Notes under the pieces: generated by a model
Seen by the model: the letters and a program-made list of their open reading frames with translations, nothing else
Databases searched by the model: none
Told to the model about the DNA's origin: nothing
Part shown: piece by piece, positions 1 to 53,469 of the stretch
Numbering within the stretch: the stretch's first letter is position 1
Layout: every line of letters starts with the position of its first letter
Program-made: the position numbers and the translations under genes
From: an uncultured Nitriliruptoria bacterium
GTDB lineage: Bacteria > Actinomycetota > Nitriliruptoria > Nitriliruptorales > Nitriliruptoraceae
Direction of reading: 5' to 3'
DNA length: 53,469 nt
Assembly (NCBI GenBank): GCA_965364815.1
Contig: CBDTZE010000001.1
Coordinates: forward strand, 1-53,469

Positions 1-284
1 AGGACGTCCGTGACGGGCTGCTGGCTTCGCTGGGTGGCGGTCAGTTCCAGCCGGTTCGCATCGGCGAGGACAGCGTCCTGGCCGTCGAGACGACCGAGCA
101 GCGCCTGCTGCTCTGGTTCGCTCCGGGGGGAGACTGGTACCAACTGCTGGTGGCACGGCGATCGTTCGACCGTGCTGACGAGGTCTTTGCGGCCGTACTG
201 GCCACCCAACGGGGGCAGCGCGTGACGGGGCTGGCGGACCTCGGCCGCACCGAGAAGTTCGACGCACGGCGGGGGATGCCATGA
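1..284 (+). CDS. 3' end of an unidentified protein-coding gene (5'-truncated by the window edge)
   Basis: Frame 3 is open from the window edge to TGA at 282-284 (...LLLWFAPGGDWYQLLVARRSFDRADEVFAAVLATQRGQRV...RRGMP*). Third codon positions are GC-rich like the neighbouring genes. The stop overlaps the next ATG (ATGA at 281-284). It is absent from the ORF track because it has no start codon. No family recognised. Confidence 0.4.
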   Translation, partial: DVRDGLLASLGGGQFQPVRIGEDSVLAVETTEQRLLLWFAPGGDWYQLLVARRSFDRADEVFAAVLATQRGQRVTGLADLGRTEKFDARRGMP

Positions 285-1306
285 GGGGGACCGCCATCGC
301 GTTGTGCCTCGCGGCGAGCCTCGCGGCCTCCTGCAGCGGCCCCCGGGAGTCCCTGGACGTCGGCGTGCGTGAGGTCGCCAGCGACATCGTGCTGGGCACC
401 CAGGGCCGCAAGCAGCCAGCCGCCCCGACGGCCGTGCCGATCCCACCGACGCCCGTCGCCCTGAACGTGCCCAACGCCATCGCCGTCCTCGCCCCGCCGC
501 GGTTCCCGACGCCGTCGCCGACGCCTTCCCTCGCGCCACTCCCGTCGCGCACCGAAACCTGCGCGGTCGCCGACCCGCTGTCCGTGCCGCGCCACCCCGC
601 GACCGACACCGAGGGCCAGGCCCCGGTCGAGGAAGGTTTCGAGGTCGGCAACGACGGGACGTTCTCCGTCTCTGGCCCGAACGCCAACGAAGGCACGTTC
701 GAGGCCCGTTCCAGTCGGTTCGTCCGCGACGTCGAGGTCGACGGCCGGGGGGACGTCCGGTACGACGTGATGACCAACCTGGCTGGCACCGGCACGATCA
801 CCTCGTATCTGCTGCGCAACGAGCGACCGATCGACGACGGCCTCGGGGTCGGCGACCAGGCGAACCTCGACCAGGGCCGCGGGTTCTTCCTGAGCTCGGT
901 CGTCACGAGGTTGCCCGACGACCGGATCACGTCCTTCCGCCCCGCCACGCCGTTGCGGCTGCTGCGCTTCCCGGCCTTCGCGGGCGACACCTTCGATGAG
1001 TTCGCCACGGACCCCGTCAGCGGCACGTCGATGCAGTACACCGTCACCGTTGGCAAGAAGATCCGCGTCGATGCCTGCGGTGAGTTCATCGAGGCCATCC
1101 GGGTGCAGCTCACCGACGGGCGGGTCATCGGACCGGAGGTCGACGTCCGCTTCGTCGCGACCTACGACATCGCCACCCAGTACGGGGGCCTGATCGTCCG
1201 TGACGAGGTCACGGCATCCGGGCGCGAGGGACTCGACACCGTGACGCGCACGAACGTCGCGACCTTCCGCTCCGTCCCCACGCACGTGACCGAGGGCGCA
1301 GGATGA
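281..1306 (+). CDS. Secreted lipoprotein of unknown function
   Basis: Signal peptide with lipobox (MRGTAIALCLAASLAAS-C), a Pro-rich linker, then a beta-rich domain. ATGA overlaps with both flanking genes suggest an operon. Confidence 0.7.
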   Translation: MRGTAIALCLAASLAASCSGPRESLDVGVREVASDIVLGTQGRKQPAAPTAVPIPPTPVALNVPNAIAVLAPPRFPTPSPTPSLAPLPSRTETCAVADPLSVPRHPATDTEGQAPVEEGFEVGNDGTFSVSGPNANEGTFEARSSRFVRDVEVDGRGDVRYDVMTNLAGTGTITSYLLRNERPIDDGLGVGDQANLDQGRGFFLSSVVTRLPDDRITSFRPATPLRLLRFPAFAGDTFDEFATDPVSGTSMQYTVTVGKKIRVDACGEFIEAIRVQLTDGRVIGPEVDVRFVATYDIATQYGGLIVRDEVTASGREGLDTVTRTNVATFRSVPTHVTEGAG

Positions 1307-3003
1307 CGTGGGTCTCTCGCGTCGCGCTGACCCTCGCCTTCGCGGTGGGCGCGACCGCCTGCGGCCAGGGGCCGCTGACGGCCCCGCCCCCTCCGACCGG
1401 CGTCAGCATCCGCGGCACCGTGTCGGTGGCGATGCCTCGACCGGCGTCCCTCGATCCTTCGAACGTCCTTGACGCCAGCGGCGAGATGATCGTGCGGACC
1501 ATGTGCGACCCGCTGATCGACGTCGACCGCGTCACCGGGGCGCTGGTGCCGGCACTGGTGCAGTCATGGATCGTGACGGATGGCGGCACGCGGATCGTCC
1601 TGCGGCTTCGTGACGGGCTGACCTTCCCGGACGGCACGCCGGCGACGTCACAGGACGTCGTGTTCTCGCTGTCGAGGGCCGCTTCCGCCGACTTCGCCGG
1701 GGAGAACGCCAACCTCTTCGCCGGCATCGTCGGTCACGACGTCCTGCGCGGCCGCGAGGAGGCCCGCGAGCCGCGACACCGTCGCGAGTACCAGGGCATC
1801 CGGGTGCTGTCGGCCACGGCGTTCGAACTCAACCTCGACGACGGGGCGCAGTTCGTCCTGCCGCAACTGACCCACCCGACGGCCAGCCTGCTCAGCGAGG
1901 ACGCCGCGCTGCGCGACCCCCGGGCCTTCGCTGCCTCGCCCGTCTGCGTCGGCCCCTATCGACCGCTGGCCGCCTTCGATCCCGATGCGGCCACCTTCGA
2001 ACTCGAACGTGTGGCGAGCTACCCCGGCGTCAACGAGGCACACGTCGCCGGCGGCCAGGGGTTCATCGAGCGCTTCAGCTTCCACTGGACGCCGGCGGAG
2101 GGCGAACAGGACCAGGCGAGGGACGCTCCGCGTGTCGCGCTTCCGGGGTTCGACGCCCAAGACGTGGTCGTCCTCGACGCCGGTCAGCGACGCGCAGCGG
2201 ACGCCTCGACCGTGCACCGGGTGCTGACGGCCCCGCGTCCCGAGGCCCAGTATCTCGGCATCCCGGATGCCCTGGTCGGATCCGAGGGTCGCAGGGCGCT
2301 GTCGCTGGCCCTTGACCGCGAGGCGATCGCGGCGGCGCTGGGGGAGGAGCGGGCCGGACCGCTGAGCAGCTTCCTGCCACCCTCGCTGGGTACGGATCTG
2401 CATCGTCCCTCGTCGTGCGATGTGCTCAGCGCCACGGGTGACGTGCAGGCCGCGAGGCGGGCCCTGTCGGCAGCCGGCGTGGACCTGCGAGGTGTCCGGT
2501 TCCCCATCGTCACCAATCCGGAGTTCGACAACGCGGCCCTTGTGGCCGAGGTCGCGCGTCAGTGGCGGGCGGCGTTCCCCGGCTTCAGCCCGGTGGTCGA
2601 AGAGGTCGAATGGGACGACTTCCGTCGCACCTTCGACGACCCGGCCGGCTTCACGAAGGGCTTCCGGACCTCTCACCGCGTCCCCTTCCCTTCGCCGGCG
2701 CTCTGGCTGTCGCCGTTCCGCACCGCGTCCATCGGCAGCACGAATGCCGTGGCGTTCGCGGACGGGATCTTTGACGAGCTCGTCGGACTGCAGGCAGCGA
2801 AGGCCACCGATCCCGTCGACCAGGGTGCGGTCTTCCGCCAGGCGGAGGACCGGCTCTGCCAGGCACTTCCGATGCTTCCGCTGGTGCATGGCCAGCGGGC
2901 CTGGTCGATCGGGCCCGGCCTGGCATCGGCAACGGGAGACATCGCTGATCTCGCCGATTCCGTCACCGGCGGGATCCGGCTGCGGGACCTGCACCGCCCC
3001 TGA
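1303..3003 (+). CDS. ABC-transporter substrate-binding lipoprotein, family 5 (peptide/nickel type)
   Basis: Lipobox LAFAVGATAC. SBP_bac_5-like core (LDPSNVLDASGEMIVRTMCDPLIDVD...PALVQSWIVTDGGTRIVLRLRDGLTFPDGTPATSQDVVFSL). No permease or ATPase genes are adjacent. Confidence 0.8.
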   Translation: MTWVSRVALTLAFAVGATACGQGPLTAPPPPTGVSIRGTVSVAMPRPASLDPSNVLDASGEMIVRTMCDPLIDVDRVTGALVPALVQSWIVTDGGTRIVLRLRDGLTFPDGTPATSQDVVFSLSRAASADFAGENANLFAGIVGHDVLRGREEAREPRHRREYQGIRVLSATAFELNLDDGAQFVLPQLTHPTASLLSEDAALRDPRAFAASPVCVGPYRPLAAFDPDAATFELERVASYPGVNEAHVAGGQGFIERFSFHWTPAEGEQDQARDAPRVALPGFDAQDVVVLDAGQRRAADASTVHRVLTAPRPEAQYLGIPDALVGSEGRRALSLALDREAIAAALGEERAGPLSSFLPPSLGTDLHRPSSCDVLSATGDVQAARRALSAAGVDLRGVRFPIVTNPEFDNAALVAEVARQWRAAFPGFSPVVEEVEWDDFRRTFDDPAGFTKGFRTSHRVPFPSPALWLSPFRTASIGSTNAVAFADGIFDELVGLQAAKATDPVDQGAVFRQAEDRLCQALPMLPLVHGQRAWSIGPGLASATGDIADLADSVTGGIRLRDLHRP

Positions 3004-3006
3004 TCA

Positions 3007-4143
3007 TCAGGCGCAGGCAGCCGCTGCCTCGTTGAGTTCGCCCATGCGGGCCATCCACTGCAGCGGGTCACGGTGCAGGCCGGACGTGAAGGCGGTGAAG
3101 GCGAGACCGGAGTCTGGGTCGGCCCACGCGATGTTGCCGCCACTGCCGTACTGCCCGAAGACTCGGGGGCCCAGGCTCGTCGGGAGCCCTCGCATCGCGG
3201 CCGCACCGTCCTCCCCGCTGACGTGGAAGCCGAGCGAGCGGTTGGCCGGTGCGCCGAGCATGGGCTCGCGCAGGGTGGAGCGGATCTCGTGGGTGAAGGC
3301 GTGTCGGACCTCGTCCGACCACAGCGCGGGGACTCCCGTGGCCAGCGCGGCAAGAACCGCGGCCACGTCGGCTGCCCCCGTGACCAGGCCCGCGGCCGGG
3401 ATGCCCAACTCGAGGATCCCGGGGTCGCCCACTCGCAGCAGGTACTTCGTCGCGGCCTCGCCGAGCATCACCTCGAGGTTGATGCCCTGGGCCTGCAACG
3501 CCGCGACCACCTCGGGGTCGATCGGGTCGCCGACGGCAACCGGCCGTCGGACCGTGTCGCCGACCGGCCCACCGAAGGTGGCCGTGAGGCCCAAGGGGTC
3601 GAGGATGCGGTCACGCACCAGCCCTTGGATCGTCTGGCCCGTCAGTTCCTCGACCAGGAGTGCGAGCACCCAGTGGGCCGAGGTCGGGTGGTAGTTGGAC
3701 GACTCGCCCGGCTCGTGTGCGGTTCGCCAGCGCTCCATCCGCGCCCGACGAGCCCCCGGGTCGACACCCTCGATCGGCCGCATGGGCGCGGTCGCAAGCC
3801 CGGCCTGGTGCAGCAGCACATGCTCGACCGTGATGCGCTCTTTGCCCTCACCCGTGAACCACGGAACCACCTCGACCACACGGGCCTGGAGGTCGAGCGT
3901 GCCTTCGTCCACCAGCGTGGCGACCGCGGCGTTGGTGACGCCCTTGGTCGCCGAGAAGATGACGACCTGGGTGTCGGGGTCAGCGCCCACGACGGCGTCC
4001 AGCAGAACCTCGTCGCCGCGTCGCAGGTGCACCAGTGCATCCGGCCACGGCCCTTCGGTGACCTGGCGTGTCGCCACTTCCAGCAGCGACTGGGCTGCTG
4101 CGCCGTTGACGACGGGTGCGTGGACGTCGACGGGGTCGCTCAC
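3007..4143 (-). CDS. Serine hydrolase of the beta-lactamase/esterase (class C-like) family
   Basis: S-x-x-K nucleophile motif in its usual N-terminal context (VVIFSATKGVTNAAV). Length is 378 aa. Convergent with the SBP gene, 3 nt apart. Confidence 0.75.
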   Translation of the reverse strand: MSDPVDVHAPVVNGAAAQSLLEVATRQVTEGPWPDALVHLRRGDEVLLDAVVGADPDTQVVIFSATKGVTNAAVATLVDEGTLDLQARVVEVVPWFTGEGKERITVEHVLLHQAGLATAPMRPIEGVDPGARRARMERWRTAHEPGESSNYHPTSAHWVLALLVEELTGQTIQGLVRDRILDPLGLTATFGGPVGDTVRRPVAVGDPIDPEVVAALQAQGINLEVMLGEAATKYLLRVGDPGILELGIPAAGLVTGAADVAAVLAALATGVPALWSDEVRHAFTHEIRSTLREPMLGAPANRSLGFHVSGEDGAAAMRGLPTSLGPRVFGQYGSGGNIAWADPDSGLAFTAFTSGLHRDPLQWMARMGELNEAAAACA

Positions 4144-4208
4144 CTGTTGCTCCTCGGGCTGCGATACTGCAGAACGGCGAATGAAACTACGACGGGGCCG
4201 GAGGACGG

Positions 4209-5648
4209 GTGCAACGGCTCAGCGGCATGGATGCGGGATTCCTGCACATGGAGACGCCCTCCATGCACCTGCACACGCTCAAGATCGGCATCGTCGACCC
4301 GTCGACCGTGCCGGGCGGGTACCGGTTCGAGGAGTTTCGCCAGGTGCTGTCGGACCGACTGCACCTCCTGCCGCCCTTTCGGCAGACGGTCGTCGAGATC
4401 CCCTTCGGCCTGCATCATCCCGTCTGGGTCGAGGACGCCGACTTCGCCATCGACGACCACCTCGTCCGTGTCGCCGTCCCGGCACCCGGGACGATGCGCG
4501 AGGTCGACGAGTTGATCGGGCACATCGCCTCGCGCCCGCTGGATCGATCGCGGCCGCTCTGGGAGATGTGGATCATCGAAGGCCTGGCCGATGGTCGGGT
4601 GGCCTTCGTCACCAAGGTCCACCATGCGGCCGCCGACGGGGTTGCCGCATCCGCGATGCTGGCGAACATCATGTCCGTCGGCCCGGAACTGGCGCCGGTC
4701 GACCCGCCGCCGTTCCGAGGCGAGGCGCGGCCGAGCAATGCCATGCTGGTGGCCCGTGCCTTCGCGGACCACGTCCCGCAGTTCTTCCGCCTGGGTGCCC
4801 TCCTGCGGCGCACGTGGCTGGCGGTCCGAGCGATCATGGCCATGCGCAAGGGTGAAGAGTTGGACACACCCCGTCCCGTCCTCGATGCCCCGATGGCTTC
4901 CTTCAACGGGGCGCTGACGTCACAACGAACCTTCGCGACGGCCTCCCTGCCGCTCGCCGACTTCCGCACCGTCAAGGCCGTCTTCGGCGTCACATTGAAC
5001 GATGTCGTCCTCGCGGTCGTCTCGGGGGCGTTGCGCCGCCACCTCGACCGAAATGGGGAGAAGCTGGACCGTTCCCTGACCTGTTCGGTCCCGGTTGGTG
5101 TGGACGGGCCCGAGGACGGCCCGCGGCTGATCGGCAATCGGGTCTCCAACCTCTTCACGACCCTCGCGACCGACCTCGACGACCCCATTGCTCGGCTTCA
5201 CCGGATCAACCGGGTGACCACCGACGCGAAGCGGATGCAGGAGGCGTTGGGCAAGGACTTCATGGAGTCGTGGATCGAGTACACCCCACCGCCACTGCTC
5301 AAGGCGTTCGTGAAGCTCTACACCCGGTACCGCTTCGCCGACCGCCATCGGCCACCGCAGAACCTCGTCGTGTCGAACGTGCCGGGGCCCCGCGAGCCGC
5401 TCCACGTCGCCGGGGCGCGCCTGACCGACCTCTACTCGGTCGGGCCGATCATGGAGGGCATGGGCCTGAACGTCACCGTGTGGAGCTACGTCGATCGCAT
5501 GAACTTCAGCGCCCTCGCCTGTCGGAACCGGCTGCCGAAGTTGCACCTCGTCGTGGACGACTTTGCCGTTGCGCTGGCGGAGTTGGTGGACCTCGCAGCC
5601 GGTGCTGACAGGGGCACGACGTCGGCCGGAGCCCCGCCAGGGTCGTGA
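4209..5648 (+). CDS. Wax ester synthase/diacylglycerol acyltransferase (WS/DGAT)
   Basis: GTG start. Family-typical N-terminus MQRLSGMDAGFLHMET and the diagnostic HHxxxDG motif (KVHHAAADGVAAS). 479 aa. Confidence 0.9.
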   Translation: MQRLSGMDAGFLHMETPSMHLHTLKIGIVDPSTVPGGYRFEEFRQVLSDRLHLLPPFRQTVVEIPFGLHHPVWVEDADFAIDDHLVRVAVPAPGTMREVDELIGHIASRPLDRSRPLWEMWIIEGLADGRVAFVTKVHHAAADGVAASAMLANIMSVGPELAPVDPPPFRGEARPSNAMLVARAFADHVPQFFRLGALLRRTWLAVRAIMAMRKGEELDTPRPVLDAPMASFNGALTSQRTFATASLPLADFRTVKAVFGVTLNDVVLAVVSGALRRHLDRNGEKLDRSLTCSVPVGVDGPEDGPRLIGNRVSNLFTTLATDLDDPIARLHRINRVTTDAKRMQEALGKDFMESWIEYTPPPLLKAFVKLYTRYRFADRHRPPQNLVVSNVPGPREPLHVAGARLTDLYSVGPIMEGMGLNVTVWSYVDRMNFSALACRNRLPKLHLVVDDFAVALAELVDLAAGADRGTTSAGAPPGS

Positions 5649-5733
5649 GCGAGGGTCTGCGCTGACTGGCCCCAACCGTGGACATCGGGACGTCCGCTCG
5701 TCACCCTTGTGGTCCACGACGCTCGGCGCACGG

Positions 5734-5955
5734 ATGAAGTTCTTCGGCATAGGCCGTCTTCGCGCGGAGCGTCAGGCGCAGGAGCGGGCCCACATCGAGG
5801 AGCTCGAGGCGCAACTCCAGCGGCTCCGGGAAGATGCGGCGACGGCGCAGTCCGAAGGCCGTCACGAGCGCGTTGCCTTGCTCGAACGGAAGATGGACGA
5901 GGTCAACGAGCGGTTGGTCATGACCCTCGACCTGCGTGGCTTCGACACGCTCTGA
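5734..5955 (+). CDS. Small coiled-coil protein, unknown function
   Basis: ORF 5563..5955 trimmed to the ATG at 5734 (MKFFGIGRLRAERQAQERAHIEELEAQLQRLRED...). Heptad-like charged sequence with acceptable codon bias. The RBS is weak, so it could be spurious. Confidence 0.4.
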   Translation: MKFFGIGRLRAERQAQERAHIEELEAQLQRLREDAATAQSEGRHERVALLERKMDEVNERLVMTLDLRGFDTL

Positions 5956-5958
5956 CCC

Positions 5959-6432
5959 TCAGTCGTCCTGCGCGTCGTAGAACGCCGCCATCCGACGTGC
6001 CATCTCTTCCTCGCTGACGTCCTCGACGTGTCGACCGATGCCCCAGAGGTGCCCGAAGGGGTCGCGGATGCGGCCACCCTCGTCCCCGTAGAACTGCAAC
6101 TCGAACGGAAAGACGATGTCGGCACCCTTGGCCAATGCACGTTCCCAACGCTGTGGCGCGTCATCCGAGTAGACAAACAAAGCGACGGGCGTGCCGCCGA
6201 GCTCCTTGGGGGACACCACCGGCCCGCCGGGCCAGGGGTCGCCCAGCATGAGGACGGAGCCGTCGATCGTGAGCTCGGCGTGGCCGACCAGGCCGTCAGG
6301 CCCGGTCATTCGGTCTCCACGTTCAACCGCACCGAAGACCTCGATGTACCAGTCGATCGCTTCGGCACAGGGGGAACAGACCAGCGATGGCGTCACGCCG
6401 TGCAGTCCGACGGGGACAGGATCGACGGCCAT
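5959..6432 (-). CDS. VOC (glyoxalase/bleomycin-resistance, PhnB-like) family protein
   Basis: 157 aa. Pattern ...AIDWYIEVFGA...GHAELTIDGSVLMLGDP...FGHLWGI is typical of PhnB-like VOC proteins. Confidence 0.75.
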   Translation of the reverse strand: MAVDPVPVGLHGVTPSLVCSPCAEAIDWYIEVFGAVERGDRMTGPDGLVGHAELTIDGSVLMLGDPWPGGPVVSPKELGGTPVALFVYSDDAPQRWERALAKGADIVFPFELQFYGDEGGRIRDPFGHLWGIGRHVEDVSEEEMARRMAAFYDAQDD

Positions 6433-6491
6433 GGGAGGGCTCCGGGTTCGGTGTGACCCAACCTAGGAGCCCCGCAGGGAACCTGCCCAGG

Positions 6492-7301
6492 TCAGCGGAC
6501 GATGGCCTGGCCGCCATTGGACCGCCAGACCTGCCCGGTGCAGAACGCCCCGGCGTCAGAGCACAGGAACAGGATCAGGTTGGCCTGGTCCTGCGCCTCG
6601 CCCACGCGGCGGATCGGGGAGATGTTCTGCATCCGCTTCACGAACTCGTCGTACTTCTCCTGGTTCAGCGTGCCGTCGGCCTCGTAGGCGTGCCGGGAGG
6701 TGAACGGGGTGATCGTCGAGCCCGGCGCGATGGTGTTCACGCGGATCTTGTCGCGACCGACCTCCCAGACCATCGACATGGTCAGCTGCGCGACGGCAGC
6801 CTTCGTCATCGCGTACATCGCGTACCCCGGGACGCCGATGTCGATCGACGCGGAGGCCACGTTGATGATCGACCCGCCCTCGCCCGTGGTCTTCATCGCC
6901 CGCATCGCGGCCTGGCAGCCGTAGACCGAGCCCTTGAGGTTGATGTTGATGACCCGGTCGAGTTCTTCCTCGGTGATGTCCGCGACCTTGCCCTCGGCCG
7001 CGATGCCCGCGACGTTGGCCCAGGTGTGGACGCCGCCGTAGGTCTCCAGCGCGAAGTCAGCGAGGGCTTCCAGTTGCGCCTTGGAGGTGATGTTGACCTC
7101 GAAGGGGACGGCCTGGCCACCTGCGGCCTCGATGCGCTTGGCCACGGACGTCGCGCCCTCGATGTTGAGGTCAGCGACGACGACCTTGGCGCCCTGGGCC
7201 GCGAGGGTCTCGGCCGTGGCCTCACCGATGCCCGAGGCGCCTCCGGTGATGACGGCGACCTTGCCGGTCATGTCGAATGCAGCGAGCGGAGAGTCGGTCA
7301 T
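6492..7301 (-). CDS. Short-chain dehydrogenase/reductase (SDR)
   Basis: Rossmann motif VAVITGGASGIGEA and catalytic YxxxK (YAMTK). Track ORF 6492..7514 trimmed to the ATG at 7301 (MTDSPLAAFDMTGKVAVITGG), because the upstream extension looks non-coding. Confidence 0.85.
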   Translation of the reverse strand: MTDSPLAAFDMTGKVAVITGGASGIGEATAETLAAQGAKVVVADLNIEGATSVAKRIEAAGGQAVPFEVNITSKAQLEALADFALETYGGVHTWANVAGIAAEGKVADITEEELDRVININLKGSVYGCQAAMRAMKTTGEGGSIINVASASIDIGVPGYAMYAMTKAAVAQLTMSMVWEVGRDKIRVNTIAPGSTITPFTSRHAYEADGTLNQEKYDEFVKRMQNISPIRRVGEAQDQANLILFLCSDAGAFCTGQVWRSNGGQAIVR

Positions 7302-7360
7302 CGGGGGCGCCCTGTGGTCCGGGAGGTTTGGTGAACGTGCAAGCTCGACCCTACATTGAG

Positions 7361-7394
7361 GTTCGCCATTACGACCACCTGTTCGCCATTGCGA
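7361..7394. repeat. Two 14-nt direct repeats (GTTCGCCATTACGA / GTTCGCCATTGCGA), 20 bp start to start
   Basis: Read directly in the 128-bp divergent region between the SDR gene (start 7301) and ribB (start 7430). 13 of 14 positions are identical. Confidence 0.6.
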
Positions 7395-7429
7395 ACACTT
7401 GCGTGGATGAACCTGGTACGGAGGCTGGC

Positions 7430-8185
7430 ATGACCGAGGTTGCGACACCCGGCAGGACCCTCGAGGCGCAGCAGTGGCCGCATGGTCTTGCGGGCGCTCC
7501 GATGCCGACGGCACGCGTCACCGCACCCGTCACCGGGCATCGCGATGCGGGCACCGGCCTGGCTTCGATCGATGCGGCCATCGAGGCGATCCGCAACGGC
7601 GAGATCATCATCGTCGTGGACGACGCCGACCGTGAGAACGAGGGCGACTTCGTCATGGCTGCTGACTGGGTCACCCCCGCGGCGGTCAACTTCATGGTCA
7701 CCGAAGGGCGAGGACTGGTCTGCCTCCCGATGACGGGAGAGCGCCTCGATGCGCTCCGCGTCGGGCCCATGGTCCCCGAGGAGGCCGGCCGGGAGGAGAC
7801 GGCCTTCACCGTCTCGATCGACGTGGAGGAGCCGGGCAACACGGGGATCAGTGCTGCCGCCAGGGCGCGCTGTGTCCGCATGGCCGTCGACCCCGCGACC
7901 CGCCCGGAGCAGCTTCGTCGACCCGGCCACGTCTTCCCATTGCGTGCTCGCGACGGTGGCGTGCTGGAACGTGAGGGGCACACCGAGGCGGCGGTCGACT
8001 TGGCCCGGCTGGCTGGCCTGCACCCTGCGGGGGTGATCTGCGAGATCATGAACCCCGACGGGACGATGGCGAGGCTGCCCGAACTGCTGGACGTGGCCCG
8101 CCTGCATGGCCTGCTGGTGGTGTCCATCGAAGACCTGATCGCGTGGCGAACTCGCCACGATCGCACTGAGGGGAACGCAGCATGA
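7430..8185 (+). CDS. ribB: 3,4-dihydroxy-2-butanone-4-phosphate synthase (stand-alone RibB, no GTP cyclohydrolase II domain)
   Basis: Core IDAAIEAIRNGEIIIVVDDADRENEGDFVMAADWVTPAAVNFMVTEGRGLVCLPM and ...GHTEAAVDLARLAGL. GGAGG lies 5 nt before the ATG at 7430. About 45 aa of N-terminal extension; an alternative ATG is at 7502. Confidence 0.85.
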   Translation: MTEVATPGRTLEAQQWPHGLAGAPMPTARVTAPVTGHRDAGTGLASIDAAIEAIRNGEIIIVVDDADRENEGDFVMAADWVTPAAVNFMVTEGRGLVCLPMTGERLDALRVGPMVPEEAGREETAFTVSIDVEEPGNTGISAAARARCVRMAVDPATRPEQLRRPGHVFPLRARDGGVLEREGHTEAAVDLARLAGLHPAGVICEIMNPDGTMARLPELLDVARLHGLLVVSIEDLIAWRTRHDRTEGNAA

Positions 8186-8748
8186 GTCAGCTCCACATCG
8201 TCGGCATCGGCGGCACGACCAAGCCCGGCTCCTCGACGGAGAAGTCGCTCCAGAGCTGCCTGGCATCGATCGAGGCACTTGGCCATCGGACCACCGGCTT
8301 CATCGGCGCGGATCTCGCGGCGCTGCCGCACTACACCGAGGACGAGTCCGACCGCACGGAGTTGGCCAAGCGGTTCGTCGATTCGATGCGTGACGCGGAC
8401 GGCATCGTCATCGCCTCACCGGCCTACCACGGCAACATGTCCGGCCTGGTCAAGAACGCGGTCGACTACACCCAGGACATGGCCAAGGACGCCCGCGTCT
8501 ACTTCGACGGCCGTTCCGTCGGCCTGATCGCCACCGGCTACGGCTGGCAGGGGATCATCAACACCCTCGCTGGGCTGCGGTCCGTGGTGCACGGCCTGCG
8601 TGGCTGGCCGACGCCGTTGGGCGCCTGCATCAACTCGTTGGAGAAGCCCTTCGGACCCGATGGCGAGGTCACGGACGAGAAGGCAGCCTTCCAGCTTTCC
8701 ACGGTTGCCACCGAGGTGGTGCGCGGGGCGCTGGCCCTCAAGGGCTGA
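8182..8748 (+). CDS. NAD(P)H-dependent FMN reductase family protein
   Basis: MSQLHIVGIGGTTKPGSSTEK...GIVIASPAYHGNMSGLVKNAVDY is typical of the FMN_red family. The start overlaps the ribB stop (ATGA). Confidence 0.8.
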   Translation: MSQLHIVGIGGTTKPGSSTEKSLQSCLASIEALGHRTTGFIGADLAALPHYTEDESDRTELAKRFVDSMRDADGIVIASPAYHGNMSGLVKNAVDYTQDMAKDARVYFDGRSVGLIATGYGWQGIINTLAGLRSVVHGLRGWPTPLGACINSLEKPFGPDGEVTDEKAAFQLSTVATEVVRGALALKG

Positions 8749-8776
8749 GTGGCGCGCTGAGCGGGAACGGAAGGAG

Positions 8777-8808
8777 GCGAGGGCTTGACGCCCTCGCTCT
8801 ATTTGTTG
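8777..8808 (+). terminator. Rho-independent terminator after the FMN reductase gene
   Basis: Perfect 8-bp stem GCGAGGGC / GCCCTCGC with loop TTGAC, followed by TCTATTTGTTG. Confidence 0.6.
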
Positions 8809-8820
8809 CACGCTGTCTTC

Positions 8821-8843
8821 GTGATACCCCCTTGGGGTATCAC
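8821..8843. promoter_or_regulatory. CsoR-type operator-like palindrome GTGATACCCC-CTT-GGGGTATCAC
   Basis: Perfect 10-3-10 inverted repeat ending 15 nt before the ATPase ATG. Its core ATACCCC...GGGGTAT matches my recollection of actinobacterial/Bacillus CsoR boxes. Confidence 0.55.
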
Positions 8844-8858
8844 GTACTGGAGTCGCTC

Positions 8859-10982
8859 ATGACCAACACCATCCACCAGGGCCACGCCACGCCAGCCGAC
8901 ACCGCAGAGGCAGCGGGTGACGCTCACGCGCCGCTGGGCGTCGACGGCCCCGACGGACACCACGACGAGTCCGGCGGGGATGGAGGCCACAGCGGTCATG
9001 GGGGTCACGGTGACCACTCCGCGATGTTCCGTGACAGGTTCTGGGTCAGCCTCGGCCTGACGCTCGTCGTCGTCTTCTTCAGCGACATGGTCCAGGAGTG
9101 GTTCGGCTACACCGCCCCGGCCTTCCCCGGTTCCGAGGCGATCGCCCCCGTGCTCGGAACCTTCATCTTCGCCTGGGGAGGTCGCGTCTTCCTCGAGGGC
9201 GGGGTGCAGGAGGTCCGTGACCGCCAGCCCGGCATGATGTTGCTGATCTCCTTGGCGATCGTCGTGGCGTTCTCGGCCAGCGTGGCCACGGAGTTCGGGT
9301 TGGTCGATCTGGACTTCTGGTGGGAGTTGGCCGCGCTGGTCAGTGTCATGCTGCTTGGGCACTGGCAGGAGATGCGGGCCATCGGACAGGCCCGCGGGGC
9401 GCTGGCTGCCTTGGCGGACCTGTTGCCCGACGAGGCCGAACGTGTCGGGCAGGAAGGCGAGGTCACCACCGTGCGGATCTCCGACCTGCGCAAGGGCGAC
9501 ATCGTCCTGGTGCGCCCCGGCGCGCGTGTCCCGGCCGACGGCACCATCGTCGAGGGCGACAGCGCCTTCGACGAGTCCATGCTCACGGGCGAGTCCAACC
9601 CGGTCGACCGGGTCGTCGGCGACGCGGTCATCGCCGGGTCGGTGTCCATCGCTGACGCCGTCCGCGTCGAGGTCTCCGCCGTCGGCGATGCGACCGCGCT
9701 GGCTGGCATTCAGAGGCTCGTCAGCGAGGCGCAGCAGTCCACGTCCCGTACACAGCGTCTGGCCGACCGGGCCGCGGCGTGGCTGTTCTGGTACGCGCTG
9801 GGGGCTGCCGCCGTCACGGCGGTCACGTGGATGATCGTCGGAACCCCCGAAGACGCCGTGGTTCGCACGGTGACGGTGCTGGTGATCGCCTGCCCCCACG
9901 CCCTGGGCCTGGCGATCCCTCTCGTGGTGGCGCTTTCCACGGCCAAGTCAGCCCAGGCCGGCGTCCTGGTCAAGGACCGCCTGGCCCTCGAGCGGGTTCG
10001 GTCGGTGGACGCGGTGCTGTTCGACAAGACCGGGACCTTGACCGCTGGCGAGCACGTCGTCACGGACCTCGTGACCGACGGCATCGACGAGAACGAAATG
10101 CTGGGTCTGGCGGCGGCCGTCGAAAGCTCTTCAGAGCATCCGCTGGCTCGCGCGATCGTCGCACGCGCCACGGAGGCGGGTGCCGCAAAGCGTGCAGCGA
10201 GTGACTTCGAGGCACAGACCGGCCGAGGCGTGGAGGCAACCGTCGACGGCCGTCGTGTCGCCGTAGGGGGGCCGTCTCTGCTGCGTGAGCGCGGCGTGCA
10301 ACCGGGTGGTCATCTTGTCGAGGTGACCGACGCATGGGCCGCGCGTGGTGCGGCGGTGCTGCATGTGTTGGTGGACGGGAAGGTTGTCGGTGCGTTCGGG
10401 CTGGAAGACCGAATCCGGGACGAGTCGCGTGCTGCCGTCGAGGCGCTCCATGCACGGGGCATCGAGGTCGTGATGATCACGGGTGACTCCAAGGCCGTGG
10501 CTGACCATGTCGGCCGCGAGTTGGGGATCGACCGGATCTACGCCGAGGTCCTGCCAAGGGACAAGGACGAGGCCGTGCGCGAACTGCAGGCACAGGGCAA
10601 GGTCGTCGCGATGGTCGGCGACGGGGTCAACGACGCCCCGGCCCTGGCGCGTGCGGACGTGGGCATCGCGATCGGTGCTGGGACGGATGTGGCGATCGAG
10701 TCCGCCGGCATCGTCCTCGCGTCGGACGACCCCCGCGGTGTGCTCTCGCTCCTGCGACTGTCGGAGGCCAGCTACCGCAAGATGGTGCAGAACCTCGTCT
10801 GGGCAACCGGCTACAACGTGCTGGCGGTGCCCCTGGCCGCGGGCGTTCTTGCGCCGATCGGGTTCGTGCTGGCCCCGGCCGTCGGTGCCGCGCTCATGAG
10901 CATCTCCACGATCATCGTCGCGGTGAACGCCCAGTTGCTCCGGCGCGTCGACCTCAGCTTCGAGACCGTCGCCGGAGCGTGA
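8859..10982 (+). CDS. copB: Heavy-metal (copper) P1B-type ATPase, CopB-like (P1B-3)
   Basis: DKTGTLT, SEHPLA, GDGVNDAPAL; transmembrane CPH motif (VIACPHALGLAIP). His-rich N-terminus (HHDESGGDGGHSGHGGHGDH) in place of a CxxC domain. ATG at 8859 is preceded by GGAG; the track start at 8832 is a TTG inside the palindrome. Confidence 0.9.
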   Translation: MTNTIHQGHATPADTAEAAGDAHAPLGVDGPDGHHDESGGDGGHSGHGGHGDHSAMFRDRFWVSLGLTLVVVFFSDMVQEWFGYTAPAFPGSEAIAPVLGTFIFAWGGRVFLEGGVQEVRDRQPGMMLLISLAIVVAFSASVATEFGLVDLDFWWELAALVSVMLLGHWQEMRAIGQARGALAALADLLPDEAERVGQEGEVTTVRISDLRKGDIVLVRPGARVPADGTIVEGDSAFDESMLTGESNPVDRVVGDAVIAGSVSIADAVRVEVSAVGDATALAGIQRLVSEAQQSTSRTQRLADRAAAWLFWYALGAAAVTAVTWMIVGTPEDAVVRTVTVLVIACPHALGLAIPLVVALSTAKSAQAGVLVKDRLALERVRSVDAVLFDKTGTLTAGEHVVTDLVTDGIDENEMLGLAAAVESSSEHPLARAIVARATEAGAAKRAASDFEAQTGRGVEATVDGRRVAVGGPSLLRERGVQPGGHLVEVTDAWAARGAAVLHVLVDGKVVGAFGLEDRIRDESRAAVEALHARGIEVVMITGDSKAVADHVGRELGIDRIYAEVLPRDKDEAVRELQAQGKVVAMVGDGVNDAPALARADVGIAIGAGTDVAIESAGIVLASDDPRGVLSLLRLSEASYRKMVQNLVWATGYNVLAVPLAAGVLAPIGFVLAPAVGAALMSISTIIVAVNAQLLRRVDLSFETVAGA

Positions 10983-10992
10983 GGGCCTCCGG

Positions 10993-11511
10993 TCAGAGTC
11001 CGACGACCAGGGCGAGCGCCCAGCAGCCAACCGCAGCGGCCAGCAGTCCGATCCCGATCCGGATCCTGGACAGTTTCACGGCAGCGAGGCTGGACTTGGC
11101 GTGGATCTCGTGCGCCACCTTCTGCAGGAGTTCGTCCGGCGTCAGCGCGGTGTAGCGGCGCACGAAGTCGTCCTCCTCCAGCTCGCTCACCGCCTGGAAG
11201 AAGAAGAGCGCGTCCGGCGAACTGCCCTGGGCCCGTCGCGGCGCAACCGTCACGAGTGCCATGGCGATGGAGACCAGCAGGAGCCCCAGGGTCATGAACT
11301 CCAGCGGCGTGTCGACCGGTGCCACGCCGCCGATGGCTGCGTCGGCGGATCGGGCGAGTCCTGCGAGCAGCAACGCGTCGATGCCCAACAGCACCTGGGC
11401 CTTCAGGTCGGCCTGACGGATGAGGGCGTCAACCTCCTGCCAGTGCGCGACATTCAGGATCGTGGGATTGATGGGGCGCCAGCGGCCCTCTGCGTCGCCT
11501 GTCTGCTGCAC
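10993..11511 (-). CDS. Small membrane protein resembling the DUF5706 / Pycsar-effector (PycTM-like) family
   Basis: 172 aa. N-terminal helix IRQADLKAQVLLGIDALLLAGL, a second TM ending ...LVTVAPRR, soluble segment FFFQAVSELEEDDFVRRYTAL...IHAKSSLAAVKLSRIR, and a C-terminal TM. The family call is from memory of the domain pattern, not a search. Confidence 0.55.
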   Translation of the reverse strand: MQQTGDAEGRWRPINPTILNVAHWQEVDALIRQADLKAQVLLGIDALLLAGLARSADAAIGGVAPVDTPLEFMTLGLLLVSIAMALVTVAPRRAQGSSPDALFFFQAVSELEEDDFVRRYTALTPDELLQKVAHEIHAKSSLAAVKLSRIRIGIGLLAAAVGCWALALVVGL

Positions 11512-11583
11512 GGGTCTCCTTGTCAGCGCCCCGTGTTGGTTCTAGCAATCTCGCTGCCGTGAGGTCGCTGGGCCCTTTGCGTC

Positions 11584-13179
11584 TCACCCGCTGCTGGAGG
11601 ACTCCGACGCGGCGGGCTCGCTGGGAGCCTCGCTGGCGTCCTCGATGCACTTGATGTCCTCGCCCTTGCCGGGCGCCCGGTTGGGCGGCGTGGAGCCCGC
11701 GAGGTTGCCCTTGCCGATGAAGAGCTTCTCGCGATCCGGGGTGCAGGGCGGGCGCCCCTCGTACTTCTTCTCCACCTCGCCCGGCGCCCCGTCGGGGTCA
11801 GCGGTGCGGTACGGAGCGATGAAGTCGGGGTCCGCGTGGGACACGGCCTCGCCCTTCTCGAGCGCGGATTCCGAGAACGTGTTGCCGGCGTTCCACAGGA
11901 TCCAGCCGTCGATGCCGTTCTCATACGTGGCGCGCTTCTGTGCCAGCAGGCGCTCCGGCGTGTGGGTCATGCCCATCCACGGCGCGGAGAAGTCCTCCAG
12001 CCATGGGCGGATCTGGGCGCGTAGGCCCTGGACCCGCATCTGGGCTTCCTGCATCGCGTTCCACACGGTCTCGTACGGGTAGTCGACCGGGTGGGGGTTG
12101 AGCCCGTAGTTCCCCTTGGCGTAGTGGGAGGGGTAGACCATCGGCGAGATGAAGTCGACCTGCTCGGCGATCTCCTCGATGATCTGGCCGGTGCCCTGTG
12201 CATCCCACGAGAAGTCGTAGGTCACGAGGCCGAAGAGGTCAGCCGAGACCTGGCCACCCATCGCGTGGATGGCCTCGGACGCCTGGGTGATGAAGCCGGT
12301 GATCATCTCGGGGTGGCGCCACTCTTCGCGCGGGCGCTCCGAGGGGACACCCGGGAAGCTGATGTTGTCCGTGTTGCCGTCGCCGCCGTTGGGGAACCGC
12401 ATGTAGTCGTACTGGACTTCGGCGAACCCGACCTCGATCGCCATCTGGCCGACCTCGGTGCACCAGTCCCAGACCTCCCGGTTGTACGGGTTGAGCCAGC
12501 CAAAGCCCTTGCGTGCGACCCAACGGCCGCCGGTGGAGGTGTCCTGGACGGCGAGGTCGGGGCGGGCGTCCGCGACGGCCGTGTCCTTGAAACAGGCGAC
12601 ACGTGCGATCGGGTAGCCGCCGGCGTCAACAAGGCGTTGGAGTCGCTCGCGGGGGTCGCTGTCCTTGAGGTAGGCGCCGCCGCCTTCCTTGGCCAACGGG
12701 TGGTCCATGTCCCACAGCAGGATCCCGGACTCGTCCTTGACGTCGATGACCAGCGCGTTGACCTCGGTGGTCTCGACCATCTTGAGAAGCCGCTCGAAGC
12801 GTTCTCCCCAGAAGCTGTAGGTCGTCGTGTAGACGCCGCGGACCATGTCCGGTGGCACCTGGTTGCTGTTTGCGGACGGGGTCGGGGCGGTCGACGGCTC
12901 CTCGGTGGCCTCCGGGGAGGGCGATTCCGAGGGGGTCGGGTCCGCGGCGGCCTCGACGTCGGTGCGGCCCGTGGGCTGCAGCGGTTCCTCCGTGAAGGAG
13001 TCACCGCCCATGCATGCCTGCGCGAGCAGGGCGATGGCGACGAGACCGGTGGACAGGCGGGTGCGAGACGTGCTGGACAACGTGCGGCTCCGGCGGGTGG
13101 GGCGCTGGCGACGAGGGCGTCGGACGATACTTCGCACGGTGGCCCGCGGGATCCCTTGCGGCCGGTCGTTGACCGCCAA
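11584..13179 (-). CDS. Putative glycoside hydrolase-like TIM-barrel lipoprotein (DUF4015 / COG1306 type)
   Basis: VRGVYTTTYSFWGERFERLLKMVETTEVNALVIDVKDESG...GFAEVQYDYMRFP matches the DUF4015 pattern. Lipobox LLAQAC. The start is uncertain: TTG 13179 (longest), GTG 13137, or TTG 13080. TTG 13080 gives a clean signal peptide, MSSTSRTRLSTGLVAIALLAQAC. Confidence 0.7.
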   Translation of the reverse strand: MAVNDRPQGIPRATVRSIVRRPRRQRPTRRSRTLSSTSRTRLSTGLVAIALLAQACMGGDSFTEEPLQPTGRTDVEAAADPTPSESPSPEATEEPSTAPTPSANSNQVPPDMVRGVYTTTYSFWGERFERLLKMVETTEVNALVIDVKDESGILLWDMDHPLAKEGGGAYLKDSDPRERLQRLVDAGGYPIARVACFKDTAVADARPDLAVQDTSTGGRWVARKGFGWLNPYNREVWDWCTEVGQMAIEVGFAEVQYDYMRFPNGGDGNTDNISFPGVPSERPREEWRHPEMITGFITQASEAIHAMGGQVSADLFGLVTYDFSWDAQGTGQIIEEIAEQVDFISPMVYPSHYAKGNYGLNPHPVDYPYETVWNAMQEAQMRVQGLRAQIRPWLEDFSAPWMGMTHTPERLLAQKRATYENGIDGWILWNAGNTFSESALEKGEAVSHADPDFIAPYRTADPDGAPGEVEKKYEGRPPCTPDREKLFIGKGNLAGSTPPNRAPGKGEDIKCIEDASEAPSEPAASESSSSG

Positions 13180-13226
13180 CGGTCAGCCGCCGTCGGGCGC
13201 GTGCCAGAGGTGCGCACGGGGGAACT

Positions 13227-14747
13227 TCAGCGAGCGGGAGCCGTCGGCAAGGTGAACAGGAAGCAAGCCCCAGCCGGATCGTTGTCCTGATAGGCCAGGT
13301 CGCCGTCCATCGCGAGCGCGAGTTCACGACTGATGTACAGGCCCAGGCCCGTCCCCTTGGCCTCTCGGCGGTTCCCACGGCTTTCCTGGGCGAACGCATC
13401 GAAGAGGTTGGGGACGAACGCGGCGGGCACACCGTTGCCCCCATCCTCGACGCAGATCCTGGTCGGCTCACCCGGCTCAGAGTCAAGGACCACGACCCCG
13501 TACGGCGCGGCTCCGTAGCGCAGGGCGTTGGTCATCAGGTTGATCACCACCTGGACAAGTCTGCCCTCGTCCGCCAGCACGCGGCGACCGGTCGCCGCGG
13601 GGAGCGTGAAGACCTCCGCCCCGGCAACCGACGCCTTGGCCTCGAGGAGCATGGCATCGAGGTCGACCTCCGCCAACTCCAAGGTGAGCCGCCCTGACTG
13701 CAGGTGAGCGGCGTGGGCGAGGTCGTTGACGAGCTGCAGTTGGCGTGTGGCGTTGCGATGGATGGCCTCGGCGGCGTTCTGCCGTGCCGTGGGGCTCATG
13801 TCGTCCCACCGCTGGGTGAGCAGCTCCGCGAAGCCCGCCATCGCGGTCAGCGGGGTGCGGAGCTCATGCGACGAGGTGGCGATGAAGTCCTGCTGGAACG
13901 ACGCGGCCGCTTCCAGCGCGTCGTTGGCCTGCACCAGTTCGCTGTTCATCGAACGGATCTTGGCGTTGGCGAGCTCCTGGTCGAGCACGTCGTGGAAGGT
14001 CGCAACGATCCGGTCGTCGCCGGCGCGAGCAGCTGTGACCTCGATGATCGCCAACGGGACGCCCGTCTCGGGGTGGGCCCATTCGGTTCGGTGGGTGGCG
14101 GGCTCGCCCGTGCCAAGCACGTGGAGGTACTTCTCGAAGATCTCGGTCTGTGGGGGATCGACGTCCATGACGCGGAGGTTGCTCAGCGTCTCCATGTCGA
14201 TGCCGGTCATCTGGGCCGCGGCCTCGTTCACGTACTCGGCCTGGAAGTCCACGATCTCGCCTGCATCGTCGCGGACCGCGTGCATGACGGCGATCCCGTC
14301 CTGCATGGTCTCGATCATGCCCCGCAGTTGGGCCTCTGTTGCCTCGAGTCGCAGGTGCGTTGCTCGGGCCGCGCTCACGTCCCGGATGACGGCCGCGACG
14401 ACGGGGCCGTCATCGGTCTTCACCGGCCGCAGCGAGATGTCGACGGCGACCTCGACGCCATCGCGGCGTGTCAGCCACAGATCCTTGCCGAGGCCCATGG
14501 GGCGGATGGTGGGTGAGGAGATGAACGCGTGGCGGGTTGCTGCGTGTGACCCCTGGAATCGTCCGGGAACCAACTTCTCGACGGAACCACCGACGAGTTC
14601 CGCGTGTTCGTACCCGGCCAGTTCCAGCAGCTGCTCGTTGGCGTGGACGATGACCCCGTCCGCACGAACGACCGCGACGGCGTCAGGTGACAGGGCAAGG
14701 AAGGCTTCGAGTTCTGCAGCCGTTGCCAGGCCCTTGGTGGGACTCAT
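13227..14747 (-). CDS. Cytoplasmic PAS-PAS sensor histidine kinase (no adjacent response regulator)
   Basis: Two PAS-like segments (LSPDAVAVVRADGVIVHANEQLLELAGY...; MQDGIAVMHAV...). H-box SSHELRTPLTAMAGFAELL, N-box LMTNALRYG, G-box GTGLGLYISREL. Confidence 0.85.
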   Translation of the reverse strand: MSPTKGLATAAELEAFLALSPDAVAVVRADGVIVHANEQLLELAGYEHAELVGGSVEKLVPGRFQGSHAATRHAFISSPTIRPMGLGKDLWLTRRDGVEVAVDISLRPVKTDDGPVVAAVIRDVSAARATHLRLEATEAQLRGMIETMQDGIAVMHAVRDDAGEIVDFQAEYVNEAAAQMTGIDMETLSNLRVMDVDPPQTEIFEKYLHVLGTGEPATHRTEWAHPETGVPLAIIEVTAARAGDDRIVATFHDVLDQELANAKIRSMNSELVQANDALEAAASFQQDFIATSSHELRTPLTAMAGFAELLTQRWDDMSPTARQNAAEAIHRNATRQLQLVNDLAHAAHLQSGRLTLELAEVDLDAMLLEAKASVAGAEVFTLPAATGRRVLADEGRLVQVVINLMTNALRYGAAPYGVVVLDSEPGEPTRICVEDGGNGVPAAFVPNLFDAFAQESRGNRREAKGTGLGLYISRELALAMDGDLAYQDNDPAGACFLFTLPTAPAR

Positions 14748-14903
14748 CGGTTCTCCGCGGTGGACGACATCCCAAGGGTCGGCTGCCTCGGGGTGAGCGG
14801 TGGCGGCAACGGGTTCTGCCTGCCCAGATCGCCCGCATTCGGACAGCGGGCCATGGGCATCATGGCATGTTGGAGCCAGACTTGGGCGGCCAACTGGCCG
14901 GTG

Positions 14904-15542
14904 TCAGGCCGTGGCGACGCCCCGCACCTGGGTCCGCACGTGCATGGCCTCCGGTCCGGCGAGGACCTCCTCGATGACCACCTTCGAGAATCCGGCTCCT
15001 TCGATCGTCGTCGCGGTGTCCCGAGTGACGTCGCAGCCGTTGAACATCCAGCGGTGTGCCCGACGCAGGATGGCCTGGACGCGACGAAGGTTGGACCCGT
15101 CGGCCGCACCCACGTGCTCGACGAAGACGAAGCTGCCACCCGGGCGCAGGACCCGCAGCACCTCGGCGAGGACGGCTTCGGGGTCATCGACGCCGCACAG
15201 CACCAGGGTTCCGACGACCGCATCGGCCGAGGCATCCGGCACCTCGAGCGACTCGCCACGCAGCGTGCGGATCTCGAGGGCGACGCTGTGCTTGGTCGCG
15301 GCGTCGGCCAGCCGGTGGTGCATCGCGGGGTTCGGTTCGATCCCGATGACCTGGACGCCGGCCCCGTAGTAACGCATGTTCGCGCCCGTCCCCGGGCCGA
15401 GTTCGACGATCACCCCCGTGAGCGCCCCGATCTCGCGCTCCTTGAACCGCCCGTGGAGTTTGTGGGTCGCGGCAGCGCCGGCGTCCAGCAGGACGGCTTC
15501 GACGTGGCTGCGCACCGGTCGATGCGTCAAGTCACTGGGCAT
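14904..15542 (-). CDS. Class I SAM-dependent methyltransferase
   Basis: Motif I VIVELGPGTGAN and post-I/II LRVLRPGGSFVFVEH. Track ORF 14904..15980 trimmed to the ATG at 15542 (MPSDLTH...). Confidence 0.8.
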   Translation of the reverse strand: MPSDLTHRPVRSHVEAVLLDAGAAATHKLHGRFKEREIGALTGVIVELGPGTGANMRYYGAGVQVIGIEPNPAMHHRLADAATKHSVALEIRTLRGESLEVPDASADAVVGTLVLCGVDDPEAVLAEVLRVLRPGGSFVFVEHVGAADGSNLRRVQAILRRAHRWMFNGCDVTRDTATTIEGAGFSKVVIEEVLAGPEAMHVRTQVRGVATA

Positions 15543-15591
15543 GCGTCGGGCCTTGGGTCGGTGGGGCTGCTGAGGGTAGGTCCATTGTGTT

Positions 15592-15608
15592 TCTGACGAC
15601 CCGTCAGA
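15592..15608. promoter_or_regulatory. Candidate operator, copy 1: TCTGACG-ACC-CGTCAGA
   Basis: Perfect 7-3-7 inverted repeat in the divergent methyltransferase/acyl-CoA dehydrogenase intergenic region. Identical 17-mers occur at 15625, 39528 and 42982. Confidence 0.6.
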
Positions 15609-15624
15609 TACGGTCTGGAGCAAA

Positions 15625-15641
15625 TCTGACGGGTCGTCAGA
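15625..15641. promoter_or_regulatory. Candidate operator, copy 2 (reverse complement): TCTGACG-GGT-CGTCAGA
   Basis: Exact reverse complement of copy 1. Centres are 33 bp apart. It ends 24 nt before the GTG of the acyl-CoA dehydrogenase gene. Confidence 0.6.
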
Positions 15642-15665
15642 TTCCACCGGACGAGGACGCATTCC

Positions 15666-16862
15666 GTGGACTTCAGCTACGCGCCCGAGGTCGAGACCTT
15701 CCGCAAGGAGGTCCGCCAGTTCATCGAAGAGAACTGGGACGACGAGATCATGGACCCCCGTCGTGAGGGGATGGCCCAACTGGTCGACACGCCCTCTCGC
15801 CGTGACTTCATGAAGAAGATCGCTGAGCGCGGCTGGTTGGGGATGACCTGGCCCAAGGAGTTCGGCGGCAAGGACATGCCGGGCATCTACGAGTACGTCC
15901 TCAACGAGGAGTTGGCGTCCGTGGGCGCCCCGTACATCGGCAAGGGCGTGGGAATCGTGGGCAAGACCCTGATCCGCCACGGATCAGAGAAGCTCAAGGC
16001 CCAGTTCCTGCCACAGATCCTGAACGCCGAGATCGAGTGGGCCATCGGCTACACGGAACCGGAGGCGGGCTCGGACCTCGGCGCACTGGCCATGCGCGCC
16101 GTCCGTGACGACGTCAACGGCGGCTGGCGCATCAGCGGCCAGAAGCGCTTCACGACGTCGGCTCACTTCGCCGAGTGGTACTGGCTGGCCGTGCGGACCG
16201 ACTCGTCCGTCGGCAAGCACAAGGGCGTCAGCCTGATGATCCTGCCGATGGATGCCGACGGCATTCAGATCACGAACATGCCGACCATCGGCGATGAGCG
16301 AGTCAACGAGGTCTATCTCGATGACGTCTTCGTCGCGGACGACATGGTCGTCGGTGAGGTCGACAAGGGCTTCTACTACGTCTCGGAAGCGCTGGACTTC
16401 GAGCGCTTCACGCTGTTCACCGTCTCGGCCTACGTCAACAAGTACTCGTTCGTCCGGGACTGGGCCCGAGAGGCCACACGCGACGGCAAGCCCCTCAAGG
16501 ACGACCCGGCCGTCCGCACGGAGATCGCCCGACTGGCGCGCAACGTGCATGCGGCGAAGATGATCACGGCACAGGTGATCGCGAAGGCCTCGATGGGCGA
16601 GGTCCCCAACATCGAGTCCGCGATGTTCAAGTTGTGGGCCACCCAGATCGGCCAGGAAGCGGCCGATGCTGCGCTGCGCTGGGCCGGACCGGCCGGCGCG
16701 CTGCGACGCGGGGCGTCGAATGCCCCCGACGACGGACGCTTCGAACACTCCTTGCGTTACACGGTGGTGGACACCGTTGGCGCCGGAACCAGCGAGGTGC
16801 AACGCAACATCATCGCGCGTCGCGGGTTGGGGCTTCCGGTCAACAACGGCGTCAAGGCCTGA
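15666..16862 (+). CDS. Acyl-CoA dehydrogenase
   Basis: GTG start. GYTEPEAGSDLGAL mid-domain motif and C-terminal GTSEVQRNIIARRGLGLP. 398 aa. Confidence 0.9.
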   Translation: MDFSYAPEVETFRKEVRQFIEENWDDEIMDPRREGMAQLVDTPSRRDFMKKIAERGWLGMTWPKEFGGKDMPGIYEYVLNEELASVGAPYIGKGVGIVGKTLIRHGSEKLKAQFLPQILNAEIEWAIGYTEPEAGSDLGALAMRAVRDDVNGGWRISGQKRFTTSAHFAEWYWLAVRTDSSVGKHKGVSLMILPMDADGIQITNMPTIGDERVNEVYLDDVFVADDMVVGEVDKGFYYVSEALDFERFTLFTVSAYVNKYSFVRDWAREATRDGKPLKDDPAVRTEIARLARNVHAAKMITAQVIAKASMGEVPNIESAMFKLWATQIGQEAADAALRWAGPAGALRRGASNAPDDGRFEHSLRYTVVDTVGAGTSEVQRNIIARRGLGLPVNNGVKA

Positions 16863-16864
16863 CG

Positions 16865-18022
16865 ATGGGCAACGGACCTCTCGACGGCGTCTGCGTCCTG
16901 GACCTGTGCACGGTCGGGCCCGGCGCCCGCGCGGCAGCGCTGCTGGCTGACCTCGGTGCAGACGTGGTCAAGGTCGGTCCGCCGGCCTCGGCCAACCGCA
17001 TCGTGGCTGCGGACTGGGCCTACAGCGCGGCCCGCGGATGCCGGCGCATCGGCATCGACCTGAAGCAGGAGCGTGGCCGCTCGGCTTTCTTCGCGCTGGC
17101 GCAGACGGCCGACGTGGTCCTCGAAGGCTTCCGACCCGGCGTGGCCGACCGCATCGGCGTCGGGTTCGAGGCCGTTCGGGAACACAACGACGCCATCGTC
17201 TATGCCTCGCTCACCGGGTACGGCCAGGACGGGCCGTGGGCACAGTGGGCCGGACATGACGTGAACTACCAGGCCGTGGGCGGGGCGCTTTCACAGCAGG
17301 GGCGCGATGCCGATGGCGTGCCTGCGCTTCCGGGCGCGACCTGGGCTGACAGCGCAGGTGGTGGGATGCAGGCCGCGCTGTCGATCTGCGCGCACCTGGT
17401 GGTCGACCGCGACCGCCGGGAGGCCGTGCACCTCGACGTGTCCGCGACCGACGGCGTCCTGAGTGCGATGAGCCTGCTGGTCGACGAGCATCTCGCGACC
17501 GGCGTCGAGCACCACCCGGGGACCAGCATCCTGACCGGGCGCTACGCCTGCTACGGGGTGTACCGATGCGCCGATGGCGAGTTCGTGGCCGTCGGTGCGA
17601 TCGAGTCCGTCTTCTGGCGCAACCTCTGCCGGTTGCTGCAACTTGATGATCTCGCGGAGTTGCAACGCGACGACGCTCGCCAGGACGAGGTCCGGGCGGC
17701 CCTCGCCGCGAGGTTCGCGACGGGGACGCGCGACGAGTGGGTGGCGCTCCTGGGGCCGGCGGACACCTGTGTCTCGCCGGTGCTGTCGCCGCAGGAGATC
17801 GTCGCGAACGAGCACCTCGCGGCCAGGGGTTCCGTCGCCGAGGTCAAGGTCGGGGCGGACACCCAGTCGCAGGTGGCGCGCGTGGTGGCTGGCGCCGTGC
17901 GACCCCAAGGACCGGAGACCGGTGCCGCGGTGGCGGACACGGATGCCCGTGATCTGCTGGGACGCGCGGGCCTCGGTGAGGCCGAGGTGCAGGAACTGCT
18001 TGACCAAGGGGTGGTGCGATGA
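16865..18022 (+). CDS. Family III CoA-transferase (CaiB/BaiF; alpha-methylacyl-CoA racemase-like)
   Basis: MGNGPLDGVCVLDLCTVGPGARAAALLADLGADVVKVGPP and DVVLEGFRPGVADRIG are typical of the family. Track ORF trimmed to the ATG at 16865, 2 nt after the upstream stop. Confidence 0.85.
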   Translation: MGNGPLDGVCVLDLCTVGPGARAAALLADLGADVVKVGPPASANRIVAADWAYSAARGCRRIGIDLKQERGRSAFFALAQTADVVLEGFRPGVADRIGVGFEAVREHNDAIVYASLTGYGQDGPWAQWAGHDVNYQAVGGALSQQGRDADGVPALPGATWADSAGGGMQAALSICAHLVVDRDRREAVHLDVSATDGVLSAMSLLVDEHLATGVEHHPGTSILTGRYACYGVYRCADGEFVAVGAIESVFWRNLCRLLQLDDLAELQRDDARQDEVRAALAARFATGTRDEWVALLGPADTCVSPVLSPQEIVANEHLAARGSVAEVKVGADTQSQVARVVAGAVRPQGPETGAAVADTDARDLLGRAGLGEAEVQELLDQGVVR

Positions 18023-18555
18023 CGCTTGCCAAGCAGATCGAGGACGCTCCCGTGCCCGCCCGTTCCGACGACGAGGTGGCGCAGTGGGTCGGCGTGACCC
18101 TTGATGCCGGCTTCGGCGAGATCGAGGCCGAGCAGGGCTACGTCACGCACTGGATGGAAGCCACGGAGAACGACAACCCGATCTACTGGTCTCCAGAGGT
18201 CGCGGAGGTCATCGTCGGGCATCGGATCGCGCCCCCGACCATGCTGAGCGTCTGGATGCGGCCGCTGATGCACAAGCCGGGCCGCGAGGAGTTCCTGCGT
18301 CCGTTGGAGCTGCACTTCCGTCTCAAGGACGCCCTCGCGTTGCCCAAGGGCATCGTCGCCAGCAACGACATCACCTTCGGCGAGCCGGTCCGGCTGGGGG
18401 ACCGGGTGCGCACGGTCCAGTCGGTGCGTTCCATCTCGCCGGTCAAGACCATCAGCCTTGGCACCGGACGCTTCTGGACCATCGACGTCACCTACACCAA
18501 CCAACGCGAGGAAGTCGTGGGCGTCGAGTCCTACGACTTCTTCTGCTACTCGTGA
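18019..18555 (+). CDS. MaoC_dehydrat_N-type hotdog protein (hydratase subunit, ChsH2-N-like)
   Basis: GYVTHWMEATENDNPIYWSPE...IAPPTMLSVW is typical of the N-terminal half of MaoC dehydratases. ATGA overlap with the CoA-transferase stop. Confidence 0.75.
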   Translation: MTLAKQIEDAPVPARSDDEVAQWVGVTLDAGFGEIEAEQGYVTHWMEATENDNPIYWSPEVAEVIVGHRIAPPTMLSVWMRPLMHKPGREEFLRPLELHFRLKDALALPKGIVASNDITFGEPVRLGDRVRTVQSVRSISPVKTISLGTGRFWTIDVTYTNQREEVVGVESYDFFCYS

Positions 18556-18565
18556 AGGGTCGCTG

Positions 18566-19045
18566 ATGGATCGCACGCCACACCGCACCGGCCGCAACGT
18601 CGCCGTCGGCGACACCCTGCCGGAGCTCCGCATCGAGGTCACCCCACGCACCGTCGTGATGGGCGCCTCGGCAAGCCGGGACTGGCAGCCACAGCACCAC
18701 GACCACGTGCACTGCACCCAGGTCGCCAACCTGCCCGACATCTTCCTGAACACGCCGCACCAGGCGGGCTACATGGAGCGGTACCTGACCGACTGGTCGG
18801 GGCCGCACGGACGCTTGGCCAAGCTCGGTTTCCGGATGAAGAAGACCGTGGTGCCGGGGGACACGATGGTGCTGAACGCCACGGTCACCGAGGTCGTGCC
18901 CGACGAGGACATTGTCGAGGTCGGCATCGAGGTCACGTTGCACGTCGGTGGCGACGTGGCCACCTACTGCACGGCGCGGGTGGCTCTGCCCGCGACCGAA
19001 GACGACAACCCGTGGAATCGCCGCGGAAGCGAATGGACGCCCTGA
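18566..19045 (+). CDS. MaoC-like (R)-specific enoyl-CoA hydratase subunit (ChsH1-like)
   Basis: ASRDWQPQHHDHVHCTQVANLPDIFLNTPHQAGYMERYL... shows a hotdog pattern. Track ORF trimmed to the ATG at 18566. Paired with the preceding hotdog gene. Confidence 0.75.
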   Translation: MDRTPHRTGRNVAVGDTLPELRIEVTPRTVVMGASASRDWQPQHHDHVHCTQVANLPDIFLNTPHQAGYMERYLTDWSGPHGRLAKLGFRMKKTVVPGDTMVLNATVTEVVPDEDIVEVGIEVTLHVGGDVATYCTARVALPATEDDNPWNRRGSEWTP

Positions 19046-20190
19046 TGAACCTCACCCAGACCGAGGAGCAGGTTGCCCTGCGGGACGCCGTGCGGGAGCT
19101 GTGTGCGAAGCACGGCGGACCCGACGAGCTCCGCGAGCTCGAGGACGACCCCAAGGGCTACCGGGATGCCTTCTGGCGCGAGCTCGCCCAGATGGATCTG
19201 CTGGGGCTGGGCCTGCCTCCGGAGCACGGTGGCTCGGGGATGGGCCTGCTCGACCAGGCGGTCGTGGCCCAGGAGCTCGGGCGGTCGATCGTCCCCTCGC
19301 CATGGTTCCCGACCATCGCCGTGTGCGCCCCTCTGCTGGTCGAGGCCGGCAGCGACGAACAGCAGGCGGCGTGGCTCCCACGGATCGCGAAGGGCGAGGC
19401 TGTCGTCGTTCCGGCGTGGCACGAGCCAGGCAACTCAGAGACCGAGGCTGGGATTCAGCTGACTGCGTCTCCCAGCGATGACGGGTTCTCGCTGACGGGG
19501 ACAAAGATCTTGGTCCCGATGGCCTCGTCCGCGGACGCGTTCCTCGTCCTGGCCCGGACCGGCGACGATGCCGTGGGGATCTTCCTCGTGGCCGCGGATG
19601 CCCCCGGCCTGGAGCTGGTCCAGACCGTCTCGTTGGCATCGGATGCCCAGTACGAGCTGCGCTTCGACGGCGTCGGGGCCCAGGCCGTCGGCGCCGTCGA
19701 CGGCGGGTGGAAGGCCTTCGAGACCGTCATGGCCCGGGCGTTGATCCTGGCCTCGGCGTACGCACTCGGTGGATCGGAGGCCGCGCTCGACATGACGGCC
19801 GAGTACGCCAAGGAACGCGTGCAGTTCGGGGTGCCGATCGGAAACTTCCAGGGCATCGCCCACCCGATCGCCGACCGTGCCACGGAGATCGAGGCCGCCC
19901 GCACCATGATCCAGTATGCGTCGTGGCTGGCCGATGAGGGCAGCACCAGCCTGGCGTTGTCTGCGATGACCAAGCGCCACGCAGCGGAGACCTGGCGGAT
20001 GACCACGAGGACCGGGCAGCAGACCTTCGGTGGTGTGGGGTTCACCCGAGCCCTCGACATCCAGCTCTACTTCCGGCGGGCGAAGCAGTGGGAGCTGTCC
20101 TGGTTCGGGCCAGCCGTCCTCGACGAGTGGGTGGCCGCGGCGGAGTTGGACGCGCCCCGACCGATGATCGGCCACGACCTCAACGTGTGA
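19045..20190 (+). CDS. Acyl-CoA dehydrogenase
   Basis: MNLTQTEEQVALRDAVRELC... and C-terminal FGGVGFTRALDIQLYFRRAKQWE. The start overlaps the preceding stop (TGATG). Confidence 0.85.
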   Translation: MNLTQTEEQVALRDAVRELCAKHGGPDELRELEDDPKGYRDAFWRELAQMDLLGLGLPPEHGGSGMGLLDQAVVAQELGRSIVPSPWFPTIAVCAPLLVEAGSDEQQAAWLPRIAKGEAVVVPAWHEPGNSETEAGIQLTASPSDDGFSLTGTKILVPMASSADAFLVLARTGDDAVGIFLVAADAPGLELVQTVSLASDAQYELRFDGVGAQAVGAVDGGWKAFETVMARALILASAYALGGSEAALDMTAEYAKERVQFGVPIGNFQGIAHPIADRATEIEAARTMIQYASWLADEGSTSLALSAMTKRHAAETWRMTTRTGQQTFGGVGFTRALDIQLYFRRAKQWELSWFGPAVLDEWVAAAELDAPRPMIGHDLNV

Positions 20191-20244
20191 CGGGACCCAG
20201 CCGGGGGCGTGCTCGGCTCGCCGCCGCCTAGCTTTGGAAAACGA

Positions 20245-20285
20245 AGCCGGCCCTCGCGCGTCGGGGGGGCGAGCGAGGACCGGCT
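20245..20285 (+). terminator. Stem-loop downstream of the acyl-CoA dehydrogenase operon (possible terminator without a U-tract)
   Basis: AGCCGGCCCTCGC ... GCGAGGACCGGCT forms a 13-bp stem with one mismatch and a G-rich 15-nt loop. No T-run follows. Confidence 0.35.
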
Positions 20286-20341
20286 GATGCCACGCGGAGG
20301 CCTTGGGTGCCCCCGCTGACACAGTGGAAGACCCTAGGCAA

Positions 20342-20356
20342 CTGACAAGGTGTCAG
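20342..20356. promoter_or_regulatory. Palindrome CTGACA-AGG-TGTCAG upstream of the TetR gene
   Basis: Perfect 6-3-6 inverted repeat about 19 nt before the TetR start. It has the same architecture as, and 5 of 6 half-site bases in common with, the TCTGACG-NNN-CGTCAGA boxes. Confidence 0.5.
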
Positions 20357-20374
20357 TGAAGGACCCGACGGAGA

Positions 20375-20986
20375 TTGGTGCGCACAGTGGCCACAGTGAG
20401 CGCGGCGCGATCGAGGAGGTCGCTGGAAGAGTCACGAGACCTCATCCTCGACGGGGCCCGAAGGGTGCTCGAGACCACCACGGTGGCCGACGTCACCGTC
20501 GGGGACGTCATGGCCGAGACGCCACTGGGACGGTCGAGCTTCTACGTGCACTTCGCCGAGTTGCACGACGTGTGGCAGGCGCTGCTCGAAGGCAATGTCA
20601 GCCTGTTCGTGGAGCCGGTCAAGCCCTACCTCGAGGTACCCAGCCGCGAGACCTTGGGTGTCGCCATCCGCGGACTCGTCGACGTCTGGTACCCCAACCG
20701 ACGGTGGTGGGGTGAGTTGGTCGGATCGGCCATGGCCGGCGGCTCACGACTCAGCCGCCAGTGGCGTCGCACGGAGTTGGACCTGTGGGGCCCCACCATC
20801 GGCGCCCTGGTCCCCGCCGACGCCCCCGTGGTGCGGGCCGGGGCCGCGCGTGAGGCAGCGGGGCGGCAGATCGTTCTGCTCCTGATGGCCACGCTGGCAG
20901 AGGTCGCCCATGACGACCACATCGACCAAGTGGTCCTCAAGGACTCGCTGGTGGCCCTTGCGACGGCCGCCTTCTACGGCGCCTGA
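20375..20986 (+). CDS. TetR-family transcriptional regulator
   Basis: N-terminal HTH region SLEESRDLILDGARRVLETTTVADVTVGDVMAETPLGRSSFYVHF. The track start at 20375 is TTG. GTG at 20378, with GGAG 5 nt upstream, is equally likely. Confidence 0.85.
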   Translation: MVRTVATVSAARSRRSLEESRDLILDGARRVLETTTVADVTVGDVMAETPLGRSSFYVHFAELHDVWQALLEGNVSLFVEPVKPYLEVPSRETLGVAIRGLVDVWYPNRRWWGELVGSAMAGGSRLSRQWRRTELDLWGPTIGALVPADAPVVRAGAAREAAGRQIVLLLMATLAEVAHDDHIDQVVLKDSLVALATAAFYGA

Positions 20987-21004
20987 GTCGCTCCTGGAGT
21001 TCGT

Positions 21005-21721
21005 GTGGCAGAGTTCCGGGACGTCGAGGGCCGTCGCCTGACCCTGCCGGTCGAGATTCGTGACGCCGCAGTGGGGACCGCGGTCTTCCGCGGCGACCTG
21101 CGGGCCGCCCGGGCATTGTTGCCCGACGGGTTGGCCCCGGTCCGGATCGGGCCCAACACGACGCCAGTGACGCTGGTCATGGCCGACTACCGGGACAACG
21201 ACATCGGGACCTACCGCGAGGTGGCGATCCAGTTGGCCGTCGCCCGTCCCGGGCCCCGTGGCCAGGTCGGGGCCCTGGCGAGGATCGCGTCGGGACGGCC
21301 GGACACGTGGACCGTGGCCATGCCCGTGACGCTGGAGGCCAGCAGAGCTGCCGGTTGCCAGATCTGGGGGTTTCCCAAGACCCTCGACGACGTCCAAATC
21401 GAGATCGGTCCGTCCCGCGCGTCGTGCCACTGGCACGCCGACGGGGACCACGTCCTGACGCTGTCGGTGCCGGTCGGTCGGTCACGCGAGATGCAGGCGC
21501 CACCGCTGCGAGCCTTCACGATGCTCGACGGTCAGCTGTCCCGGACTGACTTCCGGATGGGGGCCGATCATGGACGGCTCGGCCTCGGCGGCGCTGCCCT
21601 CGAGCTCGGCGACCACCCCGTGGCCGAGCAGTTGCGCGACCTCGGGTTGTCGAGGCGTGCAATGCTCACCACGTGGATGGACGACGTCACGGCGTCCTTC
21701 GGAGCGCCGAAGGCCGACTGA
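21005..21721 (+). CDS. Acetoacetate decarboxylase (ADC)-family protein
   Basis: GTG start 18 nt after the TetR stop. The pattern ...VTLVMADYRDNDIGTYREVAIQL...GFPK... is typical of ADC-like beta-cone proteins. Assigned by eye. Confidence 0.65.
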   Translation: MAEFRDVEGRRLTLPVEIRDAAVGTAVFRGDLRAARALLPDGLAPVRIGPNTTPVTLVMADYRDNDIGTYREVAIQLAVARPGPRGQVGALARIASGRPDTWTVAMPVTLEASRAAGCQIWGFPKTLDDVQIEIGPSRASCHWHADGDHVLTLSVPVGRSREMQAPPLRAFTMLDGQLSRTDFRMGADHGRLGLGGAALELGDHPVAEQLRDLGLSRRAMLTTWMDDVTASFGAPKAD

Positions 21722-21751
21722 CCCGACTGACCCGCTTGACCCGCCTGCGCC
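21716..21751. repeat. Degenerate 9-bp tandem repeat (GACTGACCC x2, GCTTGACCC, GCCTGCGCC)
   Basis: Read directly. It starts over the stop codon of the ADC-like gene and extends into the intergenic region before the histidine kinase gene. Confidence 0.5.
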
Positions 21752-21846
21752 TCTTGGGCCGGTCAGGTGTCACGATCGGGCCGCTCTGCGTGGATGGCGG
21801 CAGGCTGGGCCGACTGGCCGAAGAACAAGCACCCCCGGGAATTTGC

Positions 21847-23616
21847 ATGGCAGCCGTCGAACTTCTCTCGCAGCTGGCCTACCTGGCTTGCGTCGTCGTC
21901 GCCGTGCGGCTCTGGGCATCCAACCGGACGCGACAGGCCGCGTGGTCGGCCGCGACGTTCACGCTGCTCGGGACCCTCGTGGTCGTGGGCTTCTTCCTCG
22001 AGGACGACCAGGTCCTGCCCGACCCGTGGGGCAAGCTGTTCATCGTCCTGGTTCTCCTGCTCCCGTGGTTCCTGTGGCGTTTCGCGGACTCCGTCGTCGC
22101 GGCACCCCGTGCCCTGCGCCTGGTGGTCGATGTCGTCGCTGTCGGCACCGCGCTCTCCGCGCTGGTCATCGAGCTTCCCGACCCCACCGCCACCCCGACG
22201 TCTGCCCAAGAGGCCTACATCCTGGTCATCGTGGGGGTCTGGTTCGCCCAGGCCATCCTGACGACGGGGTTGCTGTGGCGTGCCAGCATGGGGCAGCCCG
22301 GTGTGACCCGTGGCCGCCTGAGGATGCTCGGGCTCGGCGCGATCCTCTTGGGCTTCGCCGTCGTCGCAGGCTCCGGGCCTGGCACCGAGGAGACGAACCA
22401 GGCGATCTCCCAGGTCTTCTCCCTGGCCGCGGCCGTCACGTTCCTCGTCGGCTATGCGCCGCCCAGATCCCTGCGCCAGGCGTGGCGTGGCCCCGACGAG
22501 GCTGCGCTCTACCACGCCGCGGTCGGACTCCTGGAGGCACAGGAGGCACAGGAGGTCGAGCACGTTCTGCTTCCCGGGCTGGCACGGCTGCTCGGTGCCG
22601 CGGAGGTCACCGTCGTCGACGACGAGGCTGCAGCGTCAGCTGCGGGTGAAGGCGAGATGCGGATCCAACTCGGACCGTGGACACTCGGGTTCGCCCAGGC
22701 GCCTTCGATGCCGCTGTTCGGTGCGGGTGAGGAGGAACTCGTCAGCCGACTGGGCCTCATGGCGAACCTCGCCACCGAGCGCGTCCGCCTGCATGCATCG
22801 GAGCGCGTTGCCCGTGAAGAGGCCGAGGCGGCTTCCGCGGGTCTCGCCAGGGCCAACCGCGACCTCGAGTCGGTCAACGACGAACTCGAGGCCTTCGTCT
22901 ACTCGACCTCACACGACCTGAAGAACCCGATCATCGCGATCCTGGGCTATGTCGAGGTGCTGCAGAAGGACTTCTCCGAGCAGTTGCCCGAGGATGCTGC
23001 CTGGTACATCGAGCGCATGTCCGTCAATGCCCGGTTCATCGACTCGCTGATCCGTGACCTGCTGGAGCTCTCACGGGTCGGGCGCATGGAGACCACCCGC
23101 TCACACGTCGACCTCAACGAGTTGCTCACCGGCATCACCGTCGATGCCGTGCAGCGTCACCCGGAGCTTGAGCTCACGGTCAACTGGCCCGACGACCTCC
23201 CGGCCCTCGAGGCCAATCCGACGCGAGCACGCCAGTTGTTGGAGAACATGGTCGAGAACGCTGCCCGGTACGCCGGCCGGCCTGACGTCCGCGTTGACAT
23301 CGCCTGCGTCCAGGACACGGCGGGGATCACCCTCCACATCCGTGACAACGGCCAGGGCATCCCGGCGGAGCAGTGCGAACGGATCTTCGGGATGTTCGAG
23401 CGACTCGACCCCGACAAGGCCACCGGGACCGGCATCGGGCTGGCGATCTGTCGACGCATCGTCGAGCAACTCGGTGGACAGATCGACGCCCTGCCCTCCG
23501 GTGACGGAGCACACTTCCGCATCAGCCTCCCGGCCGAGGCGTTGTCTGGCGACGGACATGGTCACACCGACTCTGGCATCATTGATCCGGACGCGCCGAT
23601 GAAGGCAACCGCATGA
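21847..23616 (+). CDS. Membrane sensor histidine kinase (multi-TM N-terminal sensor)
   Basis: About 6-7 hydrophobic helices, then H-box STSHDLKNPIIAILGYVEVL, N-box LENMVENAARYA and G-box GTGIGLAICRRIVEQLGG. Track ORF trimmed to the ATG at 21847 (MAAVELLSQLAYLA...). Confidence 0.85.
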   Translation: MAAVELLSQLAYLACVVVAVRLWASNRTRQAAWSAATFTLLGTLVVVGFFLEDDQVLPDPWGKLFIVLVLLLPWFLWRFADSVVAAPRALRLVVDVVAVGTALSALVIELPDPTATPTSAQEAYILVIVGVWFAQAILTTGLLWRASMGQPGVTRGRLRMLGLGAILLGFAVVAGSGPGTEETNQAISQVFSLAAAVTFLVGYAPPRSLRQAWRGPDEAALYHAAVGLLEAQEAQEVEHVLLPGLARLLGAAEVTVVDDEAAASAAGEGEMRIQLGPWTLGFAQAPSMPLFGAGEEELVSRLGLMANLATERVRLHASERVAREEAEAASAGLARANRDLESVNDELEAFVYSTSHDLKNPIIAILGYVEVLQKDFSEQLPEDAAWYIERMSVNARFIDSLIRDLLELSRVGRMETTRSHVDLNELLTGITVDAVQRHPELELTVNWPDDLPALEANPTRARQLLENMVENAARYAGRPDVRVDIACVQDTAGITLHIRDNGQGIPAEQCERIFGMFERLDPDKATGTGIGLAICRRIVEQLGGQIDALPSGDGAHFRISLPAEALSGDGHGHTDSGIIDPDAPMKATA

Positions 23617-24047
23617 GCACATTCCGCATCCTGGTGGTCGACGACAACCCGGATCACCGCTTCTTCATCAAGCGAGCCCTCGCGGGTGTCGGCACGGACA
23701 TGGCCGTCGACACGGTCAGCGATGGCGAAGAGGCCCTCGGGTTCCTGCGTGCCGAGGCCCCGTTCGAGGATCGCAAGGCGCCCCACATGGTGCTGCTGGA
23801 CCTGCGCATGCCCCGGCTCAGTGGGCTCGAGGTCCTCGCGGAGATGCGCAAGGACGATGCCCTGCGGGCGGTGCCCGTGGTGGTGCTCACCAGTTCGGAT
23901 CGCCCCCAGGACGTCCGCGAGGCCTATGAGGCAGGGACCAACTCCTACGTCGTCAAGTCTGGCGACGTCGAGGGCCTGCGTCGGGAGATCGCCTCGCTGT
24001 CGGAGTTCTGGATGGGCACGAGCCGTGTCCCGGAGCCGAGCGAGTGA
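23613..24047 (+). CDS. Single-domain response regulator (receiver only, Rcp1/CheY-like)
   Basis: ILVVDDNPDHRFF...MVLLDLRMPRLSGLEVL...VVVLTSS...YVVK. 144 aa with no output domain. ATGA overlap with the kinase stop. Confidence 0.9.
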   Translation: MSTFRILVVDDNPDHRFFIKRALAGVGTDMAVDTVSDGEEALGFLRAEAPFEDRKAPHMVLLDLRMPRLSGLEVLAEMRKDDALRAVPVVVLTSSDRPQDVREAYEAGTNSYVVKSGDVEGLRREIASLSEFWMGTSRVPEPSE

Positions 24048-25603
24048 TCATCACCACCCCGGTCCTCGAGGCGTCCCGCACGGACGCCATCCGGGTGTTG
24101 CTCGTCGAGGACAGCATCGATCACCAGATGTTGGTCAGGCGATCACTTGAGCGCGCTGGTTACGAGGTCGTGGTCGCGAGCTCCGGCGAAGCCGCCCTCG
24201 AGGCGCTCGCGGGAGATGTGGAGTTCCATCTCGCGCTCATCGACCAGGGCCTTCCCCGGATGTCGGGCACGGAGTTGCTGGCCCACGTCGTGGCGATGCC
24301 TGGTGGCCCCGGCGCAGTGATGGTCACGGCCTCCGCCGACGCCAAGCTCGTGGTCAAGTCGTTGCGTGCCGGGGCCGTGGACTTCGTGAGCAAGCAGGCC
24401 GGCTACCTCGACGTGCTTCCCGCGGTCGTCGAACGGGCCCACCGTCAGTGGGACCTGCGTCAACGGACCCGTGAGCTGCAGCGCGTGGCTTTGCTGGTGC
24501 ACGGGGCCTCGGGGTTGGAGGAGACGGTCGGTGAGGTCGTGGACGGCATCTGTCGTCTCCTGCGCGCCCCGAACGCCGTCCTGATGCTGCACGACGACGA
24601 GGCAGGCTCGTGGCGTCCCGGCGCTCGCACGGGTGACGAGGCGGAGCTGACCACGCATGTTGCTCGCGACCTCGCACAACGCCGGACCGAGGACGTCGAG
24701 CAGCGCGAGGGTCTGCTGGTCGTGCGCCTGCCCGCCGAACTGGACGAGCAGGCCGGCGCGTTGGTGGTCCAGCGTGATGCGGCTCAGCCCTTCGTCGCCG
24801 AGGAGGAGGAGCTGGCCAAGACCTTCGCCGCCTTCGCGTCGTTGGCACTGCGCCAGGCCCGACGGGCCGAGCTCGAGGGAGGCCTGATCGAAGAGTTGCA
24901 GCAGACCATCCGGGCTCGACGCGACTTCGTTGCCTCCGTGTCCCACGAGCTGCGCACGCCACTGACGTCCATCGGCGGTTACGCGGAGACGATCCAGCGT
25001 CACCGTGACCAGTTGGAACCCGCGGCGATCCTCGACCTGGTGGATCGGATCGGTCGCCATGCCGGGGATCTGGAACGGTTGATCGACCAACTCATCGACG
25101 TCGCCAAGATCGAACGCGGCGCACGGTTCGTCCCGACGATGGCTGCGCTCAGTCTTGACGGGGCGATCGCTGATGCCGTCGAAGCCGTTGAGCAGGTGCT
25201 TGTGGGTCGCGAGGTCAGCACCGACGTCCCGGCGGTGGAGATCAACGGCGATCCCGACTTCCTGAACCGCATCATGGCGAACCTGCTGACCAATGCGGTC
25301 AAGTACTCCGAGCCCGGCACGCCCATCTGGATCGAGGCCCGGGCCGACGCCTCACGAGTCGAGATCGTCGTTCGTGACGTCGGCATCGGGATCGATCCCA
25401 ACGAGACCGTCCTGGCCTTCCAGCCGTTCTGGCGAGCCGGTCACGCGGTCGGCCAGGCCGTGCGGGGCATGGGCATCGGGCTGTCGTTGGTTCGCGAGTA
25501 CGTCACCGCAATGTCGGGTGAGGTCGGCTGCCGACCGGGCCCGGAGGGCGTCGGCTCCGAGTTCTGGTTCCACCTGCCGCTGGCGGGCGTCAGCGTCGAG
25601 TGA
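24044..25603 (+). CDS. Hybrid REC-GAF(-like)-HisKA-HATPase histidine kinase
   Basis: N-terminal receiver (IRVLLVEDSIDHQMLV...ALIDQGLPRMSG), central GAF-like segment, H-box VSHELRTPLTSIGGYAETI, LLTNAVKYS, GMGIGLSLVREY. GTGA overlap with the upstream stop. Confidence 0.85.
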   Translation: MIITTPVLEASRTDAIRVLLVEDSIDHQMLVRRSLERAGYEVVVASSGEAALEALAGDVEFHLALIDQGLPRMSGTELLAHVVAMPGGPGAVMVTASADAKLVVKSLRAGAVDFVSKQAGYLDVLPAVVERAHRQWDLRQRTRELQRVALLVHGASGLEETVGEVVDGICRLLRAPNAVLMLHDDEAGSWRPGARTGDEAELTTHVARDLAQRRTEDVEQREGLLVVRLPAELDEQAGALVVQRDAAQPFVAEEEELAKTFAAFASLALRQARRAELEGGLIEELQQTIRARRDFVASVSHELRTPLTSIGGYAETIQRHRDQLEPAAILDLVDRIGRHAGDLERLIDQLIDVAKIERGARFVPTMAALSLDGAIADAVEAVEQVLVGREVSTDVPAVEINGDPDFLNRIMANLLTNAVKYSEPGTPIWIEARADASRVEIVVRDVGIGIDPNETVLAFQPFWRAGHAVGQAVRGMGIGLSLVREYVTAMSGEVGCRPGPEGVGSEFWFHLPLAGVSVE

Positions 25604-25608
25604 CGTGG

Positions 25609-26490
25609 TCAGGCGAGCGGTTCGACGAATTCCTCGGCGAACCGTTCCGTCGCGGCGATGCGCGCCTCCAGGGGTGAGGCGAAGGCGGGGTCGTTGACGT
25701 CCGCCATCATCCACGGAGCCCACATCATCGCGGTCACCCCAAGCTTGGCGAAGTGCCGATACAACTCGAGGTCGGGCCTCGCATAGAGGGTGACGACGAT
25801 CTCGAAGCTGTCGCGATCGCGGCCTGCCTCGTCCAACAGATCGGTCACGCGGGTGACCATCTTCTCTGCCTCGTCGGGGGCGTAACCCGTCCCGATCCAG
25901 CCGTCGCCGCGGCCGATCGCACGACGCAGCGCAGGGGGTGAGTGGCCTCCGACGTACAGGGGGATCGCCTCGGCCGGCGTCGGCTCCATGCGCAGGCGAT
26001 CGAAGTCGAAGTGGTCGCCGTGGAACTCCGTCCAGCCCGGCTTCCAGAGTTCACGCAGGGCGTCCATCATCTCGTCGAGGCGCCGGCCGCGTGAGGCGAA
26101 GTCCTGGCCGGTCTGGTCGAACTCGTCCTTGGACCATCCCGCACCGACGCCCATCGTGACTCGGCCCGGGGCAAGTGCGGCAAACGTGGAGACCTGCTTG
26201 GCGACAGTCATCAGGTCCCGGGCCGGCGCGACGTAGACGTTCGTGGAGAACTGCAGATCGGTCGTGACCGCGGCCATGGCGGACATGGTGACCCACGGGT
26301 CCGGCCAGGCGGTCTCGGGCTCCCAGATCGGTGCCCCATCCGGCGTGTAGGGATAGTCGGCGGTGCGGACCTCGGGCCAGAAGAGATGATCCGACATGGC
26401 GATGCCGTGCCAGCCCGAACGATCGGTGGCCTTGGCAAGCTCGAGGAGTTCGTCGGTCGGCAGGAAGGCGACGCCTTGCCAGAACTTCAT
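25609..26490 (-). CDS. Luciferase-like (LLM class) F420-dependent oxidoreductase
   Basis: MKFWQGVAFLPTDELLELAKATDRSGWHGIAMSDHLF...VTMGVGAGWSKDEFD...IPLYVGGHS resembles the TIGR03619-type LLM family. Trimmed to the ATG at 26490. Confidence 0.8.
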   Translation of the reverse strand: MKFWQGVAFLPTDELLELAKATDRSGWHGIAMSDHLFWPEVRTADYPYTPDGAPIWEPETAWPDPWVTMSAMAAVTTDLQFSTNVYVAPARDLMTVAKQVSTFAALAPGRVTMGVGAGWSKDEFDQTGQDFASRGRRLDEMMDALRELWKPGWTEFHGDHFDFDRLRMEPTPAEAIPLYVGGHSPPALRRAIGRGDGWIGTGYAPDEAEKMVTRVTDLLDEAGRDRDSFEIVVTLYARPDLELYRHFAKLGVTAMMWAPWMMADVNDPAFASPLEARIAATERFAEEFVEPLA

Positions 26491-26506
26491 GGGGCCCTCC
26501 CGGGCA

Positions 26507-27289
26507 TCAGTGGAACCACTCACCAGCGTTGACGTCCAGGGCCGCGCCGGTGACGACACGGTTCAGGTCGCTGGAGAGCGCCAACGTCGCGTCGGCGATC
26601 TCGTCGGGCGTGGGCAGACGGCGCAGTGCGGTGCCCTCGGCGGTCTCGTCGTACACCGCCTGGGCAGAGACACCGCGTTCTTTCGCGAGGTGGTCGAACC
26701 AGAACTGCAGGCTCGGGCCCCAGATCCAGGAAGGCACGATGGCGTTGCACCGGATCCCGTGGAGGCCCTCTTCGTTGGCGTAGTGCTGCATGGTCGTCAG
26801 CAGCGCGCTCTTGGTCGCCGAGTAGACCCCGAAGTTGCGACGGACCCGACGCGCCGACAGCGACGCGATGAAGATGACGGAGCCCGACTGGGACGCTCGC
26901 ATGGTCGGGAGCACGGCATCGGTCATGTTGACGGCGCCGAAGAGGTTGACGTCGAAGGCCGCCCGCCACGTCGCCGGGTCGGCATCGGCCAGGGGCTCCA
27001 TGGGTGGTTGCCGGAAGGCGTTGTTGACCAGCACGTCGATCCGGCCGAACGACTCCAGACCAATCGCCACCAACGAGGCACAGGCCTCTGGCTTGGTCAC
27101 GTCCGTGGACTGGTGGACGACCCGGCGTCCAAGCGCCTCGACCTCGGCAGCCACGGCCTGCAACTTCTCCGCCCCGCGTGCTCCGAGGACCAGGTCGGCG
27201 CCCTCGCGTGCGTAGGCCAGGGCCAACGATCTGCCCATGCCGGGGCCCACACCGGACACGATCGCGACCTTGCCGTCGAACAGCCCCAT
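26507..27289 (-). CDS. Short-chain dehydrogenase/reductase (SDR)
   Basis: KVAIVSGVGPGMGRSLA (Rossmann motif), NNAF, YSATK (YxxxK). Trimmed to the ATG at 27289 (MGLFDGK...). Confidence 0.85.
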   Translation of the reverse strand: MGLFDGKVAIVSGVGPGMGRSLALAYAREGADLVLGARGAEKLQAVAAEVEALGRRVVHQSTDVTKPEACASLVAIGLESFGRIDVLVNNAFRQPPMEPLADADPATWRAAFDVNLFGAVNMTDAVLPTMRASQSGSVIFIASLSARRVRRNFGVYSATKSALLTTMQHYANEEGLHGIRCNAIVPSWIWGPSLQFWFDHLAKERGVSAQAVYDETAEGTALRRLPTPDEIADATLALSSDLNRVVTGAALDVNAGEWFH

Positions 27290-27291
27290 GC

Positions 27292-27759
27292 TCACGCCCC
27301 GCCGTCGGTGCTGCGCACGACCAGTTCGGCCATCCAGTGTGTCGCCTGGATGCGGCCCTCGATGCGCCAACCCTCCAGGGTCAGGCGCCAGCGGTCGTCG
27401 TACTGCCCGCCGACCAGGAGTCCCGGGCCGGGCTCGACACCGGCCTGGAGCAGGATCGTGTTGACCAGGAGCGAGGTGGACCTGGCGTGGTCGCCGTCGA
27501 TCGTCACCCGGATGTTGGTGAGGCTGTGTTGCAGACGTCCGAGCGGCGAGAGCGACTCGCGGATCCAGTCGACGACCTCGGTGCGGGAGCCCACGGGACC
27601 ACCGGAGCCGGTGTAGTCCAGCAGGGCGTCCTCGGTGAAGACGGCCGCCGCGCCAACCCAGTCGTGCGCGTCGATGGCTGCCGTGTAGGCATGCAGCACG
27701 TCGCCGATGGCCAGTCGGTCGGCGGCTCCTTCGATGTCGGGGATGCCCAGGCCGCTCAT
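27292..27759 (-). CDS. NTF2-fold SnoaL_4-like protein
   Basis: DRLAIGDVLHAYTAAIDAHDWVGAAAVFTEDALLDY is the usual SnoaL_4 opening. 155 aa after trimming to the ATG at 27759. Confidence 0.7.
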   Translation of the reverse strand: MSGLGIPDIEGAADRLAIGDVLHAYTAAIDAHDWVGAAAVFTEDALLDYTGSGGPVGSRTEVVDWIRESLSPLGRLQHSLTNIRVTIDGDHARSTSLLVNTILLQAGVEPGPGLLVGGQYDDRWRLTLEGWRIEGRIQATHWMAELVVRSTDGGA

Positions 27760-27769
27760 GACGCGACCA

Positions 27770-28696
27770 TCATCGGATCGCCACCGGGTGCACGAGTCCG
27801 CCGACACCGCCGACGACCGGTTCGGGCGCCGCCACCAGCAACATGGCGTGACGCCCGTCGTCGGCGCAGGCGTCGGCGAGTTCGTCGAGGAAGAAGTTCT
27901 GCCCCTGGGTCAGCCCCATCTCGACGAGGTGCAGCAGGTGGACCGGGAGGAAGACGTCGTCTCGCTCACCCGGGAACGCTTCGAAGGTCAGGTTGTCCGT
28001 CGCGACGGCGGCGATGTCCCGACGGTGGAACCAGAGCGCGGCGTCGGTCCCGGGCCCTGCCGACGGGAAGGCGTACGCGATGCGATCGCCTGCGTCGAGG
28101 TGGCGTCCCTGGCCGGTGCGCAACAGCACGATGTCCCCGGCGGCGACCGTGACACCCGCGTGGGCCTCGGCGGCGTCGAGGTCGGCTGCCGTCACCACGT
28201 GGCCGGGGTCGAGCTGGTCGCCGCCAAGCGCCCGGGGCAGATCCAGCAGCACCCCACGTGAGGCCAATGGCCCGACATGTTCGATCCCGCAGCGGGCGGC
28301 GCCTGCCTCGGTGATGCAGGAGGACGGGTTGCCGTTCCAGTGCCGGCCGTCGTATCCGACGTGGGAGAGGGCGTCCCAGTGTGTGGCGGCCTGCAGTCCG
28401 ACGTCGACGCGGTCGTCATTGACCGTGAAGGCGCTCGGGTCCCCGGTCATGGCGTGGTGCACCTGGGTCATGACGTGCGTCGGATTGTCCCGCCCCGGCA
28501 CCAGGCCCGCCTGTGGGCCGTCCGCGGACAGGGCGAGGGCCAACGAGAAGCGACGACCGTCAACGACGTGGGAGGCGGCCGCACGAACGACGTCTGGTGT
28601 GACGAGGTTCAGGGTCCCGCGCTGGTCGTCGGAGCCCCAGCGGCCCCAGTTGTTGACCTGCTTCGCGAGGTCGAGGAAATCATCGGGCAACGGCAC
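27770..28696 (-). CDS. Putative cyclase / kynurenine-formamidase-like family protein
   Basis: GTG start preceded by AGGAGG. NNWGRWGSDDQRGTLN and ATHWDALSHVGY resemble the PF04199 metal-site region. Confidence 0.7.
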   Translation of the reverse strand: MPLPDDFLDLAKQVNNWGRWGSDDQRGTLNLVTPDVVRAAASHVVDGRRFSLALALSADGPQAGLVPGRDNPTHVMTQVHHAMTGDPSAFTVNDDRVDVGLQAATHWDALSHVGYDGRHWNGNPSSCITEAGAARCGIEHVGPLASRGVLLDLPRALGGDQLDPGHVVTAADLDAAEAHAGVTVAAGDIVLLRTGQGRHLDAGDRIAYAFPSAGPGTDAALWFHRRDIAAVATDNLTFEAFPGERDDVFLPVHLLHLVEMGLTQGQNFFLDELADACADDGRHAMLLVAAPEPVVGGVGGLVHPVAIR

Positions 28697-28736
28697 CGAG
28701 GACCTCCTGTGATGGCCGTGGCCCCGACCTTAGCCA

Positions 28737-28756
28737 AACTAGAACGTGTTACAGTT
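28737..28756. promoter_or_regulatory. KstR-type operator (AACTAGAACGTGTTACAGTT)
   Basis: The core TAGAACGTGTTACA fits the published KstR consensus TnnAACnnGTTnnA. It lies in the 125-bp divergent region between the cyclase-family gene and the acyl-CoA dehydrogenase pair. Confidence 0.7.
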
Positions 28757-28821
28757 TCGAGCGATCCACCTTGTCCCGCGACGGCTTCACCGACCAGCGG
28801 GGCGCGACGCCCGGGAGCTGC

Positions 28822-29985
28822 ATGGACCTCGACCTGACGGCCGAGCAGGAGGCCTTCCGAGAGGAGGTCCGTCGTTGGCTCCGCGCGAACGTGCCCGGCC
28901 CGCTGGCACCTCCGGGAACACCGGACGGCTTTGCGGCACACCTCGCGTGGGAGCGGCAACTGTCCGAGGCCGGCTTCGCGGCGATCCACTGGCCCGTCGA
29001 GTACGGGGGCCGGGGTGCCGGACCGGTCGAGCAGGCGGTGTTCGAGGAGGAATACCTGGGTGCGGGTGGTCCCGAACGCGTCACCGTCGTGGGTCACAAC
29101 CTGTTCGGGCCAACGCTCATGCGCTGGGGGAGTGATGAGCAGCGAGCCCAGTGGTTGCCCGACGTGCTCTCCGCCAAGACCATCTGGTCGCAGGGGTACT
29201 CGGAGCCGGAGGCAGGCTCAGACCTCGCCAGTGTCCGCACGCGTGCGGTTCTCGACGAGGCTGCGGGAGAGTGGATCGTCGACGGCCAGAAGATCTGGAC
29301 CTCGCACGGTGCCAGTTCCGACTGGATCTTTGCGCTGGTCCGGACCGATCCGACGGTCGCGAAGCACGCAGGGCTGACCTTCCTGGCAATGGACCTTCGC
29401 TCGCCCGGCGTCGAGGTCCGCCCGATCCGGCAGGTGGACGGAGACAGTGGTTTCGCCGAGGTCTTCTTCACCGGTGTCCGTGTTCCGCAGGACCAGGTGA
29501 TCGGTGGCGTCGGCAACGGCTGGAAGGTGGCGATGACCGCGTTGGAGTTCGAGCGCGACGCCCCGGCCGCTGCGCCCGCCCGGTACTGGCGGGACCTCGA
29601 CGAACTCACCGCCATCGCCAGGGCTCGCGGACTGCTGCGTGACGATCTCGTCCGCGACGATCTTGCTCGACTGCACGTCCAGGTCGCCTGCTATGAGCAC
29701 CATGCGCAGCGGACACTGGCGACCCTGGTTGCCGGTGGCGACCTCGGGCACCTCTCCAGTGTCACCAAGCTGGCCTGGTCTGAGTTGGAGCGGGACCTGC
29801 ACGAGACCGGGCTGCGACTGCTCGGTCCGCACGTCGACAGCCTCGACGACTCCGCCCTCCCGGATCCTGCGGGCTGGCGCATGCGGTACTGGTACGCCCG
29901 TGCGGCGACGATCTATGCCGGCACCTCCGAGATCCAGCGCAACATCATCGCGCGCCGGGTCCTCGACCTGCCGAAGGCCTCCTGA
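28822..29985 (+). CDS. Acyl-CoA dehydrogenase, large (alpha-type) subunit of a putative heteromeric pair
   Basis: MDLDLTAEQEAFREEVRRWL..., GYSEPEAGSDLASV, C-terminal GTSEIQRNIIARRVLDLP. Trimmed to the ATG at 28822 (GGGAG upstream). Confidence 0.9.
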   Translation: MDLDLTAEQEAFREEVRRWLRANVPGPLAPPGTPDGFAAHLAWERQLSEAGFAAIHWPVEYGGRGAGPVEQAVFEEEYLGAGGPERVTVVGHNLFGPTLMRWGSDEQRAQWLPDVLSAKTIWSQGYSEPEAGSDLASVRTRAVLDEAAGEWIVDGQKIWTSHGASSDWIFALVRTDPTVAKHAGLTFLAMDLRSPGVEVRPIRQVDGDSGFAEVFFTGVRVPQDQVIGGVGNGWKVAMTALEFERDAPAAAPARYWRDLDELTAIARARGLLRDDLVRDDLARLHVQVACYEHHAQRTLATLVAGGDLGHLSSVTKLAWSELERDLHETGLRLLGPHVDSLDDSALPDPAGWRMRYWYARAATIYAGTSEIQRNIIARRVLDLPKAS

Positions 29986-30989
29986 TGGTCACGCGCGATG
30001 CCAACTTCAGTGACGAGCAGCACCAACTGGCCGATGTCGCCGGCGACCTGTTCTCCTCGATCAACCCGACCAGCCGCCTCCGCGCACTGTGGGACGGCGA
30101 GGCGCCGCGGGACCGGAAGGTCTGGCTGCAGCTCGCCGAACTCGGCCTCACCGGGATCGGTCTGCCGGCTCGCCACGGCGGCATGGAGGGTGGGCCTGCC
30201 GACCTGGTGATGGTGCTCGAGCAGGCAGGCCGCTGCCTGCTGCCCGAGCCCCTGGCGGAGACGGTCGCCGTGATCGCCCCGACCCTGGTCGACGCCGGGG
30301 GAGACCTGGCCGCGACCTGGCTGCCGCGCATCGCCGCGGGTGAGGCGATCGGGGCGCTGGCCTTCGACGGCATGCCCCACGTCCTCGACGTCGACGACGC
30401 CGACCTCATCCTCGTCGAGCGGCAGAACACCGTCTGGATCGCCGAGGGCGGGGCCGCCGCGACGCGCGTGCGTTCGGAGGACGGCACGCGTCGTCGCTTC
30501 CGTCGGCCGGAGCTGACCGGAACGATGCTCGGTGGAGCGGACCTGTTGGAGGCCGCGCGGACCCGTGCCGTTGCGGCATCAGCGGCCCAGCTGGTCGGGC
30601 TCATGGACGCCCTGGTGGTCCAGTGTGTGGACTACGCCAAGATCCGTCAGCAGTTCGACACCCCCATCGGTGCGTTCCAGGCGATCCAGCACAAGCTGGC
30701 CACCATGTTCGTCCTCGTCGAGTCCGCGCGGGGCGCCGCACGTCACGCGGCTCGCACGTTGCACCGCGGCGGCAAGGACGCCCACGAAGCAGCGCACGTG
30801 GCCAAGGCTGCGGCTGCCGAGGCCCATCGTCTGGTGAACGCGGAGGCCCTGCAGATCTTTGCCGGCATCGGCTTCACCTGGGAGCACGATCTGCACCTGT
30901 GGCTCAAGCGCGGACTCGCGCTGGAGGTCGAGCACGGCGGGGCCCGCGAGCACCGCAGGGCCCTCGCCAGCCATCTGCTGGACACCTGA
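29985..30989 (+). CDS. Acyl-CoA dehydrogenase-fold protein, short (beta-type) subunit
   Basis: 334 aa. ACAD C-terminal pattern IGAFQAIQHKLATMF...IFAGIGFTWEHDLHLWLKR. The start overlaps the alpha stop (TGATG). Confidence 0.85.
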   Translation: MVTRDANFSDEQHQLADVAGDLFSSINPTSRLRALWDGEAPRDRKVWLQLAELGLTGIGLPARHGGMEGGPADLVMVLEQAGRCLLPEPLAETVAVIAPTLVDAGGDLAATWLPRIAAGEAIGALAFDGMPHVLDVDDADLILVERQNTVWIAEGGAAATRVRSEDGTRRRFRRPELTGTMLGGADLLEAARTRAVAASAAQLVGLMDALVVQCVDYAKIRQQFDTPIGAFQAIQHKLATMFVLVESARGAARHAARTLHRGGKDAHEAAHVAKAAAAEAHRLVNAEALQIFAGIGFTWEHDLHLWLKRGLALEVEHGGAREHRRALASHLLDT

Positions 30990-31023
30990 AGCTTCACCAA
31001 CTCCACGAGAGACAGGGGCGTCC

Positions 31024-31920
31024 ATGGGCGTGCTCGACGGCAAGGTCATCGCGATCACCGGCGCGGCCGGCGGACTCGGGCGCGCGTATGCCGCGGCCTG
31101 CGCGGAGCAGGGGGCCCAGTTGGTCCTCAACGACATCGGCGCGAAGCGCGACGGGTCGGGGTTCGATCCCGCCATCGTGGACGAAGTCGTCGCCGACGTG
31201 AAGGCCCTGGGTGCCGAGGCGGTCGGCAACGCCGAGGACATCTCGACGGACGAGGGTGCCGCCCGGACGCTGGCCCAGGCGCTGGACACCTTCGGACGCG
31301 TCGACGGCCTCGTGAACTCTGGGGGCCTGCTTCGTGACCGGATGTTCGTGTCGATGGCTCCCGAAGAATGGGACGCCGTCATCGTCGGGCACCTGCGCTC
31401 CCATTTCGCCCCGATGCAGGCCTTCGCCGCCCACTGGCGCGAGGAGACCAAGCAGGGACGCACGCCCGATGCGTCGATCGTGACGACCACGTCCAACGCG
31501 GGGCTCTTCAGCCAGCCGGGTCAGTCGAACTACGCGGCTGCCAAGGCCGGGATCGCCGGGTTGACCGTCACGCTGGCCGACGAACTCGATCGCTACGGCG
31601 TCCGCGTGAACTCGATCTCTCCGGCCGCACGCACGCGGATGACCACCGAGGTCCCCGGCATGGCGGAGATGGTCGCCGCGCCTGAGGACCCCGACGCGTT
31701 CGACGTGTTCGACCCGGCCAACGTCGCCTCGGTCGTTGCGTGGATGCTCTCGCCGACCTGTCGCGCCACGGGCCAGGTCTTCTTCGTCCGTGGAGGCGAA
31801 CTCAAGGTCCTGCGGGGCTGGCGCTACGCGCAGGAGCTGGACCGTCCCGGACGCTGGGACGTGGACGACCTCGATCGCCAGTTCGCGGACTTCGACTGGG
31901 AACGGACGCCTCGTGCCTGA
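31024..31920 (+). CDS. Short-chain dehydrogenase/reductase (SDR)
   Basis: KVIAITGAAGGLGRAYA and YAAAKAGIAGLT. Trimmed to the ATG at 31024. Confidence 0.85.
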   Translation: MGVLDGKVIAITGAAGGLGRAYAAACAEQGAQLVLNDIGAKRDGSGFDPAIVDEVVADVKALGAEAVGNAEDISTDEGAARTLAQALDTFGRVDGLVNSGGLLRDRMFVSMAPEEWDAVIVGHLRSHFAPMQAFAAHWREETKQGRTPDASIVTTTSNAGLFSQPGQSNYAAAKAGIAGLTVTLADELDRYGVRVNSISPAARTRMTTEVPGMAEMVAAPEDPDAFDVFDPANVASVVAWMLSPTCRATGQVFFVRGGELKVLRGWRYAQELDRPGRWDVDDLDRQFADFDWERTPRA

Positions 31921-32692
31921 CACCCCACAGCCACCCCCGCCCCACGACCTGCTTGCCGGACGCCATGTCCTGGTGACGGCTGCGGCCGGGACGGGCATCG
32001 GGTTCGCCACGGCGCTGCGCGCTGCCCAGGAGGGCGCTCGCGTGGTGCTCTCCGACCGCCACGAGCGCCGCCTTGCCGAGGCGGTCGAGAAGATCGCATC
32101 GGAGGTCGGCGGGGACCCCATCGGCATCCCCTGCGACGTCACCGTGCAGGCGGACGTCGACCGACTCTTCGACGAGTCCATCGGTGCCCTCGGACACCTG
32201 GACGTGGTCGTGAACAACGCGGGGCTCGGTGGCACGGCCGACCTGGTCGACATGACTGACGAGCAGTGGGACGTCGTGCTCGACGTCACACTCACCGGCA
32301 CCATGCGGTGCATGCGTCGCGCGCTGCAACACCTCCAGCCTCGCGGCAGTGGCGTCATCGTGAACAACGCCAGCGTGCTCGGGTGGCGCGCCCAGAAGGG
32401 GCAGTCGCACTACGCGGCAGCCAAGGCGGGGGTCATGGCGCTCACGCGCTGCGCCGCCGTCGAGGCCGCGCCCCATGGCGTTCGCATCAATGCGGTCGCC
32501 CCCTCCCTGGCGATGCATGCCTTCCTCGCCAAGGTCACGACCGATGAACTCCTGGCCGAACTCGAGGAGCGCGAGGCCTTCGGGCGTGCAGCCGAGCCAT
32601 GGGAGATCGCCAACGTCATCACCTTCCTCGCCAGCGACTACTCGACCTACATGACCGGCGAGGTCGTCAGCGTCAGCAGCCAGCGGGCCTGA
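31913..32692 (+). CDS. Short-chain dehydrogenase/reductase (SDR)
   Basis: HVLVTAAAGTGIGFATA, NNAG, YAAAKAGVMALT. A GTG at 31913 overlaps the upstream stop by 8 nt. The track ORF from 31736 is an overlap artefact. Confidence 0.8.
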   Translation: MPDTPQPPPPHDLLAGRHVLVTAAAGTGIGFATALRAAQEGARVVLSDRHERRLAEAVEKIASEVGGDPIGIPCDVTVQADVDRLFDESIGALGHLDVVVNNAGLGGTADLVDMTDEQWDVVLDVTLTGTMRCMRRALQHLQPRGSGVIVNNASVLGWRAQKGQSHYAAAKAGVMALTRCAAVEAAPHGVRINAVAPSLAMHAFLAKVTTDELLAELEEREAFGRAAEPWEIANVITFLASDYSTYMTGEVVSVSSQRA

Positions 32693-32729
32693 CGGGCCCG
32701 TCCACCGACCGCAGCATCACGGAGCCACC

Positions 32730-33191
<462 letters not shown>

Positions 33192-33214
33192 TCCGGAGCC
33201 GGTGGTAACTTGGC

Positions 33215-33236
33215 AAAACTAGAACACGTTCTAGTT
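33215..33236. promoter_or_regulatory. KstR-type operator, perfect palindrome AAACTAGAAC-AC-GTTCTAGTTT
   Basis: Perfect 10-2-10 inverted repeat. The core TAGAACACGTTCTA fits TnnAACnnGTTnnA. It lies 59 nt upstream of the LLM oxidoreductase ATG. Confidence 0.75.
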
Positions 33237-33294
33237 TCGGTGTCGTGCAGATCAACGCACTGGCAGTTCCAGTCGAGAGGGAGGGCACGCGCCC

Positions 33295-34494
33295 ATGGAG
33301 TTCGGAATCTTCCTGCAGGGCCACGTGCCGTCGAAGCGCGTGGAGGAGAACCCCGCCTTCGAGCACTACGCGCTGATGCGCGAGGTCGAGATCGCGAAGG
33401 CGGCCGACAAGGCCGGCTTCAAGTACGTCTGGGCGTCGGAGCACCACTTCCTGCAGGAGTACTCCCACCTCTCCGACTCCGGCGCGTTCCTCGCGTTCGT
33501 GGCAGCGCAGACGGACTACATCCACGTCGCCACCGGCATCCGCAATCTCTCCCCGAGGGTGAACCACCCGATCCGCGTGGCCGAAGAGGTCGCCATGATG
33601 GACCACCTCTCCGAGGGTCGGTTCGAGTTGGGGACGGGGCGCGGCGCGGGCTGGCACGAGGTCCAGGGCTTCGACATTCCTGACACGAAGGTCACCAAGG
33701 CCTGGTGGAACGAAGTCATCCGCGAGCTGCCCAAGATGTGGCGCTCCAACGAGTACGAGTTCGAAGGCGAGTTCTTCCGGGTCCCGGGCAAGCGGCAGAT
33801 CCTGCCCAAGCCCTACCTGCACTCGCACCCTGCCATGTGGCAGGCGTGCGGCAACCCGGCGTCCTGGGAGAACGCCGGCCACATGGGGCTCGGCGCCATC
33901 GGCTTCTCCATCAGCACCATCGACTCCATGGCCCCCCGCGTCGAGGCCTACAAGAAGGCGCTGGCCTCGGCTGAGCCCGTCGGCGAGTGGGTCAACGACA
34001 ACGTGATGGCGACCAACATCGCGATCTGCCTCGAGGACGGAGACCTTGCACGCAAGGTCATGGCGGAGTCCGGCACCGTGCGACTCCACGCGGGCGTGCA
34101 CCGTTACCACTCGACCATGCCGAAGTCCGACCACATCCCGGACTGGCCCGAGGTCATGCCCGACCCGTCCGTCGAGATGATCGACCTCGGGATCCAGCAT
34201 GGCTACATGGCCTGCGGCAACCCCGACGAGGTCATCGAGCAGCTCAAGCGTTACGAGGCCACGGGCATCGACCAGATCAGCTTCTCGCTGCCGGTCGACA
34301 TCTCCCAGGAGCACTGCCTCGAGACCATCCGCCTGCTGGGCGAGCACGTGATCCCGAAGTTCGACAAGGACCGCGAGCACCGCACCACACGGATGCGTGC
34401 CTCGGCCGACGTGCCCAGCTGGGAGTCCCAGGTCGTCGCGCGCACCAGCGGCCCGGGCATCGAGCCGGATGCGACGGGCGTCCTGCCCGCCTGA
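33295..34494 (+). CDS. Luciferase-like (LLM class) flavin-dependent oxidoreductase/monooxygenase
   Basis: MEFGIFLQGHVP...AGFKYVWASEHHFLQEYSHLS...RFELGTGRGAG is typical of LLM monooxygenases. GGGAGGG RBS. Confidence 0.85.
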   Translation: MEFGIFLQGHVPSKRVEENPAFEHYALMREVEIAKAADKAGFKYVWASEHHFLQEYSHLSDSGAFLAFVAAQTDYIHVATGIRNLSPRVNHPIRVAEEVAMMDHLSEGRFELGTGRGAGWHEVQGFDIPDTKVTKAWWNEVIRELPKMWRSNEYEFEGEFFRVPGKRQILPKPYLHSHPAMWQACGNPASWENAGHMGLGAIGFSISTIDSMAPRVEAYKKALASAEPVGEWVNDNVMATNIAICLEDGDLARKVMAESGTVRLHAGVHRYHSTMPKSDHIPDWPEVMPDPSVEMIDLGIQHGYMACGNPDEVIEQLKRYEATGIDQISFSLPVDISQEHCLETIRLLGEHVIPKFDKDREHRTTRMRASADVPSWESQVVARTSGPGIEPDATGVLPA

Positions 34495-34549
34495 CCTGAC
34501 GCCGAGGGCTGGCATCGGGCAGGATGGGGTTCCTGTCCCAGGAGCCAGC

Positions 34550-36211
34550 GTGTCCGACACCTCGTCATCCCTACCGGCGCCGCTGTGGCAGCGGCCTGCG
34601 GTCCTGCAGACGGCGGTGTGGGTCGGTCACCTCGCCCTGCCCCTGCTTGGGCTCTGGTGGTTGATCGCCCGCCCGGTGCTCGACCTGCGCTGGCAGGACA
34701 ATCTGGCCCACCTCGCCATTGTCGGGTTGGGCTCCGCGGGTGCTCTGTGGCTGGGCGTGCGAATGGGGCAGGACGCGGACCGCGAGCACGACGCGAGGTT
34801 GCGACTGCTGTCCCTCGCGCTGGTCGCCGCTGCGGGCTTTCAACTCCTGCACGCCCTGGCCACCCCCTCGGTGCTGGTGGACGGACGAACCGCCGGCTTT
34901 GATGCCTCCTCGCCGATCGGGATGGTGGCCGCAGCGATCCTCGCGGCTGCGTCCGCGGTCGATCTCGACGGCCGGCTGGGTGCCTGGGTGGAGCGCAACC
35001 ACCGACGGCTGCTGGCGGCCCTGATCGCGACGATGGCCGCCTGGTTCCTCGTTTCCGTCACGGGCCTGCCGCCGCTGGACCGTCCCTTCACGATCGAGTC
35101 GACCCGAGGCGTGCTGTGGGGTGCCGCGGCCTTCAGCGTCCTGCTGTACGGCGGAACCGCCTGGTCCTACTTCCAGGTGCACCGTCGACGCCCGTCGGTG
35201 ATGCTGCTCGGCGTGGTCACCTCGCTGGCCCTGCTCGCGGAGACGATGGTGGTGCTGGCCTCGAGCCGCACGTGGATGATCTCGTGGTGGGAGTGGCACG
35301 TGCTGCAGGCCCTGGCCTTCGGGTTCCTCGCCTACGCCACGCGCACGCAGCAGCGTCGCGAGGGGACGAGCACGGGGCTCTTCCGGTCCGTCGGACTCGA
35401 CGAGACCGTCCAACGTGTGCAACGAGGCCACCGTGAGGCGCTGGAGGCACTCGTGGGATCGCTGCGGGGCGCTGACGTCGGGGGCGCTGCCGGCCATGCA
35501 CAGCACGTTGCCCAGCAGTTCCAGCTGACCGAGGCGCAGCGGGACGTGCTGGGGGAGAGCGCCGACCTGTACGGCGAGCTCGACGTGCTGTTCCGCTCCT
35601 ATGTCTCTCCAGATGTGGCCGAGGCGCTGGTGGCGGACCCCTCTCAGGCAGACCTGGGCGGGCGCACGGCCGTCGTCACCGTGCTCATGGCCGACCTGCA
35701 GGGCTTCACGGCCTACGCGGAGCGCGAGGACCCGTCGGCGGTCGTCGGGCTCCTGAACGAGTACTTCGGCGTCATCGTCCCGCTCATCCTCGAGGAGGGC
35801 GGCACCGTCGTGCAGTTCGTCGGCGATGCCGTGATGGCGGTGTTCAACGCCCCGAAGGAGCAGGCCGACCACGCCCGTCGGGCCGTCGCCTGTGGGCTGC
35901 GGATCCAGGAGGCGGTCGTGCTCGTTGCCGAGGCACACCCGGGTGCGCCCCGGTTCCGGGTTGGCATCAACACGGGCCCGGCGCTGGTCGGCAACGTCGG
36001 GGCCGCACAGATGCGCAACTTCACGGCCATCGGCGACACCACCAACACGGCCGCCCGGATCGAGGCGCTGGCCACGGTTGGAACCGTGGCCGTCAGTGCG
36101 GCCACCCTGGCGGCGGCCGGAGACGGTGTACGGAGCCGCTCACTGGGAGCGATCGAGGTCAAGAACCGGGTCGAGCCCGTCCAGGTGCACGTCGTCGAGC
36201 AGCTGGCCTGA
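34550..36211 (+). CDS. Membrane-anchored class III adenylate/guanylate cyclase
   Basis: About 7 N-terminal hydrophobic helices. Catalytic core VTVLMADLQGFTAYAE, FVGDAVMAVF, RVGINTGPALVGNVG, AIGDTTNTAARIE. GTG at 34550 with GGAG 5 nt upstream. The track ORF from 34397 overlaps the LLM gene. Confidence 0.85.
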   Translation: MSDTSSSLPAPLWQRPAVLQTAVWVGHLALPLLGLWWLIARPVLDLRWQDNLAHLAIVGLGSAGALWLGVRMGQDADREHDARLRLLSLALVAAAGFQLLHALATPSVLVDGRTAGFDASSPIGMVAAAILAAASAVDLDGRLGAWVERNHRRLLAALIATMAAWFLVSVTGLPPLDRPFTIESTRGVLWGAAAFSVLLYGGTAWSYFQVHRRRPSVMLLGVVTSLALLAETMVVLASSRTWMISWWEWHVLQALAFGFLAYATRTQQRREGTSTGLFRSVGLDETVQRVQRGHREALEALVGSLRGADVGGAAGHAQHVAQQFQLTEAQRDVLGESADLYGELDVLFRSYVSPDVAEALVADPSQADLGGRTAVVTVLMADLQGFTAYAEREDPSAVVGLLNEYFGVIVPLILEEGGTVVQFVGDAVMAVFNAPKEQADHARRAVACGLRIQEAVVLVAEAHPGAPRFRVGINTGPALVGNVGAAQMRNFTAIGDTTNTAARIEALATVGTVAVSAATLAAAGDGVRSRSLGAIEVKNRVEPVQVHVVEQLA

Positions 36212-36214
36212 CGG

Positions 36215-36757
36215 TCAGCGGCTGTCCTTGCCGCTCTCGACGTAGCGCACGCACTGGCCTTGGTTGGCGAACCTGAACTCCTGCCAGCCGCCGCTCTTGC
36301 AGTCGTCCTTCGTCGTTGGCTGCTTCGGGTCGACCCGGAACGGGGTCCAGTCGAAGTCCCAGTCGCGCTCGCCGCCGAGTGCGAGACGGATCTCGACCGT
36401 GCTGGAGGCCTGGAACTGTCTGGTGATGCCGCTGGGGCATGCACCGCTGTTGGCCACACAGACCCCGGGGTAGATGACGTCACCGATGACGATCGGGTGC
36501 TCGTTGCCGTCGAGGACCACGCCGTCGATCCGGTACTCGAAGAAGCTGAGCCCCACGTACGCCTTGTGGAAGGTGAGCTCGACCCAGCCGGCGCCGACAT
36601 CGGTCTGCTCCACCCAGGGCAACTCGTCCGCCGAGCCAGCCGTGGCCGCGTTGGCCGCGTTCGTCGAAGGGAACGTGTACGCGAAGGCCGCGCTGGCAAG
36701 CACGACCAAGAGCGTGAGTGTGGCGGTGGCCGTGGAGAGCACGGAGCGGCTGCGCAT
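36215..36757 (-). CDS. Secreted protein of unknown function
   Basis: Trimmed to the ATG at 36757 (MRSRSVLSTATATLTLLVVLASAAFA). The mature part is beta-rich with 4 Cys. No family recognised. Confidence 0.6.
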   Translation of the reverse strand: MRSRSVLSTATATLTLLVVLASAAFAYTFPSTNAANAATAGSADELPWVEQTDVGAGWVELTFHKAYVGLSFFEYRIDGVVLDGNEHPIVIGDVIYPGVCVANSGACPSGITRQFQASSTVEIRLALGGERDWDFDWTPFRVDPKQPTTKDDCKSGGWQEFRFANQGQCVRYVESGKDSR

Positions 36758-36870
36758 GGGATTGGCCCTTCGGGCGTGACCGGCAGGGGAGGGTGCCGGG
36801 GTTGCCCTACTAGTCAATCATGACCAGATGCCGCCCATCTGGCCGAACGGACAAAATGGCGCGCAAAAGC

Positions 36871-36902
36871 GAGGATGCCCCGGCGTGAGCCGGGGCATCC
36901 TC
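36871..36902 (-). terminator. Rho-independent terminator of cspA
   Basis: Perfect 14-bp stem GAGGATGCCCCGGC / GCCGGGGCATCCTC with a 4-nt loop. On the minus strand it is followed by GCTTTTGCGCGCCATTTTGT. Confidence 0.75.
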
Positions 36903-36922
36903 GTTGGTCTGTGTCACTCAAG

Positions 36923-37126
36923 TCAGAGCGGGGAGACCTTCTGGGCCTGCGGGCCCTTACGGCCTTCGCCGATCTCAAAGTTCACGCGCTGACCCTCGTC
37001 GAGCGACTTGTAGCCGCTCGTCTGGATCTCGGAGAAGTGGACGAAGAGGTCTTCGCCGCCACCGTCCGGCTCGATGAAGCCGAAGCCCTTGTCGGCCTTG
37101 AACCACTTGACTGTTCCTTCTGGCAT
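36923..37126 (-). CDS. cspA: Cold-shock protein (CspA family)
   Basis: [34 protein letters not shown] carries RNP1 (KGFGFI) and RNP2 (LFVHF). 67 aa. About 165 nt of upstream non-coding DNA is consistent with a long csp 5' UTR. Confidence 0.95.
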
Positions 37127-37291
37127 TGCCTTGCTCCTGCGTCGGACACCTGGTTTCAATCTGAACTTGCTGACACGTGACATGGCGTCGCGCGCAGCTG
37201 GCGATCCGAACAAGGCAACCCTACGTGCTCCGCGCCCGTGGCGCACGCCCTTGTGTCGGGTGGTCGCCCACCGCCTGCCGGGAACAGGGCC

Positions 37292-38308
37292 TCAGGAGCC
37301 GCCGCCGGCAGGAACAGTCGCCGCCTCGACGTGCTGCCAGTGCTCCTCCGTGGTGCCCCAAGAGGCTCGCAGAGACCAAATTCGCTTCATCCACAGATGT
37401 AGGGGGTGCTCCCACGTGTACCCGATCGCCCCATGGACCTGCAGCGCGGCCTTGGCCGCCATGGCGGCGGATTCTCCGGCCACGGCCTTCGCCATCGACG
37501 CATGGAGGCCCGCCCGGGGGTCGCCGTTGGCCAGTGACCAGGCGGCCCGGTGGACCAGGGGGCGGGCGAACTCGACCTCGACCAGTGCGCTGGCGAGGTG
37601 GTGCTTGACGGCCTGGAAGGAGCCGATCGGCTTGCCGAACTGCTCGCGCTCCAGCGAGTAGGCCGTCGCCAGGTCGAGGCAGCGCCGCGCCGCGCCCAGC
37701 AGAACGGCCGCGCTGGCCCAGGCCCCACGACTGGCCGCGAGGCCCAGTGCCGCCCCGGCGTTCTCCGACAGGAGGGTGGTCTCTGACGTGGAGGCGTCGA
37801 CGACGGCGGTCGGTCGCGCCCCGTCGAGGTTGGGCTGCGGCGTGATCTGCAGCGAGGTGCGATCTGCCACGTGGAGCTCGTTGCCACGCTGGAGCAGGAC
37901 GCGGTCAGCCGTCCCGACGTGTGCGGGGTAGGGGTCGGCGTCGAGGGCCGGCACCACCAGGAGGTCACCGGCACTGATCGCCTCCAGCAGACCATGGGCT
38001 GCAGGCGTGTCGAGGCTGGAGAGGAGGGGCACGACGACGGCGGCCACCTCGAAGAGCGGCTCGGGGAGCCCCGCCCAGCCGGTGTGTTCCAACGGCAGGC
38101 AGAGATCAACCTCGTGCATGCCGAGGCCACCGTGCTCTGCGGGAGCCAGCAGGCCGACGAGGCCGAGGGAGGCCAGCGCCTTCCACCGCTCGGGGCGCGG
38201 GCCGTCGGTCCAGGCGGCGGCGACGTCCTCGGAGGTGCACTCGCCGGCGAGGAAGTCGCGGACGCCCTCGCTCAGCAGTTGCTGGTCCGACGTGAAGGAG
38301 AACTGCAC
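37292..38308 (-). CDS. Acyl-CoA dehydrogenase-fold protein, short (beta-type) subunit
   Basis: 338 aa, GTG start 2 nt after the upstream stop. IGSFQAVKHHLA...VHGAIGYTWEHPLHLWMKR. Confidence 0.85.
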   Translation of the reverse strand: MQFSFTSDQQLLSEGVRDFLAGECTSEDVAAAWTDGPRPERWKALASLGLVGLLAPAEHGGLGMHEVDLCLPLEHTGWAGLPEPLFEVAAVVVPLLSSLDTPAAHGLLEAISAGDLLVVPALDADPYPAHVGTADRVLLQRGNELHVADRTSLQITPQPNLDGARPTAVVDASTSETTLLSENAGAALGLAASRGAWASAAVLLGAARRCLDLATAYSLEREQFGKPIGSFQAVKHHLASALVEVEFARPLVHRAAWSLANGDPRAGLHASMAKAVAGESAAMAAKAALQVHGAIGYTWEHPLHLWMKRIWSLRASWGTTEEHWQHVEAATVPAGGGS

Positions 38309-38310
38309 GG

Positions 38311-39474
38311 TCAGCCCCTCGGGAGGCCGAGCAGGCGCTCGGCGATGATGTTGCGTTGGATCTCGTTGGTCCCGGCATAGATCGGTCCGGCGAGGGAGAA
38401 CAGGAACCCGTCGGCCCAGGCCGACCCGTCGAGGCCGTCCAGCGCGGGTGCCTCGTCGAGCAGTCCACCCGCCGGGCCGCGGAGGTCAAGCGCGACCTCG
38501 TGCATCCGTCGGTCCATCTGGGACCAGAAGATCTTGTTGAGACTGGACTCGGGGCCGATCTCTTCGCCGGCGTTGACGCGCGAGACCGTCTGCTGGACGA
38601 ACAGCTTGTACTGCTCCGCCTGGACCACGGCGCGAGCCACGTCGCGGCGGGCGATGGGGCCCGCATCGGCCTGTGCCTCGAGTTCGACGAGCCGACGGGC
38701 GGTCGCGCTGAACCGGCCGGGGGAGCGCAGCGACACACCGCGCTCGAACCCGGCGGTCGCCATGGCGACGTGCCAGCCCTTGCCCTCCGGACCGATCGTG
38801 TTCTCTTCGACGGGAACGCGGACGTCGTCGAAGAAGATCTCGGCAAATCCCGGGAGCCCGTCGAGTTGACGGATGGGTCGCACCTCGACGCCGGGAGCAT
38901 CGAGGGGCACGACGATGAAGGACAGGCCACGGTGGCGTTCGGACTCCGGGTCGGAGCGGAAGAGGCAGAAGACCCAGTCGGCCCAGACCGCGCGGGTGGA
39001 CCACGTCTTCTGTCCGGACAGGACCCACTCGTCACCGTCGCGTGTGGCCTTGGCCCGGACGGCCGCCATGTCGGACCCGGCGTTGGGCTCCGACCAGCCC
39101 TGGGCCCAGATCTCCGTGCCGGCACTCATCGGCGGGAGCCAGCGCTCCTTCTGCCAGTCGGTGCCGTACTCCATCAGGGTCGGAGCGAAGAGGAACAGGC
39201 CGTTCTGGTTCACCCGTCCCGGGCAGCCCGCTGCGTAGTACTCCTCTTCGAAGAGCAGCCACTGGTCCAACGTGGCCCCTCGACCGCCGTACTCGGTCGG
39301 CCAGGACACCGTGCCCCACCCGCCCTCGTGGAGCAGCGCCTCCCACTGCCGGTGGGCGGCGAAACCCTCCGCCGTGTCGAAGCCGACGCGCGGCGCCGCC
39401 GACGCGTGCTCGGCCAACCAGGCGCGGGCATCGTCGCGGAACGCCGTTTCATCGGAGGTCAGCGTCAGGTCCAC
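38311..39474 (-). CDS. Acyl-CoA dehydrogenase, large (alpha-type) subunit
   Basis: GWSEPNAGSDMAAV and C-terminal GTNEIQRNIIAERLLGLPRG. Trimmed to the GTG at 39474 (VDLTLTSDETAFRDDARAWL) with GGAGAAG upstream. The 520-aa track ORF runs into the next gene. Confidence 0.85.
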   Translation of the reverse strand: MDLTLTSDETAFRDDARAWLAEHASAAPRVGFDTAEGFAAHRQWEALLHEGGWGTVSWPTEYGGRGATLDQWLLFEEEYYAAGCPGRVNQNGLFLFAPTLMEYGTDWQKERWLPPMSAGTEIWAQGWSEPNAGSDMAAVRAKATRDGDEWVLSGQKTWSTRAVWADWVFCLFRSDPESERHRGLSFIVVPLDAPGVEVRPIRQLDGLPGFAEIFFDDVRVPVEENTIGPEGKGWHVAMATAGFERGVSLRSPGRFSATARRLVELEAQADAGPIARRDVARAVVQAEQYKLFVQQTVSRVNAGEEIGPESSLNKIFWSQMDRRMHEVALDLRGPAGGLLDEAPALDGLDGSAWADGFLFSLAGPIYAGTNEIQRNIIAERLLGLPRG

Positions 39475-39521
39475 GTCTTCTCCACGTCGTGCTCCGCGAG
39501 GTCCCGCGAAACGCGACGGTA

Positions 39522-39550
39522 GTCGTTTCTGACGACCCGTCAGAAACGAC
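39522..39550. promoter_or_regulatory. 29-bp perfect palindrome GTCGTTTCTGACG-ACC-CGTCAGAAACGAC containing candidate operator copy 3
   Basis: 13-3-13 inverted repeat. The core 39528-39544 is identical to the 15592 box. It abuts the transglutaminase stop (39551) and lies 48-76 nt upstream of the acyl-CoA dehydrogenase GTG (39474). It could also act as a terminator hairpin. Confidence 0.6.
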
Positions 39551-40435
39551 TCACTGCTGCTGTTGCTGCTCCGCGGCGGCGAGGCGGCGCAGTCGGACCT
39601 CGACGTCGACCTGGGCGTCCTCGGGCCCGACGTAGCTGCCGCGGAAGGGGGCGACGTCGTTGTAGTCGCGTCCCCGGCCGATGGTGATGTGGCGATGCCC
39701 GACGTTCTGGCGGTTGGTCGGGTCCAGCGCCATCCAGCCGGCGCCGGGGACCGCAGCCTCGAACCAGGCATGCGTGGCGACGATGACCTCGTTGCGATCG
39801 CTGTCGCTGCCGTCGCTGTCGTCCTCGGTGAACAGGTAGCCCGACACGTAACGCGCCGGGATCCCGACGGCACGGCAGAGGCTCACGGCAACGTGGGCGA
39901 AGTCCTGGCAGACACCCTGGCGCTGGTCGAAGGCCTGGGCTGCCGTGGTCGCGACGAAGGTCGCACCGGGCGTGTACTCGAGGGTCTTGGCAACCCATCG
40001 ATGGATGGACAGGATTCCGTCGACGACATCGTCGCCCGCCAGCTCGATGCGCGACTTGGCGACCTCGACCATGTCCTTGCTGGGCTTGGTGAGCTTCGTG
40101 TGGCCAAGGAATTCGAAGTGCCGGTCGCGGAAACCGGGGTCCAGCAGGCTGGCGCGGTCAACCGCGGCCGCGATCACTTCCTGGTCGCGCGTCTCCACCG
40201 TGGCCTCGGTCACGATCGTCAGGGTCGTGTGTGGGGCACGGATGCCGAAGGTGTCGACATGGGTCCCCCAGTAGTCGACGTGGGCATTGCTGCGCGATGC
40301 CGGGTCGGTCATGACCCGGTAGTGCTGGACCTGCTGGTGAGCGTCGGAAGTCGGACAGGCCCGGATCTCGTTCTGCGATTCCAGCACTTCACCGGTGTAG
40401 CGGAACGTGGAGGTGTGGCGGACGTCGAAGCGCAT
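39551..40435 (-). CDS. Transglutaminase-family protein (Bact_transglu_N plus transglutaminase core)
   Basis: MRFDVRHTSTFRYTGEV... N-terminal domain. Catalytic Cys context RQGVCQDFAHVAVSLCRAVGIPARYVSGY. Poly-Gln C-terminal tail. Confidence 0.85.
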   Translation of the reverse strand: MRFDVRHTSTFRYTGEVLESQNEIRACPTSDAHQQVQHYRVMTDPASRSNAHVDYWGTHVDTFGIRAPHTTLTIVTEATVETRDQEVIAAAVDRASLLDPGFRDRHFEFLGHTKLTKPSKDMVEVAKSRIELAGDDVVDGILSIHRWVAKTLEYTPGATFVATTAAQAFDQRQGVCQDFAHVAVSLCRAVGIPARYVSGYLFTEDDSDGSDSDRNEVIVATHAWFEAAVPGAGWMALDPTNRQNVGHRHITIGRGRDYNDVAPFRGSYVGPEDAQVDVEVRLRRLAAAEQQQQQ

Positions 40436-40437
40436 CG

Positions 40438-41394
40438 TCAGGCCCCCATGGTGTGCAGTGCCCCGGAGGGCGCCTGGTGGAAGAAGTAGGGACCCATGAG
40501 CTCTGCCAGTTCGTTGCAGTCGTGCTCGACCTGGCCGAGCCAGGCATGCAGGCCGTCCTCGAGGACGGTGTCGAGTTCGACGAACTCGACCGTGGCACGC
40601 AGTCGCCCCGCCTGTCGGACCACCGAGTTCTCGGTGCCACTGGTCAGCTTGCGCAGGTTGCGCTCGACGTCCCGCAGACTGAAGAGCGTGGAGCGCGGGA
40701 ACTCGTCACTGAGCAGCAGGAAGGCGACGACGTGTCGAGGGTCGGGCGACGCCCGGTGGAGCCGGCGATAGGCCTCAAGGGCCGACGCCGACCGGAGCGT
40801 GGCGACCCAGACGTGGAAGTCCAGGCCGGTCCCGGCCGTCAGTCGTTCGTAGCTGGCGGCGACCGTCCGAGCCGTCGAACCCGCGCGTTCCAGCGACTGT
40901 CCGAGGGTGAGGAATCGCCAGCCCTCGTCACGCGGGAGGGTTTCGTGGATCACACCGGTGATGAACTGGCAGCGATCGCGGACCGACGTGAGCACGTCGC
41001 CCGGGCGGTCGTCGAGTTCAATCGCGAGGTCGCGCCCCTGGAGGTCGAGGTAGAGGTTGTTCGAGGCCTCCCAGAGCTCCTTGGAGATGAGTTCTCGGAC
41101 GCTGCGCAGGTTCTCCCGCAGGGCGGCGACGCTGCTGGCAACGGACCCGAGGTGCTCTCGATCGGAGACGAGGAACTCCAGCAGCGGTCCCCGCTCCAGT
41201 TCGTGACCACGTTCCTCGAAGGCCTCGGTGGCCGACAGCATCGCGAGCAGTGCGCCGCGAGCGGCGCTGCGTTCGTTGGGGGCGCCTTCGAGCAGGGCGG
41301 TGTGCGTCACATCGACGACGCGAGCCGTGTGCTCCGCGCGTTCGAGGTAGCGACCGGCCCAGAACAGGTTTTCGGCGAGTCTGGCAAGCATCAT
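40438..41394 (-). CDS. Alpha-E domain protein (DUF403)
   Basis: MMLARLAENLFWAGRYLERAEHTARV is the hallmark N-terminus of alpha-E proteins. ATGA overlap with the ATP-grasp stop. Confidence 0.85.
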   Translation of the reverse strand: MMLARLAENLFWAGRYLERAEHTARVVDVTHTALLEGAPNERSAARGALLAMLSATEAFEERGHELERGPLLEFLVSDREHLGSVASSVAALRENLRSVRELISKELWEASNNLYLDLQGRDLAIELDDRPGDVLTSVRDRCQFITGVIHETLPRDEGWRFLTLGQSLERAGSTARTVAASYERLTAGTGLDFHVWVATLRSASALEAYRRLHRASPDPRHVVAFLLLSDEFPRSTLFSLRDVERNLRKLTSGTENSVVRQAGRLRATVEFVELDTVLEDGLHAWLGQVEHDCNELAELMGPYFFHQAPSGALHTMGA

Positions 41395-42842
41395 TGGTCC
41401 TGCTCCTGGACGACCCAGGTGTCCTTGGATCCTCCGCCCTGGGAGGAGTTGACGACGAGTGAGCCCTCCTTGAGGGCGACGCGCGTCAGCCCGCCCGGCA
41501 GGACCATCGTGTCCTGGCCGGCGATGACGAAGGGACGCAGGTCGACGTGGCGCCCTGCGAGGCGGCCGTTCGCCAACGTCGGGTGCCGCGAAAGCTGCAC
41601 GACCTCCTGGGCGATCCAGTTGCGAGGGTCGTCCTCGATCGCTGCCCGGACCGTTGCGGTCTCTTCCTTGGTTGCCGTGGGGCCGATGTAGAGCCCGTAG
41701 CCGCCGGCCTCGGCGACCGGCTTGACGACCAGTTCCTCGAGCCGGGAGAGGACCTCGTTGCGCTGGTCGGCGTCCCAGAGCAAGTAGGTCGGAACGCTCT
41801 CCAGGATCGGTTCCTCGTCGAGGTAGTAGCGGATGAGGTCGGGGACGTAGGCGTAGAAGGCCTTGTCGTCGGCGACGCCGTTGCCCACGGCGTTCACGAC
41901 GGTGACGTTGCCGGCGCGGGCCGCAGACATCAGGCCCTGCACACCCAGCGCGGAGTCGGGGCGGAAGACCACCGGGTCGAGGAAGTCGTCGTCGATGCGT
42001 CGGTAGACGACGTCGATGCGAGCCAGGCCGCGGGTCGTTCGCATGTAGAGCACGTGGTCGTCGACCACGAGGTCCCGGCCCTCGACCAACTCGATGCCCA
42101 TCTGGCGAGCCAGGAAGGCGTGCTCGTAGTAGGCCGAGTTGTAGACGCCGGGTGTCAGCACGACGGCGCGGATGTTGTCGCCGGCCGAGGGAGGCGCCAC
42201 GGACTGCAGCGCGTCACCGAGCATCCGGCCGTACTGCTCGACGGGGCGAACGGAGCCGCTGGCGAACATGCTGGGGAGCACCCGAGCCATGGCCGAGCGG
42301 TTCTCGAGGACGTACGAGACGCCGCTGGGGTTGCGAAGGTTGTCCTCCAACACTCGATAGACGCCGTCGTCACCCCGGACCAGGTCGACGCCTGCCACCA
42401 GGCAGCGCGCCGCGTGGGGCACGTTGATCCCGAACGCCTGGCGGCGGAAGCCGGAGGCCGTCTGGACCAGCCAGCGAGGAACAACGCCGTCATGGATGGC
42501 CGCCTGCTCGCCCACGTAGAGATCGTCGAGGAAACGGTTCAGCACGTTGACGCGCTGGATCAGGCCGCGTTCGAGGTGGTCCCACTCGTCCGCCGGGATG
42601 ATGCGTGGCACCAGGTCCAGCGGGAAGGTCCGTTCCGTGCCCTCGTCGTCGTCATAGACGGTGAAGGTGACGCCTTGCGTGCGCTGCATCGACTGGCGCA
42701 GACGGTCGCGACGATCGAGTTCCTCAGACGACAGGCCGCGCAGTCGCCCGACCAGTTGCTCGTAGTGCGGGCGGGGCGTGCCGTCGTCGAGAAAGATCTC
42801 GTCGTAGAAGCCGCCGACGTCGTAGTCGTCGAACAGGGTCAT
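41391..42842 (-). CDS. Circularly permuted type-2 ATP-grasp protein (DUF404/DUF407)
   Basis: 483 aa. N-terminus ...YDEIFLDDGTPRPHYEQL.... Its position as first gene of the conserved ATP-grasp / alpha-E / transglutaminase triad supports the call. Confidence 0.8.
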   Translation of the reverse strand: MTLFDDYDVGGFYDEIFLDDGTPRPHYEQLVGRLRGLSSEELDRRDRLRQSMQRTQGVTFTVYDDDEGTERTFPLDLVPRIIPADEWDHLERGLIQRVNVLNRFLDDLYVGEQAAIHDGVVPRWLVQTASGFRRQAFGINVPHAARCLVAGVDLVRGDDGVYRVLEDNLRNPSGVSYVLENRSAMARVLPSMFASGSVRPVEQYGRMLGDALQSVAPPSAGDNIRAVVLTPGVYNSAYYEHAFLARQMGIELVEGRDLVVDDHVLYMRTTRGLARIDVVYRRIDDDFLDPVVFRPDSALGVQGLMSAARAGNVTVVNAVGNGVADDKAFYAYVPDLIRYYLDEEPILESVPTYLLWDADQRNEVLSRLEELVVKPVAEAGGYGLYIGPTATKEETATVRAAIEDDPRNWIAQEVVQLSRHPTLANGRLAGRHVDLRPFVIAGQDTMVLPGGLTRVALKEGSLVVNSSQGGGSKDTWVVQEQDQ

Positions 42843-42980
42843 GAAGGGGAGGTCCTCTTGTCGAGCACCTTGGACCTTAGGAGCGTGAGGCTGCTGGCGT
42901 GTGGCAAACGGTCACCTGGCTCCGGAATCGGACAGGGCGTCTTGGCTGGTGCCTGCGTGGGCAGGGGCCGCTCCTCGGTA

Positions 42981-42999
42981 TTCTGACGACCCGTCAGAA
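42981..42999. promoter_or_regulatory. Candidate operator, copy 4: TTCTGACG-ACC-CGTCAGAA
   Basis: 8-3-8 perfect inverted repeat with the same 17-nt core. It ends 18 nt before the GTG of the DUF35 gene and lies about 140 nt upstream of the divergent ATP-grasp gene. Confidence 0.6.
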
Positions 43000-43016
43000 A
43001 CGCTCGTGGAGGGCTC

Positions 43017-43454
43017 GTGGGAACCAGCATGCCAGCGATCGACGGATGGTTCTCGACGGGTGACCAGCCAGCGTTGTCGGGGGGCCGGTGCACCGAGTGC
43101 GGGACCTTCACCTTCCCGCGCCGTGAAGGCATGTGCCCCAACCCGCACTGTGACGGTCGTGAACAGGACGAGGTGGCGTTGAGTCGCCGGGCGACGGTCT
43201 GGTCCTATGCGACCAACCACTACGACCCGCCGCCGCCTGCGGTCGTCCAGGCTCCGTACACGGTCGTCGCGGCGACCCTGGCGGACGAGTCCATGACGGT
43301 GCTGGGCCTGTTGGCCCCGGACGCCGCCGTTGCGGACATCCGGGTCGGGACCGAGGTCGAGGTCGTCCTGCGTGATCTTCACGTCGATGACGAAGGTGTG
43401 ACCCGGACCATTTGGGCCTGGGCCCCCGTGGCCGCTGGCGAGGTGACGTCATGA
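43017..43454 (+). CDS. Zn-ribbon/OB-fold protein (DUF35 family)
   Basis: CxxC...CxxxxC ribbon (GRCTECGTFTFPRREGMCPNPHC) followed by an OB-like segment. GGAGGG before the GTG at 43017; an alternative ATG is at 43029. Confidence 0.8.
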   Translation: MGTSMPAIDGWFSTGDQPALSGGRCTECGTFTFPRREGMCPNPHCDGREQDEVALSRRATVWSYATNHYDPPPPAVVQAPYTVVAATLADESMTVLGLLAPDAAVADIRVGTEVEVVLRDLHVDDEGVTRTIWAWAPVAAGEVTS

Positions 43455-44659
43455 GCAACCGTGACGTCCTGGTCGCCGGCGCCGGCATGCACCCGTGGGG
43501 CAAGTGGGGCCGCAGCTTCGTCGAGTACGGCGTTGTCGCGGCACGCGCCGCGCTGCAGGAGGCGGGGATCGCCTGGACCGACGTGCAGTTCGTCGCCGGG
43601 GCCGACACGATCCGCAACGGCTATCCCGGCTACGTGGCAGGTGCCACCTTCAGCCAGGCCATGGGTTGGACCGGCGCGAAGATCTCGTCGAGCTACGCCG
43701 CCTGCGCCTCGGGCTCCCAGGCCCTGGACTCCGCCCGCGCCCGGATCATGGCCGGGTTGTGCGACGTCGCGCTGGTCGTCGGTGCCGACACCACGCCGAA
43801 GGGCTTCCTGGCGCCAACAGGTGGCGACCGCCCCGACGACCCGGACTGGCTCCGGTTCCGACTCATGGGCGCGACCAACCCGACCTACTTCGCCTTCGAA
43901 GCCCGGCGACGGATGGACCTCTACGGGATGACCGACGAGGACCTCGCCGCGGTCAAGGTGAAGAACTCGCGGGCCGGGGCGCAGAACCCCAATGCTCGCT
44001 ACCAGAAGGCGTTCACGGTCGAGGACGTGCTGGCCTCGCCCATGGTGTCCGATCCCCTGCGACTGCTGCACGTGTGTGCAACCAGTGACGGGGGAGCGGC
44101 CCTGGTCCTGGTCAGTCGCGAGTACGCCAAGCGTCACGGGATCGGCTCCGAGGCCCCGCGTGTCGCGGCGGTTTCCACGGCCACGCCGACCTACCCGAAC
44201 ACCAACGTGGAGATGCCCGACATCGCGACCGACTCCGCCGCGGTCGTTGCCGTCCCGCCCCGCCGGTTCCGACAGGACGTCGTCACCCAGGCGTACGAAG
44301 AAGCTGGGCTTGGCCCCGAGGACGTCTCCTTCGCCGAGGTCTACGACCTCTCCAGTGCGATGGAACTGTCCTGGATCGAGGACTGCGGTCTTGCAGCCGA
44401 GGGCGAGGCCGAGAAGCTCCTGCGGGCGGGTGACACCGCCATCGGCGGCCGCATGCCGGTCAATGCCTCAGGGGGACTGGGAGCGTTCGGGGAAGCCGTA
44501 CCGGCCCAGGCCATCGCCCAGGTGTGCGAGCTGACGTGGCAGTTGCGCGGCGACGCGGGGCCGCGCCAGGTCGCGGGGGCCAGGGTGGGCATCACGGCCA
44601 ACCAGGGATTGTTCGGGCACGGTTCCAGCGTTGTGCTCGTCAGGGACAAGCCCGCTTGA
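43451..44659 (+). CDS. Thiolase-fold lipid-transfer-protein (Ltp/SCP-x-like) enzyme
   Basis: MSNRDVLVAGAGMHPWGKW..., nucleophile context SSSYAACASGSQAL, C-terminal VNASGGLGAFGEAV. ATGA overlap with the DUF35 stop. Confidence 0.8.
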   Translation: MSNRDVLVAGAGMHPWGKWGRSFVEYGVVAARAALQEAGIAWTDVQFVAGADTIRNGYPGYVAGATFSQAMGWTGAKISSSYAACASGSQALDSARARIMAGLCDVALVVGADTTPKGFLAPTGGDRPDDPDWLRFRLMGATNPTYFAFEARRRMDLYGMTDEDLAAVKVKNSRAGAQNPNARYQKAFTVEDVLASPMVSDPLRLLHVCATSDGGAALVLVSREYAKRHGIGSEAPRVAAVSTATPTYPNTNVEMPDIATDSAAVVAVPPRRFRQDVVTQAYEEAGLGPEDVSFAEVYDLSSAMELSWIEDCGLAAEGEAEKLLRAGDTAIGGRMPVNASGGLGAFGEAVPAQAIAQVCELTWQLRGDAGPRQVAGARVGITANQGLFGHGSSVVLVRDKPA

Positions 44660-44709
44660 CTCGCCAGCACGTCACAAGCCAGCCAGCGACAAGAACGAAG
44701 AGGAACGCC

Positions 44710-45861
44710 ATGACCGAGGCCTACATCGTCGAAGCCGTCCGCACGCCCGTGGGTCGCCGGGGTGGGGGCCTCTCGGGGCTGCACACCGCGGACCTGGGTG
44801 CGCACGCCATCAAGGCGCTGATCGAGCGGTCGGGCGTCGACCCGGCTGCCGTTGACGACGTCGTCTGGGGCTGCCTCGACACGATCGGCTCGCAGGCGGG
44901 CAACGTCGGTCGGACCTCGTGGCTGGTCGCGGGCTACCCGGAGCACGTGCCCGGCGTGACGATCGACCGCCAGTGCGGCTCGTCGCAGCAGTCGGTGCAC
45001 TTCGCGGCCCAGGCCGTGATGTCCGGAACGCAGGACATCGTCGTGGCCGGCGGCGCCCAGAACATGTCGCAGTTCCCGATTGCCTCGGCCATGGTCGTCG
45101 GCAAGGAGTACGGGCACGAGACACCCTTCAGCGAGTCGCCAGGCTGGCAGGCGCGGTACGGCGACCAGCCCGTGTCGCAGTTCCACGGTGCAGAACTGAT
45201 CGCCGAGCAGTGGGGCATCTCCCGCGAGGAGCTGGACGCTTTCGCCTTCGAGTCCCACCAGCGCGCCATCCGCGCCATCGACGAGGGCCGCTTCAAGACG
45301 GAGATCGAGCCCATCGCCGGCGTCGACACCGACGAGGGGCCCCGCCGCGACACGACCCTGGAGAAGATGGCGTCGCTCAAGCCGCTCATGGAGGGCGGAC
45401 GGATCACGGCCGCCGTCGCCAGCCAGATCTCCGACGGCGCTGCCGCGCTCCTCATCGCAAACGAGGACGCGGTCAAGCGCCACGGCCTGACCCCTCGTGC
45501 CCGGATCCATCACCTGACCGTCCTCGGCGAGGACCCGATCAAGATGCTGTCGGCGCCCATCCCCGCCACGCGTCGCGCGCTGGAGAAGACCGGACTGACA
45601 CCCGATGACATCGACCTCGTCGAGATCAACGAGGCCTTCGCGCCGGTCGTCCTGGCGTGGCAGAAGGAACTTGGCTGGGACATGGACAAGGTCAATGTCA
45701 ACGGCGGCGCGATCGCGCTGGGTCACCCCTTGGGCGCCACGGGCGCCAAGCTGATGACGACGCTCCTGCACGAGCTGGAACGGACCGGTGGCCGCTACGG
45801 CCTGCAGACGATGTGCGAGGGTGGTGGCGTCGCGAACGTGACCATCATCGAGCGGCTCTGA
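44710..45861 (+). CDS. Acetyl-CoA C-acyltransferase (degradative thiolase, FadA-like)
   Basis: VTIDRQCGSSQQS (Cys nucleophile), EINEAFAPVVL, GHPLGATGA, MCEGGGVAN. Trimmed to the ATG at 44710. Confidence 0.9.
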   Translation: MTEAYIVEAVRTPVGRRGGGLSGLHTADLGAHAIKALIERSGVDPAAVDDVVWGCLDTIGSQAGNVGRTSWLVAGYPEHVPGVTIDRQCGSSQQSVHFAAQAVMSGTQDIVVAGGAQNMSQFPIASAMVVGKEYGHETPFSESPGWQARYGDQPVSQFHGAELIAEQWGISREELDAFAFESHQRAIRAIDEGRFKTEIEPIAGVDTDEGPRRDTTLEKMASLKPLMEGGRITAAVASQISDGAAALLIANEDAVKRHGLTPRARIHHLTVLGEDPIKMLSAPIPATRRALEKTGLTPDDIDLVEINEAFAPVVLAWQKELGWDMDKVNVNGGAIALGHPLGATGAKLMTTLLHELERTGGRYGLQTMCEGGGVANVTIIERL

Positions 45862-45869
45862 TCACCGAC

Positions 45870-47111
45870 GTGCCGACCTCGGCAGCGGATGCGGGCGGGG
45901 CCGGTCAGGCTCCGCCCGATCCGTTCGCCCCAGCGCAGCTCGGACCGATCCTCCTGCGCAACCGCATCGTCAAGGCGGCAACCCACGAGGGCATGGCGAG
46001 CGACGGCCAGGTCACCGATGCGCTGATCGACTTCCACCGCGCCCCGGCAGCCGGTGGTGTCGGGATGACGACGCTGGCCTACGTCTGTGCCTCGCCGGAG
46101 GGTCGGACCTACCGCAACCAGATCGTGGCCCAGGACGGGGCGCTGGCCGGGCTGCGTCGCCTGACCGACGCCGTGCATGCCGAGGGAGCGGCCGTCTCGA
46201 TGCAGTTGGGGCACGCGGGGTGGTTCGCCAACCCGGCAGAGATGCGCGCCCCAGCCGTTGGCCCGTCGAGCCTCCCCAATCCTCACACCTTCCGGCCCAC
46301 GAAGGCCGCCACCCCGCACGACCTCGCTCGCATCCGTGCCGACTTCCGGCGGTCGGGTGACGTGGCGCGCCGGGCCGGCTTCGACTCGGTCGAGGTCCAC
46401 ATGGGCCACGGCTATCTGCTGAGCCAGTTCCTGTCGCCGTTCACCAACCGGCGCCGCGATGCCTGGGGTGGCGACATCGAGGGTCGTGCTCGCTTCCCGC
46501 GCTCTGTCGTGTCGGCGGTCAGGGAGGGAGTGGGTCCCGACCTCGCCGTCACGGTGAAGCTCAACATGGAGGACGGCTTCCGCGGGGGGCTCACGGTCGA
46601 CGACGCCGTGCAGGTCGCCCGGTGGCTGGCGCAGGATGGCGGGGTCGATGCGATCCAGCTGACCGGTGGCTTCACCGCCCGCACGCCGATGTACCTGCTG
46701 CGCGGTGAACCCCTCCTGCCTCGCATCGCGGCGGGGGAGACCGACCCGGTCCGCAAGGCCGCCCTGCGCGTCGGGTCCCTCATCCTGCGCGAGGACGCCA
46801 CCTTCACGGAGGCCTATCTCCTGGCGACCGCACGGCGGTTCCTCGACGTGGGCCTGCCGCTGATGCTGCTTGGCGGCGTGACGCGTCGCGACACGATCGA
46901 ACAGGCCATGTTCGAAGGGTTCGCGTTCGTGGCCATGGCCAGGGCGTTGCTGCACGACCCCGACCTCGTCAACCGGATGTCCCGCGACGGGCTCGCCGCC
47001 TCCGGCTGCATCCCCTGCAACGGCTGCATCCTGGAGATGGAACTGGGCCACGGCGCCCAGTGCGTGCGCCGGCCCGTCGACCAGCGCCCCGGGATCACCC
47101 AACCGGCCTGA
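45870..47111 (+). CDS. NADH:flavin oxidoreductase (Old Yellow Enzyme family)
   Basis: ILLRNRIVKAATHEGM...GVGMTTLAYV...AVHAEGAAVSMQLGHAGW is an OYE TIM-barrel pattern. A GTG at 45870 lies 9 nt after the thiolase stop. The start is uncertain. Confidence 0.75.
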   Translation: MPTSAADAGGAGQAPPDPFAPAQLGPILLRNRIVKAATHEGMASDGQVTDALIDFHRAPAAGGVGMTTLAYVCASPEGRTYRNQIVAQDGALAGLRRLTDAVHAEGAAVSMQLGHAGWFANPAEMRAPAVGPSSLPNPHTFRPTKAATPHDLARIRADFRRSGDVARRAGFDSVEVHMGHGYLLSQFLSPFTNRRRDAWGGDIEGRARFPRSVVSAVREGVGPDLAVTVKLNMEDGFRGGLTVDDAVQVARWLAQDGGVDAIQLTGGFTARTPMYLLRGEPLLPRIAAGETDPVRKAALRVGSLILREDATFTEAYLLATARRFLDVGLPLMLLGGVTRRDTIEQAMFEGFAFVAMARALLHDPDLVNRMSRDGLAASGCIPCNGCILEMELGHGAQCVRRPVDQRPGITQPA

Positions 47112-47120
47112 CGTCCTTGC

Positions 47121-47735
47121 TCAGGGTGCGGTCCAACCCATGGACGTCAGCAGTTCGAAGGCCTGGGCCACGTCGAACTCGGGGTCGGTCAGGGCCATCT
47201 GTGTGAGGCCCACGGTCGCGCCGCTGAGCATGGCGGCCAGGACGTCCGCCGGGACCGCGAGTTCGATGCCCAATCGGTCGGCCAGGTCGCTCAGCAGCGT
47301 CGTGATGCGCTGCAGCGAGGCTCGCTGGTGCTCGGCGAGACGTTGGCCGGCGTCCTCGGATCGCTGGGCGTGGAGCCAGGCTTCCGCGTCCAGCAGTGCT
47401 CCGCGGCGACCGGGGCGCAGCATCTCGACCAGGCCGTCGGCGACCTGTTGCGTGAGTTCCTCGACGCCCCGTTCCGCGACGTTGTCGATGAGTGCTTCGA
47501 AGTGGGCGAAGCGTTCCTCGGCGCGATGGTCGACGACGGCGAAGAAGAAGTCGTCCTTGGACCCGAAGTGGTCGTAGATGGCGCCCTTCGTGTAGCCGGC
47601 GGCCTCGGCGACGTCGTCCAGCGAGGCGCCATGGAAGCCACGGCCAGCGAAGACCTCCGCCCCGGCCTGCAGGAGCGCGAGACGGGTGCGCTCGCGTCGG
47701 GCGGCACCTCGGGAGGCGGCGGGTGCATCGGGCAT
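47121..47735 (-). CDS. TetR-family transcriptional regulator
   Basis: RTRLALLQAGAEVFAGRGFHGASLDDVAEAAGYTKGAIYDHFGSKDDFF is a canonical TetR HTH region. Confidence 0.9.
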   Translation of the reverse strand: MPDAPAASRGAARRERTRLALLQAGAEVFAGRGFHGASLDDVAEAAGYTKGAIYDHFGSKDDFFFAVVDHRAEERFAHFEALIDNVAERGVEELTQQVADGLVEMLRPGRRGALLDAEAWLHAQRSEDAGQRLAEHQRASLQRITTLLSDLADRLGIELAVPADVLAAMLSGATVGLTQMALTDPEFDVAQAFELLTSMGWTAP

Positions 47736-47768
47736 CGGTGGCTCGTTGTGCGCTTGTGACTTGAAACA

Positions 47769-47802
47769 TACTGACGAGTAGGTAACCTACTGACCAGTAG
47801 GT
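47769..47802. promoter_or_regulatory. Two tandem operator-like repeats, TACTGAC(G/C)AGTAGGT
   Basis: 15-nt units at 47769-47783 and 47788-47802, 14 of 15 identical. Overlapping inverted repeats AGTAGGT-A-ACCTACT and CCTACTG-AC-CAGTAGG. Located in the 89-bp divergent TetR/hypothetical region. Confidence 0.6.
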
Positions 47803-47824
47803 CGAGTCCCGAAAGGACACGACG

Positions 47825-48967
47825 GTGCCAGTCAACCCCTCCCGGCACAGCGAAGGCGACAACATGACCCGCATCGGCATGGCGATCGATCCCGACAGGC
47901 TGCACGTGATGCAGCGTCGTCGCGGCCGCATTCGTCGAGCCGTCGAAGGTCTGATCGCCGTCTTTGCTGTGCTGCTCCTGGCCGGCAACGTCGTCCTCGT
48001 CGAGCAGCGCGGGGCGTCCACGGCTGTGGACGAAGCAGCGTTGTTGGCCGAGTTCTCCTCGCCGCCGTCGTCCGAGGCCGATGCCGACCCGGCATCCGTG
48101 GTCGCCGCTCCGGACCTGGGTGTCCCCGCCGTTGACGGCGAGGCCGGGCCGGCCACGGCAGGCGACGATGGCAAGACGCAGTCAGCCCAGGACACGGACG
48201 AGACCGTCGCTGACGACGGTTCCGCGACGCCTGCGGGCGAGCCCGCTGCCGGCGCTGCCGCGGAAGGCGACAAGCCGGGCTCGTCACCCGCAGCGCGCCC
48301 GAGTCCTGCGGAGGCCCCAGCGGCCCAGTCGCCGGCACCGCCCCCGCCCGCTGCCAAGGTCTTCGCCGTCCCGGCCCGTGGGGTCTATGCCTACGCCACG
48401 GAGGGTTGGGAGAAGATCTCCCTTGGCGGAGCACGACATGACTATCCGGAGCGCACCTTCGCGGTCATCGAGCCGAAGGGTGGTTGCGAGTGGACCTTCG
48501 ACCACCGCGTCCTCGAGGAGAAGCGCACGGTGAACACCTACTGCCACGAGGGCCCTGACCAGAGCGTCGTGGCCTACGACGGCTGGGTGACCTTCTTCGG
48601 CTCGACCGCGGAGTCGCACTACACGTGCACGGGGACGCGAGCCGATCGGCGGGACCAGCCCGGCGCCAAGCACCAGAGCCAGTGCACGGACGGCGACGCC
48701 ACCACGTCCGACGTCACGACCTACCTGGGACTCCAGGAGTTGGTCATCGGGGGGACGTCGGTTCGTGCCATGGCGTACTCGACGGACACCGTCATCAAGG
48801 GCTCGATCACCGGAACCAGCCACACCTCGGTGTGGCTCCGCCCCGAGGACGGTCTGCCCTTGCGCATCGAACGCGACACCGAGACCTCCACCTACGAATT
48901 CGGCACCGACGTGGACTACGTCGAGCACGCCGTCTTCATGGCCGAGTCGCTGGAGCCCCGTCGCTGA
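47825..48967 (+). CDS. Membrane-anchored protein of unknown function (single TM, disordered linker, Cys-containing C-terminal domain)
   Basis: GTG start with AAGGA upstream. TM helix LIAVFAVLLLAGNVVLV, about 130 aa of Ala/Pro/Asp-rich low-complexity linker, and a folded beta-rich C-terminal half. No family recognised. Confidence 0.6.
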   Translation: MPVNPSRHSEGDNMTRIGMAIDPDRLHVMQRRRGRIRRAVEGLIAVFAVLLLAGNVVLVEQRGASTAVDEAALLAEFSSPPSSEADADPASVVAAPDLGVPAVDGEAGPATAGDDGKTQSAQDTDETVADDGSATPAGEPAAGAAAEGDKPGSSPAARPSPAEAPAAQSPAPPPPAAKVFAVPARGVYAYATEGWEKISLGGARHDYPERTFAVIEPKGGCEWTFDHRVLEEKRTVNTYCHEGPDQSVVAYDGWVTFFGSTAESHYTCTGTRADRRDQPGAKHQSQCTDGDATTSDVTTYLGLQELVIGGTSVRAMAYSTDTVIKGSITGTSHTSVWLRPEDGLPLRIERDTETSTYEFGTDVDYVEHAVFMAESLEPRR

Positions 48968-50261
48968 CACGGACGGCGACCTGGGCATCGGCCTCTTCCT
49001 CGACGCGAGGCAGTCGGACCACGAAGGAAGCGCCGCCCAACTCGCCGCGCCGGACGTCGACGGAGCCGCCGTGGAGTTCGGCGAAGCGCGAGACCAGTGA
49101 CAGCCCGATCCCGGTGCCCGGCGATGGGCTGTGCGCGGAGTCGTGACCCTGGGCGAAGGGTTGGAACGCGCTGATCTCGTCGACGCCCTGGAGCCCTGGA
49201 CCGTCATCCTCGACCGTCACCTCGACGGCGGCGTCGTGACCAGCGACGGTGACGAGGATGCGAGTGCCCGGCGGCGTGTGCTTGGTGGCGTTGCCGACGA
49301 GGTTCTCCACAATGCGTTCGATCTTGCTGGCTTCGACCCTGATGACGACGTCGCCCTGGATCACGACGTCCACCTGGTGACGAGGAGTCGTGGTCTCGGC
49401 CACGACGGTGGCAACGAGTTCGCCGAGGTCGGTCTGGCCTCGCAACGGGGCGATGACCCCGCGCGAGATCCGATCGATGTCCAGCAGGTTCGTCAGCAGG
49501 ACGTCCAGTCGCGTCGCGTTGCGACCGACGCCGTCGAGCATCTCCGTTGTCTGCTCCGGGGTGAGCGTCCCCTGCCTCGCCCGCAAGGTCTCGATGTAGC
49601 CGACGACCCCGGTCAAGGGCGTGCGCAACTCATGGCTGACCGCGCGCAGGAAGGTGGTTCGGAGGTGGTCGAGTTCCTGGAGTTTCGCCACTGCCGCGTG
49701 CTCCGCCAGCAGCAGGTCGGTGTGCCGTCGACCCGCACGACCAACAAGTGCGCCGACGGCGGCGATCCCACCCGTCACCACGATCCAGTGAGCGACCGCG
49801 TTCGGCGTCCCGACGACCTGGAGAGCCGCCGCGTTCGCAGCGGCCGCCAGCAGCACCTGGGCGGCCGCCATCGGGGCGCGCAGGTAGTAGAAGCTGAACA
49901 TGCTGACGAAGGCGTAGAGCACGCTGAACGGAGCCGCGCCCTCGGGGCCGGAGGCAATCAGGGTCGCCGTGATGTTGGCCGTGCCGAGCAGGCAGAGAAG
50001 GGGGAAGACCCGTCGGGGGAGTCGGAGGCGTTCGGGCAGGCCAAGCAGGACTCCCGCGGCGGCGATGGCCACGGCGGTCGTCACGAGAAGCATCGCGCGG
50101 TTCATCTCCGGCCAGCTGCTCACGGCCAGCACGGCCACGATCAGGAGCCCGCCGGTCAGGAACAAGCCCCCGCCGACATGGTGCATGTCGCGCAGGAGCA
50201 GGCGGTCGATCTCGACGTCGGTCGAGACCCGGGCGTCGCCCGGAGATGGTGATGCGATCAC
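48936..50261 (-). CDS. Membrane sensor histidine kinase (no adjacent response regulator)
   Basis: About 5-6 TM helices, H-box VSHELRTPLTGVVGYIETL, LVGNATKHT, GTGIGLSLVSRFAELHGG. The start is uncertain: GTG 50261 chosen so the gene does not overlap the upstream one, with ATG 50186 as the alternative. The 3' end overlaps the convergent gene by 32 nt. Confidence 0.75.
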   Translation of the reverse strand: MIASPSPGDARVSTDVEIDRLLLRDMHHVGGGLFLTGGLLIVAVLAVSSWPEMNRAMLLVTTAVAIAAAGVLLGLPERLRLPRRVFPLLCLLGTANITATLIASGPEGAAPFSVLYAFVSMFSFYYLRAPMAAAQVLLAAAANAAALQVVGTPNAVAHWIVVTGGIAAVGALVGRAGRRHTDLLLAEHAAVAKLQELDHLRTTFLRAVSHELRTPLTGVVGYIETLRARQGTLTPEQTTEMLDGVGRNATRLDVLLTNLLDIDRISRGVIAPLRGQTDLGELVATVVAETTTPRHQVDVVIQGDVVIRVEASKIERIVENLVGNATKHTPPGTRILVTVAGHDAAVEVTVEDDGPGLQGVDEISAFQPFAQGHDSAHSPSPGTGIGLSLVSRFAELHGGSVDVRRGELGGASFVVRLPRVEEEADAQVAVRVSDGAPATRP

Positions 50262-50310
50262 GTGTGCCCCGTCGGCACGACGCGTCAGCAGGCAAGTGCC
50301 CCGTGGCCGA

Positions 50311-51387
50311 TCAGGCGGCTCCCTCGACCCGTGCGGAGGTGGCCGCCAGGCGGTGCAGGACACCCTCGGCCTGGGTGACGATCCTGGTGAGGAGCTCGTC
50401 GACCGTCGGCAGGTCGTCAATGACGCCAACCACTTGCCCGGACGACATGACGCCGAGGTCGGGGCGGCCGTCGACCATGGCGGCCTTGAGGAGCATCGGG
50501 GTGTTGGCGGCCATCAGGACCTGGCCCCAGGTGAGCTCGTGCGACTTCTTCATGGCCAGTCCCTCACGCAGCATGGCGCTGATCGGCGTGCCGCTGAGCT
50601 TGCGGAAGGCCAGGGCGTTCTGCAGTGAGCGGATCGCGCCGGCAACGTTCCCAGAAGCCTCGAGCTGCGCCACCAGTTCGGTCTTCAGGACGCGGTGGGG
50701 AACACCGTCGACCTTCGTGGTCCGGACCGTCTCGCCGACGGCACGGTCGAGGTAGAACGCCTTGACGGCCTCGGGGACCGTCGACTCCTTGGTCAGCAGG
50801 AAGCGCGTGCCCATGGCGATCCCGGACGCCCCGTACGCCATCGCGGCGACCAGGCCGCGGCCGTCGAAGTAGCCGCCAGCGGCCACGACGGGCACGTCCA
50901 CGGCATCGACAACCTGAGGAAGGAGCAGCGAGGTGGGGACGTCGCCGGTGTGGCCGCCGCCCTCGCCACCCTGGATGAGCACGGCGTCAACGCCCATGGC
51001 GGCGACCTTCTCCGCATGGCGACGCCGACCGATCGACGGCATGACGATGACGCCCGCGTCCTTGAGCCGGGCGATCAGGTCCGCCTTGGGTGCCAGCGCG
51101 AACGATCCCACCTTGACGCCCCTGTCGATGAGCAGGTCGATGCGCTTGCCGGCATCCGGGGCATCGGCGCGCAGATTGACACCGAAGGGCTTGTCCGTGC
51201 GAGCGAGGACCTCGTCAACGGCCGTTGCGAGCTGCTCGTAGGTCATCGTCGCGCCGGCGAGGATTCCCAGGCCGCCGGCCTCCGCGGTGGCGACGACCAG
51301 GCGTGGACCGGCGACCCAGCCCATGCCCGTCTGGACGATGGGATGCTTCACGCCGACCAGGTCGGTGAAGGCCGTGGAGATGGTCAC
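50311..51387 (-). CDS. Nitronate monooxygenase / NAD(P)H-dependent flavin oxidoreductase (Rv3553-like)
   Basis: VKHPIVQTGMGWVAGPRLVVATAEAGGLGILAG is a typical NMO N-terminus. GTGA overlap with the ipdB stop. Confidence 0.85.
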   Translation of the reverse strand: MTISTAFTDLVGVKHPIVQTGMGWVAGPRLVVATAEAGGLGILAGATMTYEQLATAVDEVLARTDKPFGVNLRADAPDAGKRIDLLIDRGVKVGSFALAPKADLIARLKDAGVIVMPSIGRRRHAEKVAAMGVDAVLIQGGEGGGHTGDVPTSLLLPQVVDAVDVPVVAAGGYFDGRGLVAAMAYGASGIAMGTRFLLTKESTVPEAVKAFYLDRAVGETVRTTKVDGVPHRVLKTELVAQLEASGNVAGAIRSLQNALAFRKLSGTPISAMLREGLAMKKSHELTWGQVLMAANTPMLLKAAMVDGRPDLGVMSSGQVVGVIDDLPTVDELLTRIVTQAEGVLHRLAATSARVEGAA

Positions 51388-52139
51388 GCGTCGGGCACTT
51401 CACGGAACCGCTTGCCGGACGGGTCCAGCCACGCCAGCAGTTCCAGTTCACGCTCAGACGGCGATCGGGTCGTGGGCACGTCGGCCGGGATGTCCAGGTC
51501 GAAGCCCGTGGCCGCAACGACGTCCGCGACCTCGACACCGGGGTGCGTGGACACCAGGCGCATGGTGCCGTCGGGACCCAACAGGTCCAGCACGGCGAGG
51601 TTGGTGACGACGGCGCGCAGTTCGTGGAAGTCACGGACGGCGGGCTCGGCGGCGGCACGGTCGGTCCCCAGGCCCGACACGAAGTCGACCTCGGAGACGA
51701 AGATCTTGGGGGAGTGGCCCGCGACCCAGTAGCTGGTCGTGTGGTTGGCGGTGTTCCCCGGGGCGCCGCGCGCCCCGAGCAACTGGACCTTCGGCTGCTT
51801 CCAGTCCCCGATGGCGGAGATGTTCTGGTTGCCGTGGGCGTCGATCTGGGTGGCGCCCATCATCACGTGGCGCGTGCCGGCGTTGACGACCGCGAAGACG
51901 TCGCGGAAGGGCAGCCAGCCCTCCTTCGTCTGTGAGGCCTCCTGGCCCAGCGGTGTCGGTCCGGTGAGGAACTGCGCCTCGCCGTCGGAGAGGAGCAGGT
52001 CGGGCTCGGTCGTGGACCACGCCAGCAACGCACCCAGTCGGGGCGTGAGTCCCATGGGGGAAATGACCCGTCCGCCGTCCCCGGCAAAGCAGTCGGCAAC
52101 CGCGGCGACGCAGACATCGGCCCGGCGGGGGGCGGTCAT
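51384..52139 (-). CDS. ipdB: CoA-transferase-fold beta subunit, IpdB-like (steroid ring C/D hydrolase subunit)
   Basis: Trimmed to the ATG at 52139 (MTAPRRADVCVAAVADCFAGDGG...). ATGA overlap with ipdA. Family and gene order match my recollection of M. tuberculosis Rv3552. Confidence 0.8.
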   Translation of the reverse strand: MTAPRRADVCVAAVADCFAGDGGRVISPMGLTPRLGALLAWSTTEPDLLLSDGEAQFLTGPTPLGQEASQTKEGWLPFRDVFAVVNAGTRHVMMGATQIDAHGNQNISAIGDWKQPKVQLLGARGAPGNTANHTTSYWVAGHSPKIFVSEVDFVSGLGTDRAAAEPAVRDFHELRAVVTNLAVLDLLGPDGTMRLVSTHPGVEVADVVAATGFDLDIPADVPTTRSPSERELELLAWLDPSGKRFREVPDA

Positions 52140-53026
52140 GACGCCACCTCGGCACGGTGCGCGACGAGTCGCTCCTGGAAGGTCGGTTCGTCCACGTCGA
52201 TCCAGTTCTTGCGGAAGTCGGCCCACGCTGCCGGGTCCTTGGCGGTGGCGGCGTAGAGCTTCTGGAAGGCCTCGTCGCGGTCGTAGTCCGGCTCACACGA
52301 GGTGAAGTGCGCCCCACCCGGTGCTTCGACGATCCCGTCAACCATGGAGCGGTTCACGCGCAGCGTGTGGATCGAGCCCTCGTCCAGGAGCGCCTCCGTG
52401 GCCACGATGCGCTCGCAGGAGACGAAGCGCTTCTTCGCGGCCAGCAGGAACAGGTCGTCGAAGTAGAGATCCGGGCCGAGATACTGCGCGTTGCCGCGGG
52501 CGTCACCGCGGTTCATGTGGACCAGTGCGACGTCCAACTCGAGGGCAGGAACGGCCACGAGGTCCGGTCCGTCGTACGGGTCGGTGACGGTGCGAAGGTC
52601 CGGGTTGACGTCCAGGACCGACGAGCCCAGGCCCGCACGGGTCGGGAGGAACGGCAGTCGGTTCGCCGCGGCGAACAGCCCCCAGTAGAACATGCCCTCG
52701 TCGTACTCGACGGCCTGGACACGGCCTTCCTGGCGGGCCGCGCGGAAGTGGGGCTCCAAGGGGATGGAGTCAAGGGACACGAAGCCGTAGACGACCTTGG
52801 TGGCCTGGCCAGTGGCGCAGAGCATCCCGATGTCGGGGCCGCCGTAGCTGACGATCGTCAGGTCGGTCAGGCCCGACCGCGCGATCGCCCGGACCAAGGC
52901 CATGGGCTTGCGGCGGGAGCCCCAGCCGCCGATCCCGATGGTCATGCCGGATTCGAGTTGGCCGACGACGTCGTCGATCGACATCGTCCGGTCCGTCGGC
53001 TGGGGGAGGTCGGCGGGTGTGGTCAC
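52136..53026 (-). CDS. ipdA: CoA-transferase-fold alpha subunit, IpdA-like
   Basis: LESGMTIGIGGWGSRRKPMALVRAI...YGFVSLDS...RLPFLPTRAGLGSSV...IVEAPGGAHFT closely parallels my recollection of M. tuberculosis IpdA (Rv3551). GTG start. Confidence 0.85.
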   Translation of the reverse strand: MTTPADLPQPTDRTMSIDDVVGQLESGMTIGIGGWGSRRKPMALVRAIARSGLTDLTIVSYGGPDIGMLCATGQATKVVYGFVSLDSIPLEPHFRAARQEGRVQAVEYDEGMFYWGLFAAANRLPFLPTRAGLGSSVLDVNPDLRTVTDPYDGPDLVAVPALELDVALVHMNRGDARGNAQYLGPDLYFDDLFLLAAKKRFVSCERIVATEALLDEGSIHTLRVNRSMVDGIVEAPGGAHFTSCEPDYDRDEAFQKLYAATAKDPAAWADFRKNWIDVDEPTFQERLVAHRAEVAS

Positions 53027-53060
53027 AGGCAGGTCCTGGGGGTGGGATGCACGAGCACCG

Positions 53061-53469
53061 TCACTGGTCGAAGTTGGCGTCGCGCTTGTCGACGAAGGCC
53101 TGGCGGGCCTCGTCCGCTGCCCCGCGAAGGGTGAGCTCGTAGGTCAGGCCCTGCTCGAAGCGATAGGACGGGCGAGGGTCGACCGGGTCGATGCCCGTGA
53201 GCGCTTCCTTGGCCCGACGGATGATGGTCGGCGACTTCTCCGCGATGCTGGCGGCGACCCGCCTGGCCGTGGCGTCGAGGTCGTCGCGCGGGACGACTTC
53301 CAGCACGGAACCGAAGGCATGCAGCTCCGCCGCCGTCGCGTTCTGGGCCAGGTAGACCATCGCCCGCATCCGGTGCTGGGGGACCAGGCGGGCGAGGTGC
53401 GTCGCCGCGCCCAAGGCGCCGCGGTCGACCTCGGGAAGCCCGAAGTAGGCGTCCTCGCTTGCGACCACG
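53061..53469 (-). CDS. Enoyl-CoA hydratase (crotonase fold), EchA20-like; 5' end lies outside the window
   Basis: C-terminal 135 aa with ...AYFGLPEVDRGALGAATHLARLVP...AELHAFGSV.... Its position directly upstream of ipdAB matches Rv3550. Confidence 0.75.
   Translation of the reverse strand, partial: VVASEDAYFGLPEVDRGALGAATHLARLVPQHRMRAMVYLAQNATAAELHAFGSVLEVVPRDDLDATARRVAASIAEKSPTIIRRAKEALTGIDPVDPRPSYRFEQGLTYELTLRGAADEARQAFVDKRDANFDQ

Follow-up and report, generated by a model that had tools for sequence, protein, structure and literature searches.

The catabolism of steroids and lipids in actinobacteria is usually described in terms of two regulators, KstR and KstR2, both of which are TetR repressors released by CoA thioesters. 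Many clusters of fadE, thiolase, monooxygenase and SDR genes have no assigned regulator. EthR, a further TetR-type protein, binds DNA as a multimer. The TetR protein Rv0302 lets go of DNA when palmitate binds (PMC6768106), and KstR3 of Mycolicibacterium neoaurum is a TetR repressor of sterol side-chain genes, namely of an operon comprising aldolase, DUF35 and reductase genes (PMC10398937).

The stretch of DNA analyzed here (53,469 nt, referred to as the window) contains a recurrent 17-mer palindrome at the promoters of acyl-CoA-processing operons. The 17-mer is very probably the operator of a transcription factor and defines a lipid- or steroid-type catabolic regulon that is distinct from that of KstR. 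A dimeric EthR-like repressor of the TetR family is the predicted binding protein, with an estimated probability of about 0.55 to 0.6.

Sequence and Positions of the 17-mer

The genes of the window were called from third-position G+C and then checked by Pfam; the positions of the palindromes and of the neighboring genes are listed in Table 1. The sequence TCTGACG-ACC-CGTCAGA is present in four exact copies, three on the plus strand and one as the reverse complement. A motif search against shuffled sequences confirmed the four copies that the first-pass annotation had placed at 15592, 15625, 39528 and 42982. Dinucleotide shuffles gave 0.29 expected matches at up to three mismatches, as opposed to 8 observed in the window, the latter value arising because palindromic sites each score on both strands. 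All four copies are intergenic and are followed by a start codon 18–57 nt downstream, in agreement with the 18–80 nt proposed earlier. Each is a perfect palindrome with a 7-3-7 architecture, as found in operators that are short (13–17 bp), lie in promoters and offer two half-sites to a homodimer. The similarity of the flanks claimed in the same annotation was judged correct; beyond the palindrome, the flanks differ among the four copies. The window, which derives from a metagenome assembly (ENA ERZ25083857), has a G+C content of 67–71%.

Table 1. Palindromic sites, target operons and candidate regulator gene in the window, and palindromes upstream of homologous TetR genes at other loci (L numbers).
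Feature	Position	Strand	Sequence	Remarks
Site 1	15592–15608	+	TCTGACGACCCGTCAGA	methyltransferase/fadE divergent spacer
Site 2	15625–15641		TCTGACGGGTCGTCAGA	reverse complement of site 1; ends 24 nt before fadE start codon 15666
Site 3	39528–39544	+	TCTGACGACCCGTCAGA	53 nt upstream of fadE start 39474 (-)
Site 4	42982–42998	+	TCTGACGACCCGTCAGA	between ATP-grasp operon (-) and DUF35/thiolase operon (+)
Methyltransferase gene	14904–15542	-		divergent; shares the spacer of sites 1 and 2
Target operon 1	15666–20190	+		acyl-CoA dehydrogenase, family III CoA-transferase, FAS1_DH/MaoC, MaoC, acyl-CoA dehydrogenase
Target operon 2	37292–39474	-		acyl-CoA dehydrogenase genes 38311–39474 and 37292–38308, downstream of site 3
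Target operon 3	43017–47111	+		DUF35/ChsH2-type OB-fold, SCP-x-type thiolase-like, thiolase, Old-Yellow-Enzyme-type flavin reductase
EthR-like TetR-family regulator gene	20375–20986	+		candidate repressor; after operon 1
Variant palindrome	20342–20356		CTGACAaggTGTCAG	ends 18 nt upstream of the EthR-like TetR gene
L122, upstream of TetR			TTGACAccgTGTCAG	
L124, upstream of TetR				two sites
L126, upstream of TetR			TTGACActtTGTCAG	
L127, upstream of TetR			CTGACAcccTGTCAG	
L129, upstream of TetR	9905–9976			four abutting TGACA-N3-TGTCA sites
L131, upstream of TetR	9945–9987			three sites mixing TGACA and TGACG half-sites

Sites 1 and 2 are separated by 33 bp from center to center, and both are situated inside a 123-bp divergent spacer. 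Site 3 is located 7 nt past the stop codon of a transglutaminase-like gene and forms the core of a 31-bp perfect palindrome (39521–39551) with 14-bp arms; the palindromes of sites 1, 2 and 4 extend less far. When the plus strand is read, the final base of this 31-bp palindrome is the first base of the stop codon of the upstream gene. At site 4, the GTG start codon of the DUF35 gene (43017) lies 18 nt downstream, and the start of the divergent ATP-grasp gene is 139 nt away. Site 1 abuts a −10-like hexamer, TACGGT (15609–15614), and site 4 is overlapped by another, TATTCT (42979–42984), while a TACCGT hexamer is found on the minus strand 6 nt off site 3 (39516–39521). These three hexamers are putative promoter elements. 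A scan of the window for E. coli-type promoters and terminators returned no prediction, an outcome that is expected for the host phylum.

Each site could form a hairpin with a stem of 7–8 bp and a 3-nt loop, the stem reaching 14 bp at site 3, and sites 1 and 2 could jointly fold into an 18-bp stem. The 17-mer might, consequently, act as RNA or as single-stranded DNA, in the form of a terminator, an attenuator or an element of the 5'-UTR. This capacity is, however, shared trivially by any palindrome, and a function of this kind is very improbable. The terminator scan detected neither a terminator-like site nor a T-run at the sites of the window, and no Rfam family reached its gathering score anywhere in it. 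Furthermore, the arms are conserved by sequence and not by compensatory change across the 120 loci listed below, and the element is symmetric, is found in either orientation, and also occurs between divergent genes, where it would lie outside at least one of the transcripts.

Conservation at an Orthologous Promoter

The promoter region of operon 1 has a counterpart in L127, a 260-kb metagenome scaffold from a different organism (ENA ERZ23499148, scaffold_46). The gene order of the window, comprising the methyltransferase gene, the five-gene fadE operon and the TetR-like gene, is found again in this scaffold, with identities of 88% for the fadE protein and about 45% for the TetR-like protein; the synteny of operon 1 is also kept in L122. 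The spacer of L127 contains TCTGACGGGTCGTCAGA at 5119–5135, followed by TACCGT, and TCTGACGACCCGTCAGA at 5155–5171, both identical to the sites of the window at 17 of 17 positions. In a pairwise alignment of the two spacers, the 17-mers are retained together with a short intervening core (TAC[C/G]GT ... GAGCAAA), and the outer parts display substitutions and indels. The centers of the sites are swapped, reading ACC..GGT in the window and GGT..ACC in L127, and the distance between them is 36 bp in L127 versus 33 bp in the window. Because these two spacings provide no fixed helical phase, the cooperative binding to the tandem pair that had been suggested in the first-pass annotation is doubtful.

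Gene Context in the Window

The methyltransferase gene that faces fadE across the spacer of sites 1 and 2 may be co-regulated as a further target. Sites 3 and 4 are separated exactly by an operon of ATP-grasp, alpha-E and transglutaminase genes (39551–42842) that is unrelated to lipid catabolism. It looks as if this operon had been inserted into a former divergent fadE/DUF35-thiolase promoter region that contained two sites. At the end of the window (50311–53468), a nitronate-monooxygenase-like gene, two genes for CoA-transferase subunits and an enoyl-CoA hydratase gene resemble ipdC, ipdAB and echA20 of steroid ring C/D degradation; their promoter probably lies beyond the window end.

A histidine kinase, a stand-alone receiver and a hybrid receiver-GAF-kinase are encoded directly after the TetR/decarboxylase gene pair (21673–25603), as is also the case in L122, and a protein with an adenylate/guanylate cyclase domain is encoded (34397–36211) after the luciferase-like monooxygenase (LLM) gene that carries a KstR box. 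Signaling genes are thus embedded in the catabolic island. An apparent gap of 474 bp harbors a cold-shock protein gene on the minus strand (36923–37126) with about 165 nt of non-coding DNA upstream, and the same gene occupies the same place in L127 (19525–19728).

Distribution Across Genomes

The pattern TCTGACGNNNCGTCAGA was scanned against one genome per species (185,579 species) and was found at 120 or more loci. Among the matches listed (n = 120), 98 belong to Actinomycetota and 22 to other bacteria, the former comprising 47 loci from Streptomycetaceae, 32 from Acidimicrobiia and 19 from other Actinomycetota. Cultured carriers of the motif with complete genomes include Aquihabitans sp. G128 (NZ_CP077604) and Streptomyces sp. 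NBC_00829 (NZ_CP108867). The excess of Actinomycetota represents a strong enrichment because high-G+C DNA gives the pattern no additional likelihood of occurring by chance. The actinobacterial loci listed have an A or T flanking the motif on each side, and those from Acidimicrobiia favor G-N-C or ACC at the center (ACC or GGT in 9 of 33 sites). The non-actinobacterial matches, devoid of a flank or center preference, look like chance occurrences. When the seeds are excluded, further CTGACG-N3-CGTCAG sites amount to 17 in the Streptomyces loci listed (0.04 expected), 2 in those of Acidimicrobiia (0.03 expected) and 2 in those of other Actinomycetota (0.015 expected), and none is present in the non-actinobacterial loci listed.

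The placement of the motif bears on the REP-like repeat that was the main alternative in the first-pass annotation. A repeat of this kind, or a miniature mobile one, would play no part in regulation. The identity of four sites at 17 of 17 positions within one 53-kb window would fit such a repeat, as would site 3, which lies just past a stop codon and has a long hairpin. Against this, 33 of the 72 classifiable actinobacterial sites listed lie between divergent genes and 31 between co-directional genes, with only 6 in convergent and 2 in coding positions. The search of related genomes relative to start codons that had been proposed earlier thus reveals a bias toward the promoter side among the matches listed (64 of 72 sites from other genomes), the median distance from motif to start codon being about 25 nt at the actinobacterial loci. 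In addition, conservation is confined to the palindrome, with variable flanks; target-site duplications and a longer repeat unit are both absent; orthologous promoters in different genomes have the motif at the same positions; and the functions of the neighboring genes are coherent. A repeat origin fails on these grounds and is considered highly improbable.

The gene families downstream of the motif form a coherent set. Among the loci listed, they include Bac_luciferase (14), SDR (11), acyl-CoA dehydrogenase (7, plus 3 in the window), AMP-binding (6), thiolase/SCP-x-type (6), enoyl-CoA hydratase (4), Amidohydro_2 (4) and CoA_transf_3 (3), followed by Amidohydro_3, aldehyde dehydrogenases and others. 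Seven acyl-CoA dehydrogenase genes found in MAGs of other Acidimicrobiia or actinomycetes are homologous to those of the window, and the motif is their sole common upstream feature. It is often followed directly by TAnnnT, sometimes located 7–9 nt before the start codon, a position that suggests leaderless transcripts. Hexamers of the TAnnnT type abut many of the sites.

Two arrangements were observed in Streptomyces. A cluster present in L012, L015, L023, L072 and L075 consists of an Amidohydro_2 gene, an LLM (306 aa)-SDR unit and an LLM (374 aa)-Amidohydro_3-ALDH-permease unit; it contains 3–5 CTGACG-N3-CGTCAG sites, with 1–2 ahead of each transcription unit, and no regulator gene was found within 8 kb. 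Tandem pairs exactly 24 bp apart occur in L013 (5348/5372), L030 (7126/7150), L033 (5164/5188) and L051 (1731/1755). These pairs have mixed TGACA/TGACG half-sites and are located upstream of a gene of unknown function encoding about 750 aa; further sites in the same four loci adjoin genes for a small membrane protein and a secreted BD-FAE esterase.

The Candidate Regulator

The EthR-like gene at 20375–20986 is followed by an acetoacetate-decarboxylase-like gene (21005–21721). The match of its product to Pfam TetR_N is marginal (E = 0.0026), but homologues carry both PF00440 (TetR_N) and PF21313 (EthR_C), and the family profile matches Rv0302 and EthR (Rv3855) of M. tuberculosis over residues 5–202 with an E value of ~1e-14. 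A TetR_N helix-turn-helix domain and an EthR-type C-terminal ligand domain are thus recognized through homologues and PDB matches, in agreement with the earlier assignment of this gene to the TetR family. Among proteins of solved structure, EthR and Rv0302 ('AcrR') are nearest to the candidate. The plasmid collection contains no homologue of the 20375–20986 product. In the window, L122, L124 and L127, operon 1 is immediately followed by the TetR gene, a linkage that persists in relatives whose TetR is only 43–45% identical to that of the window.

The palindrome CTGACAaggTGTCAG preceding the TetR gene is presumed to be its autoregulatory operator. At six homologue loci (25–67% identical), palindromes of the form TGAC(A/G)-N3-(C/T)GTCA likewise precede the TetR gene by no more than 100 bp (Table 1). 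The candidate gene thus combines linkage to operon 1 with an upstream site of the same kind, the own sites being of the A variant. Across all seven loci (the window and these six, up to 53 kb each), TGACr-N3-yGTCA is matched only by the TCTGACG sites and by the one to four palindromes in front of each TetR gene. All seven TetR proteins share the conserved recognition helix LGRSSFY[VL][HY]F. The TetR genes of L129 and L131 are more distant and are divergent from alpha/beta-hydrolase genes, and their abutting sites recur with a period of 14 bp. Multimeric binding along the DNA is suggested by this arrangement, which differs from the 33–36 bp spacing of the tandem pair at operon 1. A more distant member of the clade, from Actinoplanes, has TCGACAgtaTGTCGA; no clear palindrome precedes P0020 (L134), and the one upstream of P0060 (L135) is imperfect. 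Single sites in Streptomyces combine TGACA and TGACG half-sites. The common core and spacing, the exclusivity at seven loci, the conserved helix and the mixed half-sites argue for placing the motif in the operator class of this TetR clade. The TetR-type operator proposed in the first-pass annotation is hence supported by near-identical palindromes in front of EthR-like TetR genes.

The palindrome of the regulator gene itself always carries A beside the center (TGACA) and has no outer T, in contrast to the TGACG found at all four target sites. The targets could instead be bound by a paralogue whose specificity is slightly different. The 17-mer may even be the operator of a different, unlinked global regulator (a TetR paralogue or a protein of the GntR, IclR or LysR type), in which case the control exerted by the neighboring EthR-like TetR would be limited to its own TGACA palindrome and the decarboxylase gene beside it. 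In the window and in L127, own and target sites are told apart cleanly by the base next to the center, and most of the motif loci listed have no TetR or other regulator gene nearby. An EthR-like or GRSSFY-type TetR is absent from the 8-kb motif-seeded Streptomyces and Acidimicrobiia loci listed, save for one distant TetR in L017, and no family of transcription factors recurs beside the motif among the matches listed. The lack of a linked TetR at the motif-seeded loci implies that the regulator is encoded elsewhere, unlinked, in those genomes. The motif is also far more widespread than the close TetR clade, a small group for which HMMER gave 8 cluster representatives at E ≤ 1e-30, against 485 at E ≤ 1e-10. 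On the other hand, the EthR-like family has palindromes with exactly this core and spacing, A and G forms occur together in L131 and in Streptomyces sites, and the linkage of TetR and operon 1 is maintained across relatives despite the low identity of the TetR proteins. Control by an unlinked regulator of another kind appears rather unlikely, if still a serious competitor.

The only other regulator gene of the window is the second TetR gene (47121–47735); beyond these two, no gene for a DNA-binding regulator was found. Between this gene and an unannotated gene of 380 aa (47825–48967), two 14-bp direct repeats, ACTGAC[G/C]AGTAGGT, lie 19 bp apart at 47770–47802 and overlap the palindromes AGTAGGTaACCTACT and CCTACTGacCAGTAGG. 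They are probably the operator of the second TetR itself. This protein, named in the first-pass annotation as a candidate binder, was set aside as regulator of the 17-mer because the repeats in its own divergent spacer are different.

Recognition by an EthR-like TetR repressor accordingly remains our preferred interpretation of the 17-mer. The assignment to the 20375–20986 product in particular is tentative, with odds somewhat short of even.

Proposed Mechanism

In the mechanism that we propose, one TetR dimer would bind each palindrome, contacting two TCTGACG half-sites across a 3-bp center. Since the sites overlap or abut the predicted core promoters of three catabolic operons, bound repressor would block RNA polymerase. 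At the first promoter, one site would fill the spacer between the −35 and −10 elements and the second would cover the transcript start. Release of the repressor would be brought about by a hydrophobic intermediate of the pathway, which is probably an acyl-CoA, a fatty acid or a steroid acid. The repressor would also limit its own synthesis through the weaker variant site, CTGACA-N3-TGTCAG.

Comparison with Known Operators and Regulons

Two KstR boxes were identified in the window: TAGAACGTGTTACA at 28740–28753, between the cyclase/SnoaL/SDR/LLM operon and the fadE pair, and TAGAACACGTTCTA at 33220–33233, upstream of the luciferase-like monooxygenase gene (33295). Both are kept at orthologous places in L127 (12501 and 18159). 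The 17-mer itself does not fit the KstR box (TnnAACnnGTTnnA), nor does it conform to the KstR2 box (AnCAAGnnCTTGnT), of which the window contains no exact copy and four matches with one mismatch, all within genes. The presence of canonical KstR boxes at other promoters of the window indicates that the regulon of the 17-mer is separate, and it strengthens the earlier statement that the motif differs from both boxes. Streptomyces homologues of the 33295 monooxygenase gene have the TCTGACG motif instead of a KstR box.

It is improbable that the 17-mer is an operator that has already been characterized, be it that of KstR, KstR2, Mce3R, Nocardioides Lcin1 or BldD. Its location in a steroid- or lipid-catabolic island would be in keeping with such an identity. 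The degenerate consensus of BldD is TNAC-N5-GTNA, which TGAC-N5-GTCA formally fits. This consensus nevertheless leaves the invariant outer TC and the inner G unexplained, and to our knowledge the BldD regulon is developmental and confined to sporulating actinomycetes. The KstR and KstR2 boxes are dealt with above. The operator of Mce3R is non-palindromic and does not match the 17-mer, and neither does the Lcin1 motif, TCCCGGTsACCGGGA. The motifs of a mycobacterial TetR survey and the Nocardioides Lcin motifs in general were likewise discarded, as none matches. A search of the open-access literature for the 17-mer and its variants, including ACGNNNCGT, found only primers and unrelated motifs. 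The motif was termed uncharacterized at the outset, and this description holds for the open-access literature, subscription journals being outside that scope.

The 17-mer is an element of a conventional kind, and its regulator is a candidate. We tentatively propose, as a possibility with odds of little better than one in three, that nCTGACG-N3-CGTCAGn represents a third phylum-wide regulon of lipid- or steroid-type catabolism in Actinomycetota beside those of KstR and KstR2. Such a regulon would be common to Streptomyces and Acidimicrobiia, would be governed by EthR-like TetR proteins with a GRSSFY helix and, in some lineages, would replace KstR at promoters. If true, a third conserved operator would permit sequence-based prediction of regulons in Streptomyces and in the poorly studied Acidimicrobiia. 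It would also flag sets of genes that belong to one pathway, for instance the Streptomyces Amidohydro_2/LLM-SDR/LLM-Amidohydro_3-ALDH cluster with its up to five sites, and it would offer a compact and testable pair of repressor and operator.

Similarities to the KstR and KstR2 systems are evident. As in those systems, fadE, thiolase, hydratase, luciferase-like monooxygenase and SDR operons have palindromic operators that overlap their promoters, and one motif serves many operons and is kept across genera; the 17-mer sites even share a gene island with true KstR boxes. The geometry is different, being 7-3-7 (TCTGACG-N3-CGTCAGA) as opposed to the 6-2-6 of KstR and KstR2 (TAGAAC-NN-GTTCTA and AnCAAG-NN-CTTGnT), and the candidate repressor is EthR-like and not an orthologue of KstR. 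The KstR3 operon, with its thiolase-like aldolase, DUF35 and reductase genes, resembles the operon behind site 4. KstR3, a third TetR repressor of sterol side-chain genes, has no reported operator and is apparently a local regulator. The DNA probe used for Rv0302, TTTCTTGGCGGGAACGCCCACTGG, is unrelated to the 17-mer (PMC6768106). The three to four abutting sites at the more distant homologues recall the multimeric binding of EthR. However, EthR has a single divergent target gene, ethA, whereas the 17-mer is found at three or more separate promoters and throughout the phylum.
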